NCBI GenBank assembly: GCA_016204695.1
Contig: JACQKD010000001.1
Location: forward strand, 68,976-132,975
Reading direction: 5' to 3'
Length of the DNA stretch: 64,000 nucleotides
Origin: Candidatus Kaiserbacteria bacterium
GTDB taxonomy: Bacteria > Patescibacteriota > Minisyncoccia > Phycocordibacterales > UBA918
The position numbers and the translations under genes are program-made. Positions 1-64,000 of this stretch are shown one piece after another. How positions within the stretch are numbered: position 1 is the stretch's first letter; every line of letters starts with the position of its first letter. The notes beneath the pieces were generated by a model. That model saw only the letters and a program-made list of their open reading frames with translations, made no database searches and was not told the origin of the DNA.

Positions 1-1
1 T

Positions 2-2833
2 CGTTTTCCGCAGATCATCGGCAGAAAGCCGCTGATCGACCTTGATGCGATTGCGATCGTGAAAGAGATCCTCGACGAGCTTCGCCCGGCACTTTTGCGT
101 CCGCACGGGAAACCAGATTTTTATGTGCGAGATATCTTGGGCAAGCTCTCTGAAGTCAAACGTGAGCACGTCACTCCTGCAGTTTTGAAAGAACGGATTG
201 CACAGGAGCGTACTCGCATCGAACACGAGCCCGACCTGTATCACCAAAAGGGTGCGTACAAAGGAAAGATGAAAGGCGCGTACGTGCAGGAGCTTCGTTC
301 GCTCGACAAGGCGGTGGAATTTGCCGATGTATACGAACGGTACGAACAAGCGCTTGCCGAAAAAGAATACTACGACTATGAAGACACGATCATCGCGGTG
401 ATCGAGACGCTTGCGAAAGACGAGGAACTGAAACTTATCATCCAAGAGGAGTACCAATACATTCTCGCGGACGAGCATCAGGACGCCAACGGCAGTCAGA
501 ACGAGCTGTTGATACTGCTCTCCGATTTTCATGAGTCACCCAATTTGTTCATCGTTGGAGACGAAAAGCAGGCGATCTATCGCTTCCAAGGCGCGTCGCT
601 TGAAAACTTTTTCTCGTTTCAACGGCGATACAAAGATGCGGTACTTATTCCGCTTGCCGAAAACTATCGCTCGACCCAGCGCATTCTCGATGCGGCGCAC
701 AGGATTATTGAGTCTTCGTACAGTGGCGATGGGGATGCGCCGGAGCGGGTGAGGCTCGCCGCGCGAGCGGGACACGAGGAACAGCAGGTGCGGTATCTGC
801 GCGCGCCGGACGAAGACGCGGAGCATGCGGCTGTTGCGGAAGGGGTTGCGCAGTGTGTGCGGGACGGCACGCCGGTGGGGGAGATCGCGATTCTTGTGCG
901 GCGCAACAGCGAGATCGGCGCGATCACCGACGCGCTCGTCCGAGCCGGCGTGCCGCACGTGGGGCATAGTGAAGATCCGGTGCTCGCGCATCCTGTGGTA
1001 CGGGGTCTGCTCGCGATTCTTGCCGCCGTCGCGCATTTTGGGGACGATGCATATCTCTATCCCGTACTTGTATTGCCGTACAGCGGTCTCTCAAATCTTG
1101 ATGTATATCGCCTCATGTCTGCTCCCCGTACGCGACACGGAGGCTTCTATGAGCTTCTGAATGATGAGGAGACAGTGAAAGATATCGGAGTGCGGGATCC
1201 GGCGGCGGCAAAAGCGTTGTATGCATTTCTTGACGCGACGGCTCGCACCGTGCGCGAGCCGTCGCTCGTCTCCCGTATCGAGCAAGTATACGTTCGCTCC
1301 GGTTGTCTCGCATACGTCCTCACACGAAAGGACGCGCTTGCCGCACATGATACGATACGCGCCTTTTTTCGGTATGTACGGTCGCTCATTGATGCACATC
1401 CGACATGGGGGCTGACGGATCTCCTTGCGCGACTTGAAGAGGCAAAGGAATATCGCCTTTCGGTTGCCTGCGCGCACCATCACTCGGAGAATGCGGTCTC
1501 GGTCATGACCGTACATCGCGCCAAGGGCATGGAATTCGATCATGTATTCATTCCGCATCTCTCCGACCGGCTCTGGGGCGCATACCGCCGGTCGGAGCAT
1601 CTATCTCTGCCTGTCTTTTCCTCTCTACCAAAGAGAATGCGTCAAAAAATCTCTCATATGCGCGGCGCCGAGGAGCGAGAACACGAGGCGTATACAACAT
1701 ACGATGAGGGTTCGAGTGACGAAGGCAACAAAGCAGATGAGGATTTTAGGATGCATTCTGCCGAAGACGACGAGCGGCGCCTACTGTATGTCGCCATGAC
1801 GCGCGCCCGGAAGACGCTGACGCTCTCGCATGCCGATATCGGCGCCGACGGCAACGAGCAAGTACCGTCTCGGTACCTTGCGGAACTCGAAGGGGAGCAT
1901 GTCACGCAAGTATTGGTCGCCCCCGCGGATGTGCAGACATTTGCGGCGGCTATCGGTGGAGAAACGCCGATCGGGCTTTCAGAGGAAGAAAAGGCGTTTC
2001 TGCGCAAGCGGCTCACGGAGCAGGGACTTTCCGTCTCAGGGTTGAATGATTATCTTGAGTCGCCATGGAAGTATTTTTTCCGGCATCTGCTTCGCGTCCC
2101 GGAGGTGCAACCGCCGCATCTGTCGTACGGCACGGCGATGGATGAGACATTGAAGTGGTATACCGATAAACGAAAGGACGGGCACGTACCGGCCGTTGAT
2201 GAAGTGATGCGACGATTTACCGGTGCACTGTCGCACCAGCCGCTCTCACAGAAAGATTTTGAAACGTATCGTGCGCGCGGCGAGGGTGCGCTTGCCGGGT
2301 ATCTCGCGCAGTATGCGGATGCGTGGCATGTCGACAGCGAGAGCGCGGTGCGCATCCGCGTCCCGTTTGAGACCGGTATTGAGGAGCTCCCCGTGATCAC
2401 CTTGCGCGGCGAACTCGATAAGGTTGAACGGCTTGATCCGCCGGCCGGCGGAGGCAGGGTCAAAATCGTGGACTACAAGACCGGTAAGCCCAAGACGCGC
2501 GGGGAGATAGAAGGAATGACGAAGACTTCGAACGGTAACCTCAAGCGCCAACTTGTTTTTTACACGCTGCTGCTCGAAACGGATACTGTCCGCGACTGGT
2601 GGGTTCATGAGACAATGCTGGATTTTGTTGAACCGGACAAGACAGGAAAGTATCATCGCGAGTCATTTATCACCACCAAGGACGATCTTGCGTCGCTCCG
2701 CGGGGTGATCTGTCAAACCGTTAAAGCGATTAATGACTTTTCCTTTTGGGACGACCCATGCGAGGTGGCAGACTGGGAGCTGAAAGGATGCGCGTTAGTC
2801 GAAGCTATCAAAAAAAGAAAAACATCTTTTTAG
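2..2833 (+). CDS. UvrD/PcrA-family helicase fused to a C-terminal PD-(D/E)xK (Cas4/AddB-like) nuclease domain; 5'-partial because the frame is open from the window edge
   Basis: UvrD C-terminal helicase motifs (VMTVHRAKGMEFDHVFIP, LLYVAMTRARKTLTLS). C-terminal RGELDKVERLD...VKIVDYKTGKPK resembles a PD-(D/E)xK nuclease. There is no stop between position 2 and the first Met, and no N-terminal Walker A is visible, so the N-terminus lies outside the window. Confidence 0.8.
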   Translation, partial: RFPQIIGRKPLIDLDAIAIVKEILDELRPALLRPHGKPDFYVRDILGKLSEVKREHVTPAVLKERIAQERTRIEHEPDLYHQKGAYKGKMKGAYVQELRSLDKAVEFADVYERYEQALAEKEYYDYEDTIIAVIETLAKDEELKLIIQEEYQYILADEHQDANGSQNELLILLSDFHESPNLFIVGDEKQAIYRFQGASLENFFSFQRRYKDAVLIPLAENYRSTQRILDAAHRIIESSYSGDGDAPERVRLAARAGHEEQQVRYLRAPDEDAEHAAVAEGVAQCVRDGTPVGEIAILVRRNSEIGAITDALVRAGVPHVGHSEDPVLAHPVVRGLLAILAAVAHFGDDAYLYPVLVLPYSGLSNLDVYRLMSAPRTRHGGFYELLNDEETVKDIGVRDPAAAKALYAFLDATARTVREPSLVSRIEQVYVRSGCLAYVLTRKDALAAHDTIRAFFRYVRSLIDAHPTWGLTDLLARLEEAKEYRLSVACAHHHSENAVSVMTVHRAKGMEFDHVFIPHLSDRLWGAYRRSEHLSLPVFSSLPKRMRQKISHMRGAEEREHEAYTTYDEGSSDEGNKADEDFRMHSAEDDERRLLYVAMTRARKTLTLSHADIGADGNEQVPSRYLAELEGEHVTQVLVAPADVQTFAAAIGGETPIGLSEEEKAFLRKRLTEQGLSVSGLNDYLESPWKYFFRHLLRVPEVQPPHLSYGTAMDETLKWYTDKRKDGHVPAVDEVMRRFTGALSHQPLSQKDFETYRARGEGALAGYLAQYADAWHVDSESAVRIRVPFETGIEELPVITLRGELDKVERLDPPAGGGRVKIVDYKTGKPKTRGEIEGMTKTSNGNLKRQLVFYTLLLETDTVRDWWVHETMLDFVEPDKTGKYHRESFITTKDDLASLRGVICQTVKAINDFSFWDDPCEVADWELKGCALVEAIKKRKTSF

Positions 2834-2863
2834 TCTTTTCTGCCGGAGGCGATGACTTTGCCG

Positions 2864-3667
2864 TTACTCGGCTGATGTCGTATCCGACGCGGTCGGCTGG
2901 TCGGGTACCTGCTTGGTGAGATTGGCGAGTATTTCGTCGAGTCCCGAGACCATTTCGCCGGTGCGCCCACGGTAATTTTCAAACGGAATGGCGCCCGGAA
3001 GTTCGGTGAGTATTTCGTTGCCGGCAACAATGAGCGTGTGCGGTGTACCTTCGCCGCCTGCGGCAATCGCTTCCGTCACCGCAGAATCTATCGTGCTGTC
3101 ATACTTGCCGCTCTTGAAACAGAGCTCGAAACGGCCGCGATCGGCTCCCGCCTGCTCGGCGAATTCGGGAAGGCGACCCATGTCGGTGAAGCCGAGGTAG
3201 TCCTGCATCGTGCCCGTTTCCGGATCCTTTCTTTGCTCGATCGGCTTTCCATCAAATACAAGGTCGGTGAATTTCCAGAATGCTTCATTGCCGCCTATCT
3301 CCGCGACGCACTCGCTGGCCGCGGCGATCTTGAATGCATTCGGATGCAGTTGCTTCAGCGGGAAGTGGCGATACACCCACGCGACCTTGCCGTTGGCGCC
3401 GTATTTTTCGATTGCGCGACGCATTGTCGTATGGAACTGACTGCAGAACGGACAGTCATAGTCGGAATACTCGACGACGACGATTGGTGCGTTCGGATTT
3501 CCTCGGACGTGATCCTTGTCATCGATGGGACGTACGGTAACTTCTTCTTTTGTCGGCGTGACGGTTGTCGAGGGGGTCTTGTTTCTGCCGTTGAGATAGA
3601 TCGCTCCGGCGATCAGTGCGGCGGCAACGACGATGGCGACAGGTACGGCAAACGAGCTTTTATTCAT
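2864..3667 (-). CDS. DsbA-like thiol:disulfide oxidoreductase with an N-terminal membrane anchor or signal
   Basis: CPFC active-site motif in a thioredoxin-fold context (VVEYSDYDCPFCSQFH). I moved the start to MNKSSFAVPVAIVVAAALIAG (ATG at 3667) rather than the long upstream ORF start. Confidence 0.75.
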   Translation of the reverse strand: MNKSSFAVPVAIVVAAALIAGAIYLNGRNKTPSTTVTPTKEEVTVRPIDDKDHVRGNPNAPIVVVEYSDYDCPFCSQFHTTMRRAIEKYGANGKVAWVYRHFPLKQLHPNAFKIAAASECVAEIGGNEAFWKFTDLVFDGKPIEQRKDPETGTMQDYLGFTDMGRLPEFAEQAGADRGRFELCFKSGKYDSTIDSAVTEAIAAGGEGTPHTLIVAGNEILTELPGAIPFENYRGRTGEMVSGLDEILANLTKQVPDQPTASDTTSAE

Positions 3668-3743
3668 ATGGAAAATTTGCTTACAATAGACGTTTCCCAG
3701 TATAGCATATCTGTCGGGGTGGTATACTGCCCGTGCAAAACCT

Positions 3744-4556
3744 ATGGAATTCATCGTCGCGGCAGTACTAGGGCTCGTGCAGGGCATTACCGAGTTTCTC
3801 CCGGTTTCCTCGACCGGGCATCTTATTCTCGCCCGGGCCTTCTTGGGAGTGGAAGGGGCGGGCAGTCTCGCATTTGACGCGATACTGCATCTTGCGACCG
3901 CGCTCGCGGCGGTCACGTACTTTCGTCGCGACATCTGGTTGCTCGTTCAGACGTTTCTTCGCTACGTGGGCATGCTTCCGGTCGGCGGACGGGATGTCTC
4001 GCTCCTCTTTGCGGTTATTTTCGGCACGATCCCGGCGGCGATTGCGGGACTGTTTCTTGAGGAGTTGATGGAAACGGTATTTCGCTCTCCGCTCATCGTG
4101 GCGGCGATGCTGGTCGCTGGCGCAGTCCTGCTCGGTGCGGCGGAGTATGTGCATGCGCGCAAGCATCTGTTCAAAAAACATGTCACCGTCCAAAGCGGGG
4201 TGATCGTCGGCCTCTTCCAGACGCTGGCGCTGATCCCCGGAGTGTCCCGCTCGGGCGCCTCGATTTCAGGAGGTCTGTTCACGGGTCTTACGCGCGCCGA
4301 TGCGACCCGGTTCGCCTTTCTGCTCGCGATTCCCGTACTTCTCGGTGCCGGCGTTAAAAAGACACTCGAACTGCTTTCTCATGGAGAAGATGTTTTCTGG
4401 GCCCCCATTCTTTTTGGTGCGTTGGTCGCTTTCGCGGTCGGTTTCGGCGCGATCCATTTTATGATCACCTACTTGCGCCGTCACACCTTCTGGCCGTTCA
4501 TCTGGTACCGCGTTCTGCTCGCGGCTGTTGTCGCTTTACTCGTATTTGCCGGGTAG
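3744..4556 (+). CDS. uppP: Undecaprenyl-diphosphatase (BacA/UppP)
   Basis: BacA signature ITEFLPVSSTGHLIL, about 8 TM segments, 270 aa. Confidence 0.9.
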   Translation: MEFIVAAVLGLVQGITEFLPVSSTGHLILARAFLGVEGAGSLAFDAILHLATALAAVTYFRRDIWLLVQTFLRYVGMLPVGGRDVSLLFAVIFGTIPAAIAGLFLEELMETVFRSPLIVAAMLVAGAVLLGAAEYVHARKHLFKKHVTVQSGVIVGLFQTLALIPGVSRSGASISGGLFTGLTRADATRFAFLLAIPVLLGAGVKKTLELLSHGEDVFWAPILFGALVAFAVGFGAIHFMITYLRRHTFWPFIWYRVLLAAVVALLVFAG

Positions 4557-4587
4557 TTCCGGATACCGAAATATTAAAACGAACGAA

Positions 4588-4610
4588 CCCACCATATCTC
4601 CAATGGTGGG
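4588..4610. terminator. Hairpin (cccaccat-atctcca-atggtggg) between convergent genes; the U-rich run is mainly on the minus-strand transcript
   Basis: 8-bp perfect stem seen in sequence between the uppP 3' end and the 3' end of the minus-strand gene. Confidence 0.4.
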
Positions 4611-4641
4611 TCGTGAAAACGGGTTATAGGTTGAGGAACAT

Positions 4642-5409
4642 TCACTCGAGGAACTTGACTTGGGTGCGAACTACTGCCCCACCCGAAACTCGGAATTGGT
4701 GGATGTCGTCCACCCCGTTGTAACCGGCTTGTAAAAAGGGACCAACTCGAATTTTCCCCTTTTTGGAGACTGGGAACAACAACTCGCCATTCAGTCCCCA
4801 AACCGGCCCGTCCCCCGGGGCAGTAGTATCGAGCCATTTCCAGACGCCGACCCCAAGCACTAGAGTCGGATCTCCCGGTAGGCCGAGTTTTGTCGATAAG
4901 GTTGCGCCTGTCGCGATTGACAACCAATTCTTGCCTGGGGTCAGCAGGCGTTGGTAGTCAACTTCACCCCAAAGATTCAAGTAACTGACGTCTTCCACGA
5001 GAGAAAAACCGCGAGAGACCTTCAGGCGGGCATCGAACGTGTGAAAGTTTCCAGCGCCTTCGATAACATACGCGTATCCTGCCCCGCTTACGGCGAAGGT
5101 CAAGCCAAGAGCTTCGAACTCGTCTCCTACGCGGAGATCGATCTCTCTCCCGCCTTTACCTCGCAGTGGTAGGAGTCCGAAAAAATCTACGAACAGGCCT
5201 GTTTCCTGGTGGAGGCAGCTGGCCACTGTCGAAAAGGCAGGACCCTTGCCAGCGAATGTCCCTGTGTTGCCAAATAACGCCTGTGAAGTCACTTTGCCCA
5301 GACCAAAGCAAGAGAGTCCCTTTTTGGCCTCCTGTGCGCTGACAATCTCAACGAGGGTGGACAGACCGAGCATGAGAGCAACAACCGTAGTCAGTACGTT
5401 CCGGTACAC
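4642..5409 (-). CDS. Hypothetical secreted beta-strand-rich protein (signal peptide, Gly/aromatic-rich)
   Basis: Start moved to GTG at 5409, preceded by GGAGGTG with a 4-nt spacer. The N-terminus YRNVLTTVVALMLGLSTLVEIVSAQEA looks like a signal peptide. Alternating hydrophobic pattern; no recognisable family. Confidence 0.5.
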   Translation of the reverse strand: MYRNVLTTVVALMLGLSTLVEIVSAQEAKKGLSCFGLGKVTSQALFGNTGTFAGKGPAFSTVASCLHQETGLFVDFFGLLPLRGKGGREIDLRVGDEFEALGLTFAVSGAGYAYVIEGAGNFHTFDARLKVSRGFSLVEDVSYLNLWGEVDYQRLLTPGKNWLSIATGATLSTKLGLPGDPTLVLGVGVWKWLDTTAPGDGPVWGLNGELLFPVSKKGKIRVGPFLQAGYNGVDDIHQFRVSGGAVVRTQVKFLE

Positions 5410-5532
5410 TGGACACCTCCTGTGGTGTTTTTTTGGTAATAGACAGATCAGCGTCTGAGACCAACGCCGATGCGATTTTAACACGACTTGATCTATGTGT
5501 CAAATAGTGTGGTGACCGGTACCACCAATGTA

Positions 5533-6111
5533 CTAGAACGGGAGGGAGTGGGTCATGGCAGTATTGTTTGTCTGCGGTTGCCAGCGGGAGGTGTCTATGG
5601 GGATGTCTCGTTTTTTGAGTCCTTCTTTGATGTGGAGCTTGTTGTTCGCGAGCGCGTATTCGAAGAGGCGTTTGGTGAGCTCGACATCCATCTGACAGTA
5701 TTTTTTTATCTTTTCTATCTCGCCTTGCTTCCACCATTGGATGGCTTGCAAGCCGTTCCCGCTTTTACCTGCGCCGAGTGTGGCTTGTGCGACGGAGTCG
5801 AGGCGCACGCGTCTGCCGAACGAATCTTTGATGGCTTCAAGGAGGTCAATGCTCTGGATATGGAGCAGTGAGCCGGGATAGTATTTATTTAACAGGGGAA
5901 TGTCGAAGTGATTGGAATTGTATCCGACGAGTGCGTCGGCGTGTTCGAAAATCGGCCAGAGCCGCTCAAGTTCGTGGATGCTCACTGTGGTGTATGCGTC
6001 TGTCCCGGAGTCGTACGCGGAGACGACGGAGATGTCGAGCATGGCCGGGTCGTGCGTGCCGATATCATCAAACATGTTTTGTGTTTCGACATCAAAAACA
6101 ACGTAGCGCAT
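5533..6111 (-). CDS. DEDDh-family 3'-5' exonuclease (DnaQ/RNase T-like)
   Basis: MRYVVFDVETQN (Exo I motif), YNSNHFDIPLL (Exo II) and a C-terminal YCQMDVELT (Exo III with H/Y). Start moved to ATG at 6111. Confidence 0.7.
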   Translation of the reverse strand: MRYVVFDVETQNMFDDIGTHDPAMLDISVVSAYDSGTDAYTTVSIHELERLWPIFEHADALVGYNSNHFDIPLLNKYYPGSLLHIQSIDLLEAIKDSFGRRVRLDSVAQATLGAGKSGNGLQAIQWWKQGEIEKIKKYCQMDVELTKRLFEYALANNKLHIKEGLKKRDIPIDTSRWQPQTNNTAMTHSLPF

Positions 6112-6374
6112 AAGGTAAAAGGAATGTTTGGGCCGCAACCGGCTCCGACTGCAAAGTATTTTGGAGCACGCGTCGGCTCGTCCTGCGACTCGCCGCGCTC
6201 CCGCCTTACAGGCGCTGTACACCTTGCGGATATTTTACCTCGACATTCGTCTCGTAAAATATCTCGCAAGGTCTTGCGCCGCTTCGCGGCTCACTCGCCG
6301 CCCCATCCGGTCTTCAGACCGGAACCATGCTGGGGCGGCTCCGAGAGTCTCCAAAATACTTTGCAGTCGGAGCC

Positions 6375-7607
6375 TTACCTGATTTTTTCGATAAGCTCGG
6401 CAATTGTACCACGTACCTCTTCGCCGGAAGACATATTGCGGAGGGTGTACGTGCCGGAGGCGACTTCATCGTCTCCGACGACGATAACGTATGGAATATT
6501 TCGCTTTGCGGCTTGGGCGATTTGGTCTTTGAGCTTTCTGCCGGAGAAGTCAAATGCGATGGGGATGTCGTGTCCCCGTATTTCTTCGCGAACGAGAAAT
6601 GCTTCGTCGATGGCGGCAGGCGAGGCGACAAGCAACATGACGCGCGGGCCGATTGCGAGGTTGGGCAGGAGTTTGTGTGTCTCCAAAAAATCGCGCATGG
6701 TGACATCTCCCATGCCGAAGCCGATTGCCGGGATGGAGTCGCCGCCGAACAGCGTGGTGAGATTGTTGTACCGGCCGCCGCCGAAAAGCGAGCGGTTGTT
6801 CTCAGGCGACGTGTCGAATACTTCAAAGACGATGCCGTCGTAGTAGTCGAATCCGCGGACGATTGAGGGTCTGAATTCGACATTGCGGACGCCAAGCTCA
6901 CCAAGCGCGGCAAGGCATGCCGAGAGGCGTTCGTTCATCAGGCCGTTGAGCTCGCGCTCATCAAGCGGCTTGCCGATGATCTCGGATGCTTCTTCCGCAA
7001 ACGTCGCGATTTTTTCCTTGCGGTCGAGGAGCTTGTACATCTTGTGGGTTTGTTCTTCGTTGAGCGCGAGCGTTTTCGAGAAGTATTCGTTCAGCAGCCC
7101 GCGGTCGTTGACGCAGATGACGAAATCGTCGTCTTGCGCGCCGAATTTCTTGAGAATGTGATAGGCGAGCGCGATGATTTCGGCGTCCGCGTATTGGTTG
7201 TCCGCACCGAAAATATCGCAGTTGAGTTGCCAGTGTTCACGCAGGCGGCCGCGCTGGGTGCGCTCGTAGCGGAAGAGGTTGGGAATGGAGTACCAGCGGA
7301 GCGGGAAGGAAAGCTCGCGGCGGCGCGCGGCGACCATGCGCGCGACGGTCGGCGTCATTTCCGGCCGGAGCGTGACTTCACGGTCGCCGCGGTCGCGGAA
7401 GGTGTATGTCTGCTCGTTGACGATTTCCTCGCCGGTCTTGGCGCGGTAGAGCTCGGCCGGTTCAAGTACGGAGGCATCGTATCGCTCAAAGCCATACGAT
7501 TCGGCGACATTCGCCCACGTGTCGAAGATATAACGCTGAATTGCCATATCCTCGGGATAGAAGTCGCGCACGCCTTTATACGGGTCTGTGGAAAGTTTGT
7601 CGGCCAT
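6375..7607 (-). CDS. hisS: Histidine--tRNA ligase
   Basis: Class II aaRS HisRS motifs over the full 410-aa length. Confidence 0.9.
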   Translation of the reverse strand: MADKLSTDPYKGVRDFYPEDMAIQRYIFDTWANVAESYGFERYDASVLEPAELYRAKTGEEIVNEQTYTFRDRGDREVTLRPEMTPTVARMVAARRRELSFPLRWYSIPNLFRYERTQRGRLREHWQLNCDIFGADNQYADAEIIALAYHILKKFGAQDDDFVICVNDRGLLNEYFSKTLALNEEQTHKMYKLLDRKEKIATFAEEASEIIGKPLDERELNGLMNERLSACLAALGELGVRNVEFRPSIVRGFDYYDGIVFEVFDTSPENNRSLFGGGRYNNLTTLFGGDSIPAIGFGMGDVTMRDFLETHKLLPNLAIGPRVMLLVASPAAIDEAFLVREEIRGHDIPIAFDFSGRKLKDQIAQAAKRNIPYVIVVGDDEVASGTYTLRNMSSGEEVRGTIAELIEKIR

Positions 7608-7657
7608 AATTCCAAGATGAGCTTGATTGTACTCTTTTTGCTTGTTTGTTCAATGGA

Positions 7658-8248
7658 TTATAGTCCGCCGCGGTGATCCTGGAACCCGGCCTCATGGAGT
7701 TCGGCATGTCGTTCGGCCACGATCTTGTCGGCGGCTTCAAGGATGAGCGCTTTGATGTCGCGCGGATTCGGCGCGCCGTTCATGCGGAAGTCCACCTCGT
7801 GGCCTGCGGTTTGCGCGCGGATGTTGCCAAAGTCGAGCATGGTCGGAATGAAGCCGTTGATTTCGATGCTGATGTCTTGCATGCGCTCGTAGCGGAAGCT
7901 GGCGATAATACGCCGGAAGAAGCCCTGCTGATCGATCGTGATGATCCGCTGGTCGGTGATAATCCACATGTCGAGGTAGTAGTCGGTCCAGACGAGAAAG
8001 AGCATCATCCATGCGATGAGTCCCCATGCGGACACGAGGAACAATGCGCCGGTATTGGCGTAGTGGAAATGCTGGAGCAGAGGGATCCCGAGCACGACGT
8101 CTCCCGCAAACAGATAGACGCTTGTCGGTACGATAAGGAGCAGGAGCGGCACGGCGGTATCGCGCATGAGGATGAACCAGTGCTTACGCACGATCTTGAT
8201 GATCTCTTCGTTTTGCTCCAAATGAATGCGTTCGGCGAAAGGTTTCAT
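7658..8248 (-). CDS. Membrane protein with a bacterial PH domain (YdbS/YdbT-like)
   Basis: Two N-terminal TM helices after the KHWFILMRD motif, then a bPH_2-like domain. Confidence 0.55.
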   Translation of the reverse strand: MKPFAERIHLEQNEEIIKIVRKHWFILMRDTAVPLLLLIVPTSVYLFAGDVVLGIPLLQHFHYANTGALFLVSAWGLIAWMMLFLVWTDYYLDMWIITDQRIITIDQQGFFRRIIASFRYERMQDISIEINGFIPTMLDFGNIRAQTAGHEVDFRMNGAPNPRDIKALILEAADKIVAERHAELHEAGFQDHRGGL

Positions 8249-8251
8249 ACG

Positions 8252-8464
8252 TCACAGGGTGGTTAGGACGGCAGTGCCCATGCCCGCGAAGAAACAGAGC
8301 GTACCGATAAGATAGACGGCGAGCGTCGGAGTGACAACGACACTGCTTTCCCCGTATGAGCGCCAGTGGTAGATAAGGAAGAAAGAAAAGAGCGTCGCCA
8401 CAAAAAGCATGATCAGAAAAAGGACCAACATGAGGGATGAAAAGGGGAGGGAAAACGCGAACAT
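8252..8464 (-). CDS. Small two-TM membrane protein, 4 nt upstream of the PH-domain gene
   Basis: 70 aa, two hydrophobic helices, tightly coupled to the downstream gene. Confidence 0.4.
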   Translation of the reverse strand: MFAFSLPFSSLMLVLFLIMLFVATLFSFFLIYHWRSYGESSVVVTPTLAVYLIGTLCFFAGMGTAVLTTL

Positions 8465-8549
8465 ACGAATGCTATATATTCTGCCATACCACAGCCGGTC
8501 TGTTTTGGCCAGTGGGGTATAGCTTCCGGTCGTGTACGGACGGACGTAC

Positions 8550-9311
8550 TCATGAGCGGGTCAGGACACTATATCGGTTTACGTTCCACTGATCGGGGAA
8601 GGTCTCGCACGAGGCGTATGTTGCTATGCAGGGGTGTGTATTGATGTACTCGGCTTGTTCCGGCTCGTGCTCGATGTAGAGCATGCCGCCGGGAGCGAGG
8701 TAGCCCAGCGCGTTCTCTAGGATGCGGGAAATATAGGTCATACCGTCGGTACCGCCAAGAATGGCTTGCGCCGGCTCATACTCCATGACACTTGCATCGA
8801 TCCGGTCGACCAATATCGGGTCAAGGTACGGAGGATTGGTAAGTATGAAATCGTACTGACTGCCCTGCGGTATTTCAGAAAAAAGGTCGCCGCCAAATAT
8901 GCGGATGCGGGAAGGGTCGATGCCGTTTTCTCGGATATTTTTTTCGATGGTCGGATGATGACGCGCGTCGATTTCTGCGAAATCGACGCGCGCCTCGGGT
9001 ACCGCGTGTGCTACCGCAACACCGATGCATCCCGACCCTGCGCAAAGGTCGAGGACGGAAACTCGCCCGTTTCTCTTTTTAATTTCAGCGATTGCGAGCT
9101 CCGTCCAGTACTCCGTCTCCGGTCTGGGTATGAGCGGCCGGGAATCCAGAAAAATAGCGGTGTTCAGAAAGGGGATGTGTCCGATGAGATAGGCAAGCGG
9201 CTCGCGCTCGAAGAGCCGCTTGCAGTCATCAAAAAAAGCCGGCGTTTCCACTCCGCCGTATTTCTCTCGGAGAAGCCATGCGCGTTCTTTTTGTTCGGTA
9301 TCTGTTTGCAT
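8550..9311 (-). CDS. prmC: Release factor glutamine methyltransferase PrmC (HemK)
   Basis: LIPRPETE, VLDLCAGSGCIG (SAM motif I) and the TNPPY catalytic motif. Start set at MQTDTEQKERAW (ATG 9311); the longer track ORF is an upstream extension. Confidence 0.85.
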   Translation of the reverse strand: MQTDTEQKERAWLLREKYGGVETPAFFDDCKRLFEREPLAYLIGHIPFLNTAIFLDSRPLIPRPETEYWTELAIAEIKKRNGRVSVLDLCAGSGCIGVAVAHAVPEARVDFAEIDARHHPTIEKNIRENGIDPSRIRIFGGDLFSEIPQGSQYDFILTNPPYLDPILVDRIDASVMEYEPAQAILGGTDGMTYISRILENALGYLAPGGMLYIEHEPEQAEYINTHPCIATYASCETFPDQWNVNRYSVLTRS

Positions 9312-9359
9312 GTGTACATCTTTTGGTATCCGCGTGCGCTCTGCTACACTATATGCGAT

Positions 9360-10385
9360 ATGGAGCACATTGAATACGTGCGCACAGTGGCGCGTTCCCT
9401 GCTCGTGAAAGGGAAGGGAATTCTTGCGGCTGACGAAAGTACGAAGACGATGGATACGCGGCTTGCGGCGGTGGGCGCGATGGCTACTCCCGACATGCGC
9501 CGCGAATACCGCGAGCTCCTTTTTACCGCTCCCGGCATTGAAGAATACCTTTCCGGCGTGATTCTCTACGACGAGACGATTCGGAGCGGGACTGCGGACG
9601 ACGGAGTGCCTTTTGCCGACCTCTTGATTGCTCGCGGCATCATACCCGGCATCAAGGTGGATAGAGGAACCGTGCCACTTGACGGCTTTCCCGACGAGGT
9701 CGTGACCGAGGGTCTCGACGGGCTTGCCGCGCGTATGAGCGAATACTACGGCATGGGCGCTCGTTTTACCAAATGGCGGGCGGTTATCACGATTGGTGAG
9801 AATCTGCCGACCGACCAATGTATACGGATGAACGCGGCGATGCTCGCGCGCTTCGCGTCGCTCTCGCAAGGAGCCGGCATGGTGCCCATCGTGGAGCCGG
9901 AAGTCATGCTTCACGGTGACCATGACATCGCACGAGCTCAAGACGTGACGACAAAGACGTTGGAGACGCTTTTTGAGACGCTCACGGAGTACCGAGTCGA
10001 CCTCGCGGGCCTCATATTGAAATCAAGCATGGTGCTCGCCGGAGACGGCTCCAAGACGCAGTCGACGCCGGAGGAAGTTGCGGATGCCACGCTTCGCACG
10101 TTTGCCGCGGCCGTACCGAAAGAGGTTCCCGGGGTCGTTCTTCTCTCCGGCGGACAGACGCCGAGGCGCGCCACCGAAAATCTGCAGGCGATGGCGCACC
10201 ACGGTGCGCAACCATGGCAGATAACTTTTTCGTACTCGCGTGCGCTCGAAGAGCCGGTGCTGACCGCGTGGCGTGGCGACACGGCCGCAAACAAAGACGC
10301 CGCTCAAGCGGCACTGCTTCATCGGCTTATGTTGAACGCCAAAGCGCAGACGGGGGACTACGAACCGGCACTTGAGGATGGATAG
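9360..10385 (+). CDS. fba: Class I fructose-bisphosphate aldolase
   Basis: Strong similarity to eukaryote-type class I aldolase (VKGKGILAADESTKT, Schiff-base Lys region, C-terminal FSYSRALE...Y). Start ATG at 9360; the track ORF start at 8766 is an antisense shadow of prmC. Confidence 0.9.
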   Translation: MEHIEYVRTVARSLLVKGKGILAADESTKTMDTRLAAVGAMATPDMRREYRELLFTAPGIEEYLSGVILYDETIRSGTADDGVPFADLLIARGIIPGIKVDRGTVPLDGFPDEVVTEGLDGLAARMSEYYGMGARFTKWRAVITIGENLPTDQCIRMNAAMLARFASLSQGAGMVPIVEPEVMLHGDHDIARAQDVTTKTLETLFETLTEYRVDLAGLILKSSMVLAGDGSKTQSTPEEVADATLRTFAAAVPKEVPGVVLLSGGQTPRRATENLQAMAHHGAQPWQITFSYSRALEEPVLTAWRGDTAANKDAAQAALLHRLMLNAKAQTGDYEPALEDG

Positions 10386-10418
10386 AAAAACCCCGCGGCC
10401 GGAGGCCGCGGGGTTTTT
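10386..10418. terminator. Bidirectional rho-independent terminator between fba (+) and rpmG (-)
   Basis: aaaaa-ccccgcggcc-gga-ggccgcgggg-ttttt: a 10-bp GC stem flanked by A5 and T5. Confidence 0.65.
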
Positions 10419-10427
10419 CTCATTACT

Positions 10428-10601
10428 TTATTTCTTCTCGGTGTACTTCGTGTGGGACTTCGAGACGGGATTGTACTTTTTGAACACGAACTTCTTGTCC
10501 GCAAGCTTACGGCGGTTTTTGGTGGTGTAGTAGACGTGACCTTTCCCGAGGCCGTTTTTGTCCCCTTCGGAGACAAGTCGTATGATTCTGTCTTGCGACA
10601 T
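10428..10601 (-). CDS. rpmG: 50S ribosomal protein L33
   Basis: RIIRLVSEGDKNGLGKGHVYYTTKNRRKLADKKFVFKKYNPVSKSHTKYTEKK fits the L33 pattern (YTTTKNKR...L.L.KY.P....H..Y.E.K). Start at MSQ (10601). Confidence 0.8.
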   Translation of the reverse strand: MSQDRIIRLVSEGDKNGLGKGHVYYTTKNRRKLADKKFVFKKYNPVSKSHTKYTEKK

Positions 10602-10659
10602 AGTGTGCATAGAGTACCAGAGCATCGCCGGAGGGTCAACAGAGCGGCGTTTGCATGCG

Positions 10660-10696
10660 AAAACCCGGCCGCCCGCAAAGCGGGCGGCCGGGTTTT
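10660..10696. terminator. Rho-independent terminator (13-bp GC stem cccggccgcccgc/gcgggcggccggg) downstream of the csp gene
   Basis: Perfect 13-bp stem with an aaa loop, A-run on one side and ttttcttttg on the other. Confidence 0.6.
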
Positions 10697-10709
10697 CTTT
10701 TGCGGCCGG

Positions 10710-10943
10710 TTAGGCGGCTGCGGGAAGATCTTGCGCCTGTGCGGTGGCGCGCATCACGTTCGTAGCGGCAGGGCCTTTCGGACCGTTCGCAATTTCGAAT
10801 GTGACCGCATCACCTTCGCGCAGTTCATCAAAGGAAAGTCCGTTCAGCTCGTTTGCGTGAAAGAAGATATCCTTTTCGCCGTTTTCCGGCGTGATGAACC
10901 CGAAACCGCGATCGGTGACTCGGGCAATAGTACCTTTCATCAT
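10710..10943 (-). CDS. Cold-shock protein (CspA family, S1-like OB fold)
   Basis: MMKGTIARVTDRGFGFITPENGEKDIFFHANEL carries the RNP1/RNP2 motifs. Confidence 0.85.
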   Translation of the reverse strand: MMKGTIARVTDRGFGFITPENGEKDIFFHANELNGLSFDELREGDAVTFEIANGPKGPAATNVMRATAQAQDLPAAA

Positions 10944-11144
10944 GTAGGTAGCGTTGTCTCTTACTCTAATACTAATGCAAAACCTCTTCTCCACAAGTCC
11001 GACCGTCTCTGGCTAAGCGTTTTGGTGCTGGTATGAAACCATGTTTTTGGTAAAAATGCAACCTGTCAAGAGCCGTGCCTGTGCATATCCCCGCGCAAGA
11101 TCGGCACGGAGAAGAGCCGTCAAGGGGCATGTTTCGCGGTTCTG

Positions 11145-11843
11145 TTATATGAGTATCTTGACGTCCGCAGATGCCCGCAGGTCCGCGATTATGCCCGTAA
11201 TCACCTCCTCTACTTTTTGTTGTTCGAGGTATGTCTGTATGTCCTGTGTTACGGCTTCAAGAGCGGTATCCGGGTTCTGCGGAGTAATCTGCGCATCATA
11301 GAATGCCTTTATTTCTTCGGGTGTCGTTGTACTTGGATGCTCGGCGGCGATCTTGTTTCGATATTGGTTTGTGATCAGTTGGCGAGCGATATTCGTCTTT
11401 AAGCTCTCTTTGTCGAGCTTTGCTCCAAGAAGCGCGGCTTCAAAGGCGGCGGTGTCGGCATACTGTCCGGTGATTTTCGAGAGCTCCGCAGAAACGGCCG
11501 CATCGTCGGCTGTGAATCCCTGCCGTTTGGCTTCTTCAAAAAAGAGTATGTTGCCCACCATCTGGTCAAGTACGAGACGTTCGAACGCGATCCGCTCGTC
11601 TCCCTCCTTCGGTACTTGTATCTGGGGATTTTGGGCGAGCTGTTCTATCTGTACGTCCAGTTCGCCCCGCGTTATTTTGGTTTCGCCGCCGCGGATCGTG
11701 GCGACTACGGTGTCGGCGCTTTGCGATACTCCCTCCTGTGTCTGCGTCGCCAGAGGATCGGCTCCTTTGAAATACCATATAACTCCTCCCGCTCCGGCCA
11801 ACGCAACGATGACAAGCGCGATAGTGATGTAACTGTTTTTCAT
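11145..11843 (-). CDS. Secreted or membrane-anchored protein with a SurA-N/PpiD-like chaperone domain
   Basis: N-terminal anchor MKNSYITIALVIVALAGAGG, then a helical region resembling the SurA N-terminal domain. No PPIase domain is evident. Confidence 0.45.
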   Translation of the reverse strand: MKNSYITIALVIVALAGAGGVIWYFKGADPLATQTQEGVSQSADTVVATIRGGETKITRGELDVQIEQLAQNPQIQVPKEGDERIAFERLVLDQMVGNILFFEEAKRQGFTADDAAVSAELSKITGQYADTAAFEAALLGAKLDKESLKTNIARQLITNQYRNKIAAEHPSTTTPEEIKAFYDAQITPQNPDTALEAVTQDIQTYLEQQKVEEVITGIIADLRASADVKILI

Positions 11844-11944
11844 ACGTACCGTCAGTATCGCATATTTTCTCCGAACGGCAAAAAATTCTCTGTCGATTAA
11901 AAACAGAACCGCCCGCGAGAAGCCGGACGGCTCTGCGGGCGTGG

Positions 11945-12292
11945 TCAGGGAGTGAGGGCTCTTGTGGTGGCCGCCAAGATCCCCTGGATCCTCAGCGGCT
12001 TTGACAGAAAGAGGGTCGCACCTGCAAACAGAGCATCCCCCCTATCTAGCTCTCCGCTCATGGCGATTGCCGGGAGCTTTGGGTGGCTACTCTTGAGTCG
12101 ACGGATAAACTCGAGTCCACCCATCACCGGCATATGGATGTCGGTGATGACGAGGGCGACTCCGTCGGTCAATATCTCCAATGCCTCCTTTCCATTTGAG
12201 GCCTCGATGACCTCATGTTCGAGCCATTCTAACATGTCTCGCAGGTAATCCCTTACCTGCGAATCGTCTTCCACAACTAGAATCTTTGCCAT
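11945..12292 (-). CDS. Single-domain response regulator (CheY-like receiver)
   Basis: MAKILVVEDD...ITDIHMP...K: the Asp pocket and phospho-acceptor D are conserved; 115 aa with no output domain. Confidence 0.8.
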   Translation of the reverse strand: MAKILVVEDDSQVRDYLRDMLEWLEHEVIEASNGKEALEILTDGVALVITDIHMPVMGGLEFIRRLKSSHPKLPAIAMSGELDRGDALFAGATLFLSKPLRIQGILAATTRALTP

Positions 12293-12390
12293 ATCTTCCT
12301 CCAGAGAACCAGTTGATTTTGGACCTACGCTAGTATAGTCTATAACACGAACTATTGATTATTGTCAAGTTCTGTGCGTAACAGGGCTTT

Positions 12391-13161
12391 ATGACAAGCA
12401 CTTTTAGTATACTGAATACAGTGATTGAAACTTCCTATAAGATCAAAAGTACGCCTTTGGTACTCGATAATACCGGCAAGCGATATGTGCTTACGGTGCG
12501 TGATTTGCCTGTCGAGGACAAGCCGCGGGAGAAGCTTGCGGTACACGGTCCGGGCACGCTCTCGCCGGTCGAGCTTCTTGCGGTTGTCCTTAGCGTCGGT
12601 ACGCGCAAGGAAGAGGTGCTGACGATGACCTCGCGCATCGTCCGCGAATACGGCGAGCGCAATATCTTCTCGCAGACTGATGCACACATCATGTCGCGCG
12701 ATCTCGATATTCCGCTTGGCAAGGCCGAGCAGATCGTGGCGGTGGGCGAGCTTGGTCGGCGGTTTTTCTCCCGTGAGCGCAACGGCGCGGCCGTGATCCG
12801 CACCGCGCTCGATACCTACGAACACGTTGCCGACATGCGTACGCTCGGTAAAGAGCATCTGCGCGGACTCTATCTCAACGCGCACTATCAGGTCGTCCAC
12901 GACGAAGTGATCTCGATCGGTACGGTCGACGCAAACATCGTCCATCCGCGCGAAGTGTTCCGGCCAGCGCTTTCATGCTCGGCCGCGGCCGTGATCCTCG
13001 TGCACAATCATCCATCCGGCGTGCTCGCTCCGAGCGCAGAGGACATGCTTGTCACCGCGCAGGTGCGTTCCGCGGGCAGGATGCTCGGCATTGAGCTTGT
13101 CGATCATGTTATCGTCGGCCGGGACGGTTTTATCAGTATTCCTTTTGAATCATGCCCATAG
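12391..13161 (+). CDS. radC: RadC-family JAB/MPN-domain protein (UPF0758)
   Basis: N-terminal HhH region (KPREKL...LSPVELLAVVLSVGT) and the C-terminal JAMM motif HNHPSG. Confidence 0.85.
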   Translation: MTSTFSILNTVIETSYKIKSTPLVLDNTGKRYVLTVRDLPVEDKPREKLAVHGPGTLSPVELLAVVLSVGTRKEEVLTMTSRIVREYGERNIFSQTDAHIMSRDLDIPLGKAEQIVAVGELGRRFFSRERNGAAVIRTALDTYEHVADMRTLGKEHLRGLYLNAHYQVVHDEVISIGTVDANIVHPREVFRPALSCSAAAVILVHNHPSGVLAPSAEDMLVTAQVRSAGRMLGIELVDHVIVGRDGFISIPFESCP

Positions 13162-13424
13162 CGATACGTGAATATCAGATTGTGTCGACATACTCCATCG
13201 TGCGCGATGCGCCCGATCCGTATGAACACCTGCGTTTCCATGTCTGGTCGGGCGATTGTTTCGCCATGCTCGCGACGGCGCTCGGCTTTGTCGAAGAAGC
13301 GCTTGAACGATATGAAAATAGCGTGACTCCTTCGCGCGAGCTCATGCTTCTGCGCGGCGTGAAAAAAGATCTGGTCTATCTCCACAAGAAATACGTCATT
13401 CGCGAAAAGGACGAGAGTTCTTAG
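13152..13424 (+). CDS. Hypothetical protein, 90 aa
   Basis: ORF overlapping the radC stop by 10 nt; no recognisable motif. Confidence 0.35.
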   Translation: MPIAIREYQIVSTYSIVRDAPDPYEHLRFHVWSGDCFAMLATALGFVEEALERYENSVTPSRELMLLRGVKKDLVYLHKKYVIREKDESS

Positions 13425-13450
13425 GGCTTGTTGAGAAATTTCCTACACCA

Positions 13451-13537
13451 GAGCCTCCTCCCGCACAGCAAAAAATGACGGCGCTCCGGGCCGCTAGGCC
13501 AAGTCTAACCGTCATTTTTTGCTGTGCGGGAGGGCTC
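13451..13537. repeat. Long near-perfect inverted repeat (about 25-29-bp arms, about 27-nt loop with an internal ggcc...ggcc mini-palindrome) between convergent genes
   Basis: The left arm ctcccgcacagcaaaaaatgacgg is the exact reverse complement of ccgtcattttttgctgtgcgggag; both strands give a hairpin followed by a T6 run. Confidence 0.6.
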
Positions 13538-13635
13538 CGAAATATGCTCTAAAAAATTTTGGAATCAAAAAAGTCGAGCGTATGCTCGACGTACTACGTC
13601 CTACCGGCCCGGGAACCACACACCGGGCCAGTCTT

Positions 13636-13809
13636 TTAGCTATATGGGGTATACCGTCGCCAACCACGTTCGGTATTTTGTCCCCTCTGCTCACGCCGAG
13701 GCGATGCTTCGACAATGAGCGGTTCCCGCACCGGTTCCTCACCTACCGAGGTGAAGAAAGGGGGGACCTTCTCACGATCTTTGGTGTCGACATGCTGATC
13801 TTCAGCCAT
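13636..13809 (-). CDS. Hypothetical small protein (57 aa) with a strong Shine-Dalgarno; absent from the ORF track because it is under 60 aa
   Basis: ATG at 13809 is preceded by GGAGGTG with a 4-nt spacer. Product MAEDQHVDTKDREKVPPFFTSVGEEPVREPLIVEASPRREQRGQNTERGWRRYTPYS, TAA stop. Confidence 0.4.
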   Translation of the reverse strand: MAEDQHVDTKDREKVPPFFTSVGEEPVREPLIVEASPRREQRGQNTERGWRRYTPYS

Positions 13810-13889
13810 CTTTCACCTCCGTGAAAAATGCCCTCTGCTAGGAAACTGCCCACAGAGAACCAATATATGAAGTATTTGTCAATCAAGTT

Positions 13890-15851
13890 TTGCACCGACA
13901 CTCCATATTCGGGTGGTATGTCAGAGTTTCTGTGGAGAGGTATACTTGTGCCATGGTTCACACTAAGTCTCGTAGCGCATCACGCACTGTTCCGTATAGA
14001 TCGTTGCTCTATGTCGCGCCGATAATCGCACTCGTGCTCTTTTTTGCGCACTACCTTTTTGTGAATGCGCTTCCGGCGATTGCTCCGGACTCGCCGTACA
14101 AAGACGCAGGCCGTCCGATCGAAGAGCGGACCGAGGATCTTCTGTTGCGGATGACACTCGAAGAAAAAGCCGCGCAGATGGCGCTCGTCGAGAAAAACAG
14201 CATTACGCCCGGCAACGCCGGCTACGCAGGAGTCGGCGGCGTGTTGAGCGGCGCCGGGGCGAAGCCCGAAGATAATACCCCCGAAGGATGGCGCGACATG
14301 GTAGCCCGCTACATGGAGGAATCTCGTTCGTCACGGCTCGGCATCCCGCTTCTCTACGGGCTCGATGCCGTACATGGCCATGGCAACGTCCCGGGTGCGA
14401 CGCTCTTTCCGCATTCGATTGGTCTCGGCGCCGCAAACGATCCGGAACTCACGCGCCGCGTCGCCGAAGCGACCGCAGAAGAAGTGCGCGCGAGCGGCGT
14501 CTTTTGGAGCTTTTCGCCGAATCTCGATATGCCGCAAGATATCCGCTGGGGGCGGGTATACGAGGGCTTTTCAAGTGATGCGCAGGTGACGGCGGATCTG
14601 GGTGCCGCATATATACGCGGCTTGCAGGGAGAGGGAAATACTCCCGCAATGCTCGCGACCGCAAAGCATTATCTCGGCACCGGCGGCATGCAGTGGGGGA
14701 CAGCGGTCAATCCTGACTACAGGATCGATCAGGGTACGACACAGGCGAGCGAGGAGGTAATCCGCGAGTTTTATCTGCCGCCGTTTCGCGCCGCCGTCGA
14801 GCAGGGAGCGCTCTCCGTTATGGTCGGACTCAATACGATCGACGGAAAGAAAATGTCCGCGAACAAGCATCTGATTACCGACGTGCTCAAAGGCGAGCTC
14901 GGCTTTCGCGGTTTTGTCGTATCGGACTGGTACGGTGTCTACGAGATCGGCGGGGGCGAGTACGCGGCCACAGTGGCGGCGATCAACGCCGGGGTGGATA
15001 TGGTGATGTTGCCGTTCGAATATAAACCCTTCGTACAAAATGTGGTTGCGGCCGTACAAAACGGCGACATATCGGAAGCGCGGGTGAATGACGCGGTACG
15101 GAGGATCCTCTATGCGAAGTTTGTCGTTGGTCTCTTCGACAACTCGGCGCCTTCAAATCTCGACGTGATCGGTGCGGACGCACGTCGAGCGCTTGCGCGC
15201 GAGGCGGTCGCCAGATCGCTTGTGTTGTTGAAAAATGAAAACGTCCTGCCGCTTTTTCGTTCTCCGACTCTGCGGCGGATCGCGGTTGCGGGGAGCGCCG
15301 CCGATAACACCGGCAGGCAAAGCGGGGCCTGGACCATTGAGTGGCAAGGGATAGACGGTAATGCCATCCCCGGCGCGACCTCGATACTTGCGGGTATCCG
15401 GTCAGCGGCGGGACCGGAGATGGAAATTCTATATGACGCGGCGGGAGATTTCGATCTTCCGGAGGACAGTGCGGACATCGGCATCGCGGTGGTCGGCGAA
15501 GGACCGTATGCGGAAGGTGTCGGTGACAACCCGTATCCTTCCTTGTCGGCGGAAGATCTGCAGGCAATCGAAGGACTGCGAAAAGTGAGCGGGGAAGTCG
15601 TCGTGGTGATCGTCTCCGGCCGTCCGCTTTTTATACAAAAAGAGCTTCCGAAATGGGACGCGCTCGTCGCGGCGTGGCTCCCGGGAAGCGAAGGTGCGGG
15701 GGTTGCGGACGTACTCTTCGGAAAGCGATCTTTCAGCGGCACACTGCCGCTCCCCTGGCCTGCAAGCATACGTCAATTACCGTTTACTCCATCCGGGCGC
15801 ACGGCCGACGGCGCCATGCCGCTCTTTCCGCGCGGTTTTGGTCTGCGTTAG
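13890..15851 (+). CDS. Glycoside hydrolase family 3 (beta-glucosidase / beta-N-acetylhexosaminidase-like) with an N-terminal membrane anchor
   Basis: GH3 N-terminal domain motifs (GIPLLYGLDAVHG, KHYLGTGG, SDW catalytic Asp region) plus the C-terminal domain. The start may be M at 13953 instead. Confidence 0.85.
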   Translation: MHRHSIFGWYVRVSVERYTCAMVHTKSRSASRTVPYRSLLYVAPIIALVLFFAHYLFVNALPAIAPDSPYKDAGRPIEERTEDLLLRMTLEEKAAQMALVEKNSITPGNAGYAGVGGVLSGAGAKPEDNTPEGWRDMVARYMEESRSSRLGIPLLYGLDAVHGHGNVPGATLFPHSIGLGAANDPELTRRVAEATAEEVRASGVFWSFSPNLDMPQDIRWGRVYEGFSSDAQVTADLGAAYIRGLQGEGNTPAMLATAKHYLGTGGMQWGTAVNPDYRIDQGTTQASEEVIREFYLPPFRAAVEQGALSVMVGLNTIDGKKMSANKHLITDVLKGELGFRGFVVSDWYGVYEIGGGEYAATVAAINAGVDMVMLPFEYKPFVQNVVAAVQNGDISEARVNDAVRRILYAKFVVGLFDNSAPSNLDVIGADARRALAREAVARSLVLLKNENVLPLFRSPTLRRIAVAGSAADNTGRQSGAWTIEWQGIDGNAIPGATSILAGIRSAAGPEMEILYDAAGDFDLPEDSADIGIAVVGEGPYAEGVGDNPYPSLSAEDLQAIEGLRKVSGEVVVVIVSGRPLFIQKELPKWDALVAAWLPGSEGAGVADVLFGKRSFSGTLPLPWPASIRQLPFTPSGRTADGAMPLFPRGFGLR

Positions 15852-15855
15852 GCCG

Positions 15856-17178
15856 TTATTGTTGCTTCGGGAGTTCGACGGAGAATATATTTTTCCCTCC
15901 CGTGAACGCGTACCGGACATCGCCGCCGTGAAGTTCAGCAATCCGTTTGACATAGTAGAGTCCGAGTCCCATGCCGCGGGCAGTCTGCGCGGCCTTCTGA
16001 TTCCGATAGTATTTTCGGAAGAGCTGGGAACGTTCGGCATTCGGCACTTCGGGGCCGGAGTTTTCGACAATCACTATGTGTGCATGCGGAGTTTCTTCAC
16101 AGCGGACATCGACCACGCCGCGCTCGGGCGAGTATTTCACGGCATTCGCGATAAGATTTGAAAACATCCGTTGTATCTTTGCCCGGTCGCCGCGAGCGGG
16201 AATGGAGGCGGGCATATCGGAAGCAAATACGATCGTGACCTGTTTCTGCCGGGCGGCCAAGGTGAAGACGGATGCCGCATCGGCGAGGACGGTTGCGAGA
16301 TCATAGGGCTCCCACACAACCGTTCGTTCTCCTTTTTCGAGCGTGAACGTCTCAAGAATGTCGTCGATTGTCCCGAGAAGTTTGGCGCTGGTGTCGCGTA
16401 TGGTTGCCAGTGTCCGCGGGGTGTTTGCGTCGCGAGTCTTTTGGAGGAGGGATTCGATCGACCAGTTGATGCCAACAAGCGGCGTGCGCAAGTCGTGCGC
16501 GGCGATGGACGCAAGTTCCGACTTGAATGCGAGCAGTGCGTCCTCTTTTTTTACAAGCCGGAATATGAAAAAGGCGAAGCTTGCAAGCAGGAGCGTGAGC
16601 AGGATCGGCACGGTCGTGTAGAGCGTCAGCGTGCGGTAGTAGTTGCGCGCGCTCACGTCAAGGCCCACGACGGCGATGATCTCCCCGGTCACGGGGTCGA
16701 GCATGGGGGACATGGCGCTGATCCAGGTGCCCCACCGGTCGACCACCGGCCCTTCAAGCGCGCTCTCCCCGGTGTCGAATACTCCGTGGAATACGGCGGT
16801 TGCTTCGTCGTAGACTTGGCCCGGCGGAGAGAGGTCGGGCGAATCCTCCGGTTCGGAATCGACGAGGAAGAAAATCTCGCCGTCACGCCGGCCGGTGAGA
16901 TACGCGAAGCGTATTTCGGGGTCGATCGCCACGATCGTCATGAGCTTGCTTTTCAGGTCGCGGTAGTGCGGCGCATAGAGGTCGTTTTCGGTGCCCGACA
17001 GAGCGCCGACCTTTGTTTCTTCAAGTGTTGAAGCGATGATGTTTGCGCGTTCAAGGAGCGAATGTTTCACCAATCGATCGGCGTGTATGTAGGCGTAGAC
17101 AGTCGCGAGTATGCCAAGCCCGATGATGATCGCCGTAAAAAACAGGAGAAGATTCCACGGACGGATGTTTTTCCACAT
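15856..17178 (-). CDS. Sensor histidine kinase (HisKA + HATPase_c), membrane-anchored
   Basis: H-box LASIAAHDLRTPL; N, G1 and G2 boxes (GMGLGLYYVKRIAELHGG); two TM segments. Start set at MWKNIRPW (ATG 17178). Confidence 0.8.
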   Translation of the reverse strand: MWKNIRPWNLLLFFTAIIIGLGILATVYAYIHADRLVKHSLLERANIIASTLEETKVGALSGTENDLYAPHYRDLKSKLMTIVAIDPEIRFAYLTGRRDGEIFFLVDSEPEDSPDLSPPGQVYDEATAVFHGVFDTGESALEGPVVDRWGTWISAMSPMLDPVTGEIIAVVGLDVSARNYYRTLTLYTTVPILLTLLLASFAFFIFRLVKKEDALLAFKSELASIAAHDLRTPLVGINWSIESLLQKTRDANTPRTLATIRDTSAKLLGTIDDILETFTLEKGERTVVWEPYDLATVLADAASVFTLAARQKQVTIVFASDMPASIPARGDRAKIQRMFSNLIANAVKYSPERGVVDVRCEETPHAHIVIVENSGPEVPNAERSQLFRKYYRNQKAAQTARGMGLGLYYVKRIAELHGGDVRYAFTGGKNIFSVELPKQQ

Positions 17179-17198
17179 AGTGTGTGATGTACTTGACG

Positions 17199-17348
17199 CT
17201 ATGTCTCCAGTGCTTCTCTGACTCGCCCTATGACTTTGAGAACGGCCCACTCTTTCTTTTCAAGGAAGTATGACGGCTCGTCTTTGGCGATGCCTCGGGT
17301 GATGTCGTCGTTTTCCACCACCGGCACCGTATGCGTTTGCGCGCCCAT
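17199..17348 (-). CDS. Possible small protein (49 aa) immediately upstream of the histidine kinase
   Basis: ATG at 17348 preceded by AAGAAGGA. Product MGAQTHTVPVVENDDITRGIAKDEPSYFLEKKEWAVLKVIGRVREALET. Not low-complexity; the stop lies 20 nt before the HK start. Confidence 0.3.
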   Translation of the reverse strand: MGAQTHTVPVVENDDITRGIAKDEPSYFLEKKEWAVLKVIGRVREALET

Positions 17349-17444
17349 GGTCCTTCTTGAGTATATGTTTTATAGAATCACACTTCTTCCGTCCGCACCA
17401 CCGTTCCGCCGTGCACATTTTGCCGTCACTTCGACCATGTCGTC

Positions 17445-17466
17445 AATCACTCCAAATGGAGTGATT
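17445..17466. promoter_or_regulatory. Perfect 9-4-9 palindrome AATCACTCC-AAAT-GGAGTGATT in a divergent promoter region, nested inside an outer 7-bp inverted repeat (ccgtgca at 17409 / tgcacgg at 17470)
   Basis: Seen in sequence; candidate transcription-factor operator or RNA hairpin between the divergently transcribed HK operon and the 17540 gene. Confidence 0.3.
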
Positions 17467-17539
17467 TGTTGCACGGTGTCATAATAATGCCGGTAACGCG
17501 TTATATACAGTGTACATTACCAAATCTTATACACGGTAT

Positions 17540-17788
17540 ATGACATACAGTATCCCTCTTCCGAAGACCATCATCGGTACTCTTCTTGTTGCGGCGGGAC
17601 TCATGCCCGTTTGGGCGCATGCGGCGACGTACGCATATGTGCATCAGACCGGTGAAGTACGTACTGTCGTTGCTGACGCACCTATGGTTGCCATTATGAT
17701 CGCTCCGGGCATAGATGAACACAGTGGTGTTCTCTTGCTTATCGATCCTTCAGATACGATTGTCGGCGACAAGGTGTCCGGTATGTAA
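17540..17788 (+). CDS. Hypothetical small secreted protein
   Basis: Signal peptide MTYSIPLPKTIIGTLLVAAGLMPVWAHAA; 82 aa from the internal Met. Confidence 0.4.
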   Translation: MTYSIPLPKTIIGTLLVAAGLMPVWAHAATYAYVHQTGEVRTVVADAPMVAIMIAPGIDEHSGVLLLIDPSDTIVGDKVSGM

Positions 17789-17879
17789 CTTCCGGTTTGT
17801 GAGAAAAGGAAGACTTCGTTCTCCCGGCGTCCGAGTCTTCGGGCGGTGGCGTGGTGTGTTAACACTCTAATCAACATCT

Positions 17880-18737
17880 ATGAAAACTCCGTACAGATAC
17901 CAACTGTCCGCACGCCTTGCTGTTGCGTTTGTCACGCTTCTGATGATCTCTGTGCCGCTCTCTGTTTCTGCCGCCCCGACGGGAAGCATCGATACTGATT
18001 CTCTTGCGACGACCTCATCGAAACCGATCATCACCGGCACCGCGTCCGGAACAAAAACCGTACGTATAACGGTACGCGAGGAAGGAGAATCAAAGACGCT
18101 GTATAAAAGTAAAACGATCAAGGTAAAAAAAGACGGGACATGGAAGGCGAAGATATTGAAGAAACTTCCGGACGGAACATACGACGTATCGGTATCTCGC
18201 AGTGGGAGCGCAACGTCTGTGGTGCTGGCGAGCGGGACATTGATTGTCGGAAAAGAAATCAGGGACAACAAACGGAACACAAGTAAAAAAGCAGACACCA
18301 CAATGGTCGTGGAGCCCGTGTTACTGCTCACCGGAGGCACGGTGTCCGCGGGCGCATCGGTGCCGGTCTCCTATCTCCAGATCACCAACACCGGCTTGAT
18401 GGAGGCGAAACTGAATGGCTTTTCCGTCAAACAGAACGGCTCCGCTGATCCGGAATCGGTCATCGGCCTTACGACCGTTGATGATGCGGGTGTCTCGCGC
18501 GGCTCCGTCGGGGGCGTGGAGCACTCGACCATATTCAAAAACGGCGTGGCCTTCGTGCCTGCCGTCGCGACGTTTGCGCCCGGCCAGATGCGCCTCTTCA
18601 CGATCAAAGCGGTCATGAGCGGAGATCTCTCCTCGTATCTCGGCGGACAGCTTGCCATCAGCGTCACGTCGGTCGATGCCAGCGCGAAAGTGAAAGGCAT
18701 ATTCCCGATACCCGGAACGACTTGGATCATCCAGTAA
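17880..18737 (+). CDS. Hypothetical secreted protein (beta-rich, Ig-like repeats)
   Basis: Signal peptide ...LLMISVPLSVSAAP; Thr/Ser/Val-rich beta pattern. Confidence 0.5.
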   Translation: MKTPYRYQLSARLAVAFVTLLMISVPLSVSAAPTGSIDTDSLATTSSKPIITGTASGTKTVRITVREEGESKTLYKSKTIKVKKDGTWKAKILKKLPDGTYDVSVSRSGSATSVVLASGTLIVGKEIRDNKRNTSKKADTTMVVEPVLLLTGGTVSAGASVPVSYLQITNTGLMEAKLNGFSVKQNGSADPESVIGLTTVDDAGVSRGSVGGVEHSTIFKNGVAFVPAVATFAPGQMRLFTIKAVMSGDLSSYLGGQLAISVTSVDASAKVKGIFPIPGTTWIIQ

Positions 18738-18961
18738 AACCGGCCGTTCGTCGATCCCCGCGGCAACAGAAAGCGCCGGGAGCGCTTTCTGTCGGAGCGT
18801 TCTGGCGTCCAACCAGTAAAAACAGATGTCCGCGAATACCCCGACGCTCTGCGTCGGGGTATTCGCGGACATCATCCGCGGTGCTTTTTCGATCTTTCTA
18901 CACGCCCACGATCACCTTGAAACCGTCGTACACGAGATGATAGTACAGTCGACAAGGGAGG

Positions 18962-19927
18962 TTATTTCTTGTTTGTGCCGAGAATGCCGCTCGTGACGAT
19001 CTTGAGCGTATCGGCGGGCATGTTTTTTCTGTTTTCTTCTGCTTGTTTCGCAAGATCGTCCGCGAGGATGGTTTCAAGAGAGCGGCCGGTGAGAGCCGTG
19101 AGCATACGGTCGACATATGACACCGTTATGGCGCGGAGCACGTGGCTTTTCTTTGCGGCGTTCTTGAGTGCGACGATGCCGGCAACCTCGCCGTTGTCGA
19201 CGACCGGTCCTCCCGACACGCCGAAACTTCCCACCGCCGACGATCCGAGCGTCAACATGTCGAGCTGGAGCGCTTCGGTGAGCGCGCCCGTGCGGGTGAT
19301 CATGGGCGAGGATGCCATGAGCATCAATTTTTTCCGTATTCCATCGAAGTCGAGGTCTCCGGTCGGATACCCCGCCACCGTGACGATCTCGCCCTCACTC
19401 GTCGTCCCGGAAAGATCAATCGGCAATGCCGGGAAGGAGGCGGGCAGAGATCCTTTTTTCGCACCGGTCACATAGAGCAGTGCGAAGTCATTGACGCCGT
19501 TTCCTCGAGAGCCGCCCTTTTTGAGCTCATCCTTGTTCTGCTCGGCCCAGATTGACGGGAAGTAGAGTATGGATGCGGTGTACCGCTCTTTTGCCGGTGA
19601 GCCGGTGCGGACACTGCAATGTCCCGATACCTTTCCTTCCGCGCCGTCGAGGAGGAAATATTGCGCGACATGCGCGTTTGTGAGAATGACGCCGTCATCG
19701 TCGATGAAGACGCCGGAGCCGGTGGTCGCGTAGGTCTTTTTTCCGGCCTTGATCCGGCAGTAGAGGTTGACGGTCGCATTCCGGATCTCTTCAGATATCT
19801 CCGCATCTGCGGGAGCGTCTTGCGCGAGCCAATGGAGCGCGAATGCCGTACGGGGGCTCGACGAGAACAGTGAGACGGCGATCAGCGCGGACATCAAGAA
19901 CAGCCGGAGTGGTTTTTTGGTTTGCAT
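18962..19927 (-). CDS. Secreted trypsin-like serine protease (S1 family; HtrA-like protease domain with no obvious PDZ domain)
   Basis: Catalytic triad context: TNAHV (His), D, and GxSGGPV (GVSGGPVVDNGEVAGIVAL). Signal peptide MQTKKPLRLFLMSALIAVSLF. Confidence 0.75.
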   Translation of the reverse strand: MQTKKPLRLFLMSALIAVSLFSSSPRTAFALHWLAQDAPADAEISEEIRNATVNLYCRIKAGKKTYATTGSGVFIDDDGVILTNAHVAQYFLLDGAEGKVSGHCSVRTGSPAKERYTASILYFPSIWAEQNKDELKKGGSRGNGVNDFALLYVTGAKKGSLPASFPALPIDLSGTTSEGEIVTVAGYPTGDLDFDGIRKKLMLMASSPMITRTGALTEALQLDMLTLGSSAVGSFGVSGGPVVDNGEVAGIVALKNAAKKSHVLRAITVSYVDRMLTALTGRSLETILADDLAKQAEENRKNMPADTLKIVTSGILGTNKK

Positions 19928-20041
19928 ATGCGGTCGAATGGTACTTGTCGTATCGGAGTAACGCGTCGTTTTCTTCATCATGTCTTATGTATCATATCAC
20001 TGCCGAGCGACCATTTCATGGAGGTTGCTCTTAGCATACGT

Positions 20042-21187
20042 TTACGGCAGTTGTTCCGGCAGTTCGGTTTCGCCGAAAATATCCAAGGCATACACATTGG
20101 CGGTTCCCAATCCTATACAGATCACGGCTACTATCGCCATCGCGCCGAATACCTTCTTTGCATGGATGCGATATGCGCTTGCTCGCGCCACGAGAGCGAG
20201 TCCCGCGGTTGCGCATGCCGCGAGCGCAAGTATGCCCATGGAGAAAGCCACCCGATTTGTCAGTATGCCGACCGCCGCGCTGATGACGGGGGTGGCCGCA
20301 GAGAGAGCGGCATTGTGAGCATATGTCTCGATCATGATGTTGACCGTCTCCTCCGGCAGGGGACCCGCTATGGCAACGGCGAGAGCACCCGTGCCAAGTC
20401 CGAGTATTCCCGCATATACGGCATACACGAACAGACGCGCGGTATCGGCGGGTATGAGCATGATACCGACACTCAAGAAAAGCAGGGTTATACCGGCAAG
20501 CACCAAAAGCGCGTTCGGCGCCGCCCGGTACGCGCGCTGAAACGGGCGCACGTGGACGGTCGCCTCCGGTGATATGGTCGTTTCCTCAAAGCGCACGCTC
20601 TTGATCCGCTCCCCGAGCATATCTATCGCTCTGTTCGCCTCGGCTATGTTGATGATTTGGGGTCGGCACGTGGCGGTGAACGCGTCAAAATCGTACTCCG
20701 CCGCAGTACCGCATACGGGAAGACGCTCCACTTTACTCTTGAGATACGCTGTGAATACGTCTCCCGCTTGTTCCATTCTCGAATCAAGCGACAGGGAGTA
20801 CGACAGTGTCTCCCGCTTACCTTCAAGGAAATCGTAGAACGCGTCGATCAGGCGTTCCGCTTGTTCCTCGATCCAATCCGGAGGGACAATTTCTTTCAGT
20901 CCTTTGCGCAAGTCTTCTTCCGCGACGCGATTACCCAATATCTCCTCGGTCGTCAGGTGTCGTCCCACGTCATTGGCGCTTTTCTTGAGTTCTTCAAAAT
21001 AGAGCGTCAGTGCCAGATCGGGACCGTATTCATATATCCGTGCATCTTTCAGGACGTCTTTTACCGTATCCCGATCACGCACCGTGGATACGACAGGGAA
21101 GAATACGAGCACAACAACGCCCGCCAAAAAGGCTGCGATCAAGAAGGGCATCGCCACGATCCATCGTATCCCGGAGATAAACGTCAT
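20042..21187 (-). CDS. Hypothetical integral membrane protein
   Basis: Multiple TM helices at both ends; the central soluble region has no recognised family. Confidence 0.5.
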   Translation of the reverse strand: MTFISGIRWIVAMPFLIAAFLAGVVVLVFFPVVSTVRDRDTVKDVLKDARIYEYGPDLALTLYFEELKKSANDVGRHLTTEEILGNRVAEEDLRKGLKEIVPPDWIEEQAERLIDAFYDFLEGKRETLSYSLSLDSRMEQAGDVFTAYLKSKVERLPVCGTAAEYDFDAFTATCRPQIINIAEANRAIDMLGERIKSVRFEETTISPEATVHVRPFQRAYRAAPNALLVLAGITLLFLSVGIMLIPADTARLFVYAVYAGILGLGTGALAVAIAGPLPEETVNIMIETYAHNAALSAATPVISAAVGILTNRVAFSMGILALAACATAGLALVARASAYRIHAKKVFGAMAIVAVICIGLGTANVYALDIFGETELPEQLP

Positions 21188-21246
21188 AATCCTGTCTATT
21201 GTACGTCACGCAACGGGTGTACGTCGCAGATTCTTATCAAGTCCGG

Positions 21247-21861
21247 CTACACGCCGAATCGGTCTTTGAAATATCCTTGCGGCGCAGTCGATGCATCGAA
21301 CAGTTCGTTCGCTTCTTTGTTGAGCGTCTCGATGTATTCAAAAAACCCTTGCTTCTCGAAGATCGGCAGATTTAGCTCGGCGCACACGTCGGCGATCTCC
21401 TTTGCCAGAGCGTCGGCGTCTTCATCATCGCGCGCCATTTTTTCCGCTTCGTAATAATAGCTGTGGCCCGGCACCTCGACGAGCGCGAATTCGATGCCTT
21501 TGTATTCGTAGACGTGGCTCTTGCGGACGCACAACATTCCCTTTTCATATCCCAGGGCGGCAAAGATTTCAGTGAGCGTATCGAACGTGTTCGACGTCGT
21601 CGTGACCGAAAGTTCTTTGCGCTTTTCAGTTCCGCCCCAGTCGCCGATCTTGACGATGATCTCCGGAACGCCGTTCGTTACCCGCAAACGGATATCGATC
21701 TGGCGCTCGCGGATGCCGCCGGGAAGAAACGTGGAGTAGTCGATCAGTATCCGATCTTTTTCGGTGATCTTCCGGGCATTCGCGTCAAGAAACGCTTTAA
21801 GTTCCGAATATTTCTCCGTCGTCAGCGGACCTCGCATCTCGATTTCAATATTACGTTCCAT
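21247..21861 (-). CDS. CYTH-domain protein (triphosphate tunnel metalloenzyme / class IV adenylate cyclase-like)
   Basis: N-terminal EIEMRG (ExExK-like) motif and the beta-barrel pattern characteristic of CYTH. Confidence 0.55.
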   Translation of the reverse strand: MERNIEIEMRGPLTTEKYSELKAFLDANARKITEKDRILIDYSTFLPGGIRERQIDIRLRVTNGVPEIIVKIGDWGGTEKRKELSVTTTSNTFDTLTEIFAALGYEKGMLCVRKSHVYEYKGIEFALVEVPGHSYYYEAEKMARDDEDADALAKEIADVCAELNLPIFEKQGFFEYIETLNKEANELFDASTAPQGYFKDRFGV

Positions 21862-22010
21862 ACGGTATCCGGTTTTTAATTTCGCTCATCATACCAGATC
21901 GTACGCCCGAAGATTCTGTAGAGTCTCTGCGAGCAAGAAGAGAATCACCAGCCGAACACCGTATGAAGCTTCACCGCGTGGTTTGTGTTGAGATGTGTCG
22001 AATGAAGGTT

Positions 22011-23279
22011 CTAATCATCCCACGGAGGGTCGATACAGCGGTTGGTGAAGAGACATTGCTCGAAACATCCGCCCTTTACCGGACTGTTCAGGTCGGCGTC
22101 GGTCTTGATGCCGCACGAGTCGTCGCAGGCATCCACGGTGTCGTTGGAGCAAAACGGCAGAGTTTTTGTGTCAACAATAGATATCGGGGTGGTAAGCGTA
22201 ACACCTTTCCCGAACGCGCGCAGAGCATTTTTATAGCCGAGCGCCTCTTGATGTTCGGTAGGCATGCGGCCGATAAGGTCGCGTGAAATTTTTATGAGTC
22301 GGTCGTATACGGCGGGTTCGAAACTGTAGTCCGGCCCCGCTTCCGTACCCCACATCACCTTGGTCGGCGCTCCCTCCACGAGCGGCTTGTAGTCCTTTAC
22401 CGCGCTCGCGAGTATTGCGTCGTAATCCTCGTCGAATTCGGCGATAAAACCGGATGATTTCTCATAGTCATAGAGTATGTCCATGTCATCATTGACGCGA
22501 TGGACAATGTGGGCGGCGTCAATGCTAAAGTACAGATTTGGATATTTTTTCAGAAGCGCTATCAATGTTTTTCTGCTTTCTTTCAGGTCGCTTCGGTACA
22601 TGTGGATGAGAAACGTAGTGTCCGGATACGCAGTGACGATTGCTTCGACATCTTTTATCTTCGATGCCACGGGGTGAAACATGACAGAGAGTCCATGCGC
22701 TTTTGCAAGATCGACGAGTTGCAATACCTTCGGGTCATTATGCCGAGCTTTCCACTCTTGCGTCTCCAACTCCCCGAACCCTTGTATGACCGATGTGCCG
22801 ACGATGGCTTCCGAAGAGGTAAGCGTCGCCTTGTACATGGCGGTGAGCTCCGAGCCGACAAGCTTCTCCACTTCATCTCCTCCTCTCCCCGGATTAAAGA
22901 AGGGGATGATGCGATTGGGGTACTTTTGCACTGCGTCGAGCATGTATCCCAGTCCCGAGTGATTGTGGAGAGTTGCGCGATTTTGGGCGCCTTCTATGGC
23001 GAAAAAGCCGATGAAATAATTGACGCCGTTCCGGTCGAGATTTTTGAAATATTTTTCAATCGGATAGCCGTCTCCGATCTGCTCGGACGTGGCGTACAGA
23101 GGACCGTTGTACATGCCCGGATAGGTGAGCGTGGGATTGAAAAGGGGAACGGCCGCGACTCCGAATCCCATCGTTTCCGTAAGCTTCGAATAGTAGTGGA
23201 TGCCGACAACCGCGCCGACGACGGCGAGCGCCAACAAGAGCGGGATGAACTTCACCGCACGATTTTTGAATGTGATCAT
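22011..23279 (-). CDS. Hypothetical secreted or anchored protein, possibly a TIM-barrel amidohydrolase-like fold, with a Cys-rich C-terminus
   Basis: N-terminal TM anchor, conserved His/Asp-rich segments, C-terminal CxxxC-rich tail. Confidence 0.45.
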   Translation of the reverse strand: MITFKNRAVKFIPLLLALAVVGAVVGIHYYSKLTETMGFGVAAVPLFNPTLTYPGMYNGPLYATSEQIGDGYPIEKYFKNLDRNGVNYFIGFFAIEGAQNRATLHNHSGLGYMLDAVQKYPNRIIPFFNPGRGGDEVEKLVGSELTAMYKATLTSSEAIVGTSVIQGFGELETQEWKARHNDPKVLQLVDLAKAHGLSVMFHPVASKIKDVEAIVTAYPDTTFLIHMYRSDLKESRKTLIALLKKYPNLYFSIDAAHIVHRVNDDMDILYDYEKSSGFIAEFDEDYDAILASAVKDYKPLVEGAPTKVMWGTEAGPDYSFEPAVYDRLIKISRDLIGRMPTEHQEALGYKNALRAFGKGVTLTTPISIVDTKTLPFCSNDTVDACDDSCGIKTDADLNSPVKGGCFEQCLFTNRCIDPPWDD

Positions 23280-23356
23280 ATACGCTGTATGGTACTGTGC
23301 GTCCTGTCGGAATCAACCTGCCGGTGCGGATAACTGGCATACTCATACAAACGCAT

Positions 23357-23385
23357 TTGACCCTGTGGATAATTTTATATAATGC
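23357..23385 (+). promoter_or_regulatory. Sigma70-like promoter (TTGACC-N15-TATAAT) giving a near-leaderless transcript for the YdeI-like gene
   Basis: ttgaccctgtggataattttatataat lies 5-6 nt upstream of the ATG at 23390. Confidence 0.35.
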
Positions 23386-23389
23386 TCGC

Positions 23390-23641
23390 ATGAACAAAAG
23401 AGAGATCGCAGGTGGCGTTGTGCACCGGATTCCGTCCGATTTGCGAAAAGTTCTTGCTTCAGCCCTGACCGCAGAAGCGGCATGGCACGATATCACCCCG
23501 CTCGCGCGCAACGAGTGGATTTGCTGGATTACATCCGCCAAGAAACCGGAAACGAGAAGTCATCGAATCAAGCGGGCGTGCTCCGAGCTCATGGAAGGCA
23601 TCCGTCGCCCCTGCTGCTGGGCCGGCTGTCCGCATCGGTGA
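23390..23641 (+). CDS. YdeI/OmpD-associated family small protein (DUF1905/YdeI-like)
   Basis: C-terminal EWICWITSAKKPETRSHRIKRACSELMEG resembles the YdeI C-terminal consensus. Confidence 0.5.
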   Translation: MNKREIAGGVVHRIPSDLRKVLASALTAEAAWHDITPLARNEWICWITSAKKPETRSHRIKRACSELMEGIRRPCCWAGCPHR

Positions 23642-23901
23642 GATAGTCAGTAAGGATGTCCCGTCACTGTCGAAGAATACCAATTTTGACTTTAGGTCAA
23701 TTGTAACGTATAACATTCGCGTGTTACCTATGATAACCAACCCACGGGAGAGTGTGGTGCGATCCACATGCAAGTGTCCCACTTGCGGGTGTTTTGTGTT
23801 GTCATAGTTTTCTACTCCTCTTCTAGAATTAGAATAATTTTGATACATACGCCCCGCAAGTGGGTGGTTTTCTGTTTTACTTGGAAATTAATTCTTCTAC
23901 T

Positions 23902-24329
23902 ATGAAGTCACATACATCTCGAAAACATAAACACGTTTTTCTCCGAATGAGGCGCCATTCCGATGCCTCAATTGTCACGTCGTGATTCCCAACACCACTT
24001 GGGGTACCATGCATCGTAATCACTGCCCACTGTGTCTTTGGTGCAAACATGTCGATCTGAAGATGCCCGGAGATCGTCGTTCTCTATGCCAGGGAAGAAT
24101 GAAACCGATCGGGTTGACGCGTAAGTCCAAGGGCGAACTGATGGTTGTGCACCAATGCCTGAAGTGCGGCAAATTGTCTCCTAATCGAATTGCCGGTGAC
24201 GATAATTGTGACGTGCTGTTGTCTTTGCTTGAAGAGCCGATCCAGCGAAGACGCATCACGATGATACCTTTGGCGGATCGCGATCAGGTACTGACAGCGT
24301 TATTCGGGTACGACCACCCGGATATTTAA
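23902..24329 (+). pseudogene. RNHCP-domain zinc-ribbon protein gene broken by a 1-nt frameshift at a T5 run (23936-23940); a sequencing indel, a programmed frameshift or a true pseudogene
   Basis: The downstream frame reads GTMHRNHCPLCLWCKHVD (the RNHCP motif). The first CxxC (RCLNC) lies upstream in the same frame in a stretch with no start codon. An ATG-initiated 27-codon ORF (MKSHTSRKHKHVF...) in the +1 frame overlaps at the T5 run; adding one T fuses them into a single 142-aa protein. Confidence 0.6.
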
Positions 24330-24334
24330 CCGAT

Positions 24335-24365
24335 AAAAAGTCCCACCCTACGGTGGGACTTTTTG
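24335..24365. terminator. Bidirectional rho-independent terminator after the RNHCP gene
   Basis: aaaaa-gtcccacc-ctac-ggtgggac-ttttt. Confidence 0.6.
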
Positions 24366-24425
24366 GCTCCATATGTTGCACAAAGTGAACGTGTCTGGTG
24401 TAAGCGATAAGTATGCTTTACTTGC

Positions 24426-25073
24426 CTATAGTGCGTCGAAAAACTGCTTGAGCTGTGTACCGACGGCGCGCATGCCTTTCTCGGTGAGGTGACAGCCGTC
24501 GTCGAGTACTTCCTCTGGCGCATGCGGAGCGAGCGTTGGTCCCGCATGCACATCGCCTTGCGCCGCAAGCTCGCGGACGAGCTCCTCACCGCGCGCGAGG
24601 CCCTCCGTGCCGGTGATCCTGCATACACCTGTCTGGTACGACGGTAAGGCGGAGACGTAAATTTCGACTCCCGGAATCCGGCCCTTGATACCTGCAATGA
24701 CCTTTTGCGCGTCGGCAAGGGTCGGCGTGTCGTCGCGCGGCACGCACAACTGCCACCAGATGACGCGAGTATTGGGATGTGCGCCGAGGTAGCGGTCGAA
24801 GGTATGCCAGAAGTCATTGTCGATATTCGCCCATTCTCTCACCGTGCCGCTGTCGAAGTCATGTTTGCGGTCGTCTGTCAGTTGCCAGAGGTCGTCTCCT
24901 CCCGCCATGTGGTAGCCCATCACCGATTGGGCTGTATTCGAACAGCCGATAAATCCGATGGTTGCGTCCGCGTTCGTTTCAAGAGGTTCGGGTGCGCGGT
25001 CTTTCCACAGATAACAGACCGCAAAACCCGCCGCAAATGCAAGAGGAATCAAGAGTATCCACAGATGTCTCAT
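24426..25073 (-). CDS. Hypothetical secreted protein (possible SGNH/GDSL-like hydrolase fold)
   Basis: Start at MRHLWILLIPLAFAAGFA (signal anchor, ATG 25073); IGFIGCSNT block near the N-terminus; GC-rich like the core genome. Confidence 0.45.
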   Translation of the reverse strand: MRHLWILLIPLAFAAGFAVCYLWKDRAPEPLETNADATIGFIGCSNTAQSVMGYHMAGGDDLWQLTDDRKHDFDSGTVREWANIDNDFWHTFDRYLGAHPNTRVIWWQLCVPRDDTPTLADAQKVIAGIKGRIPGVEIYVSALPSYQTGVCRITGTEGLARGEELVRELAAQGDVHAGPTLAPHAPEEVLDDGCHLTEKGMRAVGTQLKQFFDAL

Positions 25074-25152
25074 TGTCTCCACTATACACCGACCTTCGGT
25101 ATTCCGGTGGCATATCAGTGTATGGAATCTTGATAATGTATTATAGATAAAA

Positions 25153-26178
25153 ATGGATAGAAAAGTGCTAAAAATTCTTTTAGGGGTGGTGGCCGTCGTT
25201 GTGGTGAGCACAATTGTTTTCGCTAACATAAAACAAATAGACGATACAGAAACATTAACAGGAGGGATTGAGCAAACCACCACGGCGCCAGCTTCAAGTA
25301 TTGCGACAAATTCTAATCCGACAGAAGACAGTACAGAAAATTCAGAAGAATCTGAAATAGTTAAAAAAGAAACAATTGCGCAAAATGTTACGAGCGTGGA
25401 CACTGTAACGGCAAGCGAATCGGAATCCACGGAAGTACAGACTACGAAAAGGAGTGAAAGTATAGAAAATACTAATTGGTGGAAACCCCATCCAAATACA
25501 TCGTGGCAATGGCAACTGACGGGAACACTAAATCAAAACTATGCCGTTGATATGTATGACGTGGACTTATTTGATAATTCAAAAAAAGCGATACGTGCAT
25601 TGCAAACCAAAGGCATCAAGGTCATTTGCTATTTCAGTGCCGGAAGTTATGAAGATTGGAGAATCGACAAGGGTGATTTTCCAAATAAGGTCAAGGGAGA
25701 CACTCTTGAAGGATGGGCAAATGAGAGATGGCTTGATATTTCCAAAATTGACCTACTTGCACCGATTATGGAGAGCAGATTGGATTTGGCGGTAGAAAAA
25801 GGGTGTGATGGTGTTGAGCCGGATAATGTGGACGGTTATCTGAACGACACCGGACTTGCTTTGACTTATCAAGACCAATTGACATATAACAAATGGCTTG
25901 CGGGAGAGGCACACAAAAAGGGATTGGCTATTGGTTTGAAAAATGATCTCGAGCAAATTCCCGAACTGGTTGATTATTTTGATTTTGCGTTAAATGAACA
26001 ATGTTTTGAATATGATGAATGCGAAACGCTTTTGCCATTCATTGAGCAAAACAAAGCGGTGTTTGGAGTAGAATATGAATTACACACAAAGAAATTTTGC
26101 AACGAGGCAATCAAGTTGAACTTCGATTGGTTGAAGATGGAATACGACTTGGATGGCGGAAGAATCTCTTGCAGGTAG
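25153..26178 (+). CDS. Glycoside hydrolase family 114 (endo-alpha-1,4-polygalactosaminidase-like), membrane-anchored or secreted
   Basis: N-terminal TM anchor, acidic linker, then a GH114 TIM-barrel with the characteristic WQWQL motif and the FSAGSYEDWR / VEPDNVDGY segments. Confidence 0.7.
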   Translation: MDRKVLKILLGVVAVVVVSTIVFANIKQIDDTETLTGGIEQTTTAPASSIATNSNPTEDSTENSEESEIVKKETIAQNVTSVDTVTASESESTEVQTTKRSESIENTNWWKPHPNTSWQWQLTGTLNQNYAVDMYDVDLFDNSKKAIRALQTKGIKVICYFSAGSYEDWRIDKGDFPNKVKGDTLEGWANERWLDISKIDLLAPIMESRLDLAVEKGCDGVEPDNVDGYLNDTGLALTYQDQLTYNKWLAGEAHKKGLAIGLKNDLEQIPELVDYFDFALNEQCFEYDECETLLPFIEQNKAVFGVEYELHTKKFCNEAIKLNFDWLKMEYDLDGGRISCR

Positions 26179-26226
26179 TTTAAATTTGGCTCCCGAATTA
26201 AAACCTTCGCAAACCGTTGGAATTAT

Positions 26227-26913
26227 TTATAGAGCTATTTTCTGAGTTTGCGGAGATTTGAGAAAATCATTTATTTTATAAGTCATTTCTATGGTAACGA
26301 AAGGGGGTTTCTCTTGTGGAGCAAATAGTGGAGGTCTATTTTGCGCATCATTCAGTCTAACCGATGCTAAAACGAATTCATAAGGAGTTTCAGGCCTTAA
26401 ACTTTCACAAACCAATCTGTAAGTAGATACAATTCTAGTATTGCGTATAGGTATAATAGGTACGCTTTCTCCTTCTGTAGTTTCAAATGCGATTGCAGTG
26501 GTGGTCTGGTCTACTGGATAAAAGTCACAGCAAGGCATATCAATTACTTTGCCAACTCCAGCAATAAGATGGGGATTTTCGAATGTTATCCTCGAGTCAA
26601 AATCAGTTATTGTTTCGTTGCCATTGTTAATCAGAGTAAGTCGCGTCTCTGTCATGAATGTATTCCAATGGATACCGAAATACTCTCTTGTATAAGTGCT
26701 TGATGTGGCATATATCTCTATAACCACTGAATTCACTGGAGGGTGTATCCAATTTTTGATGTGTTTGAAAATACTGGGGTAATCGCGTAAAAAAGTCAGT
26801 AGAGAACAGATGGCAATAACCCCCATTAATACTGTTCCCAAGACTCCTCCCCCGAATGTTATTTTAAGGACTATAACTGCAATCAGTACAACAAATATCA
26901 TCGTGCTTATCAT
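26227..26913 (-). CDS. Hypothetical membrane-anchored protein (two N-terminal TM helices plus an extracytoplasmic domain)
   Basis: Low GC; no known family recognised. Confidence 0.45.
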   Translation of the reverse strand: MISTMIFVVLIAVIVLKITFGGGVLGTVLMGVIAICSLLTFLRDYPSIFKHIKNWIHPPVNSVVIEIYATSSTYTREYFGIHWNTFMTETRLTLINNGNETITDFDSRITFENPHLIAGVGKVIDMPCCDFYPVDQTTTAIAFETTEGESVPIIPIRNTRIVSTYRLVCESLRPETPYEFVLASVRLNDAQNRPPLFAPQEKPPFVTIEMTYKINDFLKSPQTQKIAL

Positions 26914-27047
26914 CTTGGCTCCCTACGTTGGACGAGTTCAGAACTATCAAATGGGACGAGTTTTTCAGAGAGGCAGAGTGGTTATCGGTCGCCGTGCCTA
27001 ACCTTGGCAATCTTGTTTCGGCATGAAAATAGCATATACTCCAATGT

Positions 27048-27554
27048 GTGCTGAACATACTCCATTTTGTCACTCCAGTTATTTTGTCGTTTGGCATTCT
27101 CATTACCATGTATTCCAAACTCATACTTGCTTTTGCTGTTGGGGCTATTGGCTCGGCCGCTTACATCACTGCACTTTATTTCAAGTTTATAGGTGAGACA
27201 GACGACCACAGGAGAATCATAATGATGCCGTTTCAGAACCTTGAGGGTATGTTGGACGGGACAACCATCAGAAAAATGAGTGTATCAAAATGTTTTTGGT
27301 ATTGTGTAGTGGGCGGTTGCATTGCTGTTATATTCCAATTTGATGTTCCTAATTTTGTCGCTGTACAGAGTTTGATACTTGGAGCGACATGGCCGGCGAT
27401 TGTGTCCCAGTTTCTGTCTGGCAGGATGGCAAGTCCTACATCTAGTGAGCTAGATTTGTTGAGAAGAGCGAGCTCCCCACTGTCTGTTGGAACTTCCTCT
27501 TTGGCAGAGCGTATAAGGAAAATAAAGGAACAAAGCAAACATGACAATCAATGA
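27048..27554 (+). CDS. Hypothetical polytopic small membrane protein (about 4 TM)
   Basis: 168 aa, hydrophobic helices, C-terminal polar tail; the stop overlaps the next gene's start by 14 nt. Confidence 0.45.
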   Translation: MLNILHFVTPVILSFGILITMYSKLILAFAVGAIGSAAYITALYFKFIGETDDHRRIIMMPFQNLEGMLDGTTIRKMSVSKCFWYCVVGGCIAVIFQFDVPNFVAVQSLILGATWPAIVSQFLSGRMASPTSSELDLLRRASSPLSVGTSSLAERIRKIKEQSKHDNQ

Positions 27555-27996
27555 ATTACTAAAAAAGCCGATTGAGATAATGTTAGAAAATAATGTCTCT
27601 GACGACATCGTTCAACCAAGCGATGTAGTTTCAAAATTACTTGAAAGGGTAGCGAGATTTTCTGACCAATCGGCCCTTGACTTTTTGATTGTTTATGCAG
27701 ACAAGGTGGACGGAAATTACTCAGCAAAAGCAGTAATCACACATAAGGAATTATCGGCACTTTTGGATTTAGTACAAGCACCAAACAATGCGGAAAAAAC
27801 CGTTCAGGAACTTGATTTAGAGGCTAAGTTTCCACTTAGATACTGGCTACATAAAAACGACCCCATTGAAAAAGCATACAATTTGTTTAAGGCAGACCTG
27901 ACCGATACCATAATCATCCTTGATGAGAAAGAAATATATGTTGGGAAAGTCAAACGGAATCCTTTTGTGGAGCGACTAAAAATACTACTTTCTTAG
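27541..27996 (+). CDS. Hypothetical soluble protein, translationally coupled to the upstream membrane protein
   Basis: 151 aa with no recognised motif; in an operon with 27048 and 28036. Confidence 0.45.
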   Translation: MTINELLKKPIEIMLENNVSDDIVQPSDVVSKLLERVARFSDQSALDFLIVYADKVDGNYSAKAVITHKELSALLDLVQAPNNAEKTVQELDLEAKFPLRYWLHKNDPIEKAYNLFKADLTDTIIILDEKEIYVGKVKRNPFVERLKILLS

Positions 27997-28035
27997 TGTC
28001 TTTGCTTTTCTTTACTCTGTAAAGTAAAGTAAAGC

Positions 28036-28824
28036 GTGATGGGTAGTACTCTCACGCAATCGGCACAACAAACTCTCAAGTTTTTTGAGGAGTTTATTAG
28101 GAGAAAAGAGGTTGCTGATTTTATTAAGAAATATAGGGCATATCTCAACTTACCTCCGAGTGGTCTATCTCTCACTAAAGAGGATGAGAGGGAACTGAAA
28201 GAAGGTGTACTACCACATTTGTATATTCCAACAAGAGCCAGAGAAGCATATCCAAAAGATGAAAAAGAGAAACCGTTTAGGGTAGTAAACACCTGTCTGG
28301 CTTTTACGGGGCAACAAGGAGTCAAACTATGGAGTGTAGGGTTGATGCTATTGCATTACCTATTTTTTAATAGAATTACCGCTATACCAGTCAACTTTTT
28401 AGGTACCAATAGAGACGACTTGCTTCGGTTGGAGTATTTGCCAGACGAGCTTTTATGGTTTGATAATGAGGACCACTTTCTTCTCAAATGTATGTACGAA
28501 CATTTTGATGAGGTAAGCAAGACACATCCGGTTGTTTTATACATAAACCCCGAAGTATCCCAGCGACAAATACAGGATTTCCTTGCTAAAAATTGGGCGG
28601 AGATTGAGCAGTACAGAAAGGATGTAAAAAGCCCCATTACCGGTCCGAGAAAGAAAAATAAGCGCACACAGGAGCGCAATGATTTCATTTATGAGCACCG
28701 ACAACTGCCGAGAAAGGAGATAATGCATCTCCTCTATGATAAATATGGAGCCGAGCTTGATATTGATTACGGATACATCGGCAAGATAATCTCGTTGGAA
28801 AAAAAGAGGCGTGAAAAGAAGTGA
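28036..28824 (+). CDS. Hypothetical protein with a basic C-terminal tail (possible nucleic-acid binding)
   Basis: 262 aa; C-terminal KKNKRTQERN...EKKRREKK is basic; no recognised family. Confidence 0.45.
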   Translation: MMGSTLTQSAQQTLKFFEEFIRRKEVADFIKKYRAYLNLPPSGLSLTKEDERELKEGVLPHLYIPTRAREAYPKDEKEKPFRVVNTCLAFTGQQGVKLWSVGLMLLHYLFFNRITAIPVNFLGTNRDDLLRLEYLPDELLWFDNEDHFLLKCMYEHFDEVSKTHPVVLYINPEVSQRQIQDFLAKNWAEIEQYRKDVKSPITGPRKKNKRTQERNDFIYEHRQLPRKEIMHLLYDKYGAELDIDYGYIGKIISLEKKRREKK

Positions 28825-28848
28825 TTGCGGATACTTTCCGCAATCACT
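28821..28848. terminator. Hairpin gtgattgcgg-N8-ccgcaatcac overlapping the stop of the 28036 gene (terminator or origin structure)
   Basis: Perfect 10-bp inverted repeat. Confidence 0.45.
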
Positions 28849-28881
28849 TATGTCTTATACAGACAGTTTTCTGACGGATAA

Positions 28882-28907
28882 CCTGTAGTCGCACGCTACA
28901 GGTTTTT
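28882..28907 (+). terminator. Rho-independent terminator cctgtag-tcgcacg-ctacagg-ttttt
   Basis: 7-bp stem followed by T5. Confidence 0.6.
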
Positions 28908-29088
28908 ATGTTTTCAGAGCCAGAAAACGAGTACAAAACGATAAGCCAAGACACCGATATTGTCCGGCGGGTTTTTGATGACTTTGAGGCACGGAGCAAC
29001 TTTGTTGGCTTCTTTGACCTTGCGTTCAAAGTTGCAAAGCGAAACCCGACGCTGTGGGCGGATATTAGCGGACAAGCACAACCACGCC

Positions 29089-30219
29089 ATGATTGATACT
29101 GTCATCCTCTCTGTTCCAAGAGATAAAGTAATTACGCTTGACGAAACGGCGCGCGGGGTTGCGCCGTGGGACCTGCACGAACGGACGCAGTCCTATAGCG
29201 TCTATGTGAAAAATCCGTCAAGCAAGGACAAGGCAACGGGTCTGTCTTTTCCGCGTCTTACTGGCTGGCGCAGAAGAAACTATGGCGGCATAGGAGGATG
29301 GACATCAGTCCTAAAGATTGAGTTTTCTGTCGCAAAACTCCTCTATAAAAACAATGTGGACGAATTAGAGGATGGGCAATTTGCGCTCGTGGTTGATACT
29401 CTATTGGACCGATTGGACCGGATGGGTGTGCGAATACAGAGGCAGGATATTGAACTGGCAGAGGTACGCGCCGTGCATTACGCGAAAAACATTGAACTTA
29501 CCAGTGGGTACACCTCGCTCTATGCGCTTGGCGAGCTTGGAAAGGTGAATATCACTAAACGATTGGACATGACGAAAACGCGGTTTGTAAACGATGGCGA
29601 GAGTTTGTGCTTTTACGCCAAGTCGCACTCGGTCGTACTGTATGACAAGATAGCCGACTTGCGGAAAAACCAAAAACGGGCGGTAGACCTTGAGCAAACG
29701 GCGTACCAGATGAGTTTGTTTCCCTCACTCAACAATGTGCGCGAGATTTTGCGTCTTGAGGTCCGGTTGAGCGAAAAACGAAAAATGAGCAGTGTCTTTC
29801 AGAAGCTCGGTATACCAGAAAACCCGACTTTCAAGGATGTGTTCTGTGCCAAGAAAAGCCAGATGGTAGTGCGGCACTACTGGGATACGATGATTGAGGG
29901 CAACAGCTTACTCCTGTTCTCGCATTCGCTCACAGCAAAAGACCTGCTCAAGCAAATACTTATCGCACGACCAGACGCAAAGGCGACAAAGCCCATTTAT
30001 CTTGCCGGTCTCGTGCTTCTCGCCCGCGAGGGCAACGGCTTGCGCGAACTGCGGACAATTCTTGCGAAGCGAAGCAATGACCGGCTATGGTATCGGTTAC
30101 GGACTGACCTTGCGGACACAACGGCTGGGCTGGACAGATTGCGACCGCGTGAGTGGTATGACCAAGTGAAAGGGGCACTGGAGAGTTATCAACCTGTGCA
30201 TTTGCACTGTAAAGAATAG
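29089..30219 (+). CDS. Rolling-circle replication initiator, Rep_trans family (pT181 RepC-like)
   Basis: The segment SVVLYDKIADLRKNQK...ILRLEVRLSEKRK matches the Rep_trans active-site region (RIYNK...WRVEIELKR). Start set at MIDTVILSVPRD (29089); the longer ORF starts at 28960. Confidence 0.6.
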   Translation: MIDTVILSVPRDKVITLDETARGVAPWDLHERTQSYSVYVKNPSSKDKATGLSFPRLTGWRRRNYGGIGGWTSVLKIEFSVAKLLYKNNVDELEDGQFALVVDTLLDRLDRMGVRIQRQDIELAEVRAVHYAKNIELTSGYTSLYALGELGKVNITKRLDMTKTRFVNDGESLCFYAKSHSVVLYDKIADLRKNQKRAVDLEQTAYQMSLFPSLNNVREILRLEVRLSEKRKMSSVFQKLGIPENPTFKDVFCAKKSQMVVRHYWDTMIEGNSLLLFSHSLTAKDLLKQILIARPDAKATKPIYLAGLVLLAREGNGLRELRTILAKRSNDRLWYRLRTDLADTTAGLDRLRPREWYDQVKGALESYQPVHLHCKE

Positions 30220-30228
30220 TCAAGTATT

Positions 30229-30438
30229 ATGAGGGATGTAAACATGGTGCAAAGTATGAAAAAATCAAACAAGGAGTTTTATACGGCCCAAGAACTTGCC
30301 GACAAGCTGTCACTCAATGTGATGACCATTTATCGGTACATAGATAGGGGCACACTGAAAGCGTACAAAATTGGCAAGGAGTTTCGGATTGAGAAAGACG
30401 AGTTTGAGAAGTTTCTGAATAAGGCAAAAATAAAATAA
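30229..30438 (+). CDS. Excisionase-family helix-turn-helix DNA-binding protein (candidate recombination directionality factor or regulator)
   Basis: YTAQELADKLSLNVMTIYRYIDRGTLKAYKIGKEFRIEKDEFEKFL matches the excisionase-family HTH consensus. Confidence 0.6.
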   Translation: MRDVNMVQSMKKSNKEFYTAQELADKLSLNVMTIYRYIDRGTLKAYKIGKEFRIEKDEFEKFLNKAKIK

Positions 30439-30441
30439 TTT

Positions 30442-31989
30442 ATGGCATCACTCAATTTCAAAGGAAAGTCGGCGGTTTGGAACCATCACTTATCGGTCCC
30501 GTATCACACGCTTGACTTAGACGTAAAAAAGTCCCGCAAGGGCGCGGACAGCGACGAGAACCTTATCATCCACGGAGACAATTTGCTTGCGCTCAAGGCC
30601 CTATTACCCAAATACCAAGGCCGTATAAAGTGCATCTACATTGACCCGCCTTACAACACTGGGAACGAGAACTGGGTGTATAACGACAAGGTAAACAGTC
30701 CGCTTATCAAAGAGTGGCTAGGCAAGACAGTCGCCAAAGACGACCTCACCAAACATGACAAGTGGCTCTGCATGATGACTCCGCGTCTCAAGCTCCTGCG
30801 GGACCTACTTGCCGATGATGGCGTGATTTTTGTGAGCATTGACGATAACGAGCAAGCACACTTGAAAAATCTAATGGATGAAATTTTTGACGAGGGCAAC
30901 TTTATTGGTGAGTTAATTCACCAAAGGGCAAAGGGTGGTGGTCAAGCGAAACAAGTTGTAAAAGGGCATGATTATATCTGTGCCTACGCAAAAAACATTG
31001 ATAGTGGAATAGTTTTAAGGAGAGCCAAAGTTATCCAACAGGATGTTGTGGAAATAGATGGAAAGGAGTATTTGCGCGACGACGATGTTGTAAGAAAACA
31101 GTTTGGTAAATACGACAAATCTCTCGGAGACAGAAGGTGTTTTTATGAGGAATTAGAGAAATATAAGGGACCAACCAAGAAAAAAGAAATTGACGAAAAA
31201 ATAAAGACCGGCGAACTGGTTTTAGAAAAACATCGGAATGGCATGCGTCTGATTGTGAGGTACACATTATTAGACGAAACATCATCAAAGTTATACTCAA
31301 TAATCAAGGTGCTTTCCGAAGACGGAAAAGATGATTTAGCAGACTTGGGTATCCAAGGGTTTAATTATCCAAAACCAGTTGAACTAATTAGACAACTTAT
31401 TCAGTCCGTCATTCTCAACTCCAACACTAAAAATGAAATTATTTTAGATTCTTTTGCTGGTTCCGGCACCACCGCTCATGCGGTCATCAACCTCAATAAA
31501 GAGGATGGCGGCAACCGGAAGTTTATTTTAGTTGAGATGGAGGACTATGCCGACAAAATAACCGCAGAGCGCGTCCGGCGCGTGATTAAAAAAGACAAGC
31601 TCAAGACCGGCTTCTCGTTCTACAACCTCGGACCGGCCATTGATGCCGAAACGATATTGACTGGTAAGCTCCCAACCTACGAACAATTTGCCAAGTATGT
31701 GTTTTATCTTGCTACTGGCAAGAATCTGAAAGACGAAAAGAAAATAAAAGAGAAAGAGTATTTTGTTGGTAAAGATGGCAACGAGACAATCTACCTGCTC
31801 TACAAACAGGACCCAGAAGCCCTAAAAACGCTCGCCATTACGCTGGACTGGGCGCAGATGGCCCATGGTAAGCACGCCGATAAGAAAATCGTTTACGCGC
31901 CCGCGTGCTACTTGGACGAGGAATCGCTGGATAAGTTCAATATCCAGTTCGTAAGCATTCCCTATAACCTCTTTGAAAAGACAACCTAA
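30442..31989 (+). CDS. Type III restriction-modification system methyltransferase (Mod), N6-adenine, beta-class
   Basis: Motif IV IYIDPPYNTGN comes before motif I DSFAGSGTTAHA (beta-class order). The gene sits directly upstream of the res gene. Confidence 0.85.
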   Translation: MASLNFKGKSAVWNHHLSVPYHTLDLDVKKSRKGADSDENLIIHGDNLLALKALLPKYQGRIKCIYIDPPYNTGNENWVYNDKVNSPLIKEWLGKTVAKDDLTKHDKWLCMMTPRLKLLRDLLADDGVIFVSIDDNEQAHLKNLMDEIFDEGNFIGELIHQRAKGGGQAKQVVKGHDYICAYAKNIDSGIVLRRAKVIQQDVVEIDGKEYLRDDDVVRKQFGKYDKSLGDRRCFYEELEKYKGPTKKKEIDEKIKTGELVLEKHRNGMRLIVRYTLLDETSSKLYSIIKVLSEDGKDDLADLGIQGFNYPKPVELIRQLIQSVILNSNTKNEIILDSFAGSGTTAHAVINLNKEDGGNRKFILVEMEDYADKITAERVRRVIKKDKLKTGFSFYNLGPAIDAETILTGKLPTYEQFAKYVFYLATGKNLKDEKKIKEKEYFVGKDGNETIYLLYKQDPEALKTLAITLDWAQMAHGKHADKKIVYAPACYLDEESLDKFNIQFVSIPYNLFEKTT

Positions 31990-31991
31990 CT

Positions 31992-34478
31992 ATGCTCAAG
32001 GACTATCAAGTGGATGTGGTCAACAAGGTCAAGGACTTTTTCGATACGCTAGATACCAAGCGCGCGACATTTGAAAATCTGCCAAACGACATAAAAGCCA
32101 GTCTTGGTACTGACTACTTATCGTTTGCATTTACCGGTACTCCCTACGCACAATTTGCGGACCGGCCGCGTTCGGGCGCAGGCGCGCTCTACCCGCGCGT
32201 GTGCATCAAAATGCCGACCGGCGGCGGCAAGACATTGATAGCGATTGAAACCATCCGCGCCTATCAAAACATTTTCGCAAAGCGCAAAACCGGTCTCGTG
32301 GTCTGGATAACACACCGCGAGCAAATATACCGCCAGACGATTGAAAACTTGCAAAACAAGAGCCATATCTACCGACAACTTTTGGACCAAGCGAGCGGCA
32401 ACCGCACCATCATCCTTGAGAAAGGCCAGCCGATACGCGAGCAGGATGTACGGGAAAACCTTGTTGTGCTAATGCTGATGATTCAATCGGCCGCCAGAGA
32501 CACGAATAAAATCTTTGAGGATAGCGGCGGATACACGGACTTTTTTCCTACGGATAATCGCTATGACTTACATAAAAAATTGATTGAGGCCGTTCCGAAC
32601 CTTGATAAAACACCGGAGAGCTTGTGGGACCAGATGCAAGTGAAAACGAGCTTGGGCAATGTGGTACGCACGCTCTCTCCGCTCATCATCGTGGACGAGT
32701 TTCATACTATGTTTACCGACAATGCACGGGCAACACTGGACGGACTCAATCCGAGCGTGATTGTCGGGCTGTCGGCGACTCCGAAGCGAGAAATGAATCT
32801 GCTCGTCAATATAACTGGCCAGCAGTTGAAAGCCGCAGAAATGATAAAGCTAGACATGCACCTCTTTGCGCCAACGCAAAACGGCGATTGGCGAGGGATG
32901 CTGGCGGGTATCAAGCAAAAGCGCGACCAGCTTGAGCGCAAGGCGCGGAAACTAGAACAGAACCAAGGCGCGTACATCCGACCGATTGCGCTTATCCAAG
33001 TGGAGCGCACCGGCCGAGACCAACGAGGGCGGGGATTGGTCCATAGCGAAGATGTCCGTGAGCATCTGGTGAGCTTGGGCGTACCGAGGCACGAGATAGC
33101 AGTCAAATCAAGCTCGTTGGACGAGATAAAACAGCAGAAGCTCCTCTCCAAAGAGAGCGAGGTGCGATATATCATCACGAGAGAGGCATTAAAAGAGGGT
33201 TGGGACTGCTCATTTGCCTACATTCTCGGCGTGATACCGAACGCGCGCAATAATTCGTCCATGACGCAACTAGTCGGTCGTGTTCTGCGCCAACCCTACG
33301 CGAAGAAAACCGGCGTTGCCGAACTAGACGAGAGTTACATCTACTTTGCGAGCGGACACACGCAGGAAGCGTTGGAGCGAGTGAAAAAGGGTTTTGACGA
33401 GGAAGGGTTAGGTGATGTCTCCGGCGGCATCCAAACGCTAGATAAGCGAGGACAAGTCGTGTCTGCGCCACGGGTAGTAAGAATCAAAAAAGATATTCTC
33501 AAGGATTATCCAGAATCGCTCTTTTTGCCGGTGTGGTTGATGAAACAGGGCACGACATATCGCCGCTTTGTGTATGAGGTTGATATAAAACCTGCTATTC
33601 GTTGGCAAGATGTCGTGCTTGAGGATTGGATGTCGCACATCATGCCATCCATCGGAACGACCCGCAGACGACAGACAGAAGTGATAGTAGGGCTGGAACC
33701 CGAAACGACAGCTCGGCAGTCAGAAGTGGACGAGGCCACAACCTTTGATGTGTTGTATCTGGCACGCCGACTCTACGAGACGATTGAAAATGCGTTTATT
33801 GCTTATGACATGGCCGCACAAGTGGTTGCCGCCTTGAGTGGACAGGTATCACAAGAATGGCTGGACCGAGATGCCGGATATATTGCGAGAGAGCTGGAAA
33901 TGCACCTCTTGACGCATCGCAAGACGGCAGAAAACACGATATTCAGTGAGCTGATGGAAAGCGGGCAGTTATGCCTTGCTGTGTCGGATGATGATGATTT
34001 GGGATTCACTATGCCGCGTACCGATGTAGTTGAAAACAATATCCGCTCGGCCTACGGCCTGACGCTGTACGAAGATGTTGATGTCGGCTCACTCAATCTG
34101 CTAGAACGAGAAGTGGCGCGCATTATTGAGGCCAGCCCGAAAGTGCTTTGGTGGGCGCGCAATAAGGTAGCGAGGGAATGGTATGCGATACAGGGCTGGC
34201 AGAGGGGCAAAGTGCGGCCGGACTTTATCATTGCGCGGAAAGATAAGAATGACGAGCTTGAGTTTGTGTATGTGGTTGAGAGCAAGGGCGAGCATTTGAT
34301 TGGCAACGCGGACACACAGTACAAGGACGAGGTTTTTGAACGGATGAATAACATGCGGGGTAAGATTAAAAAGTTACTGTTTCGCACCACGACAGTCCGG
34401 CTCAACGACCGTTTCGAGTTTGAGTTATTGCCGCAAAACGAGGAGGAGTTGCGATTACGCACTAAATTGAATGCATAA
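31992..34478 (+). CDS. Type III restriction endonuclease (Res): SF2 helicase-like ATPase with a C-terminal PD-(D/E)xK nuclease
   Basis: Walker A CIKMPTGGGKTLIA, DEAH-like IIVDEFHTM, motif III GLSATP, and C-terminal PDFIIARKD...EFVYVVESKGEH. Confidence 0.85.
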   Translation: MLKDYQVDVVNKVKDFFDTLDTKRATFENLPNDIKASLGTDYLSFAFTGTPYAQFADRPRSGAGALYPRVCIKMPTGGGKTLIAIETIRAYQNIFAKRKTGLVVWITHREQIYRQTIENLQNKSHIYRQLLDQASGNRTIILEKGQPIREQDVRENLVVLMLMIQSAARDTNKIFEDSGGYTDFFPTDNRYDLHKKLIEAVPNLDKTPESLWDQMQVKTSLGNVVRTLSPLIIVDEFHTMFTDNARATLDGLNPSVIVGLSATPKREMNLLVNITGQQLKAAEMIKLDMHLFAPTQNGDWRGMLAGIKQKRDQLERKARKLEQNQGAYIRPIALIQVERTGRDQRGRGLVHSEDVREHLVSLGVPRHEIAVKSSSLDEIKQQKLLSKESEVRYIITREALKEGWDCSFAYILGVIPNARNNSSMTQLVGRVLRQPYAKKTGVAELDESYIYFASGHTQEALERVKKGFDEEGLGDVSGGIQTLDKRGQVVSAPRVVRIKKDILKDYPESLFLPVWLMKQGTTYRRFVYEVDIKPAIRWQDVVLEDWMSHIMPSIGTTRRRQTEVIVGLEPETTARQSEVDEATTFDVLYLARRLYETIENAFIAYDMAAQVVAALSGQVSQEWLDRDAGYIARELEMHLLTHRKTAENTIFSELMESGQLCLAVSDDDDLGFTMPRTDVVENNIRSAYGLTLYEDVDVGSLNLLEREVARIIEASPKVLWWARNKVAREWYAIQGWQRGKVRPDFIIARKDKNDELEFVYVVESKGEHLIGNADTQYKDEVFERMNNMRGKIKKLLFRTTTVRLNDRFEFELLPQNEEELRLRTKLNA

Positions 34479-36009
34479 CAACACTATGAAAGCAGTCATT
34501 TTAGCGAGAGTATCAACCGAGGAGCAGAAAGATGCGGGCAATTCTCTGCCAGCGCAGATTGAGCGTATAAAGGCGTATTGTGCGCGCAGGGGGCTTGAGG
34601 TAGCGGAGACATTTAGCTTTGACGAGAGTGCGTATAAAACAAAACGGGACGAGTTTGATAAAATCCTCTCTTTTGTAAACGAGTCAAAAGAGAAAATCGC
34701 CATTTGTTTTGACAAGGTAGACCGGTTGTCCCGCAACATCTTTGATAAGCGGGTTGCCCTGTTGTACGAAAAAGCAGTTGCCGATGAGATAGAGTTACAC
34801 TTTGTCTCGGATGGGCAAGTCATCAATAATGCGATGAATGCGGGCGACAAGTTTCGTTTTGGAATGCAACTCGGGCTTTCCAAATACTACTCGGACGCGA
34901 TTAGCGACAATGTGAAGCGGGCGTTTGAGCAGAAGCGGCGCAACGGCGAGTGGACTGGTCCGGTGCGTATTGGGTACAAAAATGTCTCGCTGGATAGCGA
35001 GAAGCGATTGCGGAAAGACATTATGCTTGACCCAGAGCGCGCGCCCTTGGTGAAGAAACTTTTTGAGCTTTACGCTATGGGTAATGATTCCATTACGACC
35101 TTGTGGCGCAAGATAACCGAGATGGGCCTTAAAAGTCCGAACGGCAATATGCTCGCGCGGAGCAATGTTGAGCTGATACTCAAGGACTCGTTCTATTACG
35201 GCACGGCTCACTCGCACAGATATGGACTCTACGAGCATCGCTACCCGCGTCTTATTTCAAGAGAACTATTTGAGAAGTGTCAAGAAGTGCGCCTTGGCAG
35301 GAGCTGGAAACGGTCAAAACTTGCCTCTGCGATGGAGTACATTTTCAAGGGATTGCTTACCTGCAAACGCTGTGGCTGTTTGATGACACCAGAAATAAAG
35401 AAGGGCAAGTTTATCTATTACTCGTGCACAAACGCCAAGGGGATATGTAAACGGCTCTATGTGCCGGAAAAAACGCTCCTAGAGCGCGTCCATGCTATTT
35501 TTAGCGATTTTGAAAGTATCCCGAGAGATGTGCAGGAACGGCTAGTTGACGAACTCCGCGCGCTCAATGAGAGCGAGAAGGACTATCATAATAAGCAACT
35601 GGTACGAGTGAGAGCTGAATACGACCGCGTGCAGAAGCGAGTCAATGCTCTGTTGGATATGCGTTTGGACCAGAGTATTACCCACGCCGACTATGACAAA
35701 AAACTACAAGAGCTCAAAGATGAGCAGTACCATTTGGACATAGAAGCCGAGGAGTATACCAAGGCCGACCACGAGTACCATATCCATGTAGGTACTGTGT
35801 TCAACCTTGCCCGCCGTATGAAAGACATTTTTGAGAGTTCTGAAATTGTGGAAAAACGCGCCTTTCTCAACTTCCTACTTCAGAACCCGACCGTATCGGG
35901 CAAAAACCTAGAGTTTACCTTGCGAAAACCTTTCAATCTGATACATGAACTCGCTCTCAATCCTAACTGGCTCCGCGGGCTGGATTCGAACCAGCGACCA
36001 ACGCTTTAA
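34471..36009 (+). CDS. Large serine recombinase/integrase (resolvase domain + recombinase domain + zinc ribbon + coiled coil)
   Basis: Catalytic Ser context AVILARVSTEEQ, then DKVDRLSRN, the recombinase domain, zinc ribbon CKRCGC...YYSCTNAKGIC and a coiled coil. The last 42 nt lie inside tRNA-Asn. Confidence 0.85.
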   Translation: MHNNTMKAVILARVSTEEQKDAGNSLPAQIERIKAYCARRGLEVAETFSFDESAYKTKRDEFDKILSFVNESKEKIAICFDKVDRLSRNIFDKRVALLYEKAVADEIELHFVSDGQVINNAMNAGDKFRFGMQLGLSKYYSDAISDNVKRAFEQKRRNGEWTGPVRIGYKNVSLDSEKRLRKDIMLDPERAPLVKKLFELYAMGNDSITTLWRKITEMGLKSPNGNMLARSNVELILKDSFYYGTAHSHRYGLYEHRYPRLISRELFEKCQEVRLGRSWKRSKLASAMEYIFKGLLTCKRCGCLMTPEIKKGKFIYYSCTNAKGICKRLYVPEKTLLERVHAIFSDFESIPRDVQERLVDELRALNESEKDYHNKQLVRVRAEYDRVQKRVNALLDMRLDQSITHADYDKKLQELKDEQYHLDIEAEEYTKADHEYHIHVGTVFNLARRMKDIFESSEIVEKRAFLNFLLQNPTVSGKNLEFTLRKPFNLIHELALNPNWLRGLDSNQRPTL

Positions 36010-36042
36010 CAGAGCGCCGCTCTACCACTGAGCTACCGCGGA
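35968..36042 (-). tRNA. tRNA-Asn (anticodon GUU)
   Basis: I folded it by hand. The 7-bp acceptor stem TCCGCGG/CCGCGGA, the D arm GCTC-AGTGGTA-GAGC, the anticodon stem-loop GCGCT-CUGUUAA-AGCGT (GUU) and the T arm GCTGG-TTCGAAT-CCAGC are all present, with discriminator G and an encoded CCA; 75 nt. Confidence 0.9.
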
Positions 36043-36119
36043 ATGGGTTTGTTCTTTGAGAGAACACGGCCATTGTACCTGAAAAGCGTGCGGATTCAAC
36101 ATGGTATACTGACATTGGT

Positions 36120-36719
36120 ATGCGGACGGCATTCGGTATTTTCGCTCTCGTGGGTATCCTTGCGATGGTAGGTATGATCGTCGTTGTGCGTTATACACGT
36201 AGTACCGATCAGACGTCTTTTATTCGCCCAGCTAATACTTTCTCGCCTATGCTTACACTAACGAGTCCCGTGTTTGCGGAAGGGGGAACGATTCCTTCCC
36301 GCTGTACTTGCGAGGGGAAAAATATCAATCCGGAACTTCGCATCGAGGGTGTGCCGGAAGGCGCCGTCTCGCTCGCGCTTTTGATGGACGACCCCGACAT
36401 TCCGGAGTCGGTGAAACAATCGAGAGACATTGATGTGTTTGACCACTGGGTTGCTTTCAATATGCCTCCCGATACGGCGGTGATCGCCGAAGGCGCGACA
36501 CCGCCCGGCGTCGAAGGGAGAAACTCCGCCGGAGAGTCGGGGTATAAAGGGCCGTGTCCGCCGGACCGCGAGCATCGCTATTTTTTCAAGCTCTATGCAC
36601 TTGATCGCACGCTTGATCTCAACGCGTCGGCGACGAAAGCCGATGTGGAAAAAGCGATGGAGGGGCATGTTGTCGAAGAGACACAGCTTATGGGGGTGTA
36701 TGAGAAAGTGAATCCGTAG
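36120..36719 (+). CDS. YbhB/YbcL-family PEBP (Raf kinase inhibitor-like) protein with an N-terminal TM anchor
   Basis: DPD.P, HW and YKGPCPP...HRYFFKLYALD signature motifs of bacterial PEBP. Confidence 0.8.
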   Translation: MRTAFGIFALVGILAMVGMIVVVRYTRSTDQTSFIRPANTFSPMLTLTSPVFAEGGTIPSRCTCEGKNINPELRIEGVPEGAVSLALLMDDPDIPESVKQSRDIDVFDHWVAFNMPPDTAVIAEGATPPGVEGRNSAGESGYKGPCPPDREHRYFFKLYALDRTLDLNASATKADVEKAMEGHVVEETQLMGVYEKVNP

Positions 36720-36724
36720 GCGGT

Positions 36725-36946
36725 ATGTATGTGTATGTTCGTGTTACTCCGGGTGCGAAAAAAGAGCGAGTGGCGAAAGTCATGCCGGACCGCTTTGAAG
36801 TGGCGGTGCGGGAGCCGGCGGTGCGCAATCTGGCAAATACCCGGGTGCGCGAGCTCATCGCAGAAGTGTTCGAGGTCGGGGTGGGGGCGGTGCGGATTGT
36901 TTCGGGACATCGCTCTCCGACAAAAATTATAAGCGTAGACGTATAA
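36725..36946 (+). CDS. DUF167/YggU-family small protein
   Basis: VRVTPGAKKERV...AVREPAVRNLANTRVRELIAEVFEV...VRIVSGHRSPTKII fits the DUF167 pattern. Confidence 0.55.
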   Translation: MYVYVRVTPGAKKERVAKVMPDRFEVAVREPAVRNLANTRVRELIAEVFEVGVGAVRIVSGHRSPTKIISVDV

Positions 36947-36955
36947 GTATTTCGT

Positions 36956-37330
36956 ATGAACACGTTTCCATCGTTTAATCTGAAGACGACCAATTTTGAA
37001 CAGACGCCGATTATTGAAGATGTGCTCGGGAAGCGGCTCGGGACGCTCGAAAAATTCTTGCCCGACGGCGAGACGATGCTTGTCTGTGAGGTGGAGCTGG
37101 AGAAGCTCGCCGGACAGCAGACGGGCAAAATTTTTCGAGCGGAAATCAACCTGCAGGTCGGCGGCACGCTCCTGCGTGCGGAGGCGACTGCCGAGCGGAT
37201 GGAAGACGCGATTGAACAGATGAAGAATGAATTGAAATCAGAGCTTGTAAAAGCGGGCGGCAAGAAGCACAGCGTCTTCAAGCGCGGCGCAAAAAAACTC
37301 AAGGAGATGTTGCTGTTCGGCGGAGAATAA
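36956..37330 (+). CDS. hpf: Ribosome hibernation promoting factor / ribosome-associated inhibitor (HPF/RaiA, short form)
   Basis: Sigma-54 modulation protein/S30EA fold pattern (beta-alpha-beta-beta-beta-alpha), 124 aa. Confidence 0.75.
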   Translation: MNTFPSFNLKTTNFEQTPIIEDVLGKRLGTLEKFLPDGETMLVCEVELEKLAGQQTGKIFRAEINLQVGGTLLRAEATAERMEDAIEQMKNELKSELVKAGGKKHSVFKRGAKKLKEMLLFGGE

Positions 37331-37342
37331 ACACTTTTCCGG

Positions 37343-38206
37343 TTATTCGCCGCGAAGGAAATCTTCGTAGTTCATCTCTTTTTTCCCTTCGGGGATGACG
37401 CGGAGGATGCGGAGGGAGCCGTCGGGGGCGAGGTCTGCGTCGGTGACTTTTACGCGCAGTTGTTTTCCATTCCGTTCGTGCATGAAATAGGTGCCGGGCC
37501 AGCCGTCGTAGGCGCGGATTTTGAGGAGGTTTTGGTACGGGTCGTCCGCGAGGTCGAGACGGCCGTCCTCTTTCTCGATTTTTTTGGAAAATGTCGCTTG
37601 TGCGTGGTCTTGTTGTTCCGGTGTGATTGTGCCGTCGAGCCAGAGGGGGACGGTTTCTGCGAGAAGCTGGCCGCCCGCGTGCGCAAGAAGCGCTTCGAGC
37701 ATGGTTGCGCGCATGGGCCAATCTTCGGGCGCGATTTCGATGCGTGCTTGTGCGAGGATCGGTCCATGATCGACTTCCTGATCCATCAGCATGACGGAGA
37801 CGCCCGTCTCTCGCGCATCAGTGAGAATCGCCGTGCGTATGGGGCTCGGACCGCGGAGCAGGGGCAGGAGCGACGGGTGGACGTTGAGCGTGCCGTGCTT
37901 GGGGAGCGCGAGCAGACGTTTCGGCAGAATCTTGCCGTATGACGCGACGATAAACAGGTCCCAATCGGTGTTGAGAAGCGGCGCGACCTGGTCTTCGTCT
38001 TTGAGCGATGTCGGCTGGAGCGCAGGAACGCCGTGCGCCTCGGCCCATGCTTTGGCTTCGGGCGGCGTCAGGATATGCTTGCGACCTTTCGGTACGTCCG
38101 GTCCGGTGACGACAAGCGACGGCATGAGGCCGGCTGACGCAAGCTCATCAAGTACGCCGCCGGCAAGCGGCTCCGAACCGAAGAAAACCATTGATACTGA
38201 TTTCAT
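37343..38206 (-). CDS. fmt: Methionyl-tRNA formyltransferase
   Basis: Formyl-transferase N-domain (HGTLNVHPSLLPLLRGPSPI), a C-terminal domain, and the gene sits directly downstream of def. Confidence 0.9.
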   Translation of the reverse strand: MKSVSMVFFGSEPLAGGVLDELASAGLMPSLVVTGPDVPKGRKHILTPPEAKAWAEAHGVPALQPTSLKDEDQVAPLLNTDWDLFIVASYGKILPKRLLALPKHGTLNVHPSLLPLLRGPSPIRTAILTDARETGVSVMLMDQEVDHGPILAQARIEIAPEDWPMRATMLEALLAHAGGQLLAETVPLWLDGTITPEQQDHAQATFSKKIEKEDGRLDLADDPYQNLLKIRAYDGWPGTYFMHERNGKQLRVKVTDADLAPDGSLRILRVIPEGKKEMNYEDFLRGE

Positions 38207-38757
38207 ACGGCGGTTTGCGCGCGGCGATGTGTCGCTATTTCTTCCGGATGCAGGATCTCTTCGGCGCGGTCGACGAAGAGGATGCCGTCGAGATGATCGA
38301 CCTCATGCTGGAATATCTGCGCGAGGAGCCCGCTTGCGCCGCGCTCGTACGGTGTGCCGCGCTCATCGTATGCGCGGATCGTGGCATGCGTGGATCTTGT
38401 CACTCCTCCGTAGACATCTTTCACTGAAAGACATCCTTCATGCATGAGCTGTTTCTTTTTCGAGAGCCGAAGGATGCGGGGGTTTATGGCGACCAGAGAC
38501 GGAAGGTGCGGAGGATCCGCTTTTGCGGCGTCTTTTTTCTTCTTTTGCAAATCTTCGACGAGAAAAATTCGCAACGGCACGCCGATCTGCGGGGCGGCAA
38601 TGGCGAGGCCCACATATTCCGCCGCCTTGTACGAGTGAAGCGCGGCGCGCATGTCTTTGAGTATCTTTTGTATGCGTGGCGAAGTGATATCTTCGACAGG
38701 AACCTCCTCTGCAATCGCATGCAGGGCGGGGTGTGTCTGGGGGACGAGTTTTGCCAT
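38203..38757 (-). CDS. def: Peptide deformylase
   Basis: Motifs GVGLAAPQIG, EGCLSV and HEVDHLDG. Confidence 0.9.
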   Translation of the reverse strand: MAKLVPQTHPALHAIAEEVPVEDITSPRIQKILKDMRAALHSYKAAEYVGLAIAAPQIGVPLRIFLVEDLQKKKKDAAKADPPHLPSLVAINPRILRLSKKKQLMHEGCLSVKDVYGGVTRSTHATIRAYDERGTPYERGASGLLAQIFQHEVDHLDGILFVDRAEEILHPEEIATHRRAQTAV

Positions 38758-38828
38758 ACGACACTACCATACCACTCCAATCGAGCATGTTCAAAAATTT
38801 GCAGACGGTGGCAAAGCGGATGGAGATC

Positions 38829-40754
38829 TTACACGATGCGGTCGGGGTTGATGATTATGCGGACTGATGGCGGAAGCAAACGCAGGGCATCGACAAGCGC
38901 GTCTTGCGGCCATCCGCTCCGGCCGCCGGCGGATGTCGGAGCGCTCGGGACGCGAATAAGTCCGTACATGATGTGTGATCCGCCGGCGGCCGGAGCGGTT
39001 TCTGTCGCGGCCGGAGGATTATAGACAAGGAGGCCGAACGGATCGAGCCGCTCTTTGATCTCTCTTGTCAACGTGTCCTCCGGATTGCTTCGCCACGTCA
39101 GATGGACGAATACGCTATAGGGCGGATAGTTGAATTGTTCTCGCGCGGCAAGCTCGTCGGTGTAATATGCCGCGGTCGAGCCGTCGCGCGCATGTCCGAG
39201 GAGTTCGTCATCGGCGGTGCGGATTTGCGCGAAGACGTATCCAAGCGTCTTCTCTCGAAGCGCAAGCAATATGCCGAACGCTTCTTCCTGTCCCCGCCAC
39301 GAGGGGATGGCGCGCAGAGCGTCCATGCTGACGATGGCGCTCGTCTCTACGGGATCGTGGAGATAGGGCAAGGCAAGTAGGGTCCCCAGCAGGACCGTTT
39401 TTTTCTTTGCATAGAATGCGTCTCGGATTGCAACGGCTTTTCGGTGGGTCGACGCGGTTTGATAGTCGAAAAGGAATATATCATCATCTCCCAATTGTCT
39501 CACCATTTCGTCGTATACCTGCTGTATTCCGATGCCTCGCTCGCGCAGGCGCCAACTGCCGCAGTTGGGGCAGAGGTCGTCCGCCCTGCGACGGTAGCCC
39601 GAAACACTTGAAACAAGCCAGCGTTCTTCAACGCCGTCACGCATGACGCGATGGAGTGCAAGCGGCGAGCCGGAGCGCGGACACCGCAGAATGTGCCCGC
39701 AGTCTACGCACGTCACTACGGGCGAGAGCCCTCGCCGGGCGCACAAGAGAAATGTTCGTCCGCGTTCCCGGCGCGTCTTCAGGATGGTGTCGAGCAGGAC
39801 ATCGGAAAAGAGAGAAAACACTTTGCCGTCGGTTCTGTCTTTGATGGGGATGGTCTTGAGCTTGCCCGGCAACGAGAGCCGTTTGGGGTGTTCATCGAAG
39901 GGGACGGCGAGGCCTTTTCGCAGAAGAAACTCATCTTCGCTCTGTGGCAGAAGGTCGGCGCTTACCAATACCCGGCCGGTATGTCGAGCGTGGACCGCGA
40001 GCGCATGGCGAAAGTCGAGATACGGACGCGATCGCGCTCTGTATGCGGACGATCGCGCGTGTTCAAGCACGACCGTACCTACGTCGTCCCGCGCGATGCA
40101 TGCGTGCTGGGGAGTGGCGACGATGAGCACCGGCCGGGCGTTTGTCGCGAACTTTTGGTAGGCGAGGGCGAGCCGGCGAGCGCCGATGCCGCTGTGGAGG
40201 AGGTATGCCCGGCCGGGAATCCCTTCGCTCAATATGGGGAAAAGAAACTCGCCGTCTTCTCTTGTCGGCGTCACGATGACGATTGATTTGTTCTCCGCAA
40301 ATGACGTGCGGACCATGCTCTTATACGCAAGGAGTCGAGCATCTCGGGGCGCCTGGAGTATCCGATGGACGTACATGTCCCCTTGTCTGACAGTTACCGA
40401 TTCGGGGTTGATGGGGATCTTTCCGTTTTTGATCTCATTCGGCAGGAGCGCAAAAAGCACGGCTCCGGGCTGGGAGGCATAATATTCCGCGAGCTCGTCT
40501 GCGGTACGCAGAAGCGGGTCGGGAAGCTTGTGCGCGTGTTTTTGCGGCGGGAGTTTTCGAAGCAGAAAAGAGGCGCCGCGAAGCGCCGCCTTCGCGAGCG
40601 ACACTTCTTGCGAAGAGATCACGATACCTTGCGCCGACTGTTTGCGAAGCGGTATATCAAGCAAGGTTCCCCGCTCGTAGGGATGTTTTGAGAAATAGGT
40701 AAGGGCCGCACGCGACATGCCCCGACGCATCGGTATGACTTCGATGACGTACAT
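38829..40754 (-). CDS. priA: Primosomal protein N' (PriA helicase)
   Basis: DEAD/DEAH helicase motifs, the Cys-rich zinc-binding region (CVDCGHILRCPRSG...CPNCGS) and the C-terminal domain. Start moved to MYVIEVIP (ATG 40754), 6 nt after the murA stop. Confidence 0.85.
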   Translation of the reverse strand: MYVIEVIPMRRGMSRAALTYFSKHPYERGTLLDIPLRKQSAQGIVISSQEVSLAKAALRGASFLLRKLPPQKHAHKLPDPLLRTADELAEYYASQPGAVLFALLPNEIKNGKIPINPESVTVRQGDMYVHRILQAPRDARLLAYKSMVRTSFAENKSIVIVTPTREDGEFLFPILSEGIPGRAYLLHSGIGARRLALAYQKFATNARPVLIVATPQHACIARDDVGTVVLEHARSSAYRARSRPYLDFRHALAVHARHTGRVLVSADLLPQSEDEFLLRKGLAVPFDEHPKRLSLPGKLKTIPIKDRTDGKVFSLFSDVLLDTILKTRRERGRTFLLCARRGLSPVVTCVDCGHILRCPRSGSPLALHRVMRDGVEERWLVSSVSGYRRRADDLCPNCGSWRLRERGIGIQQVYDEMVRQLGDDDIFLFDYQTASTHRKAVAIRDAFYAKKKTVLLGTLLALPYLHDPVETSAIVSMDALRAIPSWRGQEEAFGILLALREKTLGYVFAQIRTADDELLGHARDGSTAAYYTDELAAREQFNYPPYSVFVHLTWRSNPEDTLTREIKERLDPFGLLVYNPPAATETAPAAGGSHIMYGLIRVPSAPTSAGGRSGWPQDALVDALRLLPPSVRIIINPDRIV

Positions 40755-40759
40755 TATCT

Positions 40760-42109
40760 CTATTCTACCAAATCGGTTCTCGTGGTGATTTTTGCGCCGA
40801 GTTCCGCAAGTCGTTCGGCGATGTTTTGGTAGCCGCGCTGGATGGTGTAGACATTGCGCAGTGTGGAGGTGCCTTCGGCCGCGAGCATGCCGATGAGGAG
40901 TATGGCGGCGGGGCGCAGTGCGGGCGGGCAGATGATGTCTGCGGCTTGCCACTCTGTCGGACCGGTGACAAAGACCCGGTGCGGATCGGCAAGAAGCACT
41001 TTCGCGCCCAGCTTTTCAAGCTCGGTGTAGTGCACTGCCCGACCGTCATATGTCCAGTCGTGAATCAGCGTTTGTCCTTCGGCTTGCGCGGCGATCACGA
41101 CGAAGAAGGGGAGATTGTCCTGGTTGATGCCCGGGTATGGCAATGCATGTATTTTGTCCTCAAGTGCTTTGAGCTTGGAAGGGTGGATAATGAGATCGAC
41201 GAGCTTTGTTTTGCCGTTTTTTGCGAGGTATGGCCCGGACTTCTCGTATCGCAGTCCCATCTTCTCGAGTTTCAAAAGTTCGAGTTCGAGAAATGCGATC
41301 GGCGCGCGGATGACGGCGAGTTTGGAGTCGGTCACAATCGCCGATGCGATAAAAAACATCGCGTCGATCGGGTCTTCCGAAAGGGTGTATTCGATTGTTT
41401 CGTTTATCTCTTCGACGCCATGCACGATGAGTGTTGATGTGCCGATGCCTTCGATTTTCACTCCGCATTGTTCAAGAAAAAAACATGTTTCTTGCACCAT
41501 GTAGTTGGCGGAGGCGAATTTGATGGTTGTGGTGCCGGGAATTTTCGCCGCGGCCATAAGCGCGTTTTCAGTCACGGTGTCGCCCGCTTCATAGAGGATG
41601 ATTTCGCGATCTTTCGCGAGGCCGCCGTGCGTCACATGAAAATAATTCTCCTCGGTCTCGACCGAGACGCCGAGCGGTTCGAGCGCGTAGAAGTGCGGAC
41701 GCACGGTGCGCTGGCCGAGATTGCATCCGCCGGACTGCGGAATGCGGAAATCTTGCAAATCGTGGATCAGTGGGCCGAAGTACATGATGATGCTTCGGGT
41801 CATTCGCGCGGCGTCCTCGTCGATCGTATCCATCGCGAGATGCGCAGGCGGCGTGATGCGTATGCTCGTGCCTTCCCATGTCACGCCGACGCCGATACTT
41901 TGCAAGACTTCAATAAGGCGATTCACCTCTTCGATCTTCGGTACATCGTGGAGAACAGTCGTACCTTTATTGAGGAGTACGGCGCACAACAGCGCGACCG
42001 CGCCGTTTTTCGACGTGCTCGTTGTCACGGTGCCCGAAAGCTTGTGACCTCCCTCGATTGTAAAATTGATAACCGGCCGCGTTTTCGGGGTAGCTTCCAT
42101 ATTCGCCAA
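40760..42109 (-). CDS. murA: UDP-N-acetylglucosamine 1-carboxyvinyltransferase
   Basis: EPSP-synthase fold; N-terminal I.GG.L.G.V..S.SKNG..AL; 449 aa. Confidence 0.9.
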   Translation of the reverse strand: MANMEATPKTRPVINFTIEGGHKLSGTVTTSTSKNGAVALLCAVLLNKGTTVLHDVPKIEEVNRLIEVLQSIGVGVTWEGTSIRITPPAHLAMDTIDEDAARMTRSIIMYFGPLIHDLQDFRIPQSGGCNLGQRTVRPHFYALEPLGVSVETEENYFHVTHGGLAKDREIILYEAGDTVTENALMAAAKIPGTTTIKFASANYMVQETCFFLEQCGVKIEGIGTSTLIVHGVEEINETIEYTLSEDPIDAMFFIASAIVTDSKLAVIRAPIAFLELELLKLEKMGLRYEKSGPYLAKNGKTKLVDLIIHPSKLKALEDKIHALPYPGINQDNLPFFVVIAAQAEGQTLIHDWTYDGRAVHYTELEKLGAKVLLADPHRVFVTGPTEWQAADIICPPALRPAAILLIGMLAAEGTSTLRNVYTIQRGYQNIAERLAELGAKITTRTDLVE

Positions 42110-42203
42110 TCATACTCCAGCCGCCTTCTGTCGCAAAATTGTCTTAAATAAAGACGGCCTGGTGCTCATCCCAGGCCTTGCCACGATACACCACCGACTA
42201 TTC

Positions 42204-42380
42204 CTATGGGGGAGAGTAGTTGGTGGTTGCTCCGCAGTCGAGGCACACGTAGCCGTTTTCGCGGCGTGCCATTGCGGCTCCGCACTCGCCGCACGAAGGC
42301 ACCTCATCTCTCTCGGTGTCTGGAACTACCGTTGTCGGTAGTCCATATGTGGCTGAAAGCTTCCGTCCCTCTTCGGCCAT
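42204..42380 (-). CDS. Small zinc-ribbon protein (58 aa)
   Basis: CGECG...CLDCG pair; ATG at 42380 preceded by GGAGG. Confidence 0.45.
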   Translation of the reverse strand: MAEEGRKLSATYGLPTTVVPDTERDEVPSCGECGAAMARRENGYVCLDCGATTNYSPP

Positions 42381-42573
42381 GTCGTTTCCCCTCCTAGACG
42401 AGACAAGGATCGTCCCACCTATTCGAGTGCGTCCCGATCGAGTACATACCTGCATTCGAACTCCTTTCGTACTTTATGCCGTGTGCAAAATATCATGCAT
42501 ACCAGGGCGATACAACTACGGCAAATGTTTACCAAGATGCGGTGTAAATTAAAACAAGGTATCATGCCCCTAC

Positions 42574-43596
42574 ATGTCATGGTTCTCCAATCTCTTTTCT
42601 CCAAAGGTTGGTATTGACCTTGGGACGACAAATGTACTCGTGTTTATTCCGGGCAAGGGCATCGTGCTCAATGAGCCGTCGGTGGTCGCGATCTCCGACG
42701 ACAATAAGATTCTCGCGGTCGGACAGGAAGCGAAACATATGATCGGCCGTACGCCGGACAACATCCGCGCGTATCGCCCGATGAAAGACGGCGTGATCGC
42801 CGATTATCGCGTGACCGAGGCGATGCTGCGGTATTTTCTTAAGAAAGCGCTCGGGCGGTGGAATATTTTTAAGCCCGAAGTGATGGTGTCAGTGCCTGCG
42901 GGCGTGACGTCGACCGAACGGCGCGCGGTGATCGAGGCGGCGCTCAAAGCGGGCGCACGCAATGCGTATGTGGTCAAAGAGCCGATCCTTGCCGCCATCG
43001 GCGCGGGTATTCCCATCTACGAGCCGCGCGGACACATGATCGTGGATATCGGCGGCGGCACGATCGACGTGGCGGTGATCTCGCTTGGCGGCATCGTTGC
43101 GGCCAATTCGGTCAAATGCGCCGGTAATCGCATCGACGCGGCGATTGTAGACTACGCGAAAAAACATTCCAATCTTTCGATCGGCGACAAAACCGCCGAA
43201 GACATCAAGATTACGATCGGTTCGGCGCTTCCGCTCGAAGAAGAGATGGTGCTTGCGATCAAAGGACGAGACACACAGTCCGGCCTGCCGCGTACGGTTG
43301 AGATGAAAAGCAATGAGCTGGTGAGTGCGATGGCCCGCGAGCTCCGCGAGATGATCAAGGCGATCAAGGATGTGTTCCAGGATACGCCGCCGGAGCTTGC
43401 GGCCGATATTATCGACCAAGGGATCATTCTCACCGGAGGGACCTCCCAGTTGCGCAACTTCGCCGAGCTCGTGCGTCGTCGTACCGGCGTGAAAGCGAAG
43501 GTCGCCGACAGCGCGCTCTTCTGTGTCGCCAAAGGCACCGGCATCGCACTTGAACATCTCAATACCTACAAACGCAGTATCATCACGAAGCGGTAG
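42574..43596 (+). CDS. mreB: Rod shape-determining protein MreB (actin-like ATPase), paralog 1 (standalone)
   Basis: GIDLGTTN, the DGVIADY phosphate-2 motif and DIGGGT. Confidence 0.9.
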   Translation: MSWFSNLFSPKVGIDLGTTNVLVFIPGKGIVLNEPSVVAISDDNKILAVGQEAKHMIGRTPDNIRAYRPMKDGVIADYRVTEAMLRYFLKKALGRWNIFKPEVMVSVPAGVTSTERRAVIEAALKAGARNAYVVKEPILAAIGAGIPIYEPRGHMIVDIGGGTIDVAVISLGGIVAANSVKCAGNRIDAAIVDYAKKHSNLSIGDKTAEDIKITIGSALPLEEEMVLAIKGRDTQSGLPRTVEMKSNELVSAMARELREMIKAIKDVFQDTPPELAADIIDQGIILTGGTSQLRNFAELVRRRTGVKAKVADSALFCVAKGTGIALEHLNTYKRSIITKR

Positions 43597-43611
43597 GGTA
43601 CAATGTGAAGC

Positions 43612-43878
43612 ATGAAGAAGGTGCTCATCGGCGTGGTCGCGGCATATCTTGCGATCGGACTCACTGTCGGGGGAAATGAATGGCTGAAAGATATGGCGAC
43701 ATTCGACTGTGGTTCGTATACGTATGGAGGCGGTAGTATATTCGAATCAGCCGGTCCGGGCTGTCGGCGCAGAGGCTTGGAGGCAGGCGGCATATTCTCG
43801 GCGGTTGTCGTAGGGGCACTATGGGGACCGCTGATTGTGCCGAGACTACTCTTCCCTGATTCGAGGGAAGAAGTTTGA
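43612..43878 (+). CDS. Small membrane protein (two TM helices)
   Basis: 88 aa; starts 16 nt after the mreB stop. Confidence 0.4.
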   Translation: MKKVLIGVVAAYLAIGLTVGGNEWLKDMATFDCGSYTYGGGSIFESAGPGCRRRGLEAGGIFSAVVVGALWGPLIVPRLLFPDSREEV

Positions 43879-43927
43879 TACTATCCTGATGTGCCGATGG
43901 AGAAACCGCGAATAACATCATCACAAA

Positions 43928-44275
43928 GTGATTATGGTGCACACTAAACCGCCTTCTTCACCTCGGAGTGGTATATACTGGAAGGGAATTAATGCTCATA
44001 CACATATGACCGAAGAACAAAAACAAAAATTAGTTGCCCTTTTTGAAGAGCAGAAAACTTCTGAAGACGACCAAGCGTTCTGGTTTACTCGTTTGTCGGA
44101 TGCCTCGCCGGTACTCTGCGAAAGTGTCATAGAAATGTTCGCATTATTTCCGGGCGAGATGGGGCAACTGCGCGGAATGCAGGAACGAAAAGAACAAGCG
44201 CTTGCAAGTGGAGATATGGACGCGTGGGGTGGAATCGTGGAGGATGAGACACGCCGACTTGCCGCGCTCGCATAG
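43928..44275 (+). CDS. Hypothetical protein, 115 aa
   Basis: Acidic, no motif recognised. Confidence 0.35.
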   Translation: MIMVHTKPPSSPRSGIYWKGINAHTHMTEEQKQKLVALFEEQKTSEDDQAFWFTRLSDASPVLCESVIEMFALFPGEMGQLRGMQERKEQALASGDMDAWGGIVEDETRRLAALA

Positions 44276-44301
44276 GAGATTACGCACTATATTTTACGAA
44301 T

Positions 44302-45405
44302 ATGAATGAAGGAGCACCTAAAGCCAAAAAGATTTCACCGGAACGATTGTCAATCAATACTGTTCAGGAGGAGGATAGCGACTCTACAGAGATGGCGCCC
44401 GATGAGGCCGCTACCGCAGTGCAAGAGGCGATGAAAAAGGGTCAAGAGGTACTGCCTCCTCAGCAAACAGAGATGATCGCGGAGGAAGTGAAAGGAACAG
44501 GCGGGGTCCTGCAGAGATTCGGCGGACGAACAAAGCGAACGATAATGTTCGGTCTTGTCGGCTTGTCACTTCTTGCCGCGTCTCCTCGGTGGTCGGAAGG
44601 CGCTGAAAAAAAAGGATCGGGGGAGCGTATCGAGGAAGTTGCGAAGAATCGTACCGAAGCTGACTATGCGAAAGCATGGAAAGTGCTTGAAGCTTACGGA
44701 GTAAAAAGATCTCCTGATGTAGAAAGAACCGAAAAGCTTGGAGAGCAAATTGCGCCAGGATCGCGCGCTATGAAAATCGAAGGGGAAGTGATGGGGGTCG
44801 CCGAAAAACTCGTACATACCTTGAATACGCTCGCCACCAGAGTGATAACGGGGATGGATAAAGTTAAACGGAGCTACGGGCTTCCTGAAGCGGCGCCCGA
44901 CTTCGAGCAGACAGTGGCAACATTGCAAAAACAACTGGAGTCGGCGGATTCGTTCGATGTCGCATTGAAGGATTTTTCTCGCGGTGATTCCGTATTCAGA
45001 TCATCGGATTCGCTGGATTTTGCGCGCGAACAGTTGCGCGCGGGAGAAGCGTTGATCGCATATTGGAAAGATCCCAAAAACAAGGCCATCCTGGACAAGA
45101 AGTCATCGGCAAAAAAGATTCTTGACCGGTTGGAACAGAAAGAAAAAACCGATCTTTTGAATCGGAACGAAACAGAGCTGAAAAAAGAAGCTCTACGCAT
45201 TCTGGGAGAAGAGTCGTTGCAATCATCCGGGTCCGGAAAACAGGGTGGGAGTGAAACACCGCAACAGCGCGGAGGCACTGAGTTGGACAAGGTGCCGGGT
45301 CAGCTCGAAAAATCCGGCAGGGAGTTGAGGGAGTCTGCCGATAATCTGGGGAGGATAATGCAGGAATATCGCAAGCAGGTTGAAGAGCTCAATAAGAAGA
45401 AGTAG
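44302..45405 (+). CDS. Hypothetical coiled-coil protein with one TM segment
   Basis: TM helix IMFGLVGLSLLAA and a Lys/Glu-rich helical remainder. Confidence 0.45.
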   Translation: MNEGAPKAKKISPERLSINTVQEEDSDSTEMAPDEAATAVQEAMKKGQEVLPPQQTEMIAEEVKGTGGVLQRFGGRTKRTIMFGLVGLSLLAASPRWSEGAEKKGSGERIEEVAKNRTEADYAKAWKVLEAYGVKRSPDVERTEKLGEQIAPGSRAMKIEGEVMGVAEKLVHTLNTLATRVITGMDKVKRSYGLPEAAPDFEQTVATLQKQLESADSFDVALKDFSRGDSVFRSSDSLDFAREQLRAGEALIAYWKDPKNKAILDKKSSAKKILDRLEQKEKTDLLNRNETELKKEALRILGEESLQSSGSGKQGGSETPQQRGGTELDKVPGQLEKSGRELRESADNLGRIMQEYRKQVEELNKKK

Positions 45406-45425
45406 AAAAGCGAAAGAGAGTAGCC

Positions 45426-48194
45426 ATGGAATCTCCTCCGATCAGAAAGTTTTCGTCTCCCGAAGAGGAGATCGCGTATCTGCGTGCACGCATTAATGAG
45501 CGGGAGCGCGACTCCGGGCAGAGTCCGGAGTCAGGTCCGCCGCGCGAAACAATCGCGCGGGAGGAACTCGGCACGTACAGCAGATTTACCCCGCAGTCGG
45601 TACTCGAAAAGGAATATCGGCTTGGTGCCCGCGCAGTCACGAGTGCCGCCGAACGCGTCCGTACATCGGAAGATCAGGTGACGGAAGTCGTCGAGCTTGC
45701 GCACACCAAAGGCATTCGCAATGCGCTTTCGGTCCTCGAAAAGCTCGACAACGCGTTCGTGACTGATGAGGCGCATCGGCGCCTCGTTCAAGATATACAG
45801 CAAGGTCGCGAAGTGATCGGTACGAAGGAGGGCGCACCGCTGTGGGGCGTGCTCCACATGACGCTCTTTGAAGTGACGCTTCCGGAAGAGCGCGAGAAAG
45901 AAGCCGGACAAGAAGCGGAGCTGAAGGGACTCATTTCCGCGATGGAGCAGTTTTACGCGGGCATGCAAGCCATCTCCGGAGAAAAGGGCCTGCCGCGGCA
46001 TTTCACCCTTGAGATCGCGGTATCCGACAAGAGCGACGACATCATTTTCTACGCCGCAGTGCCGACGATGCACATCGATCTTTTTGAAAAACAACTGTTG
46101 TCCCTTTTTCCGAACGCCCAGATTGTCGAACAGAAGAGCGACTACAACATCTTTGTCGACGGGGGTACCGCTTTTGTTTCCGAGATGACACTCTCGCGAC
46201 ATCCGGTGTATCCCATTCGCGGCTACGAGACGTTTGATCGCGATCCGCTCCACGTATTGCTCAATGCTTTTTCAAAAATCGAGCGCGAGGGCGGCGGTGC
46301 GGCGTTCCAAGTGGTCTTGCGGCCGCAGAAAGATACGTACCGCAAGCAGTACGAGCACATCATCAAGAAGGTCCGCGACGGCATGCCGATCAAAAAGGCG
46401 ATTCATATGACCACGATCGGCGGCCAGGCAATCGAGTTGTTCAAAGACATGTTCTCATCCTCGAAGAAAAAGAAGGATGAGGACGAAGAAGAAAAGCACA
46501 AGGTGGACGAGTCGCTTGTCGAGCTTCTCGAAGAAAAAGTCGCACGACCGATCATTCCCGCGAACATCCGCATCGCGGTGTCCGCCGGCGGTGAAGCGCG
46601 CGCCGTGCAGATACTCAATGATATTGAAGCGGGTTTCCATCAGTTTGAAAACACGAAAGGTAATCGCATCGTCTTTAAGAAGCCGAAAGGACGCGCATTG
46701 CGCCGTGCGCTTCGCGCCTTTTCCTTTCGTGAATATCTGAAGGCGGAAGAATTGCCACTCTCAATCACGGAGCTGTCGAGCATCATCCACTTCCCGGTGC
46801 AGGACGTGCGCTTCTCGCCACAGGTCAAACAGACGAGGGCGCAACAGGCGGCCGCGCCGATAGACATGCCTCAAGACGGGACACTCCTCGGCACCAACAC
46901 CTACCGCAACACGGAAACCCCGGTCTACATCACCGCCGACGACCGCCTGCGCCATTTCTACATCATCGGTCAGACCGGCACCGGCAAGACCACGTTGATG
47001 AAGAACATGATCATCCAAGACATCGAGCAGGGCAACGGCGTCTGCATGATCGATCCGCACGGCACGGACATCGTCGACGTGCTTGCCGCCGTGCCGCCCG
47101 AGCGCGAGCAGGACGTCATCTATTTCGATCCCGCGTATACCGAGCGCTCCATCGGCCTCAATATGCTCGAGTTTGATCCCGCGCATCCCGAGCAAAAGAC
47201 GTTTGTGGTGAACGAACTCTTCTCGATCTTCCAAAAGCTGTACGGTGCGGTGCCCGAGAGTATGGGGCCGATTTTCGAACAGTACTTCCGCAACGCGACG
47301 TTGCTCGTACTCGAAGATCCGGAAAGCGGCAACACGCTCATGGATGTCTCGCGCGTGATGGCGGACGCGAGTTATCGGAAACTGAAACTCTCAAAAACGC
47401 ACAATCCGGTCGTCAAACAGTTCTGGGAGGAAATTGCAACGAAGGCCGGCGGTGAAGCCGCGCTCGAAAACATCGTGCCGTATATCACTTCGAAGTTTGA
47501 TGTCTTTACGGCGAATGATTACATGCGTCCGATCATCGGCCAACAGCGGTCCTCGATCAACTTTCGGCGGATCATGGACGAGAAGAAGATTCTGCTCGTC
47601 AATCTCTCAAAAGGCCGCCTCGGCGAGATCAATGCAAACCTCATCGGTATGATCATCGTCGGCAAGCTCCTGATGGCCGCGCTCTCGCGCGTGGATGATC
47701 TCTCTCGTTCTCTCCCGCCGTTTTATCTCCATATGGATGAATTTCAAAACGTGACGACTGACTCCATCACCGCGATTCTCTCCGAAGCCCGTAAATACAA
47801 GCTCGGACTCACCATCGCCAATCAATACATCGCTCAACTCACCGACGAGATTCGCGATGCGGTCTTCGGCAACGTCGGCTCGATCGCGGCGTTCCGCGTC
47901 GGGCCGGAAGACGGTGAATTTCTTGAAAAACAATTTGAGCCGACCTTTTCCGCGCACGATCTGGTTAATATCGAAAATCAGCACGCATATGTGCGACTCT
48001 TGGCGAAGGGTACGCCGCAGAAGCCGTTCTCGATACATACGGTCGCGCCGCGCCCGGTGGATTACGCAAAGGCGCAGGAACGCATCGCGCGGCTCTATGC
48101 CGCGCATGGGCGTCCGCGTGAGGAAGTCGAAGCGGAGATCGCGGCGAGATATCAACGCCCCCCTGTTCCGGTGTCCGGCAGTGTGGTGGTATAG
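45426..48194 (+). CDS. FtsK/HerA-superfamily ATPase, VirD4/TraG/TraD-like (type IV coupling protein-like), with an uncharacterised N-terminal domain of about 470 aa
   Basis: Walker A YIIGQTGTGKTT; a C-terminal TraG-D_C-like region (HMDEFQNV...ARKYKLGLTIANQ); no TM segments. Confidence 0.6.
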   Translation: MESPPIRKFSSPEEEIAYLRARINERERDSGQSPESGPPRETIAREELGTYSRFTPQSVLEKEYRLGARAVTSAAERVRTSEDQVTEVVELAHTKGIRNALSVLEKLDNAFVTDEAHRRLVQDIQQGREVIGTKEGAPLWGVLHMTLFEVTLPEEREKEAGQEAELKGLISAMEQFYAGMQAISGEKGLPRHFTLEIAVSDKSDDIIFYAAVPTMHIDLFEKQLLSLFPNAQIVEQKSDYNIFVDGGTAFVSEMTLSRHPVYPIRGYETFDRDPLHVLLNAFSKIEREGGGAAFQVVLRPQKDTYRKQYEHIIKKVRDGMPIKKAIHMTTIGGQAIELFKDMFSSSKKKKDEDEEEKHKVDESLVELLEEKVARPIIPANIRIAVSAGGEARAVQILNDIEAGFHQFENTKGNRIVFKKPKGRALRRALRAFSFREYLKAEELPLSITELSSIIHFPVQDVRFSPQVKQTRAQQAAAPIDMPQDGTLLGTNTYRNTETPVYITADDRLRHFYIIGQTGTGKTTLMKNMIIQDIEQGNGVCMIDPHGTDIVDVLAAVPPEREQDVIYFDPAYTERSIGLNMLEFDPAHPEQKTFVVNELFSIFQKLYGAVPESMGPIFEQYFRNATLLVLEDPESGNTLMDVSRVMADASYRKLKLSKTHNPVVKQFWEEIATKAGGEAALENIVPYITSKFDVFTANDYMRPIIGQQRSSINFRRIMDEKKILLVNLSKGRLGEINANLIGMIIVGKLLMAALSRVDDLSRSLPPFYLHMDEFQNVTTDSITAILSEARKYKLGLTIANQYIAQLTDEIRDAVFGNVGSIAAFRVGPEDGEFLEKQFEPTFSAHDLVNIENQHAYVRLLAKGTPQKPFSIHTVAPRPVDYAKAQERIARLYAAHGRPREEVEAEIAARYQRPPVPVSGSVVV

Positions 48195-48204
48195 TAGTCA
48201 CGAC

Positions 48205-49737
48205 ATGGTTTCGAATCTTGCAACAGCAGAAAAACCGGAATTGTCGGGACCTGCCGATCTGAGCATTCCCGGGTCCGACGTCGAAAATACGATTCGCGGA
48301 CGCACGCAGCTGATTGAGATGGCCGAAAGAGCGGGGGAAGGAGATCCGACTGCGACGAAAGACATTGGGGAACTTCGTAACCTCATCACCACACTTGCCC
48401 GCAGTAAGCCCGAAGATCGACGTTCGTTGCTGGAAAAGATCCGTAGCAAAGCGTCATCATTCGGGATTGAAATTACCAGGGCCAATGACTACGAGGTTGC
48501 GGCCGCAAACGAGTATGAGGTGCCGAAGATAGCCCACGAAGCGGCAGTCGAGTTGAAAGGGGTGGAATCATCTGCAGTGATTCCCGAAGTATCAAAAACG
48601 GAAGCATCTGCAAATGAAGCGGAACAAGGACTCGGTCGCACGAGGCCGGCGCCGGAGATTGTCAGTCCGGTGTCCATGCCAACGCCTCCGGCGGAGACGG
48701 TGGCGCAGGTGGAGACGGTTACTGTCGCCGATACAATGCCCGATACGATACCCGCTCCCTCATCTGAAGTTGTCCCCGCACCGGCGGCCGTCGCTGAAGT
48801 TCCTGCCGCACCGGAGACTCCTGTTGTTCCGGACGCGGGGAAATTTGTCGAAGACATGAGAGCGCAACTTTCCGGAGCGCATGAATCCGTGTCTCCGGCG
48901 CCGGAAGGAGCCGTTCGCTGGGGAGAGCATATGGAAACTCAAGCCCCTTCCGCTGATGGTGTGCCAATTCCAGAGACAGATCCGGTGGACGCAGATGTGC
49001 GTCCGGTCGGGACACTTCCGCCACTTGCTCCCGTGCCTCACTATACGGAGGCCCCTGCTGTTGCCTCCGGTGAAGCGGCGGTGATCGCCGAAACACCGAT
49101 GCGAGAAGATGCGGAACGTGTTTCTCCGGGAAATGGGGGAGCGGGGAACGCGATCAATGAAGACATTTCTGCCGCAGAAGCACCGGTCCAACCTCCCGTC
49201 ATGGAGCAGGGACAGAGATCTGCGGAAACGCTTCCGCCGCAGACGGAAAAAGACTTCGTCGACTATCGCATGAAAATCGCTCCGGCGGACATGGTCATGC
49301 CGGGAGGTGTCGTATTGGGAACGCCGGAACGTCCTTCCGCCGATGTTGTGTCCGACACAGAGATTGCCCCGCAAGACTTGGACATGTCGCAGGAAGGGGT
49401 AGCGGCACCAGCGGCTGTTCCTGCCGAGGTGGCGGAGGCGCCGGTGGAAAGCTCTCCCGAAGAGCCGATGCTTGCGCCGGTGTCGGTCGAAACCGCGGCC
49501 CCGGCAAGCGATGTTGAATCGCCGACAGCCGAGCCGTCATACGACGAGGCGATACTTGAAGATCCCGAAGTCAGCGGAGGTCTTGCGGAACTCATGGACC
49601 GCTGGCCCGGGTTTGATAGGAGCGGCATACTTGGTTTCGGAGGACACGGCGTCAAGCATCCCGATTTTGAGAATACCAAGGATCGTCTTATGAGGGACAT
49701 TCTCGAACAAGCGGCGTCGCTCAAGGAAGCGGCATAG
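48205..49737 (+). CDS. Acidic Pro/Ala/Glu/Val-rich low-complexity protein (510 aa, predicted disordered)
   Basis: Long stop-free frame starting 11 nt after the ATPase stop. Start moved to ATG 48205; the first 348 nt of the track ORF overlap the ATPase gene. Confidence 0.45.
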   Translation: MVSNLATAEKPELSGPADLSIPGSDVENTIRGRTQLIEMAERAGEGDPTATKDIGELRNLITTLARSKPEDRRSLLEKIRSKASSFGIEITRANDYEVAAANEYEVPKIAHEAAVELKGVESSAVIPEVSKTEASANEAEQGLGRTRPAPEIVSPVSMPTPPAETVAQVETVTVADTMPDTIPAPSSEVVPAPAAVAEVPAAPETPVVPDAGKFVEDMRAQLSGAHESVSPAPEGAVRWGEHMETQAPSADGVPIPETDPVDADVRPVGTLPPLAPVPHYTEAPAVASGEAAVIAETPMREDAERVSPGNGGAGNAINEDISAAEAPVQPPVMEQGQRSAETLPPQTEKDFVDYRMKIAPADMVMPGGVVLGTPERPSADVVSDTEIAPQDLDMSQEGVAAPAAVPAEVAEAPVESSPEEPMLAPVSVETAAPASDVESPTAEPSYDEAILEDPEVSGGLAELMDRWPGFDRSGILGFGGHGVKHPDFENTKDRLMRDILEQAASLKEAA

Positions 49738-49747
49738 GTTCTATATT

Positions 49748-49936
49748 ATGGCAAAAGATCTTAAAGATATCGACCCGAAAATCCTCGCGAGCATCGCCGA
49801 GTATGTCGAAGGTTGGCGGACGGAGCACGGCATCACTCCCGATCCGAATGAAACATTCGAGCATTATCTCCGTCGAGTGATCGCGACGATTTTGGGCAAA
49901 ATTCCGCAATCGTCCGGACAAAATCAGGGACAGTGA
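49748..49936 (+). CDS. Hypothetical small protein (62 aa)
   Basis: ORF with no motif. Confidence 0.3.
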   Translation: MAKDLKDIDPKILASIAEYVEGWRTEHGITPDPNETFEHYLRRVIATILGKIPQSSGQNQGQ

Positions 49937-49987
49937 CAGTGGTGGCGGTGCGTGTCTTCCGTCTTTGCGTTATGATGGGACGTATCC

Positions 49988-50632
49988 ATGCCAAATCATC
50001 ATGCATTGTTGTCTGTCGGTCCGTACGAGGAATGTTTTGCACTGATTCCGCTTGCGCATCGAAGCGGTGTGGATGCCGAAGTGATCGTATGCGAATCGTT
50101 TGATATTGCGCAGGCGCGAGCTCTGGCGGAAAAGGCGGCGACACGTCCGATTGCGGGAGAGAAACGATATTTTGTCGTCTCGTGCGCGTATATTCCGCAC
50201 GAAGCGCAAAACGCACTTCTGAAACTTTTTGAAGACCCGCCTGCGACCGCGCAGTTTTACATCATCGTGCCGCGCGCGGAGCTGATTCTGCCGACTCTGC
50301 GCTCGCGTCTGCATGTACTGTATGAATCTCCGGTGGTAGGGCGCGCGCTCAATCCCGAGACGTCTGCCTTTCTGGGAGCGGCGTTTGCCGACCGTCTGGA
50401 ACAGATCGCAATGCTTGCCAAAGCAAAGGATGCTCATGCTATGCGCGTTCTTATAAACGGCATCGAGCGCGCCGCGGGTTTCGGCGTTGGAAAATATGTG
50501 CGGGAAAAACAAGATGTGTCGTATCTTGCCGACGTGCTCATGGCCTCCACCTACGCCGAAACCCGCGGCGCCTCCCACAAAATGCTCCTCGAACACCTCG
50601 CGCTGTCGATACCGGAAAAAGCCGGCAGATAA
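49988..50632 (+). CDS. DNA polymerase III delta/delta'-like clamp-loader subunit (degenerate AAA+)
   Basis: RYFVV...EAQNALLKLFEDPP...IIV...LLPTLRSR matches the delta' sensor/box motifs; no intact Walker A. Confidence 0.55.
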   Translation: MPNHHALLSVGPYEECFALIPLAHRSGVDAEVIVCESFDIAQARALAEKAATRPIAGEKRYFVVSCAYIPHEAQNALLKLFEDPPATAQFYIIVPRAELILPTLRSRLHVLYESPVVGRALNPETSAFLGAAFADRLEQIAMLAKAKDAHAMRVLINGIERAAGFGVGKYVREKQDVSYLADVLMASTYAETRGASHKMLLEHLALSIPEKAGR

Positions 50633-50720
50633 CATTTGCGTGCTTGTCGGAGGTGTTCGACAGTGGAATTCGCAAGGACGGACGTCTTGTTTTTACCGAG
50701 GTACCGGATACAATGCATGT

Positions 50721-51272
50721 ATGGCATATTCTTTCGCTCATTTCGATGGTCGGGCGCAGGAGGTGGTGGACTGGCTCGGCAAGGAGTTTTCCGGCATTCG
50801 CACCGGGCGCGCGACGCCGGCTCTGCTCGATAGCATCCAAGTGGAATCATACGGCGCACGCGTGCCGATCAATCAGGTCGGCAACGTGACCGTGGAAGAT
50901 GCGCGAACCTTGCGCATTTCTCCGTGGGACAGCACTTCCATCAAGCCGATCGAAAAGGCGATTACGGACGCGGACTTTGGCGTATCGGTGTCGGCGGATG
51001 ACAAAGGCGTGCGAGTAACCTTCCCGGAGCTGACGAGCGACCGTCGCACCCAGCTCCTCAAGCTCGCCAAGTCTCGCCTTGAAGAAGCGCGCGTATCATT
51101 GCGGAAGGCGCGCGATGAAATAGTGAAAGACATCGATCAAAAGGAGAGCGAAAGCGAGTTGTCCGGCGACGAGAAGTTTCGCACCAAGGAAGAACTCCAA
51201 AAACGCGTCGACCGGGCAAACGAACAGCTCAACGCGTTATTCGAAAAAAAAGAGAAGGAGATACACAGCTGA
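50721..51272 (+). CDS. frr: Ribosome recycling factor
   Basis: RRF motifs (GIRTGRATPALLD, LRISPWD); 183 aa from ATG 50721. Confidence 0.9.
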   Translation: MAYSFAHFDGRAQEVVDWLGKEFSGIRTGRATPALLDSIQVESYGARVPINQVGNVTVEDARTLRISPWDSTSIKPIEKAITDADFGVSVSADDKGVRVTFPELTSDRRTQLLKLAKSRLEEARVSLRKARDEIVKDIDQKESESELSGDEKFRTKEELQKRVDRANEQLNALFEKKEKEIHS

Positions 51273-51300
51273 TACGCGCCGCGCTTTTCATCACATAATC

Positions 51301-52410
51301 ATGTATATACTCATCTTTATAGTCGTACTCTTTGTCCTGGTGCTCGTGCATGAATGGGGTCACTTTTTTGTTGCCAAGAAGATCGGCATGCGAGTTGACG
51401 AATTCGGTATCGGGTTCCCGCCGAGGATCATGGGAATCAAGAAAGGGGAAACTCTCTATAGCGTAAATGCCTTGCCACTTGGCGGGTTTGTGAGAATTTT
51501 TGGTGAGGAAGCGTTGGAGGACGAATCGCAGGGAGAAGGGCCGACGTCCTACGAGAATGACAGGTCCTTCAATCGCAGGCCGAAATGGGCGCAGATCCTT
51601 GTACTTGTTGCGGGTATCGGCGCAAACATCATCTTCGCGTGGTTGCTTTTTACGCTCGCTTTGAGCACGGGCGTACTGACTAGTGTCTCTCCCGAGGAAG
51701 CGTCTCCGGCGGCGGAGCTTCATATTCTCGACGTATTGCCCGGAAGTCCCGCGGCGAAGGCGGGAATACCGGCTGGCGCCATTGTTAGCGGTCTTGCATC
51801 AAGAGGGGAAACTGTCGCACCTCGTACGCCGGAAGAATTCAGTACGTTCGTCGGCAGGTCGGGCGGCTCGCCGGTGGCCGTCTCCTATACGTATAACGGT
51901 ACTGATGCGCATGTGGAAATCGTTCCGGAGACGGGCGTGCTGGAGTCGGAGCCGGGAAAAGCGGCTGTCGGCGTGTCGCTCGGACTTGCGGAAATGCGGG
52001 CGCTCCCGCTCCACATCGCTCTCGCCGAGGGATTTATGATGACCGCGACCGGCGTGCGTGACATCGCGCAGGGCCTCTTTTCACTTATCGCGTCCGCGAT
52101 CGGCGGACAGGCCGACATTGAACAGGTCAGGGGTCCGGTCGGCATCGCGGTGCTCGTGCGCGATGCATCGAGTATGGGATTTTCCGCACTTTTGATATTT
52201 ACGGCGTTTATTTCCTTGAGTCTTGCGGTCATCAACATTTTCCCGTTTCCGGCACTCGACGGCGGGCGCCTCTTGTTTGTCATTATCGAAGCGATCAAAG
52301 GCTCGCCCATTCCGGCAAAAGTCGCCTACTACACCAACACCGCCGGCTTTGCCGTCCTAGTCCTCCTGATGATCGCCATCACCTACCACGACATTGCGAG
52401 GTTGGTGTAA
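51301..52410 (+). CDS. rseP: RIP metalloprotease RseP (site-2 protease, M50) with a PDZ domain
   Basis: HEWGHFFVAKK (HExxH), LPLGGFV and the LDGG motif. Confidence 0.85.
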   Translation: MYILIFIVVLFVLVLVHEWGHFFVAKKIGMRVDEFGIGFPPRIMGIKKGETLYSVNALPLGGFVRIFGEEALEDESQGEGPTSYENDRSFNRRPKWAQILVLVAGIGANIIFAWLLFTLALSTGVLTSVSPEEASPAAELHILDVLPGSPAAKAGIPAGAIVSGLASRGETVAPRTPEEFSTFVGRSGGSPVAVSYTYNGTDAHVEIVPETGVLESEPGKAAVGVSLGLAEMRALPLHIALAEGFMMTATGVRDIAQGLFSLIASAIGGQADIEQVRGPVGIAVLVRDASSMGFSALLIFTAFISLSLAVINIFPFPALDGGRLLFVIIEAIKGSPIPAKVAYYTNTAGFAVLVLLMIAITYHDIARLV

Positions 52411-52416
52411 GACGTC

Positions 52417-52437
52417 GTGTCCTTTCGTAAAGGACAC
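52417..52437 (+). terminator. Hairpin gtgtccttt-cgt-aaaggacac just after the rseP stop
   Basis: Perfect 9-bp stem; no clean U-tract. Confidence 0.35.
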
Positions 52438-52508
52438 ATATTACACATGCGCTATATGCTATGCTAGGAGAAGTGACAGCACGAACCCTTCTAGAATAGG
52501 GGAATCCT

Positions 52509-52616
52509 ATGAAGGATTCTAAGAAATTTCTAGGATGTATAGGATGGAGAGAACTGGGAATCGCGATATGTATAGTAGCAGGGTTCTTTTTATTGAAAGC
52601 CCTCCGGTTACTATAG
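52509..52616 (+). CDS. Possible small hydrophobic peptide (35 aa, one TM)
   Basis: ATG preceded by AGGGGAA; product MKDSKKFLGCIGWRELGIAICIVAGFFLLKALRLL; an alternative antisense ORF overlaps it. Confidence 0.25.
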   Translation: MKDSKKFLGCIGWRELGIAICIVAGFFLLKALRLL

Positions 52617-52674
52617 AATTCTGCAAGTCTCTTCTCTTTTCCGCGCGGCTTGGAACCCGCGCGTGTTTCGTCTT

Positions 52675-52702
52675 TTGACCGCATCCGATTTCGCGGTACA
52701 AT
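52675..52702 (+). promoter_or_regulatory. Sigma70-like promoter TTGACC-N16-TACAAT, 9 nt upstream of the proS ATG (leaderless or near-leaderless mRNA)
   Basis: Seen in sequence: ttgacc-gcatccgatttcgcgg-tacaat-gctttcgct-ATG. Confidence 0.45.
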
Positions 52703-52711
52703 GCTTTCGCT

Positions 52712-54010
52712 ATGCGGCAATCGCAACTCTTTACAAAAACACGGCGGGAAGCGCCGAAGGACGAGGTCTCGAAAAACGCTCAGCTGTTGATCCGCGCCGG
52801 GTATATCCATAAGGAAATGGCGGGGGTGTATTCGTACCTGCCGCTTGGCTTGCGGGTACTCAAAAACATCGAGCGGATCATCCGCGAGGAAATGAACGCG
52901 ATCGGCGGGCAGGAGATACAGATGGCGACTCTGCATCCGAGCGAAGTTTGGAAGCAGACCGGCGGCTGGGACGGCGTGGATGTCCTCTTTAAGATACAGA
53001 GCCGGACGGAAAAAGAATATGCGCTCGGGCAGAGCGAGGAAGAAATCGTAACGCCGATCGCACAGGAGTACGCGCTCTCGTACAAGGAGCTCCCGCTCGC
53101 CATATATCAGATCGGACAAAAATACCGCGATGAGCTCCGTGCGAAAAGCGGCATCATGCGTGGGCGCGAATTCGGCATGAAAGACATGTACAGCTTTCAT
53201 GAGTCCCAGGAGGATTTCGAGCGTTTCTACGAGGTCGCAAAAGAAGCGTATCTCAAAGTATTTTCGCGCGCGGGTCTCGACGCGAAGGTGACGGAAGCTT
53301 CAGGTGGCGCGTTCACGACGAAGCTCTCGTACGAATTCATGGTGCTCACCGACGCGGGGGAGGACGACATCGTGTATTGTGACATGTGCACGCATTGTGC
53401 AAACACGGAAGTAGCGGAAGCCGAGTCGGGCGGTACCTGCCCGAAATGCGGCGAAGGAACGCTTGCAAAAGCACGCGCTGCGGAAGTAGGCAATGTCTTC
53501 GATCTTGGACGCAAGTACCCCGAAGCCTTCGGTTACACCTACAAGGACAAGGACGACAAAGATCAGACACCGATTATGGGATGCTACGGCATCGGCACGA
53601 CGCGTCTAATGGGTGCGATCGTCGAGGTCCTCTCGGATGAGAAAGGTATTATCTGGCCGGAGAGTGTCGCGCCGTTTGCGGTGCATCTGGTCGCGCTCAA
53701 TGCCGAAAGCGCGGAACTGCGCGACTATGCCGATACCATCTACAGCGGCCTGTGCGAGCGCGGCATCGAGGTACTCTACGATGATCGTTCGTTGCGTGCC
53801 GGTGAAAAGTTCGCGGACAGCGACCTTATCGGTATTCCGTATCGCGTCGTCGTGAGCGAAAAAACGAAAGAGCAAAATACGTTTGAGGTCGTCAAACGCA
53901 GGACGGGAGAAGTCACGTATCATTCGGAAGAAGAACTGTATGCGAGTCTTCCGCCGGCCGGCGGACCGGAATCTTCGCTCTCCGGTACGGAACAAACGGC
54001 GACGATATGA
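52712..54010 (+). CDS. proS: Proline--tRNA ligase, bacterial type without the INS editing domain (432 aa)
   Basis: Class II motifs, TKLSYEF, a zinc-binding CDMCTHC...CPKCG stretch, and the anticodon-binding C-terminus. Confidence 0.9.
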   Translation: MRQSQLFTKTRREAPKDEVSKNAQLLIRAGYIHKEMAGVYSYLPLGLRVLKNIERIIREEMNAIGGQEIQMATLHPSEVWKQTGGWDGVDVLFKIQSRTEKEYALGQSEEEIVTPIAQEYALSYKELPLAIYQIGQKYRDELRAKSGIMRGREFGMKDMYSFHESQEDFERFYEVAKEAYLKVFSRAGLDAKVTEASGGAFTTKLSYEFMVLTDAGEDDIVYCDMCTHCANTEVAEAESGGTCPKCGEGTLAKARAAEVGNVFDLGRKYPEAFGYTYKDKDDKDQTPIMGCYGIGTTRLMGAIVEVLSDEKGIIWPESVAPFAVHLVALNAESAELRDYADTIYSGLCERGIEVLYDDRSLRAGEKFADSDLIGIPYRVVVSEKTKEQNTFEVVKRRTGEVTYHSEEELYASLPPAGGPESSLSGTEQTATI

Positions 54011-55071
54011 AGAAGTGGTTTTCCCGGCTGACAAACGGTCTGTCCACCGACATCGGCATCGACCTCGGTACCGCCAACACGCTTGTCTACGTCAAGGGCA
54101 AGGGGGTTGTCATCAATGAGCCGACCATGGTGGCCGTGAATCACAAGACGGGACAGCTTGTCGCGGTGGGCGCGGAGGCCAAGGGTATGCTCGGCAGGAC
54201 GCCATCGCATATCGAGGTGGTGCGGCCGCTCGTCGAAGGAGTGATTTCCGACTTTGAAGTGACCGAGGAGATGCTCACCTACTTCATCGGGAAGATCAGG
54301 GAGAGTAATCGCATGCTCATGCCGCCGCGCGTACTCGTCGGTGTGCCGTACGGCATCACGAATGTCGAGATGCGCGCCGCTCGCGACGCCGCCCGCAATG
54401 CGGGCGCTCGCGAAGTGTTGTTGATCGAGGAGCCGATGGCGGCGGCTATCGGGTCAAAACTGCCGGTGTCGAAAGCCATGGGTAATATGATCATCGACAT
54501 CGGCGGCGGCACGACCGACATCGCCGTCATATCGCTTAACGGCATTGTCACGGCGCGCAATCTGCGTACGGCCGGTGATCATCTCAATGCGGATATCATC
54601 GCCTATATTCGCGGCCAGTTTAAGGTGCTCATCGGGGAGCGTACCGCCGAAGAATTGAAAATCGCACTTGCATCCATCGCCGAAGATGGAGAGATGCACG
54701 AAGTAGTGGTGCGCGGTCGCGATGTCGTGACGGGACTGCCGCGCGAAGTGGCGATCACGGATGCCGATGTGCGCCATGCGATCGGACAGGCGATCGACTC
54801 CATTGTCGAATCGGTGCGGGACGTGCTCGAAGAGACGCCGCCCGAAGTGCTCGCGGATGTCATGCAGAGGGGAATCTACTTCTCCGGCGGCGGCGCGCTT
54901 ATCCCGGGGGCCGCGCGACTTCTCGAAGAGCTGATCGGCGTGCCGGTCGTCACCGTCCCGGATCCTCTGCGCGCAGTGATACGGGGGACGGGCATCGTGC
55001 TCGAGAATCTTGACGATTATGCGGATATTCTCATCACCAATGAAGACGAACTCACGCCGCAGTTCACGTAA
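54007..55071 (+). CDS. mreB: Rod shape-determining protein MreB, paralog 2 (heads the mreBCD-mrdA operon)
   Basis: IGIDLGTANT, EGVISDF, DIGGGT. Confidence 0.9.
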   Translation: MKKWFSRLTNGLSTDIGIDLGTANTLVYVKGKGVVINEPTMVAVNHKTGQLVAVGAEAKGMLGRTPSHIEVVRPLVEGVISDFEVTEEMLTYFIGKIRESNRMLMPPRVLVGVPYGITNVEMRAARDAARNAGAREVLLIEEPMAAAIGSKLPVSKAMGNMIIDIGGGTTDIAVISLNGIVTARNLRTAGDHLNADIIAYIRGQFKVLIGERTAEELKIALASIAEDGEMHEVVVRGRDVVTGLPREVAITDADVRHAIGQAIDSIVESVRDVLEETPPEVLADVMQRGIYFSGGGALIPGAARLLEELIGVPVVTVPDPLRAVIRGTGIVLENLDDYADILITNEDELTPQFT

Positions 55072-55966
55072 CGCGTGGCGTCGTGGCGCTCTCGTGTTCT
55101 TGTTTGCGTGCGTCGGACTCGGACTTCTTTTCTCTGTGCGCGGCGGCATGGCGGCTGTCGGCGGGGTGATATTCAGCCCTATCGTATCGGTGCGGGCGTG
55201 GCTGTGGGAATCAGGCGGCGCCGTTCCCGTATATTTCAGGACACGCCATTCGCTCGACGAACAAATTATCGCTCTCGAAGACGAATTGCGCCGGACCGCA
55301 GACGATGCGTGGCAGGTACGGCAGTTGCAGGCCGAAAATGAAGAGCTTTCGGCATTGCTCGGCTTCAGGAAGGAGACGTATATTACGGCAGGGGTACTTT
55401 CCCGTCCCAACCAAACTCCCTACGACACCTTTCTCATAGACCGAGGGATGGAGGATGGTATTGTCGAGAACGCCATCGTATACGTAGAAGACAACGCAGT
55501 CGGATCGGTGATCCGAGTGTATGCGCACAGCGCGCTCGTGCTCCTTGTGAGTGCGCCGGGCGTACATACGACCGCATACCTCACCGGACCGAAGATCTTT
55601 GTGCAGGGTGAGGGTAAGGGAGGGGGCGTACTGCGCCTGTCGGTACCGCAGGGCATACCGTTGGCCGAGGGGGATGTCGCACTGCTCCCCGGAGCAGGCA
55701 GGGGCGCGTACGGAAAAGTCGTGCATATGGAGTCGCTCTCTTCCAATCCCGAGCAGTATGCCTACGTGACTACCTCAATACCGCTTTCGGCCGTGCGTTT
55801 TGTACATGTGGCAAAGGAGCCGGCCTCGCACATATCCTATGAGGAAGCGCTTGAGGCGGTCACCGCCGCCCCGACAGCGCTCTTTCAGGTGGAGGTGCCG
55901 CCCGAGGCGCATGTCGCCGCCACATCAACACCGGAAGCGCCGCCGGAAGAAGCGCCCGCGCAATAG
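55040..55966 (+). CDS. mreC: Rod shape-determining protein MreC
   Basis: N-terminal TM, a coiled coil (LEDELRRTADDAWQVRQLQAENEEL) and a beta-rich domain with a Pro/Ala-rich tail. The start is uncertain (55010, 55019 or 55040) and overlaps the mreB 3' end. Confidence 0.7.
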   Translation: MKTNSRRSSRNAWRRGALVFLFACVGLGLLFSVRGGMAAVGGVIFSPIVSVRAWLWESGGAVPVYFRTRHSLDEQIIALEDELRRTADDAWQVRQLQAENEELSALLGFRKETYITAGVLSRPNQTPYDTFLIDRGMEDGIVENAIVYVEDNAVGSVIRVYAHSALVLLVSAPGVHTTAYLTGPKIFVQGEGKGGGVLRLSVPQGIPLAEGDVALLPGAGRGAYGKVVHMESLSSNPEQYAYVTTSIPLSAVRFVHVAKEPASHISYEEALEAVTAAPTALFQVEVPPEAHVAATSTPEAPPEEAPAQ

Positions 55967-55981
55967 CATATCTCCCGCACC

Positions 55982-56230
55982 ATGCGTCTCATTTGTTTTA
56001 CACTGTTGATCATCGTTTCCGTCGCCGCACCATGGTGGTTTGCTCTGCCGCTGTGGGCGGGCTATGTCTTTGTATTCAGAGGATACGAGATTATCGCACT
56101 CGGTCTGCTATGTGACGCATATTTCGGCGCGGGGGGATTCTATCAAGCCCTTTACACGCTGTCGGCGTCGGCTTTTTGTCTGCTCGCGGAAGTATTGCGT
56201 CCGCGAATCGCCTTTTATAAGGTAGAATGA
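55982..56230 (+). CDS. mreD: MreD-like small membrane protein
   Basis: 82 aa, three hydrophobic helices, positioned between mreC and mrdA. Confidence 0.5.
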   Translation: MRLICFTLLIIVSVAAPWWFALPLWAGYVFVFRGYEIIALGLLCDAYFGAGGFYQALYTLSASAFCLLAEVLRPRIAFYKVE

Positions 56231-56255
56231 TACGAACGGAATCACTCTCAAAACT

Positions 56256-57950
56256 ATGCGTTTGTCCCTTCTGAACATTTTCCGGAAAAAAAGACGCTCG
56301 ACGATTGAATTCGACGAAATATTTCTTGATGCGTCCAATCTTCCATCATTCAACACCGGGCGGCTCGAAGGCCGCCTTGCTCTGCCGCTTTCTCGCGCCA
56401 GCATCATCGGAGTCGGGATCGCGTTCATACTGATCGCACTCGTGTTTCTCGGACAGGCGTTTCGCCTGCAGATCGTGCATGGCGAGGAGTTTCGAGAGCG
56501 GAGTGAGAATAATCGTCTCGACACATCGCTTGTCATCGCGCCGCGCGGGGTCATCTACGATCGCCGCGGCGAACTGCTTGCGTGGAATACCGAGGATGCC
56601 GATATTTCGGATTTCTCCGCGCGCGCGTACACCGATCGCCGCGGCTTGGGTCAGCTTCTCGGACACGTGAGCTATCCCAAGAAAGACAGCTCCGGCGTCT
56701 ACTTTCGCACCGAGTATGAGGGCATCAGCGGTATCGAATCCGCGTACAACGGACAGCTTGCGGGGGAAAACGGAGAACAGCTTATCGAGATCGACGCGAC
56801 GCAGGAGGTCATCTCTCATCATGTCGCGCATCCTTCGCGGGCCGGCGAGCCGCTTACACTCTCGATTGATGCGGAGTTTTCCGAGGCGCTTCATGATGCG
56901 CTTGCGACCACTTCCGAAGAGTATGACTTCCGCAGTGGCGCGGGCGTGGTCATGGATGTGCATACCGGCGAAGTCATCGCACTTGCAAATTTCCCGTCGT
57001 ACAATCCCGGGCTTCTCGCCAAGGGTACTGATGCCGAGGCGATCCACGCACTCACGCAGGATGAACGTCTCCCGTTTCTCAATCGCATCGTGTCGGGGCT
57101 CTACACGCCGGGCTCGATCGTGAAGCCCTTCATGGCGTACGCGGCGCTTGCCGAAAAAATCATCGATCCGAGCAAGCAGATTTTATCGACCGGGTCGATT
57201 GTCATTCCCAATCTCTATAACCCAAGCAATCCTTCCGTTTTCAACGATTGGCGCGCTCACGGTCTCGTCGACATGCGCCGCGCGATTGCCGTCTCCTCAA
57301 ACGTATATTTCTACACGATCGGCGGCGGTTACGGCGGCCAAGCCGGTCTGGGCATCAGCCGCATCAACGATTACATGCATCGTTTCGGCTTCGGCGAGCC
57401 GGTACATACGCCGCTTGCCGAAGGTAAGGCCGGCACCGTGCCGAATCCGGAATGGAAGGAGGAGACGTTCGGCGAAGAATGGCGTCTCGGCGATACGTAC
57501 TTCACGTCGATCGGACAGTTTGGTTTTCAAGTGACACCGCTCCAGATGTTGCGCGCCTACGGCGCGATCGCCAACGGCGGCACCATGCTTACGCCGCATT
57601 TTATCCAAGGAGAACCGTCGTCTTCGTATGATCTCCGTCTTGATCCGGCATATCTTGCGGTCATACGGGAGGGTATGCGACAGTCGGCGACAGATGGCAC
57701 GGCGCGATCGCTCAATCGCGGCGACATCCATATCGCCGCCAAGACCGGCACCGCGCAGATCGGCGCAAACAACGAATTCATCAACTCATGGGCGGTCGGA
57801 TACTTCCCGTACGAAAATCCGAAGTATGTATTTGTGACGCTCCTTGAGCACGGGCCGCGCACCAATCTCTTCGGTTCCGCGCCGACCATGAGCCGTGTCA
57901 TCAACTGGCTCGCCCACAACCGCCCAGAGTATCTTGGTGACATACAATAG
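56256..57950 (+). CDS. mrdA: Penicillin-binding protein 2 (elongation-specific transpeptidase)
   Basis: PBP dimerisation domain plus transpeptidase motifs (SxxK: GSIVKP; SxN; KTGT). Confidence 0.85.
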   Translation: MRLSLLNIFRKKRRSTIEFDEIFLDASNLPSFNTGRLEGRLALPLSRASIIGVGIAFILIALVFLGQAFRLQIVHGEEFRERSENNRLDTSLVIAPRGVIYDRRGELLAWNTEDADISDFSARAYTDRRGLGQLLGHVSYPKKDSSGVYFRTEYEGISGIESAYNGQLAGENGEQLIEIDATQEVISHHVAHPSRAGEPLTLSIDAEFSEALHDALATTSEEYDFRSGAGVVMDVHTGEVIALANFPSYNPGLLAKGTDAEAIHALTQDERLPFLNRIVSGLYTPGSIVKPFMAYAALAEKIIDPSKQILSTGSIVIPNLYNPSNPSVFNDWRAHGLVDMRRAIAVSSNVYFYTIGGGYGGQAGLGISRINDYMHRFGFGEPVHTPLAEGKAGTVPNPEWKEETFGEEWRLGDTYFTSIGQFGFQVTPLQMLRAYGAIANGGTMLTPHFIQGEPSSSYDLRLDPAYLAVIREGMRQSATDGTARSLNRGDIHIAAKTGTAQIGANNEFINSWAVGYFPYENPKYVFVTLLEHGPRTNLFGSAPTMSRVINWLAHNRPEYLGDIQ

Positions 57951-57987
57951 ATCAGAGCAATAGCTTTTTGCGCGAGGATGTGTCAGT

Positions 57988-58015
57988 TTGACTTGCACTT
58001 GTGCGTACGTATAAT
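57988..58015 (+). promoter_or_regulatory. Consensus sigma70 promoter TTGACT-N16-TATAAT upstream of greA
   Basis: Seen in sequence; it is followed by a roughly 130-nt leader holding a 10-bp hairpin (gatttcttag...cttagaaatc) and a GC hairpin (cccgcc-ttcaaaa-gcgggcgg). Confidence 0.5.
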
Positions 58016-58153
58016 AGATTTCTTAGAGCGTAGCGACTTAGAAATCTTAGATACCCCGAAGCCCGCCTTCAAAAGCGGGCGGAGAGGGTATAATGAAGGC
58101 CACGATTTTTTGCAGAATACCGCCGCGTTTAAAAATTAATTTTTCCGAAGCAT

Positions 58154-58627
58154 ATGGATGATTCACCGCAAGCGTTTTTAACACCGGAAAAATTTGAGGA
58201 GCTGAAGCAGGAGCTTGAATATCTGAAAACGATCCGCCGCAAGGAAGTGGCGGAGCTTTTGGAATATGCACGGTCGCTCGGCGATCTCTCCGAAAACGCC
58301 GAATATCAAGAAGCGCGCGATATGCAGTCCGCGATCGAGGAGCGGATCGCCTATCTTGAGAAAGTCATCAAAGAGGTGAAGATCGTCGCGCACAGCAAAA
58401 AGGGCGACGTAGTAGGACTCGGCTCGGTCGTCACCATTCAGAAAGAATCGGACAAAGAGCCGCACACCTACACCATCGTCGGCTCCGAAGAGGCGAACAT
58501 TCAAGAACACAAGCTCTCATATCTCTCTCCGCTCGGCGAGGCGCTCATGGGAAAGTCCAAGAGCGACTCGTTTACCTTCAACACCCCAAACGGCAAGATG
58601 TCGTACAAGGTGATTGACGTCAAATAG
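58154..58627 (+). CDS. greA: Transcription elongation factor GreA
   Basis: N-terminal coiled coil with acidic tip (LGDLSENAEYQEARD) and the C-terminal FKBP-like domain. Confidence 0.9.
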   Translation: MDDSPQAFLTPEKFEELKQELEYLKTIRRKEVAELLEYARSLGDLSENAEYQEARDMQSAIEERIAYLEKVIKEVKIVAHSKKGDVVGLGSVVTIQKESDKEPHTYTIVGSEEANIQEHKLSYLSPLGEALMGKSKSDSFTFNTPNGKMSYKVIDVK

Positions 58628-58756
58628 AAAGTATCCCCGATGAGCGCCGCTCCGCAAAAGCAATTTTTGGAAGCAACCCCCACGGCCACAGCCCTTCTCA
58701 AAAATTGTTTTGCTCCGCGGTGCGGTGTTCGTGTGTGTTATATTTCATAATGTCTT

Positions 58757-60223
58757 ATGTCCTCACTCGAAGAAATACGCAGAGAGCGGGAGGAGAAGCG
58801 CGATGCCCTTGTTGCGAAAGGGATTAACCCGTATCCGGCAACATCAGGCCGCACCCATCGCATAGCGGATGCGCAAGAGGGTTTTGACATGCTCGCCGGG
58901 GCGAAGACGCCTGTCATACTTGCCGGACGCATCATGTCGCTTCGGCGTCATGGCGGCTCCACGTTCGCCGACATCTTTGACGGCACCGACCGCATGCAGG
59001 TCTTTTTGTCTCGTGATGCGGTCGGGGAAGAGGCGTACGATCTTTTTGGTGCAACCGTCGACCAAGGTGATTTTATCGAAACGTCGGGAACGCTGTTTGT
59101 CACCGGTCGCGGCGAGCGCACGCTCGCCGCGACGTCATGGCGCATGCTGACGAAGGCGCTTCAGGCCATCCCGAGCGAATTCTACGGCATCAAGGACGAG
59201 GATGAACGCTATCGCAAGCGATACATCGACCTCTTGCTCAACGAACAAACGCGCGACCTTGTCGAAAAGCGCGCGAAATTTTGGAAAGCGGTACGCCGCT
59301 TCCACGAAGACCACGGCTTCGTCGAAGTGCATACGCCAACTCTTGAAGTAACGACCGGCGGCGGGGATGCGCGGCCGTTCGCGACGCACCACCATGCGCT
59401 CGATATCGACGTATACCTGCGAATATCGGCGGGCGAGCTCTGGCAGAAGCGGCTGATGGTTGCCGGTTTTGAAAAAACATTCGAGGTTGGACGCATCTTC
59501 CGCAACGAGGGTATGTCCGCCGAGCATTTTCAGGAATACGAGCAGTGCGAGGCCTACTGGGCGTATGCCGACTACAAGCAGATGTATGAATTTTTGCGCG
59601 AATGTTACCGCTATGTGGCGCAAGAGACATTCGGCACGCAGAAATTTTCCATACGGGGATTTGAGATTGACCTCGCCGGAGAGTGGCCGTGTATCGACTA
59701 TACCGAAGTGATCGAGCAAAACACCGGTGTCAATATCTGGAAAGCGAGTGTGGAAGATATTCAGAAAAAGCTTGCGGAATTGAAGGTGGACTATGACAAG
59801 GAGACCGCCGGACGCGAACGCCTTATCGACACGCTCTGGAAATATTGCCGCAAGTCGATCGGCGGTCCCGCAATTCTCATAAACGAGCCGAAGATCATGT
59901 CACCGCTTGCAAAATCAAAGCCGGACAATCCCGAGCTTACCGAGCGTTTTCACTTTGTTATCGCCGGGTCGGAGCTTGGGCAAGGGTACAGCGAGCTCAA
60001 TGACCCGGCCGACCAGCGTGCGCGTTTCGAGACGCAACAAGCCATGCGCGACGCCGGAGACGAAGAGGCGCAGATGGCGGACATGGAATTCGTCGAGGCG
60101 CTCGAATACGGCATGCCGCCGACTGCCGGCCACGGCTTTTCGGAACGAACATTCGCCTTTCTCATGAACCAACCCGCCCGCGAAGTCCAACTCTTCCCGC
60201 TCATGCGCCCGAGGAAGGAGTAA
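58757..60223 (+). CDS. lysS: Lysine--tRNA ligase (class II)
   Basis: OB-fold N-domain, class II motifs 1-3 (FVEVHTPTL, FRNEG, GMPPTAGHGFSER). Confidence 0.9.
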   Translation: MSSLEEIRREREEKRDALVAKGINPYPATSGRTHRIADAQEGFDMLAGAKTPVILAGRIMSLRRHGGSTFADIFDGTDRMQVFLSRDAVGEEAYDLFGATVDQGDFIETSGTLFVTGRGERTLAATSWRMLTKALQAIPSEFYGIKDEDERYRKRYIDLLLNEQTRDLVEKRAKFWKAVRRFHEDHGFVEVHTPTLEVTTGGGDARPFATHHHALDIDVYLRISAGELWQKRLMVAGFEKTFEVGRIFRNEGMSAEHFQEYEQCEAYWAYADYKQMYEFLRECYRYVAQETFGTQKFSIRGFEIDLAGEWPCIDYTEVIEQNTGVNIWKASVEDIQKKLAELKVDYDKETAGRERLIDTLWKYCRKSIGGPAILINEPKIMSPLAKSKPDNPELTERFHFVIAGSELGQGYSELNDPADQRARFETQQAMRDAGDEEAQMADMEFVEALEYGMPPTAGHGFSERTFAFLMNQPAREVQLFPLMRPRKE

Positions 60224-60238
60224 GCTCTGCATTTTCAT

Positions 60239-60907
60239 ATGAAAAAACACCCCGAGATCGACTGGATCTTTTTCGACATGGGCGGGGTGTTGCTGGATGA
60301 TGCGAGGGCGATCCGGATGTCGCACGAGTTTTTGCTTGCCGCCATGCGACGGGAGGACCCATCGCTGACTCTTGATCATATTACGGAAGTCTTTCCGGAG
60401 GCGAGCGGCAGGCTGGGTGACGTCAATCGGCATATAGTTTCGTTGTTGATTCCCGAAGAAGACAAGCGGGAAGCGATTCTGAAAGAGGTACAAATGCAGA
60501 ATGAAGCGATCGACTATTTCACCCTCTCGTCTGTGCCTCCGGAGACGCGGGAAGTTCTTGAGGTTCTCTCACGAGAGTACAAGCTTGGCATCATCGCCAA
60601 TCAGTCGATCAAGGCGCGACAAAAGTTGACTGAAGCCGGCATCTTCTCCTATTTCGATTTTGTTGGCATTTCCAATGAATTAAATCTTTCAAAACCCGAT
60701 CCGCGCATTTTTAAAGCGGCATTTGAGGCAACGGGAGCCGCACCGGAGAAGTCAGTCATGATAGACGACAATATCGAACGGGGGCTTGCACCGGCAAAAA
60801 AACTTGGCATGAAAGTTGTTTGGTATGACCTTGGCACGAGAAAAGATTCGCCGGATTGGATCGATTTTAAAATCAGCCGACTAGACGATCTTTCAAGAAT
60901 CTTTTAG
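60239..60907 (+). CDS. HAD-superfamily hydrolase (subfamily IA)
   Basis: Motif I FFDMGGVL (DxG), then motifs II-IV (IIANQS, K, MIDDN). Confidence 0.7.
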   Translation: MKKHPEIDWIFFDMGGVLLDDARAIRMSHEFLLAAMRREDPSLTLDHITEVFPEASGRLGDVNRHIVSLLIPEEDKREAILKEVQMQNEAIDYFTLSSVPPETREVLEVLSREYKLGIIANQSIKARQKLTEAGIFSYFDFVGISNELNLSKPDPRIFKAAFEATGAAPEKSVMIDDNIERGLAPAKKLGMKVVWYDLGTRKDSPDWIDFKISRLDDLSRIF

Positions 60908-60932
60908 TCTTTGGTTGAACGAGCGGGATATG

Positions 60933-60968
60933 AAAACCCCGGAATCGCGGAGCGATTCCGGGGTTTTG
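60933..60968 (+). terminator. Rho-independent terminator (12-bp stem ccccggaatcgc/gcgattccgggg followed by tttt)
   Basis: Seen in sequence downstream of the HAD gene. Confidence 0.65.
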
Positions 60969-60999
60969 GGTGTTTGCTCTGTGGATAAAGTGTCTCCTG

Positions 61000-61055
61000 G
61001 TGGGATGGAGTGGTATATACTGTCATTGGGGTGGGAGGAAGTGGGTAACCGTGGT
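61000..61055 (+). promoter_or_regulatory. MraZ operator: five GTGGG/GTGGT direct repeats at 10-bp spacing flanking a -10-like TATATACT
   Basis: Boxes at 61000, 61010, 61031, 61041 and 61051. This matches the known MraZ binding architecture (GTGGG repeats with 10-bp periodicity) upstream of mraZ. Confidence 0.5.
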
Positions 61056-61077
61056 ATTCTCTGAGGAACAAATACAT

Positions 61078-61512
61078 ATGCTCATCGGCGAATACACACA
61101 CACCCTCGACCCGAAGAAGCGCCTGTCGGTGCCATCAAAATGGCGGCGTGAGCTCGGCAAGTCGGTGGTGGTGACGCGGGGTCTCGACAACTGCCTCTTC
61201 GTCTATCCACTCAAGGCATGGGGGCAGATTACGGAGAAAATCGGCCGCCTGCCGCTCGGACAAGCGGACACCAGAGGATTTAATCGCTTCTTTCTCTCCG
61301 GGGCGGTTGAGACCGAGGTGGACGGCGCCGGACGCATTCTCGTTCCCGATTTCTTGAAGGAATTTGCGGGGCTCGACAGCAAGGTCGTACTCGCGGGCAT
61401 TCACGACCGCGTGGAGATTTGGGACGAGAAAAAGTGGACCGAGTACAAGCGCAGGATAGAGAAGCAGGGGAATGCGCTTGCGGAAAAGCTCGGCGAGGTT
61501 GGTGTTCTTTGA
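61078..61512 (+). CDS. mraZ: Transcriptional regulator MraZ
   Basis: Tandem MraZ/SpoVT-AbrB-like halves (LDPKKRLSVPSKWR ... DGAGRILVPDFLKE); start ATG 61078. Confidence 0.85.
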   Translation: MLIGEYTHTLDPKKRLSVPSKWRRELGKSVVVTRGLDNCLFVYPLKAWGQITEKIGRLPLGQADTRGFNRFFLSGAVETEVDGAGRILVPDFLKEFAGLDSKVVLAGIHDRVEIWDEKKWTEYKRRIEKQGNALAEKLGEVGVL

Positions 61513-61517
61513 AGAAT

Positions 61518-62552
61518 ATGTCCGAGGAAAATACCAAGGACAGCACGCGGCACATACCGGTCTTGCTCGCCGAGACGGTTGCGGGACTCGCACTTCGGGC
61601 GGACGCGACGGTCATCGACGCGACGCTCGGGAACGGGGGACATTTCTCCGCGATTCTTGAAAAGCTCGGTCCGAAAGGAACGCTTTTCGGCATCGATGCC
61701 GACCCGATAGCGGTCGCGCGCGCGGCGGAGCGGGTCGCCCTGAAAGATGTGCCGTATGTGCGAGTGCTCTTTGCGACGGGCAATTTCAGAAACATTGCGG
61801 CGCTGGCGAAGACGCAAGGGCTGACGTATGCCGATGCCATTGTCGCCGACCTCGGGTGGCGCATGGAGCAGTTTTCAGGAGAACGGGAGCTTGGCGGCGG
61901 CAAAGGATTTTCTTTCAGCGCCGACGAACCGCTCGCGATGACGTTCGGCGACCCCGAGCACTATCCGTTCACGGCCGCCGACATCGTGAACGAATGGAAA
62001 GAGGAGGACATCGCAAATGTCATCTTCGCATACGGAGAGGAGCGGTACTCGCGGCCGATTGCTCGCGCAATCGTGCGAGCGAGAGCAGAGAAAAGGATCG
62101 AGACCGCACGCGAGCTCGCCGAGATTATTTCCGAAGCGGTGAGAAAGCGCGGGGCGCTTTCGCAAGACCTTGCGAGCTCTTTTGGGAGCGAAGCGAACCA
62201 AAAGAGCCACAAGGTGTACAGCACCGGTACGGTGCCGGAGAGATACCGTCACGGTCGCATCCATCCGGCGACCAAGACCTTCCAAGCCCTCCGCATCGCG
62301 GTCAATGACGAGATTGATGCGCTCAAAGAGTTTATCGCCGCGGCTGTCGATCTACTCTCCCCGGGCGGGATCCTCGCGATCATCAGCTTCCATAGTATTG
62401 AGGATCGCATCGTCAAACACGCGTTTGCGGGACTGGAAACGGAAGGGAGGATGCGGCGGATCACCAAAAAACCGATTATTCCCGCAGAAGAAGAGTTGAG
62501 CCGCAACCCGAGAGCCCGGAGTGCCCGGCTGAGGATTGTACAAAAGATATGA
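61518..62552 (+). CDS. rsmH: 16S rRNA (cytosine1402-N4)-methyltransferase RsmH (MraW)
   Basis: HIPVLL, DATLGNGGHS-like and SFHSIEDRIVK motifs. Confidence 0.9.
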   Translation: MSEENTKDSTRHIPVLLAETVAGLALRADATVIDATLGNGGHFSAILEKLGPKGTLFGIDADPIAVARAAERVALKDVPYVRVLFATGNFRNIAALAKTQGLTYADAIVADLGWRMEQFSGERELGGGKGFSFSADEPLAMTFGDPEHYPFTAADIVNEWKEEDIANVIFAYGEERYSRPIARAIVRARAEKRIETARELAEIISEAVRKRGALSQDLASSFGSEANQKSHKVYSTGTVPERYRHGRIHPATKTFQALRIAVNDEIDALKEFIAAAVDLLSPGGILAIISFHSIEDRIVKHAFAGLETEGRMRRITKKPIIPAEEELSRNPRARSARLRIVQKI

Positions 62553-62866
62553 CACAGAAATTGACAACACCATACCATCAGACACAGCGACTGTTTTTCG
62601 TCGCACTCTCGATATTTTTAATACTGTTTGGACTCTATGTGTATTTCATAAGCGCTTCGGTCGTACATGTTATCGCGCGCAAAGAAGTCGACCGGGAAAT
62701 CACCTATCTTCATTCTCATATCAGCGACCTTGAATCGTCGTATATCGACGCAAAACAAGCGATTGGCGAGGATACTATCGGACAATATGGATTTGTTCCC
62801 GCTCCGAAAAAGGTGTATGTAGTGAAGGCGCCGGACAATCTGGTGCTCCTCACGCATGAGAACTAA
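62549..62866 (+). CDS. ftsL: FtsL-like cell-division protein (single TM)
   Basis: Small bitopic protein sitting between rsmH and ftsI. Confidence 0.5.
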   Translation: MTQKLTTPYHQTQRLFFVALSIFLILFGLYVYFISASVVHVIARKEVDREITYLHSHISDLESSYIDAKQAIGEDTIGQYGFVPAPKKVYVVKAPDNLVLLTHEN

Positions 62867-64000
62867 CGCCATCGGACGAATCAGAATCATTACCGTCGTG
62901 GTGTTTTGCACGGCGCTTGCGCTTATTGCGCGGCTGTATCATGTGCAAGTCGTCCACGGCAGTGAGTACCGCGAACATGCCGAGCGGCAGTACGTGCATA
63001 CCGTAGAAGATTTTTTTAATCGAGGTTCCATTTTTTTTACCACGCGCCACGGCGAGGAGGTCTCGGCCGCTACGGTGAAAACAGGTTTTTTGCTTGCTGT
63101 GAATCCGAGTATCGTGGGCGACAACCGGGAAGCGGTCTATGACGCTCTGGCCCGCATCGTACCGATCGACAAAGAAACATTCTTAAAAAGGACGGAAGAT
63201 ATCCGGGACTCGTACTATGAAGCGGCGACGCATCTCACCCGCGAGCAGAGCGCCGCAATCGAAGCACTCGACCTCAAGGGAGTATCGCTCTATCGCGATC
63301 AATGGCGGCAGTATCCCGGAGGTGCGCTCGCGGCCCATACGGTGGGCTTTGTCGCATACGACGGAGACGAGCTTGTCGGGCGCTATGGTCTCGAACGCTA
63401 CTACAACGATATGTTGTTGCGTCAAGACGACAAGCTCTCCGTCAATTTTTTTGCCGAAATATTCAGCAATATCGGACAGGCGATTTTTCCTGCGGATAAG
63501 AGCCGGGCGGGCGATCTGGTCACGTCCGTAGAGCCGACGGTCGCTCGCACGCTTGAGGGCGAACTCAAGGGCATCCACGAGGCATGGGAAAGCAAACTGA
63601 CCGGCGGCATCATCATCAATCCTCGTACCGGCGATATATACGCGCTCGGCGTTTATCCTTCCTTTGATCTCAACGATCGTGCCGATGCGGGCATCGAGCA
63701 GTTCAAGAATCCGCTCGTCGAGAGCGTCTATGAGATGGGGTCGATTATCAAGCCGCTCACGATGGCGGCGGGGCTGGATGCCGGAGTCATTACGCCGTCT
63801 TCGACATACTACGACGCGGGATACCTTGATCTCGACGGCTATACGATCAAAAATTTCGACGGCAAAGGCCGCGGCACGGTGCCCATGCAGGAAATCTTGA
63901 GCCAGTCGCTGAATACGGGTGTCGCGCACATCGCCGCACTGCTCGGCGGCAAGCGTTTCGGCGACTATTTCAAGAAGCTTGGACTCGGCACGGAAACAGG
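62856..64000 (+). CDS. ftsI: Penicillin-binding protein FtsI/PBP3 family (3'-partial; it runs off the window)
   Basis: Stop-free frame from ATG 62856 to the window end; N-terminal TM, the LYHVQVVHGSEYREHAERQY dimerisation-domain signature and the SxxK active site (GSIIKP). It is absent from the track because there is no stop in the window; the minus ORF 63183..63929 is its antisense shadow. Confidence 0.8.
   Translation, partial: MRTNAIGRIRIITVVVFCTALALIARLYHVQVVHGSEYREHAERQYVHTVEDFFNRGSIFFTTRHGEEVSAATVKTGFLLAVNPSIVGDNREAVYDALARIVPIDKETFLKRTEDIRDSYYEAATHLTREQSAAIEALDLKGVSLYRDQWRQYPGGALAAHTVGFVAYDGDELVGRYGLERYYNDMLLRQDDKLSVNFFAEIFSNIGQAIFPADKSRAGDLVTSVEPTVARTLEGELKGIHEAWESKLTGGIIINPRTGDIYALGVYPSFDLNDRADAGIEQFKNPLVESVYEMGSIIKPLTMAAGLDAGVITPSSTYYDAGYLDLDGYTIKNFDGKGRGTVPMQEILSQSLNTGVAHIAALLGGKRFGDYFKKLGLGTET

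Follow-up and report, generated by a model that had tools for sequence, protein, structure and literature searches.

The RNHCP gene in the window, by which the whole 64,000-nt stretch of Candidatus Kaiserbacteria DNA analyzed is meant, is split between two reading frames, and is most plausibly expressed (probability about 0.8, as judged from comparative sequence data) by programmed -1 ribosomal frameshifting at a U_UUU tetramer, stimulated by a hairpin. Ribosomes would start at the AUG at 23902, translate 13 codons (MKSHTSRKHKHVF), and the tRNA-Phe would slip back one base at U_UUU (23937-23940), stimulated by a stem-loop at 23948-23970, 7 nt downstream. Decoding in the -1 frame (SPNEAPFRCLNC...HRNHCPLCLW...) would continue down to the UAA at 24327-24329, and yield a 142-aa RNHCP protein predicted to hold two zinc sites. 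Ribosomes failing to slip would stop at the UGA at 23983 and release a 27-aa basic peptide, presumably a by-product.

The upstream component is an ORF of 27 sense codons on the + strand (23902-23985, encoding MKSHTSRKHKHVFLRMRRHSDASIVTS), which starts at ATG 23902 and ends at the TGA at 23983-23985. The RNHCP frame lies one base behind. It is open from 23931, next to a TAA stop at 23928-23930, down to the TAA at 24327-24329, and encodes SPNEAPFRCLNCHVVIPNTTWGTMHRNHCPLCLW..., including FRCLNC and HRNHCPLCLW. Upstream of GTG 23982-23984, the sole canonical in-frame start ahead of the RNHCP motif, this frame contains no ATG, GTG or TTG. No in-frame start lies 5' of the first cysteine pair, C-L-N-C (23964-23975; C22 and C25 in the fused protein), which does not vary in the family. 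The HRNHCPLC motif, with the second cysteine pair (24012-24035; C42 and C45), is marked out by sequence, Pfam and conservation. The two frames overlap at a T5 run (23936-23940), and one T added to the run fuses them into a protein of 142 aa. The initial annotation had described this same arrangement (the RNHCP motif and second cysteine pair in a start-less frame, RCLNC upstream in the same frame, a 27-codon ATG-initiated ORF overlapping it at ttttt, fusion by a single extra T), and each element was found again on translation. If the slip takes place as proposed, the -1 frame is read over 23937-24329, Phe being re-read at 23937-23939 and followed by UCU at 23940-23942. The gene is closed by an intrinsic terminator (24335-24364, + strand; stem GTCCCACC / GGTGGGAC, then T5). 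A sub-threshold match to the sRNA family STnc370 was obtained in Rfam over the terminator hairpin, and no Rfam match at the recoding site or in the leader of the gene.

The initial annotation had explained the frame break either by an indel error in sequencing, by a pseudogene formed recently, or by programmed frameshifting on a slippery run of T, with comparison of orthologues as a check. The DNA of the window, T5 included, is found without mismatches over 541 nt in two independent assemblies (SRA runs SRR12113384 and SRR12113383), in which the RNHCP locus is called only as an 88-aa fragment from an internal ATG (P0002). DNA-level searches of species-representative genomes and metagenomes yielded at least 160 RNHCP loci, and the same -1 split, at the same position, was observed in at least 66 distinct relatives, counted as distinct protein sequences. 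Among the matches listed, no in-frame ATG, GTG or TTG precedes the invariant FRCxxC in 62 distinct loci, and the upstream start lies in the frame needing a -1 shift in 62 of the 62 distinct split loci first analyzed. N-terminally short database proteins (P0005, P0010, P0013) fit the same scheme, their DNA having a conserved ATG in the frame ahead of RNHCP, and a T-run where one frame passes into the other. Split orthologues are about 45-76% identical, come from two phyla and many studies, and were detected in Roizman-, Gottesman-, Collier-, Woese- and Dojkabacteria, in other Patescibacteria, and in Anaerolineae/Chloroflexota. Two closed chromosomes, OY771913.1 (2.54 Mb) and CP066686.1 (1.08 Mb), carry the split cassette. 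The components shared are a start codon, about 10 codons, an in-phase tetramer, a spacer, and a covarying hairpin of 8-10 bp. Ordinary in-frame starts are found in Actinobacterial, Saccharibacteria, Parcubacteria-type and other RNHCP homologues.

A neighbor-joining tree built on 180 distinct RNHCP sequences groups the 66 split genes together, in one clade of 67 leaves. The single intact leaf of this clade, L003 (P0001, 141 aa), is the nearest neighbor of the window gene among the matches listed. In L003 a 2-nt length difference restores the frame, and the T-run is lost. The position of the ATG is kept in all members of the window clade, intact L003 included. One clade of 67 leaves with L003 as sole intact member indicates, at the level of sequence relationships, a single ancient origin of the split, its long maintenance, and one reversion. 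Between Cys2 and the RNHCP motif, synonymous codon differences exceed non-synonymous ones (15,381 vs. 11,937) among the 66 split loci, and FRCxxC...RNHCPxCLW is 95-100% conserved. The Arg codon of FRC is AGA in 34, CGA in 13, AGG in 9 and CGG in 4 loci, the Cys1 codon TGT in 51 and TGC in 10, the cysteine residue being 100% conserved. Judged by these codon comparisons, the -1 frame is under purifying selection.

Two observations on the taxonomic range of RNHCP genes are added. Some loci come from TPA MAGs labelled 'uncultured Gammaproteobacteria' or 'Pseudomonadales'; four of these (L007, L010, L011, L021) carry the split cassette and are nested among Patescibacteria sequences, three others (L039, L050, L053) have in-frame starts, and the labels look unreliable. 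Actinobacteria loci (L031-L086; Streptomyces, Nonomuraea, Kitasatospora, and others) contain two tandem RNHCP paralogues on the same strand, about 440 nt apart, both with ordinary in-frame starts.

In every orthologue featuring a T-run, the run ends exactly 23 nt ahead of the first Cys codon. The run closes with the third base of a 0-frame UUU codon, ahead of which stands at least one further U, giving a Z_ZZ.N tetramer, U_UU.U. The slippery tetramer is in phase in 61 of 61 loci scored; L118, scored separately, has U_UUC, and the Woese- and Dojkabacteria groups use A_AAA, inside A4-A6 runs. Run length is 4-5 for T and 4-6 for A, with T4 or A4 in most loci. In the window, the tRNA-Phe sitting on the 0-frame UUU at 23938-23940 can re-pair perfectly with the -1-frame UUU at 23937-23939. 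The codon located 5' of UUU, in the P site, does not re-pair in the -1 frame, so that the site amounts to a tetramer and lacks the full X_XXY_YYZ pattern of a classic heptamer. As a rule the -1 frame opens just 1-3 codons 5' of the run, and the 0 frame in most loci closes at a UGA within the 3' arm of the hairpin. The transition is therefore confined to about 35 nt, where the tetramer is the only repetitive element. No SD-like upstream stimulator was found at 10-14 nt, the spacing for -1 stimulation; purine-rich triplets occur 0-3 nt before the run.

In E. coli, tetramers alone direct -1 frameshifting when joined to a downstream structure (Sharma et al. 2014, PMC4066793). Their efficiency ranks A_AAG >> U_UUC > U_UUU > C_CCY > A_AAA over a range of 0.26-5.6%, and bare Z_ZZ.N motifs do not exceed 5.6% even with a strong pseudoknot (PMC4066793). 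Given this ceiling, the yield of the RNHCP frameshift may be low. By analogy with the E. coli tetramer sites, its efficiency is probably a few percent.

The hairpin proposed to stimulate frameshifting is delineated both by RNAfold and by family-wide covariation. In the window, residues 23948-23956 pair with 23962-23970, with one C.A mismatch and a loop at 23957-23961, and the stem begins 7 nt after the slippery codon. Folded alone it has an energy of -11.1 kcal/mol (z = -1.7, RNAfold), and is among the weaker hairpins of the family, the consensus of which is GTCAGRCATC-loop-GATGTCTGAC. The spacer between slippery codon and hairpin measures 6-8 nt in most groups; in the Dojkabacteria group A-run and hairpin are separated by about 14-18 nt, more than is canonical. 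For a 36-nt segment, the mean energy in the split loci is -13.7 kcal/mol and the mean z -4.15 vs. shuffles, and the mean z of the same segment is -0.19 in 115 intact in-frame homologues; coding for FRC alone thus does not create the hairpin. Covariation was monitored in a gap-free alignment of 63 sequences, against 500 shuffles and against registers in which the 3' arm was slid by 1-3 columns. Cells are paired at a rate of 87% in register vs. 20-43% in the slid alignments, compensatory double changes occur at four of ten pairs (30 cells), and none of the 500 shuffles matches the observed paired fraction, the number of double-change cells, or the covariation score. In the Woesebacteria group CAG...CUG is replaced by GAG...CUC, and the encoded residues change jointly, from Q/L to E/S. 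The hairpin is kept in intact L003 despite the restored frame. As it lies within conserved coding sequence and persists in L003, its conservation could in part reflect protein constraint or another role.

Three features distinctive of -1 programmed frameshifting are found together in the split loci: an in-phase slippery motif with cognate re-pairing in the -1 frame (a tetramer, not a full heptamer), a stimulatory structure about 5-9 nt downstream (the Dojkabacteria spacer being the exception), and a conserved frame transition leading into a constrained, start-less -1 ORF. A rival explanation is transcriptional slippage, RNA polymerase adding one U on the T-run so as to leave a fraction of the mRNAs in frame. 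In its favor, every locus has a homopolymer at the shift site, the product of a -1 ribosomal slip would equally be obtained from an mRNA with one U inserted, and slippage at short runs is known where RNA structure helps, as in a Roseiflexus IS element (PMC5009743). Yet most loci have just T4 or A4, and bacterial RNA polymerase slips efficiently at runs of about 9, and undetectably at T5C5 unless a nascent-RNA hairpin lies upstream (PMC5009743). Neither a run of about 9 A/T, nor a shorter run with a nascent hairpin directly upstream, is present in the RNHCP loci. The conserved, covarying hairpin lies downstream of the run, at the 6-8 nt typical of ribosomal stimulators, and the strict codon phase of the run matters to ribosomes, not to the polymerase. 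We regard transcriptional slippage as improbable, and infer that the shift is ribosomal.

The fused product of 142 aa reads MKSHTSRKHKHVF followed by SPNEAPFRCLNC..., and is made up by 0-frame codons 1-12 and by the -1 frame from Phe onwards. It scores 104.7 bits against the Pfam RNHCP profile (PF12647; gathering score for membership, 24 bits), and covers profile positions 3-89 of 90. The ORF starting at GTG 23982 scores 94.8 bits, over positions 14-89 only. The RNHCP domain, first cysteine pair included, thus reaches 5' of the only in-frame start. Invariant columns in the RNHCP alignment are C22, C25, C42, C45, C63, C86 and C89, and the complete set of Cys/His ligands, including the N-terminal CxxC, is found only in the trans-frame product. 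The window protein is 65% identical to intact P0001 (141 aa) over 100% of its length. The AlphaFold2 model of the fused sequence has a mean pLDDT of 82.5, rising to 91 in the segment of the first Cys pair (residues 21-30). By Pfam coverage and model together, the upstream Cys pair belongs to the ordered domain. Residues 1-20 are modelled at low confidence, which is consistent with a basic disordered tail. No significant relative of the fused protein was found by sequence search of the PDB, or in the PDB by Foldseek, where small beta-barrel proteins (Cren7, Tudor domains) gave the best E-value, 0.7, a value allowing no functional inference. No match was found in NCBIfam or PADLOC, and a literature search on RNHCP returned nothing relevant.

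The position of the first Cys pair also bears on internal initiation, by which RNHCP would start at GTG 23982 (115 aa) in the window, or at internal starts in relatives, and lack that pair. GTG 23982 is in frame, and gene callers give short forms of the protein (P0002, 88 aa; P0005, 125 aa; P0010; P0013), but all of these derive from loci with the split architecture. A start at the GTG-23982 codon is found in 1 of 66 split loci, the window only. In 57 of the 66 no in-frame canonical start appears until the RNHCP cysteine has been passed, and in 53 the first ATG comes 45 codons after Cys1. FRCxxC is invariant with synonymous codon changes, and a GTG start would drop a pair of cysteines which both the Pfam domain and the region ordered in the AlphaFold2 model take in. 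An exact look-up of the 115-aa ORF in public assemblies gave no match. Orthologues truly starting at the equivalent of GTG 23982 had been named in the initial annotation as evidence against a split gene; none came to light among the matches listed, the short database proteins being caller artefacts. GTG 23982 is rejected as the real start, and internal initiation is very unlikely.

Both indel errors and pseudogenes are classically recognized by a one-base break in frame at a homopolymer, but the chance of a sequencing or assembly indel, or of a recent inactivating mutation, is negligible, and both of these earlier suggestions are contradicted by the identity of the DNA in two independent read sets, by the recurrence of the break, to the nucleotide, in at least 66 distinct sequences from two phyla, closed genomes included, by its single origin on the tree and its association with a covarying hairpin, and by a downstream frame which is conserved, with more synonymous than non-synonymous differences, and shows neither the lineage-specific lesion nor the relaxed constraint of a pseudogene; contamination by one copied sequence is excluded by the mere 45-76% identity among related loci.

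Further candidates were considered and set aside. The start of P0003, P0004 and P0011 ('MRQASFRC...') is a gene-caller artefact, the TTG used being a Leu codon that is not conserved and lies shortly 3' of the slip site in loci holding the full cassette. Against a non-canonical start in the RNHCP frame, neither the window nor L004 has a near-cognate codon in the interval from the -1-frame stop to Cys1. Termination-reinitiation at a CUG overlapping the 0-frame UGA would lose the invariant Cys1. Decoding by +1 shift or quadruplet leads to the wrong frame, -1 being needed in 62 of 62 loci, and an alternative genetic code would require the frame change regardless.

An extended -10 box (TGnTATAAT) is found 6-9 nt, most often 8 nt, 5' of the start codon in about 50 loci among the matches listed, the start codon being ATG, or TTG in Anaerolineae. 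A -10 box directly ahead of the start codon would point to a leaderless start that sets the 0 frame. On this promoter evidence, the RNHCP mRNA is probably leaderless in these approximately 50 main-group loci, a 5'-terminal start fixing the 0 frame. In the window clade no -10 box resides beside the ATG, and the gene is preceded by an A/T-rich leader located 3' of a terminator-like hairpin. Of the explanations first offered for the window gene, the programmed frameshift at the slippery T-run is the one favored, the in-phase tetramer, covarying hairpin at canonical spacing and start codon fixing the 0 frame that are shared by the relatives all arguing for it. Palindromes overlap the -35 region of the RNHCP promoter in the main-group loci L008 (TGTCAAGTAATCTTGACA, about 25-45 nt 5' of TATAAT), L098, and L167/L168. 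They resemble operators, a hint that transcription may be repressed in addition to the frameshift.

A small ORF, conserved in the window clade, is located on the + strand 5' of the RNHCP gene (23721-23807; GTG...MLPMITNPRESVVRSTCKCPTCGCFVLS, then a stop), and is preceded by a promoter-like sequence (TTGACT...TATAAC, about 23667-23700). Its relatives encode MLTMTISISRVDVAKTACGHFVLS in L004, MLTMITTVSTPDVAQTTCGHFVLS in L006, and MLTMTISTSREDVAQSHCGHLVLS in L093, each followed by a stop; there the ATG lies about 6 nt 3' of a TATAAT box, and the ORF also looks leaderless. The region can form a long-range helix, CTATGAyAAy / rTTGTCATAr, in which two pairs covary, and has a folding energy of -33.1 kcal/mol (z = -2.7); no Rfam match was found for it. 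The ORF could specify a small protein, or act as a leader peptide or attenuator. Between the small ORF and the RNHCP ATG, the + strand has two terminator-like hairpins (23769-23800 and 23850-23876), both with a T-run after them, the first lying inside the 3' end of the ORF, an arrangement kept across the window clade. The stems of the two hairpins are mutual reverse complements (CCCACTTGCGGG / CCCGCAAGTGGG) and could pair together, and a promoter-like pair (TTGTCA...TAGAAT) resides between them.

In public assemblies (L001, L002), a gene is annotated for a 129-aa ORF on the opposite strand (23459-23848, -). This ORF, probably a spurious call, matches no Pfam family, shares about 180 nt with an OmdA/YdeI-like gene (23297-23641, +; PF13376), and covers the conserved non-coding/small-ORF region. 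Elsewhere in the window, the segment 30442-36009 (+) encodes an N6/N4 DNA methylase (PF01555), a ResIII/DEAD helicase of 828 aa, and a further ORF of 512 aa, and the segment 45426-48194 (+) a HerA/DUF87-like ATPase of 922 aa. Together they may represent a restriction-modification or defence island.

The RNHCP cassette is, on its sequence features, of the ordinary bacterial tetramer-plus-hairpin -1 type known from IS1 and IS3 elements, and related to dnaX. As in the orfA-orfB arrangement of IS1/IS3, the -1 shift is required for the functional product, and the upstream frame ends soon after the site. IS1/IS3 sites are Z_ZZ.N tetramers (A_AAG, U_UUU, U_UUC, A_AAA) or heptamers, followed a few nt downstream by a hairpin or pseudoknot (PMC4066793). 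Unlike IS1/IS3, RNHCP is a single-copy, chromosomal, non-mobile gene free of transposase features, its upstream frame is made up by about 10-13 codons holding no domain, and most members are apparently leaderless.

The E. coli dnaX signal consists of A_AAA_AAG, an upstream SD-like element and a downstream hairpin. Both dnaX and RNHCP are chromosomal, and feature a -1 slip on a homopolymeric codon for Lys or Phe, with a stem-loop about 6 nt downstream (PMC5009743). In contrast to RNHCP, dnaX has a full heptamer and an upstream SD-like stimulator, and its shift adds the shorter gamma beside full-length tau; in RNHCP the shift is required for the only domain-bearing product. In prfB (RF2), a +1 shift occurs at codon 26, with a UGA stop in the A site and an SD 3 nt upstream, and is autoregulated by RF2. 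An early, obligatory and conserved frameshift, failing which only a short peptide is made, is common to prfB and RNHCP (codons 10-13 in the latter), but the direction is opposite (+1 vs. -1) and the mechanism different. Non-mobile bacterial genes with -1 programmed frameshifting include, like RNHCP, copA and csoS2 (PMC5009743). The shift in these two genes truncates, and gives an additional product, whereas in RNHCP it extends a tiny ORF into the whole protein. To our knowledge, only a small number of non-mobile bacterial genes show conserved programmed -1 frameshifting, namely dnaX, copA, csoS2, cdd, and a few others. Literature searches on programmed frameshifting in Patescibacteria/CPR, and on leaderless mRNA, frameshift and zinc ribbon in combination, gave nothing relevant, and no earlier account of the RNHCP frameshift was found.

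With the RNHCP frameshift, these would be joined by a deeply conserved example from the Patescibacteria (CPR), a little-studied group, and from Anaerolineae, involving a whole subfamily of a domain of unknown function. Split RNHCP genes are now called as pseudogenes, as fragments of 80-125 aa, or from spurious TTG starts (P0002, P0003, P0005, P0010, P0013), and their annotation is affected accordingly. The cassette, about 45 nt of tetramer and simple hairpin, often on leaderless mRNA, is available in dozens of natural variants, lends itself to reporter tests, and is useful for the study of minimal -1 signals. More tentatively, the frameshift might serve as a regulatory sensor instead of a constant leak of low efficiency, RNHCP binding its own hairpin in an autoregulation of the prfB/antizyme kind, or zinc, charged tRNA-Phe or another signal tuning the shift; this is a rather unlikely extension of the frameshift model, and if true, an ancient control circuit that works by recoding of a leaderless mRNA would be common to CPR bacteria and Anaerolineae. 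The purpose of the frameshift, we infer, is to keep the RNHCP protein low or regulated, by limiting its dosage. Programmed frameshifting in this gene would imply that RNHCP dosage is under strong selection, a first lead to the function of the family.

What the first reader, a model, noticed from the sequence alone, without database searches (positions are those of the whole stretch)
25075..36042. Roughly 11-kb low-GC integrative element at tRNA-Asn carrying a serine recombinase, a rolling-circle Rep, Type III R-M and unknown cargo
By eye, GC content falls sharply from the flanking core genes (about 60-65 %) to about 40-50 % between roughly 25.1 and 36.0 kb. The right end is a tRNA-Asn(GUU) gene, and the large serine recombinase ORF terminates inside the tRNA's 3' half. 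The segment combines a recombinase, an excisionase-family HTH protein and a Rep_trans rolling-circle initiator with upstream hairpins. That combination is what integrative mobilisable elements and integrated rolling-circle plasmids look like. The Type III mod/res pair, a GH114 hydrolase and four genes of unknown function would be its cargo. Small-genome uncultivated bacteria have few characterised mobile elements, so an intact serine-integrase element with a rolling-circle module here would be worth describing.
Basis: partly seen in the sequence, partly recalled or inferred. Interest (0 to 1): 0.8.

Follow-up and report, generated by a model that had tools for sequence, protein, structure and literature searches.

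The report
tRNA-targeting serine-integrase element carrying restriction-modification
A 9-kb mobile DNA element sits at the very end of a tRNA-Asn gene in a Candidatus Kaiserbacteria genome; it belongs to a large, apparently undescribed family found across these tiny uncultivated bacteria, uses a serine integrase whose own tail is rewritten by integration, and ferries restriction-modification defence genes.

Summary
GC falls from 0.556 to 0.454 across 25.08-35.97 kb. The unit defined by recombination is only 26916-35974 (9,052 bp between the two cores). It is flanked by a 7-bp repeat, TGGCTCC, which is the antisense of the tRNA-Asn 3' end GGAGCCA. GH114 and an ORFan lie outside it.

The integrase ORF crosses the crossover site. 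Its native 36-codon tail (WLPTLDEFRT...) now lies at the far left end. Joining the ends rebuilds a 45-bp attP with inverted-repeat arms and a 535-aa integrase.

In 80 related loci from candidate-phyla-radiation (CPR) bacteria:
- 67 show the integrase ending antisense in a tRNA, mostly Asn.
- 28 have the same tail peptide 5.5-11 kb upstream.
- Two relatives assemble as probable circles with the long-form integrase.

Excision of this copy, the Rep origin, the transfer route and any role for the tail swap are all inferred. Papers from 2015 and 2020 state that serine integrases were not known to target tRNA genes.

Verdict: new variant of a known kind; interest 0.65.

The parts
26916..26922 (+). 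attL core TGGCTCC, the displaced original 3' end of the tRNA gene (antisense of GGAGCCA)
   Evidence: It is an exact 7-bp repeat of 35968-35974. Cores of 6-11 nt containing GCTC(C) flank most of the 28 related elements.
26916..27026 (+). P' arm of attP and the displaced 36-codon C-terminal tail of the integrase (WLPTLDEFRTIKWDEFFREAEWLSVAVPNLGNLVSA, then stop). It includes the inverted-repeat arm CGAGTTC at 26933-26939.
   Evidence: A motif scan found it. tblastn of the tails of long-form integrases P0033, P0082 and P0065 hits 26883-26999 at E 2.9e-6, 8.8e-6 and 1.9e-4. The same peptide, always 26-43 codons before a stop, sits at the left end of 28 related elements. The codon-position pattern indicates coding constraint.
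27048..27554 (+). 168-aa multi-pass membrane protein, function unknown (variable left module)
   Evidence: ORF. No hit in Pfam, PHROGs, NCBIfam or PADLOC. Hydrophobic segments seen.
27541..27996 (+). 151-aa soluble protein, function unknown
   Evidence: ORF. No family hit.
28036..28824 (+). 262-aa 'pre-Rep' protein (cluster c3), function unknown
   Evidence: It occupies the same position in 11 of 29 elements. Profile searches against PDB and Pfam found nothing.
28880..28904 (+). Conserved stem-loop AACCTGTAG-N7-CTACAGGTT followed by a T-run, directly before the small ORF. It is a candidate terminator or Rep origin. A second hairpin lies at 28819-28849.
   Evidence: Terminator-like scan. The same hairpin sits at the same place in relatives. 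In 16 hand-picked relatives, 4 of 9 pairs show compensatory changes.
28908..29096 (+). 62-aa small ORF whose stop overlaps the Rep start; a conserved core gene of unknown function
   Evidence: An ORF ending at the Rep start was found in 22 of 28 elements. Most are homologous 41-65-aa ORFs with the motif NLVGFF..L.K.DKR.NP. It was also called as a gene in Logan contig L081.
29089..30219 (+). Rep: 376-aa protein with an N-terminal Rep_trans-like fold and a C-terminal helical domain; putative rolling-circle initiator or relaxase
30229..30438 (+). HTH_17 / excisionase-family DNA-binding protein (69 aa; Logan aa starting at 30244)
   Evidence: PF12728 1.3e-13. TIGR01764 4.8e-13. PADLOC mad1 2.3e-10. 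Present in 25 of 29 elements and 47 of 52 loci.
30442..31989 (+). Type III R-M methyltransferase (Mod), cargo
   Evidence: PF01555 6.1e-34. PADLOC MTase_III 3.6e-124, full length.
31992..34478 (+). Type III R-M restriction subunit (Res), cargo
   Evidence: ResIII 1e-16. PADLOC REase_III 2.2e-136.
34486..36009 (+). Large serine recombinase, integrated-state form (507 aa from the conserved MKAVILARVS start; 512 aa from the upstream ATG at 34471). Its last residues ...RGLDSNQRPTL are encoded by the antisense of the tRNA. The P arm of attP lies at 35923-35967, with GAACTCG at 35947-35953.
   Evidence: Pfam Resolvase, Recombinase and Zn_ribbon_recom. phrog_95 integrase 1.3e-70. The catalytic R-V-S motif is invariant in alignment A1. 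More than 2,000 homologs were found, the 120 best at 60-75% identity.
35968..35974 (+). attR core TGGCTCC; the crossover lies within it
35968..36042 (-). tRNA-Asn(GTT), the integration target (the attB B' arm is its acceptor and T arm)
   Evidence: ARAGORN. 41 related loci show the same arrangement at tRNA-Asn.
25075..26915 (.). NOT part of the element: a low-GC segment (0.38-0.40) holding GH114 (25153-26178, +) and an ORFan membrane protein (26227-26913, -), with a third TGGCTCC at 26187-26193
   Evidence: Composition. GH114 8.5e-88. The ORFan matches only itself among 5.8 billion proteins. No integrase remnant was found. Logan contigs break at 26186-26214.

Best explanation
Window 26916-35974 is an intact 9.05-kb integrative element inserted into the last 7 nt (GGAGCCA) of the tRNA-Asn gene of a Candidatus Kaiserbacteria genome. 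It was inserted by its own large serine recombinase.

Shown:
- The two ends carry the same 7-bp core.
- The integrase ORF runs across the right-hand core into the tRNA.
- The continuation of that ORF, 36 codons then a stop, lies just inside the left-hand core.
- Joining the ends gives a 45-bp attP (GAACTCG-N14-TGGCTCC-N10-CGAGTTC) and a 535-aa integrase.
- The same architecture recurs in dozens of CPR genomes at tRNA genes, and relatives exist as circle-like contigs.

Inferred life cycle:
1. The integrase, possibly helped by the HTH_17 protein as directionality factor, recombines attL with attR. This releases a circle and restores the long-form integrase.
2. The Rep_trans-fold protein nicks an origin, possibly the conserved hairpin at 28880-28904 upstream of the small ORF. 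It then drives rolling-circle replication, or acts as a MobT-like relaxase.
3. The long-form integrase recombines attP with the 3' end of a tRNA-Asn gene. The tRNA stays intact because only its last bases are exchanged for identical ones.
4. The Type III Mod-Res pair in the cargo slot between the HTH gene and the integrase defends the host. By post-segregational killing it could also stabilise the element.

Integration replaces the integrase's 36-aa tail with tRNA-antisense-encoded residues. This may act as a built-in sensor of the integrated versus free state (speculative). The route of cell-to-cell transfer is unknown.
For: - Boundaries: TGGCTCC occurs at 26916 and 35968. The displaced tail peptide matches the tails of long-form integrases (E down to 2.9e-6). 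The reconstructed attP is collinear with the contiguous junctions in L083 and L084, for example ctacgttggacgagttcagaac against ccacgttggacaagttcagaac.
- Targeting: 51 of 80 loci have an ARAGORN tRNA overlapping the integrase end (41 Asn, 6 Gln, 2 Asp, 1 His, 1 Tyr). 67 of 80 do when a T-arm antisense motif is also counted. Six loci that ARAGORN called negative have a tRNA interrupted by a group I intron.
- Tail: 28 loci carry the tail peptide 5.5-11 kb upstream. Codon-position diversity is 0.38, 0.28 and 0.52. The other two frames are closed in 19 of 26 and 26 of 26 sequences.
- Free forms: L083 (7,836 bp) has a 30-nt terminal overlap and a Rep ORF continuous across the join. L084 has a 541-aa ORF continuous across the join. 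Eighteen JGI metagenome contigs carry a contiguous P-core-P' junction, including L098, where it is followed by Rep.
- Core genes: Rep is upstream in 48 of 52 loci and the HTH gene in 47 of 52; gene order is conserved.
- Cargo: full-length Type III Mod and Res. Across 29 elements the slot holds 12 N6_N4, 11 C5, 4 D12 and 3 N6 methyltransferase hits, 6 ResIII hits and many type II endonucleases.
- Intactness: all core ORFs are open, the catalytic motif is kept, and genes from 28908 to 36009 are co-directional with gaps of 10 nt or less.
- Foreign composition.
Against: - No empty attB or excised attP of this particular element was found. An exact-match scan of JGI metagenomes gave nothing, and Logan contigs from three runs show only the occupied state or break at the junctions.
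- The 7-mer alone is not significant: 5 copies in the window against 6.5 expected.
- Rep has no significant sequence match to Rep_trans, to PDB sequences, or to phage or plasmid records. Its catalytic tyrosine and origin are unassigned.
- No transfer, capsid or relaxase-accessory genes were detected.
- Circularity of L083 and L084 could also arise from tandem copies.
- The AlphaFold2 model of a long-form integrase gives the tail low confidence (pLDDT about 50-58), so nothing supports a regulatory role structurally.
- HTH_17 proteins are not typical directionality factors for serine integrases (my own knowledge).
Confidence: 0.75

Rival explanations
1. One reading: the mobile unit is the whole 11-kb low-GC block, 25075-36042, with GH114, the ORFan and the other unknown genes as cargo.
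For: Low GC (0.38-0.40) continues to 25075, where there is a sharp step to the host gene. A third TGGCTCC lies at 26187, and Logan contigs break at 26186-26214. This hints at structural heterogeneity or an older junction there.
Against: The integrase's displaced tail and P' arm start at 26916, not 25075. Nothing near 25075-25150 or 26187 resembles a P' arm. Related elements are 5.5-11 kb measured from the tail peptide, and none carries GH114. No integrase remnant lies in 24000-26915.
Confidence: 0.08
2. It is the provirus of a small rolling-circle (ssDNA, inovirus-like or similar) virus of CPR bacteria. Rep is the viral initiator, and the left-module membrane and small proteins are virion or morphogenesis proteins.
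For: The size (6-11 kb), a Rep_trans or gene-II-like initiator, a multi-pass membrane protein and small unknown ORFs would fit. Foldseek against BFVD finds five unnamed viral proteins of similar length (326-394 aa) at E 1.3e-9 to 7.2e-4.
Against: No PHROG or Pfam hit to any capsid, Zot/pI-type ATPase or other virion gene. The left module is not conserved between elements. Rep has no relative in IMG/VR or in INPHARED phages. The only constant cargo is R-M.
Confidence: 0.1
3. It is a fixed, no longer mobile island. The recombinase and Rep are relics, or have been recruited for another role, and the R-M system is simply a chromosomal defence locus.
For: Only the integrated state is seen for this copy. 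Its GC (0.466) is much higher than that of most relatives (0.26-0.40), suggesting long residence in or adaptation to a high-GC host.
Against: All core ORFs, the 36-codon tail ORF, the perfect 7-bp cores and the perfect 7-nt inverted repeats of the reconstructed attP are intact. The closest relatives are only 75-76% identical, so the family is diverse and occupies many different hosts and flanks.
Confidence: 0.1
4. Rep is not a replication initiator but a MobT-type relaxase, so the element is an integrative mobilisable element that hitch-hikes on a host or helper DNA-translocation machine. This is compatible with the best explanation apart from the role of Rep.
For: Rep_trans-related proteins serve as relaxases and as replication initiators in Tn916, ICEBs1 and many streptococcal IMEs (PMC5704250). 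A DUF87/HerA ATPase with a weak TrwB-like match lies 9.4 kb away, at 45426-48194.
Against: No coupling protein or oriT was identified in the element. The nearby ATPase was not followed up. Conjugation systems are rarely reported in CPR bacteria (my own knowledge).
Confidence: 0.2

Closest known systems
Integrative and mobilisable elements (IMEs) of Firmicutes that combine an integrase with a Rep_trans/MobT rolling-circle protein (review PMC5704250)
   Same: They are small integrated elements of about 5-15 kb with an integration/excision module, a Rep_trans-type protein and a few cargo genes. Elements that use serine recombinases are flanked by very short repeats. Some carry R-M or toxin-antitoxin cargo.
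   Different: The host is CPR/Patescibacteria. The Rep is too divergent to hit PF02486. Per that review, the studied site-specific serine-recombinase IMEs disrupt dispensable protein-coding genes such as rumA, whereas this one uses a tRNA 3' end. attP lies inside the integrase ORF. No relaxase-accessory gene or helper is known.
Actinomycete integrative and conjugative elements such as pSAM2, SLP1 and pMEA300 (PMC2440964)
   Same: They are 10-17-kb elements integrated in tRNA genes with int, xis and a rolling-circle rep. The excised circle replicates.
   Different: Those elements use tyrosine integrases, leave long tRNA-derived repeats and carry an FtsK-like Tra protein for dsDNA conjugation. 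None of these features is present here.
Phage Mx8 IntP/IntX and SSV-type integrases, whose genes extend across attP (PMC4383910, PMC6070905)
   Same: The attachment site lies inside the integrase coding sequence, so integration creates a recombinant gene with a new 3' end. Per PMC6070905, the Mx8 integrase is not inactivated by this event but its specificity changes. tRNA genes are typical targets (my own knowledge).
   Different: Those are tyrosine recombinases. Here the enzyme is a large serine recombinase, and only the last 36 codons are exchanged.
Tycheposons of Prochlorococcus (bioRxiv 10.1101/2020.12.28.424599)
   Same: They are cargo-carrying, site-specific elements at tRNA genes in streamlined genomes. 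New arrivals push older ones inward, forming tandem arrays, and the islands contain extra non-element DNA.
   Different: Of 937 elements, 910 use tyrosine recombinases. Their replication modules are primases, helicases and polymerases, and their cargo is mostly nutrient-acquisition genes rather than R-M.
Phage-type large serine integrases (phiC31, Bxb1, A118, SPbeta)
   Same: They share the Resolvase, Recombinase and zinc-ribbon (with coiled-coil) architecture, att sites of about 40-50 bp with imperfect inverted repeats, and a minimal common core.
   Different: The known targets are protein-coding genes or intergenic sites. Use of tRNA genes by serine integrases was described as not known (PMC4383910, 2015). 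In 2020 it was called unreported and in need of proof, at 14 of 297 computational cases (PMC7192596).

Membership tests
Large serine recombinase (serine integrase) | N-terminal resolvase catalytic domain with the serine nucleophile | tested here: met
   PF00239 1e-21. R13-V14-S15 are invariant in a 20-sequence alignment.
Large serine recombinase (serine integrase) | Recombinase domain plus zinc ribbon with an embedded coiled coil | tested here: met
   PF07508 4.9e-14 and PF13408 2.4e-8. Long helices at residues 343-447 in the AlphaFold2 model of homolog P0065.
Large serine recombinase (serine integrase) | Short att sites with imperfect dyad symmetry and only a few shared bases at the crossover | tested here: met
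   A 7-bp shared core. The reconstructed attP is GAACTCG-N31-CGAGTTC. Cores are 6-11 nt in relatives.
Large serine recombinase (serine integrase) | Catalyses attP x attB integration, and excision with a directionality factor | not testable with these tools
   This needs recombination assays. The only indirect support is circle-like relatives and occupied tRNAs in many hosts.
Rep_trans (PF02486) rolling-circle initiators / MobT relaxases | Significant match to the family profile | tested here: not met
   No hit for the window protein even at E=10. Three of 28 relatives hit at E of 0.0013 or worse. A profile search against PDB sequences found nothing.
Rep_trans (PF02486) rolling-circle initiators / MobT relaxases | Rep_trans fold | tested here: met
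Rep_trans (PF02486) rolling-circle initiators / MobT relaxases | Catalytic tyrosine and a cognate nick site or origin | tested here: inconclusive
   An invariant Y185-D186-K187 motif is present. It resembles the (I)Y(N/D)K active-site motif that I recall for RepC/RepD, but no residue-level structural alignment was available. The conserved hairpin upstream is only a candidate origin.
Type III restriction-modification system | Adjacent mod (N6/N4 methyltransferase) and res (helicase-nuclease) genes | tested here: met
   PADLOC MTase_III 3.6e-124 (residues 1-510 on profile positions 1-539 of 542) and REase_III 2.2e-136. The genes are 2 nt apart.
Excisionase / recombination directionality factor | Excisionase-type HTH (HTH_17 / TIGR01764) | tested here: met
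   PF12728 1.3e-13. TIGR01764 4.8e-13, above its cut-off.
Excisionase / recombination directionality factor | Stimulates excision by the cognate integrase | not testable with these tools
   The only indirect evidence is conserved linkage with the integrase in 47 of 52 loci. A role as controller of the adjacent R-M genes is equally possible; the protein hits PADLOC mad1 at 2.3e-10.
Integrative conjugative element / AICE | Own DNA-transfer machinery (type IV secretion system, or FtsK-like Tra) | tested here: not met
   No such domain was found in any element ORF by Pfam, PHROGs, NCBIfam or PADLOC.
Inovirus-like provirus | Zot/pI-type morphogenesis ATPase and coat proteins | tested here: not met
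   No hit in Pfam or PHROGs. Rep has no relative in IMG/VR.
Genomic island at a tRNA (general) | Compositional discontinuity, a tRNA boundary and an integrase at the edge | tested here: met

The most novel reading that the evidence does not exclude
A whole clade of large serine integrases, spread across the Candidate Phyla Radiation, has specialised on the extreme 3' end of tRNA genes, which was thought to be the province of tyrosine integrases. It has placed attP inside its own coding sequence. The free element therefore makes a long-form enzyme with a conserved tail of about 35 aa, and the integrated element makes a form whose tail is tRNA-antisense-encoded or truncated. This tail swap would act as a built-in switch of recombination direction or activity. 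The family would be the main vehicle moving restriction-modification systems between CPR bacteria, which are reported to be largely devoid of CRISPR-Cas (my own knowledge).
Probability: 0.35. Interest if true: 0.8.

Novelty: new variant of a known kind. Interest (0 to 1): 0.65.

Why it matters
Few mobile elements have been characterised in CPR/Patescibacteria, and these bacteria are reported to rely mainly on restriction-modification for defence (my own knowledge). This locus gives a precisely delimited, apparently intact member of a family present in at least 265 of about 185,000 species-representative genomes and in more than 2,000 protein clusters. The family has predicted attP and attB sites that can be tested directly.

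It supplies systematic evidence that serine integrases can target tRNA genes. The Islander and TIGER papers called this unknown or unproven. It also offers a serine-integrase counterpart to the Mx8 and SSV cases in which the integrase gene spans attP.

On the practical side, a 45-bp attP paired with a highly conserved tRNA attB could become a genetic tool for organisms that currently have very few such tools. The constant R-M cargo slot is a natural model for how defence genes move in streamlined genomes.

Tried and rejected
None exists, because the repeat is only 7 bp and lies at 26916.
- Exact look-up of the integrase protein in public assemblies found nothing on record, because the gene is cut at contig ends.
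- Sequence-level identification of Rep failed with Pfam at E=10, a profile against PDB sequences, and tblastn against INPHARED phages and PLSDB plasmids. Only the fold search worked.
- I searched IMG/VR with a Rep profile and found no relatives.
- I tried to find an empty site through homologs of the 228-aa ORF left of attL. It is an ORFan.
- An exact-match scan of JGI metagenomes for this element's core plus P' arm found nothing.
- I looked for a decayed integrase or element genes in 24000-26915, to test whether GH114 and the ORFan are a relic of the same family. Nothing scored below E=0.01.
- Profile searches for the 262-aa pre-Rep protein found nothing.
- AlphaFold2 on a long-form integrase, to see where the tail docks, gave the tail low confidence, so no conclusion is possible.
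- A simple dyad-symmetry scan could not pin the crossover dinucleotide within TGGCTCC. Family comparison narrows it to GCTC.
- I rejected the reading that 'type-c' integrase tails mark a non-tRNA target. They occur where a second element sits between the integrase and the tRNA (L049, L044, L016) or in circle-like contigs.


Full report
**1. Checking the observation**

A sliding GC profile shows a clear trough. One-kb windows outside 25075-35974 average 0.556 (sd 0.027, minimum 0.492). Windows inside average 0.454 (0.385-0.525). Tetranucleotide distance to the rest of the window is 0.034 for 26916-35974, against at most 0.009 for host 9-kb chunks. The flanks are therefore about 55% GC, not 60-65%, but the discontinuity is real.

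ARAGORN finds a single tRNA in the window: tRNA-Asn(GTT) at 35968-36042 on the minus strand. The ORF at 34471-36009 stops 42 nt inside it.

Most of the proposed HMM tests succeed:
- Pfam supports Resolvase (1e-21), Recombinase (4.9e-14) and Zn_ribbon_recom.
- Pfam also supports HTH_17 (1.3e-13), N6_N4_Mtase (6.1e-34), ResIII (1e-16) and GH114 (8.5e-88).
- PADLOC models match Mod and Res over essentially their full lengths as Type III enzymes (3.6e-124 and 2.2e-136).

The one proposed test that fails is PF02486. The 'Rep' has no Pfam hit even at E=10 and only a weak PHROG 'replication protein' hit (1e-4).

**2. Where the element really ends**

No repeat of the tRNA 3' half exists near 25075. 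The lead came from homologs of the integrase.

More than 2,000 proteins match it. Those that carry a source name are from Patescibacteria, and the 120 best are 60-75% identical. They share a C-terminus ...LELAxxPNWLRG, after which three kinds of tail follow:
- a stop codon;
- xDSNxxPxx, which is the antisense reading of a tRNA T-arm;
- a longer tail, xxD(K/E)FRTxNW....

In the window, TGG-CTC-CGC-GGG (W-L-R-G) is the antisense of CCA, the discriminator base and the acceptor strand.

Scanning the window for the third kind of tail found it once on the plus strand, at 26916: WLPTLDEFRTIKWDEFFREAEWLSVAVPNLGNLVSA, then a stop. tblastn with the tails of the long-form integrases P0033, P0082 and P0065 hits 26883-26999 at E 2.9e-6, 8.8e-6 and 1.9e-4. 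Nothing else in 24000-27000 scores below 0.01.

The DNA at both places shares exactly TGGCTCC, at 26916-26922 and 35968-35974. Joining the right end to the left end gives ...GAACTCG ctctcaatcctaac TGGCTCC ctacgttgga CGAGTTC.... This is a 45-bp site with perfect 7-nt inverted-repeat arms, as expected for a serine-integrase attP, and it completes a 535-aa integrase ORF. The reciprocal join gives an intact tRNA-Asn followed by the start of the 228-aa ORF.

The element is therefore 26916-35974, with 9,052 bp between the two cores. GH114 and the ORFan lie outside it.

**3. Family evidence that this is a mobile unit**

A profile scan of one genome per species returned 265 loci. The 80 best were fetched, and nearly all are CPR metagenome-assembled genomes.

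tRNA targeting across those 80 loci:
- In 51 loci ARAGORN finds a minus-strand tRNA whose 3' end overlaps the integrase stop: 41 Asn, 6 Gln, 2 Asp, 1 His and 1 Tyr.
- Counting a T-arm antisense motif as well gives 67 of 80.
- Six ARAGORN-negative loci have a tRNA interrupted by a group I intron.
- Seven loci have the long tail instead. Two of these (L049, L044), and also L016, carry a second, distant serine recombinase further downstream; in L049 it lies next to the tRNA. These are tandem arrays.

The displaced tail:
- In 28 loci the tail peptide (consensus WLPLVDKFRTANWxxIKSDLxFSGILGLFPxLxLQN, then a stop) lies 5.5-11 kb upstream of the integrase stop. It is always 26-43 codons long.
- Pairwise diversity by codon position is 0.38, 0.28 and 0.52.
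- The other two frames contain stops in 19 of 26 and 26 of 26 sequences.
- The tail is therefore conserved as protein, not only as a DNA site.
- attL and attR share 6-11 nt containing GCTC(C) in most elements.

Free forms:
- Logan contig L083 (7,836 bp) has a 30-nt terminal overlap, a Rep ORF continuous across the join and a 553-aa long-form integrase.
- ENA contig L084 (6,537 bp) has a 541-aa cargo ORF continuous across the join.
- Their P-core-P' junctions are collinear with the window's reconstructed attP.
- A degenerate P-core-P' pattern also found 18 JGI metagenome contigs, including L098, where the junction is followed by Rep.
- Tandem copies could mimic circles, so these are strong but not conclusive evidence for excised forms.

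**4. Anatomy and cargo**

I clustered the ORFs of 29 delimited elements. The order, from left to right, is:
- a variable left module, often on the minus strand;
- a 'pre-Rep' gene (cluster c3 in 11 elements, including the window's 262-aa protein);
- a conserved hairpin followed by a T-run;
- a 41-65-aa ORF overlapping the Rep start;
- Rep, in 29 of 29 elements;
- an HTH_17 gene, in 25 of 29;
- a cargo slot;
- the integrase.

Among loci with at least 6 kb upstream of the integrase, 48 of 52 have Rep and 47 of 52 have the HTH gene on the same strand.

The 58 cargo-slot proteins of at least 150 aa are dominated by restriction-modification:

| Pfam family | Proteins hit |
|---|---|
| N6_N4_Mtase | 12 |
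| C-5 DNA_methylase | 11 |
| ResIII | 6 |
| MethyltransfD12 | 4 |
| N6_Mtase | 3 |

The slot also holds type II endonucleases (HaeII, HpaII, HindIII, AlwI, TdeIII, MvaI/BcnI, BpuJI), Mrr and HNH nucleases, and a single D-Ala-D-Ala ligase. The window's copy carries a complete Type III pair.

In the window, genes from 28908 to 36009 are co-directional with gaps of 10 nt or less. That fits a single operon, although no transcript data exist.

**5. The Rep**

Sequence methods fail. An AlphaFold2 model built on 39 homologs is confident (pLDDT 87.6, pTM 0.83).

An invariant YDK motif (Y185) is my candidate for the active-site tyrosine. This rests on my recollection of the RepC/RepD motif and was not tested.

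The hairpin at 28880-28904 recurs at the same position in relatives. In 16 hand-picked sequences, 4 of its 9 pairs show compensatory changes. It may be a terminator or the origin.

Foldseek against viral models finds five unnamed proteins of similar length (E 1.3e-9 to 7.2e-4). This keeps a viral ancestry for Rep open.

**6. Most likely mechanism**

Shown:
- the integrated architecture and its precise junctions;
- family-wide tRNA targeting;
- the split integrase ORF;
- the conserved Rep, HTH and integrase trio;
- the R-M cargo slot;
- circle-like relatives.

Inferred:
- The integrase excises the element, perhaps aided by the HTH_17 protein. That protein could instead control the adjacent R-M genes, since it hits PADLOC mad1 at 2.3e-10.
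- Rep replicates or mobilises the circle.
- The long-form integrase inserts the circle into the last bases of a tRNA gene without damaging it.
- The R-M cargo defends the host and stabilises the element.

That the tail exchange modulates activity or direction is a hypothesis. It is based on the Mx8 IntP/IntX precedent, where integration creates a new 3' end of int and alters the enzyme's specificity (PMC6070905; Tojo et al. 1996, as cited in PMC4383910). The AlphaFold2 model of a long-form integrase is uninformative for the tail.

No transfer machinery was found.

**7. Comparison with what is known**

Functionally the element resembles several known kinds:
- IMEs that pair an integrase with a Rep_trans/MobT protein (PMC5704250);
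- actinomycete elements such as pSAM2 (PMC2440964);
- tycheposons, in its tandem accretion at tRNA genes (bioRxiv 10.1101/2020.12.28.424599).

It differs from them in four ways:
- its host clade;
- its use of a serine integrase at a tRNA;
- attP lying inside the integrase ORF;
- a cargo slot dedicated to R-M.

[quoted passage not shown] Seven full-text searches found no description of this family. The library omits most subscription journals, so prior description cannot be excluded.

**8. Source and unresolved points**

The Rep is 100% identical to NCBI protein HY416_00460 of a Candidatus Kaiserbacteria bacterium, on a 140,686-bp contig.

Logan contigs from three runs reproduce the integrated state. 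They break at 26186-26214 and at 35972-35999. This may reflect k-mers shared with other genomes or structural heterogeneity, and I could not tell which.

The low-GC segment 25075-26915 (GH114 plus the ORFan) remains unexplained. It has a third TGGCTCC at 26187 that reads W-L-P-N-stop. The 7-mer is not rare, with 5 copies observed against 6.5 expected, and no integrase remnant is present.

**9. Verdict**

The finding is real and more interesting than stated in one respect: the split integrase, the tRNA targeting and the family-wide R-M shuttle. It is wrong in its left boundary and in the HMM basis for Rep. It is a new variant of a known kind. Interest is 0.65. Confidence in the integrative-element model with the stated boundaries is 0.75.

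Noticed in passing
L042 3646-3902; L057 11526-11742; L046 2782-2997; L064 7139-7428; L017 11549-11790; L036 6464-6734: The tRNA genes targeted by related integrases are interrupted by group I introns (Rfam RF00028, 55-94 bits). ARAGORN therefore reports no tRNA at these loci. The integrase tails still read through the T-arm antisense.
   Followed up: partly
window 26187-26193 and 26186-26214: A third TGGCTCC lies 9 nt after the GH114 stop and reads W-L-P-N-stop in the plus frame. Logan contigs L089 and L081 end and start here with a 29-nt overlap, so this 29-mer has more than one context in the sample. It may be a relic junction or chance.
   Followed up: partly
window 25075-26915: This low-GC (0.38-0.40) segment outside the element holds a GH114 glycoside hydrolase with an N-terminal hydrophobic segment. 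It also holds a 228-aa membrane ORFan whose start codon lies 2 nt from the original tRNA 3' end. Its origin is unknown.
   Followed up: partly
L090, L093, L095, L100, L101, L102, L104, L107 (JGI metagenome contigs): These contigs carry solitary fragments of the integrase gene. Each fragment begins at the same residue, ITKD.YDKK (about residue 403), and continues through the attP-type junction into the full tail. No upstream integrase is present. In L107 the fragment is fused in frame behind an unrelated N-terminal sequence that, from memory, resembles a phage small terminase subunit. The recurrent breakpoint suggests a site-specific event or a module boundary.
   Followed up: partly
L049 18113-19555, L044 15115-15996, L016 20607-21500: A second, distant large serine recombinase (26-30% identical) lies downstream of the first element. 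In L049 it ends about 100 nt before tRNA-Asn. This indicates tandem arrays of two element families at one tRNA.
   Followed up: partly
window 44302-49737: A 922-aa DUF87/HerA-type P-loop ATPase with a weak TrwB-like match (45426-48194) is flanked by unknown ORFs. GC dips to 0.49-0.52 and AT skew is strong at 44.0-45.5 kb. This may be a DNA-translocation module 9.4 kb from the element.
   Followed up: no
L033, L061, L063, L064, L065, L049 (between Rep and HTH): Short ORFs or fragments (50-258 aa) similar to parts of the integrase lie between Rep and the HTH gene in several elements. They suggest past element-into-element insertions or recombination.
   Followed up: no
L008, L016, L039, L069, L070, L034, L038, L053: Genome records carrying this CPR-type element are labelled Gammaproteobacteria, Alphaproteobacteria, Bdellovibrionales, Pacearchaeota or Neomarinimicrobiota. 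These are probably mislabelled or contaminated bins.
   Followed up: no
cargo slot of one related element (alignment A6): One cargo slot contains a D-Ala-D-Ala ligase (Dala_Dala_lig_C, 4.4e-72). It is the only clear non-R-M cargo among the 58 proteins scanned.
   Followed up: no

Follow-up and report, generated by a model that had tools for sequence, protein, structure and literature searches.

Gene content of the locus

The window, a stretch of 64,000 nucleotides from the genome of a Candidatus Kaiserbacteria bacterium (CPR), carries a low-GC island located at approximately 25.1-36.0 kb, with a GC content of 39-49% as compared to about 56% for the genome. The first gene of the island (25153-26178, plus strand, 41% GC) codes for a glycoside hydrolase of family GH114 (Pfam Glyco_hydro_114, E=8.5e-88) that carries a TM/signal segment at its N terminus. 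It has no counterpart in related elements and represents element cargo lying outside the four genes with which this analysis is concerned.

Next to it are the four open reading frames reported in the initial annotation, coding for a 228-aa protein on the minus strand (26227-26913) and, on the plus strand, for a small membrane protein of 168 aa (27048-27554), a 151-aa protein (27541-27996) and a 262-aa protein (28036-28824). All four are situated in a part of the island with 39-41% GC. TM predictions agree with the membrane anchoring proposed for the first, placing the anchor at the N terminus, and with the polytopic nature proposed for the second. The 14-nt overlap between the stop of the 168-aa gene and the start of the 151-aa gene (27541 versus 27554) was found as described, and so was the basic tail of the 262-aa protein, which ends in SLEKKRREKK. 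In the public gene calls, the membrane protein begins at ATG 27108 (148 aa) instead of GTG 27048 (168 aa), and the 262-aa protein at ATG 28039 (261 aa).

The 262-aa gene is preceded by the sequence TGTAAAGTAAAGTAAAG (28018-28034, plus strand), which contains three GTAAA repeats, and is followed by two hairpins (28819-28849 and 28880-28904, plus strand) with a TCTTATA motif between them (28853-28859, plus strand). The genes located further downstream, all on the plus strand, code for a small protein of 62 aa (28908-29096), a 376-aa protein (29089-30219) whose start overlaps the end of the 62-aa gene by 8 nt, an excisionase/RDF-like HTH_17 protein (30229-30438; Pfam E=1.3e-13), a Type III R-M system (30442-34478) composed of mod (30442-31989; Pfam N6_N4_Mtase) and res (31992-34478; Pfam ResIII), and a large serine recombinase, the integrase (34471-36009; Pfam Resolvase, Recombinase and Zn_ribbon_recom). 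This last gene overlaps, at its 3' end, a tRNA-Asn(GTT) gene on the minus strand (35968-36042; ARAGORN and Rfam), which is the integration target. The four genes had been described as standing beside the Type III R-M genes; mod and res are indeed carried by the same mobile element but are not adjacent, since three backbone genes (28908-30438) are located in between.

A family of tRNA-Asn serine-integrase elements

The integrase at a conserved target, the RDF-like HTH_17 gene and the foreign GC content identify the island as an integrative element some 10.9 kb long, in which a large serine integrase targeting tRNA-Asn is combined with a Rep_trans-like initiator. All the proteins of the element were compared by tblastn with 15 loci chosen as holders of homologues of the 262-aa protein. 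The 262-aa, 376-aa, HTH_17 and integrase proteins were matched throughout these loci, the integrase being 40-74% identical in the relatives. The 228-, 168- and 151-aa proteins and the GH114 protein had no match in any of the 15 loci, and HMMs of the 168/151 pair and of the 228-aa family likewise found nothing in the loci of the 262-aa gene.

The synteny of the backbone is kept among homologues that are 44-68% identical. The order is 262-aa HTH protein, conserved intergenic element, a protein of about 55 aa (62 aa in the window), Rep_trans-like initiator, HTH_17 protein, variable cargo and large serine integrase. The small protein shares the motif LVGxFxLLIxxDKRxNPxLY in seven elements, and the gene calls of the relatives place an ORF here. 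Every complete element abuts tRNA-Asn, and an overlap between the serine recombinase and tRNA-Asn genes was observed in the window and in five related loci. The right-hand cargo slot, occupied here by Type III mod/res, holds differing R-M systems or methyltransferases in the relatives, and the left arms of different elements have no genes in common. These elements constitute a family of roughly 8-11 kb, integrated at tRNA-Asn by a serine integrase and carrying two unannotated backbone proteins, the 262-aa and the ~55-aa protein. The literature searched contained no account of such integrative elements in CPR bacteria.

For the left boundary, no long direct or inverted repeats were found, and the left end shares no sequence with the left ends of the relatives. 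The sole tRNA-like fragment on the left side, a 15-nt match to the T-arm, was rejected as a chance match (E=0.15), being located inside a high-GC host gene. Since attL was not found, the 228-aa and GH114 genes were assigned to the element by GC content alone.

The 262-aa backbone protein and its flanking elements

The 262-aa protein is composed of an N-terminal part of about 200 aa, a basic linker and a C-terminal three-helix HTH domain, the fold of which is comparable to that of solved DNA-binding domains. No Pfam HTH model was matched by the protein, and its N-terminal ~200 aa had no structural neighbour in PDB or BFVD. In every relative the gene is tied to the Rep_trans-like initiator, the HTH_17 protein and the serine integrase. 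It is the first backbone gene of the element, a core DNA-binding gene with a probable function in maintenance or regulation, and this linkage amounts to the refutation, by a mobile-element function, that the initial annotation had itself specified for the defence role. The protein is probably a regulator of the element or an origin/relaxosome accessory factor. The likeness to known HTH regulators and accessory proteins (Mu Mor/C, small-terminase DNA-binding domains, StbA and TetR/sigma-4-type proteins) extends over only about 50 of its 262 residues.

One of these matches would allow the 262-aa protein to be seen as a small-terminase-like or packaging/hijacking factor, the element then being a phage satellite and not a plasmid-like or mobilisable element. 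The match is, however, to a generic HTH of ~51 aa for which many transcription factors score nearly equally. No relative of the protein was found in 50,697 phage genomes (tblastn), IMG/VR or BFVD, none of the elements of the family carries a capsid, portal or other structural gene, and the neighbouring 376-aa gene resembles a Rep_trans initiator. A phage satellite is therefore considered very improbable.

Alignment of seven elements revealed that the GTAAA-repeat element directly 5' of the start codon of the 262-aa gene is conserved in 7/7, and that nothing is conserved further upstream; the repeats mark the conserved left edge of the backbone. The element is present as a single copy in the window, where none is expected by chance, and in the fetched loci exact copies occurred solely in front of 262-aa homologues. 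It is a candidate operator, promoter or iteron.

Hairpin 1 (13 pairs) overlaps the stop codon of the 262-aa gene and is found in the closer relatives only. Hairpin 2, formed by AACCTGTAGT and GCTACAGGTT, is followed by a T-run reaching the next ATG (28880-28907, plus strand) and resembles a terminator or attenuator. It is kept in the seven elements by compensatory changes (TGTAG/CTACA, TGATG/CATCA and TGC/GCA). Folding of the hairpin region was more stable than that of shuffled sequences (z = -8.4), and over the 5.5-kb region scanned the hairpin count showed no excess (4 versus 4.9 in shuffles). The TCTTATA motif between the hairpins corresponds to invariant columns of the seven-element alignment and is a candidate -10 box or nick site. 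Its position in a small hairpin loop, considered as a family feature, was rejected, being true of the window and one relative (L001) only.

The GC-rich hairpin followed by a T-run at 28819-28907 has the form of an intrinsic terminator. Both hairpins, initially taken as terminators isolating the operon, are thus real, but they belong to a conserved cis-element of the family situated directly before the rep operon. Hairpin 2 is conserved in elements entirely without the 168/151 pair, and in every related element it forms the junction between the 262-aa gene and the rep operon. Placed immediately 5' of the operon of the small ORF and rep, this hairpin may control rep expression by attenuation or belong to the origin. 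In plasmid pT181, repC is controlled by countertranscript-driven attenuation. The arrangement here is similar in that a terminator-like hairpin is located immediately 5' of a Rep_trans-type reading frame; it differs in that the hairpin precedes a small ORF overlapping rep and in that an origin element is equally possible. The DNA targets of the 262-aa protein are likely to be these same cis-elements flanking its own gene, the GTAAA repeats on the 5' side and TCTTATA with the covarying hairpin on the 3' side.

The Rep_trans-like protein

The 376-aa protein matched PHROG 702 'replication protein' (E=8.7e-5, co-linear), and its homologue in a related element (L011) matched Pfam Rep_trans (PF02486) over 146 residues (E=3.1e-4) with 20.8 bits as compared to a cut-off of 29.6 bits; this is the best score of the family, and no member passes the Pfam gathering score. 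Five members have an invariant Y185-D-K and R222-x-E224-x-R226, the counterpart in RepD being IRIY188NK...WRVEIELKR. These residues fit the pattern of a catalytic Tyr (h-h-Y-[DN]-K) with an R-x-E-x-[ER] strand after it, and they are located within the region aligned with Rep_trans and PHROG 702. Comparison of the family with the single pC221 RepD sequence by hhalign gave no signal, and neither phage nor plasmid sequences were matched by the 376-aa protein in tblastn. One chance-level match only was obtained for a homologue (L004) against plasmids, and likewise for the family profile against PDB. Since the assignment rests on two weak HMM matches and a motif match, the protein is referred to as a probable Rep_trans-superfamily rolling-circle initiator or relaxase.

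Firmicutes IMEs and ICEs pair a MobT/Rep_Trans initiator-relaxase with a site-specific recombinase, as is the case for MobT of ICEBs1/Tn916 and for streptococcal IMEs (PMC5704250). The elements described here resemble them in being small and integrated, in their insertion at the 3' end of a tRNA gene, and in carrying a site-specific integrase, an excisionase-like HTH protein, a Rep_trans-like protein and R-M cargo slots. As in those elements, the Rep_trans-like protein could serve rolling-circle maintenance and/or mobilisation. On the other hand, the hosts here are Patescibacteria, the tRNA gene is targeted by a large serine and not by a tyrosine integrase, the Rep-like protein is below the Pfam threshold, two backbone families are without annotation, and no coupling protein or oriT is recognisable in the element.

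The 228-aa protein

The 228-aa gene has a GGGAG Shine-Dalgarno sequence 5' of its ATG, and its product carries, after the N-terminal TM anchor, an uncharacterised C-terminal domain of about 150 aa. Among 1.84 billion representatives, one relative with 45% identity and about 30 remote ones were found; most of them have 1-4 predicted N-terminal TM helices and none has a relevant Pfam domain. The family was absent from all the loci fetched, both those of the element and those of the 168/151 pair. The 228-aa protein is a near-orphan TM-anchored cargo protein that is linked to none of the other three genes.

The membrane protein and its CBS partner

The 168-aa protein has 3-4 predicted TM segments and an invariant polar core (GS..Y, WY..GG, Q, GATWP and QFLSGR), polar residues being situated inside the TM segments. 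None of its 38 homologues carries a Pfam domain, and nothing was found when the family was compared with PDB by profile and sequence searches. On the basis of its sequence, the protein is assigned to a new family.

The 151-aa protein family was related to CBS domains by several lines of evidence. A family profile of 11 sequences matched PDB CBS proteins (E=1.6e-6, 7.2e-5 and 4.7e-3), the secondary structure is beta-alpha-beta-beta-alpha repeated twice, and the protein keeps h-h-T-x-x-E (AVITHKE) in CBS1 and G-K-V-K-R in CBS2. A structure model was built from two sequences; as its pLDDT was 59, it was used for topology and as a consistency check only, and its top 50 Foldseek matches were all CBS modules. 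The Foldseek and PDB matches include the CBS modules of CorB/CNNM, MgtE, OpuCA and ClC-5. Pfam CBS (PF00571) gave no match at E<=10 for four members of the family. We class the 151-aa protein as a stand-alone CBS (Bateman) pair of divergent sequence, recognisable by profile and fold only.

The statement that none of the four proteins belongs to a recognised family is thus correct in so far as no significant Pfam, NCBIfam, PADLOC or PHROGs match was obtained (matches to PADLOC-DB v2 were at noise level, E ~0.006 or weaker), but it does not apply to the 151-aa protein, a member of the CBS-pair superfamily.

A homologue of the 151-aa protein is encoded immediately 3' of the membrane protein gene in 11/11 loci with downstream sequence, the two genes overlapping or being at most about 10 nt apart. 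In two distant members (L031 and L036) the architecture is kept and the partners are canonical CBS pairs; that of L036 matches both the 151-aa family HMM (2.8e-7) and PDB CBS proteins (5.6e-15). Strict linkage and translational coupling thus make a two-gene module of the 168-aa and 151-aa genes, and the pairing of a small membrane protein with a soluble partner, as noted at the outset, is borne out. The membrane protein is better conserved (41-61% identity) than its partner (20-48%).

Independence of the three units

The four genes had been interpreted as one defence or exclusion cassette, in which a divergent membrane protein faces a three-gene operon bounded by terminators. The genes are adjacent and unannotated, and the low-GC island that contains them belongs to an element with R-M genes. 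Moreover, the spacing on the plus strand is tight, the 14-nt overlap being followed by a gap of 39 nt between the 151-aa and 262-aa genes; as this gap contains no hairpin, co-transcription by read-through is possible in the window. The genes do not, however, co-occur elsewhere: the 262-aa gene is present in 15/15 related loci without the other three, the 168/151 pair is found in at least 11 loci without the 262- or 228-aa gene, and the 228-aa family is found in no fetched locus. The conserved downstream partners of the 262-aa gene are the rep, xis-like and int genes, and its own conserved upstream element (28018-28034) contradicts an isolated three-gene operon, as does the conservation of the hairpins in elements entirely without the pair. 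A single four-gene cassette can thus be regarded as extremely improbable, and adjacency within a low-GC island alone is no indication of a functional cassette.

The interval 26227-28824 is seen directly, from synteny, to be composed of three independent units, namely the 262-aa backbone gene, the 168/151 pair and the 228-aa gene. The synteny itself, the CBS nature of the 151-aa protein, the HTH domain and the conservation of the cis-elements are likewise direct results; DNA targets, gating, ligand and biological roles are proposals. Taken together with the roles proposed for each, we consider this reading probable. Since the pair also occurs in housekeeping contexts, the 262-aa gene is part of the backbone and the 228-aa gene is unlinked, defence is open for two genes and unsupported for four.

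Genomic contexts and possible role of the pair

The pair is distributed sparsely and patchily over several CPR phyla, being present in 5 of 185,579 GTDB species representatives. The genome and metagenome scans yielded 5 and 6 loci, respectively, a number too small for a statistical test of enrichment. Analysis of 14 informative contexts indicated that five have R-M or Abi-like genes within 5 kb, a raw count unscaled to the R-M background of CPR genomes. Directly 3' of, and co-directional with, a Type II R-M system the pair was found in L017 (MTase and EcoO109I-like enzyme) and L025 (Eco57I-type MTase and Tsp45I); it is located 1.7 kb from an MjaI R-M in L031, and in L022 its neighbours are a Cas4-like nuclease and an AbiO/Nhi/PDC-S41-like helicase. 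Core neighbourhoods free of defence genes account for at least four contexts, two of them inside grpE-dnaK-dnaJ and two beside M23 peptidase-gltX-murG-ftsW. The comparison of neighbourhoods suggested in the initial annotation gave a divided answer for the pair. In addition, the pair is carried by two different integrative elements, one of which is a different serine-recombinase element, and by one IMG/VR predicted viral contig (L036), where a 472-aa protein beside it had no match. The pair is autonomous, horizontally mobile and independent of the element, and represents here cargo of the hypervariable left arm.

A Bateman module associated with a membrane protein is also found in MgtE, CorB/CorC-CNNM (DUF21-CBS), ClC, the OpuA/OpuC ATPase subunits and HPP-CBS (COG3448), and the conserved polar residues of the membrane partner are a further likeness to CBS-regulated channels and transporters. 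The pair differs from these transport proteins in that the CBS module has a translationally coupled gene of its own and is made as a separate polypeptide, and in that the membrane protein (~150 aa, 3-4 TM) matches none of them in Pfam or PDB. We propose that the CBS pair, probably an adenine-nucleotide sensor, would control a small, highly conserved 3-4 TM channel- or transporter-like protein, following the logic of the CBS-regulated MgtE, CorB/CNNM, ClC and OpuA but split into two polypeptides. With respect to its role, we lean slightly towards a physiological function in ion or solute homeostasis over abortive infection.

A defence role is possible only for the two-gene pair, and is there put forward tentatively. 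As a new abortive-infection/defence module (27048-27996), the pair would act through a CBS protein sensing an adenine-containing ligand (ATP, SAM, Ap4A or a cyclic nucleotide) that changes upon infection, whereupon the membrane protein would be opened or released and the cell depolarised. The positions directly 3' of Type II R-M systems in two unrelated loci and those in L031 and L022 are in line with such a role, as are the carriage by integrative elements and a predicted viral contig, the patchy spread, and a sensor partner that evolves faster than the membrane partner; the 5/14 contexts with R-M or Abi-like genes fit defence as well as, or better than, housekeeping. A CBS domain has been validated in the defence protein DS-11 (PMC13092281). 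Against it, there is no PADLOC match, at least four neighbourhoods are core regions without defence genes, the apparent enrichment is a raw count of 5/14, and the high conservation and the intramembrane polar residues would suit channels or transporters better than effectors that disrupt membranes. On balance, a defence module appears rather unlikely.

DS-11, a CBS-HEPN single-protein anti-phage system (DefensePredictor), is the sole validated use of CBS in defence mentioned in PMC13092281. The pair would be similar in that a CBS domain acts as a sensor of adenine derivatives controlling a toxic effector. It differs in that sensor and nuclease effector are fused into one protein in DS-11 while the putative effector here is a membrane protein and a separate polypeptide.

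The composition of the pair, a small membrane protein with a cytoplasmic regulator, and the presence of a distant pair on the predicted viral contig L036 would also suit a phage-derived moron that serves as a holin/antiholin-like lysis timer or in superinfection exclusion. However, a single locus of ~17 is on a contig predicted to be viral, and in the others neither an endolysin gene nor any other phage gene adjoins the pair. Holins are usually far less conserved than the membrane protein of the pair. A phage origin of this type is very improbable.

Discussion

Our results indicate that the pair, which we favour as a CBS-regulated channel- or transporter-like module, is a compact case of a Bateman sensor encoded apart from its membrane partner. 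Should CBS sensing have been co-opted for abortive infection acting at the membrane, the pair would represent a new defence architecture; alternatively, it would be a new small channel family. In the most far-reaching form of the former, the pair would be the first anti-phage (abortive-infection) system in which a CBS sensor standing alone acts with a small membrane effector, perhaps an R-M back-up that senses phage-induced shifts in SAM, ATP or other adenine ligands and in response dissipates the membrane potential. As a separate point, the backbone of 262-aa, ~55-aa and Rep_trans-like proteins would define a tRNA-Asn serine-integrase element family shuttling R-M genes among CPR bacteria. This combined proposal is speculative, and we regard it as unlikely as a whole.

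The genomes of Patescibacteria (CPR) are tiny, and the ways in which these bacteria exchange genes are poorly understood. Since the cargo slots of the elements hold mostly R-M genes, the elements may be a route for the spread of defence genes across the CPR radiation.

Gene content of the interval

Analysis of the low-GC island (~25.1 kb to 36.0 kb, in a genome of ~56% GC) indicated that the interval under study, whose four genes lie in a stretch of 39-41% GC, consists of a backbone HTH gene, a mobile membrane-protein/CBS-sensor pair and an orphan membrane protein. All four ORFs reported in the initial annotation are present: a 228-aa ORF with an N-terminal TM anchor (26227-26913, minus strand), a 168-aa polytopic ORF with 3-4 TM segments (27048-27554, plus strand), a 151-aa ORF that overlaps the preceding gene by 14 nt (27541-27996, plus strand) and a 262-aa ORF with a basic tail at its C-terminal end (28036-28824, plus strand). 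Public gene calls use the start codons ATG 27108 (giving 148 aa) and ATG 28039 (giving 261 aa), and a database entry identical to the 261-aa form, hypothetical protein HY416_00455, belongs to a Candidatus Kaiserbacteria MAG. The four proteins had been remarked on as matching no recognised family, and searches of Pfam, NCBIfam, PADLOC and PHROGs gave no significant match for any of them. The initial annotation is largely correct, except that the genes are not a four-gene cassette. Fold and synteny are the level of the data, and whatever is said of function past these we infer.

A family of integrative elements at tRNA-Asn

Searches with the 262-aa protein returned 46 homologues, none bearing a functional name, and each comes from a CPR bacterium (Patescibacteria) or a metagenome. 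Beyond the four genes, the window has a 62-aa ORF (28908-29096) and a 376-aa ORF (29089-30219), the two overlapping by 8 nt. Next come the gene of an HTH_17 protein, the Type III mod/res genes and a large serine recombinase gene that overlaps tRNA-Asn(GTT) at its 3' end. Fifteen loci were fetched that carry 262-aa homologues at 44-68% identity, and their gene order is constant: the 262-aa homologue comes first and, after a spacer of ~70-90 nt, is followed by an ORF of ~55 aa, a protein of ~375 aa, HTH_17, variable cargo and a large serine recombinase, with an extra small ORF sometimes sitting between the ~375-aa gene and HTH_17. The tRNA-Asn(GTT) gene marks the end of each complete element and is overlapped by the integrase gene; these loci form one coherent element family. 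When all proteins of the window's element were compared with the 15 loci by tblastn, the 262-aa, 376-aa, HTH_17 and integrase proteins were recovered throughout, while no match at all was obtained for the 228-aa, 168-aa or 151-aa proteins or for the neighbouring GH114 protein, in agreement with the family HMMs. The four genes therefore do not travel as one cassette. Among known elements, the nearest in kind are IMEs and ICEs in which a site-specific recombinase is paired with a MobT/Rep_Trans protein (PMC5704250); literature searches turned up no account of such elements from CPR bacteria.

The right cargo slot is occupied by a Dam-type methyltransferase, by a PLD/SNF2 protein with an MmeI-like enzyme, by an N4/N6 methyltransferase alongside a large protein with an N6_Mtase domain, or by Type III R-M. 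In locus L004 (12332-18863) this slot is filled by a PLD/SNF2-helicase protein of 1160 aa and an MmeI-like methyltransferase-endonuclease of 1018 aa, and it therefore exchanges whole restriction/defence modules between elements. Since two R-M controller HTH proteins are all that different elements have in common upstream of the 262-aa homologues, the left side is a hypervariable cargo arm; its contents include Type II R-M in L006 and L014, a PD-(D/E)XK protein in L004 and DUF5655 in L009. A search for attL and the left boundary of the element found neither, so that the GH114 and 228-aa genes are placed inside the element on GC content. A 14/15-nt match to the tRNA-Asn T-arm region (24929-24943), located within a host gene of high GC a little to the left of the island, is the sole tRNA-like fragment on that side and was judged to be due to chance (E=0.15).

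The integrase ORF (34471-36042 region) runs 42 nt into the opposite-strand tRNA-Asn(GTT), and its stop codon TAA lies in the complement of the anticodon loop. Overlaps of 16-42 nt were also seen in L001, L003, L004, L009 and L011; as the ORF reads into the tRNA in the window and in these five loci, the integrase C-terminus may be partly encoded across the attachment site.

Other arrangements were observed among the fetched loci. L011 (1-18205), as well as L012 and L013, carries two different serine-recombinase elements in tandem, the first ending at tRNA-Arg(TCT) with a 574-aa recombinase and the next being a tRNA-Asn element, whose Type III R-M in L011 is close to that of the window (mod 60%, res 51%; integrase 74% identity). 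L006 (1-12143) is a degenerate copy: its backbone gene encodes 253 aa, the small ORF is present, rep is truncated and no integrase lies nearby. The defence island that it adjoins is dense and includes PycTM, SduA_C, Type I R-M and HTH controller proteins. Fusions of LexA_DNA_bind and Peptidase_S24 to an N6_N4 DNA methyltransferase occur in L006 (13252-14775) and L014 (6314-8179, within the left cargo arm), adjoining TaqI-type or MvaI/BcnI-type restriction enzymes, and could be self-cleaving, damage-responsive methyltransferases.

The edge of the backbone and the Rep-like neighbour

The backbone starts at a 17-nt element, TGTAAAGTAAAGTAAAG (28018-28034), located immediately before the 262-aa start codon. 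It is conserved in 7/7 elements compared, with nothing conserved upstream of it, and occurs once in the window, where none is expected by chance; each exact copy in the fetched loci precedes a 262-aa homologue. A spacing of just 20 nt separates this element from the stop codon of the CBS gene to its left, and the pair therefore abuts the backbone without belonging to it.

On the other side of the 262-aa gene, strong terminators at 28821-28907 had been proposed to isolate the operon. Two hairpins are indeed found there, one at 28819-28849 and one at 28880-28904 that leads into a T-run, in a region that folds far better than shuffled sequence (z = -8.4), but the isolating role was not upheld, for conserved features occupy the stretch between the 262-aa gene and the small ORF in seven elements. 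Hairpin 2 is found in all seven, its stem kept by compensatory changes (AACCTGTAG/CTACAGGTT, AACCTGATG/CATCAGGTT and AACCTGC/GCAGGTT), and a TCTTATA motif (28853-28859) is likewise invariant (7/7). The T-run stops exactly at the ATG of the small ORF, and this ORF does encode a genuine conserved protein (motif LVGxFxLLIxxDKRxNPxLY).

Sequence comparisons make the 376-aa protein a probable Rep_trans-superfamily initiator. It gave a co-linear match to PHROG 702 'replication protein' (E=8.7e-5), its L011 homologue matched Pfam Rep_trans over 146 residues (E=3.1e-4, a score that falls short of Pfam's cut-off), and the invariant VLY185DK...LRLEVRLSEKR of the family parallels the catalytic IRIY188NK...WRVEIELKR of pC221 RepD. 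An hhalign comparison of the family with one RepD sequence gave no signal. The conserved flanking sites and the Rep_trans-like neighbour suggest that the 262-aa protein is the DNA-binding regulator of the element or an origin/relaxosome accessory factor, acting at the conserved sites that flank its own gene; with such a role, the supposed isolating terminators would be a conserved control or origin element before rep. In pT181, repC is under attenuation control, which the terminator hairpin immediately 5' of rep in the element recalls.

The 228-aa protein and its GH114 neighbour

An exhaustive search of 1.84 billion representatives with the 228-aa protein returned a single relative at 45% identity, the other ~30 being remote (E 1e-8 to 1e-4). 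The relatives have only a C-terminal domain of ~150 residues in common, most carry 1-4 predicted N-terminal TM helices, and none contains a relevant Pfam domain. The family is absent from all fetched loci, and no evidence was found for a link between the 228-aa protein and the pair. It is best described as orphan membrane-anchored cargo and is probably exposed at the cell surface. The adjoining gene, the first of the low-GC island, encodes a secreted or anchored GH114 glycoside hydrolase (25153-26178; Pfam E=8.5e-88). The hydrolase carries a TM/signal segment at its N-terminus and has a linker that is acidic and rich in Ser/Thr. This cargo is unique to the window's element and may be a surface enzyme that bears on an episymbiotic lifestyle.

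A linked membrane protein and CBS protein

No Pfam domain occurs in any of the 38 homologues of the 168-aa protein (41-64% identity), and a search of the PDB gave no sequence match to this protein. The core that is strongly conserved in the family comprises GS..Y in one TM segment and WY..GG in the next, then Q...Q...GATWP...QFLSGR. A word-seeded search with the 151-aa protein found only one homologue, while in all 11 membrane-homologue loci with downstream sequence the next gene, overlapping or at most ~10 nt away, is a 151-aa homologue (blastp E 1e-22 to 1e-43; HMM E 1e-14 to 1e-68). The two genes are thus an old, strictly linked module.

A profile of the 11 partners matched CBS-domain proteins in the PDB (E=1.6e-6, 7e-5 and 5e-3), with OpuCA and AMPK-gamma lower down. 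The AlphaFold2 model of the 151-aa protein, made from a two-sequence alignment, is of low confidence (pLDDT 59) and shows the secondary structure beta-alpha-beta-beta-alpha twice; with this model, the 50 top Foldseek matches were all Bateman modules (TM0892, IMPDH, AcuB, CorB/CNNM, CBSX, MgtE). Two distant members retain this architecture, each with a canonical CBS partner: L031 (PDB E=6e-13) and the IMG/VR contig L036 (PDB E=5.6e-15; 151-aa family HMM 2.8e-7). Taken together, the profile matches, the fold and these canonical partners identify the 151-aa protein as a divergent stand-alone CBS pair.

In L036 (UViG_3300031604_000166, 8172-9046) the distant membrane homologue precedes the CBS-pair protein on a contig whose viral label is a classification only, and a neighbouring 472-aa protein had no match in the PDB. 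The pair also occurs in L022 and L023, two MAGs bearing the label 'uncultured Gammaproteobacteria', where its identity to the CPR copies is 55-61%; this reflects either misbinning or horizontal transfer outside CPR.

Genomic contexts and possible role of the pair

The pair is carried by 5/185,579 GTDB species representatives, and no member of the 262-aa or 228-aa families was found in the other loci carrying it. An R-M or Abi-like gene lies within 5 kb in 5 of 14 informative contexts, a raw count from a small sample with neighbours annotated in part; this is suggestive. Besides the window, where the pair is on the element, these are L017-19 (a different serine-recombinase element, with the pair directly after a methyltransferase/EcoO109I-like R-M operon and before DUF2726), L025 (directly after an Eco57I-type methyltransferase/Tsp45I operon), L031 (MjaI R-M 1.7 kb away) and L022 (flanked by an AbiO/Nhi/PDC-S41-like Schlafen helicase on one side and a Cas4-like nuclease on the other). 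Ambiguous contexts have DUF4238, DUF3800, ADP-ribosylglycohydrolase or trypsin-like protease neighbours, and in L024 the pair is beside an amidohydrolase and an MFS transporter. Core contexts are the grpE-dnaK-dnaJ cluster, at two different positions in two lineages (L034 5638-6581, L035 1326-2194), and M23 peptidase-gltX-murG-ftsW (L020, L032); both are either insertion hot spots or signs of a stress/envelope function.

The data support reading the pair as a CBS sensor coupled to a small membrane protein that is conserved and polar-lined; as with other Bateman modules, the ligand of the sensor most likely contains adenine. MgtE, CorB/CNNM, ClC and OpuA follow the same logic, but the pair spreads sensor and membrane part over two polypeptides. 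Its output could be either homeostatic transport or infection-triggered membrane collapse. The latter, which would make the pair a conflict system, is favoured by its patchy distribution, its presence on mobile elements, its position next to R-M systems and the faster evolution of the sensor partner (20-48% identity to the window copy, against 41-61% for the consistently more conserved membrane partner). A channel or transporter is favoured by how well the membrane protein is conserved and by the contexts in the core genome. We regard the defence reading as rather unlikely. According to PMC13092281, a CBS domain was present in none of the characterised defence systems before the CBS-HEPN protein DS-11 of that study, and the pair, if it does prove to be a defence system, would represent a new architecture.
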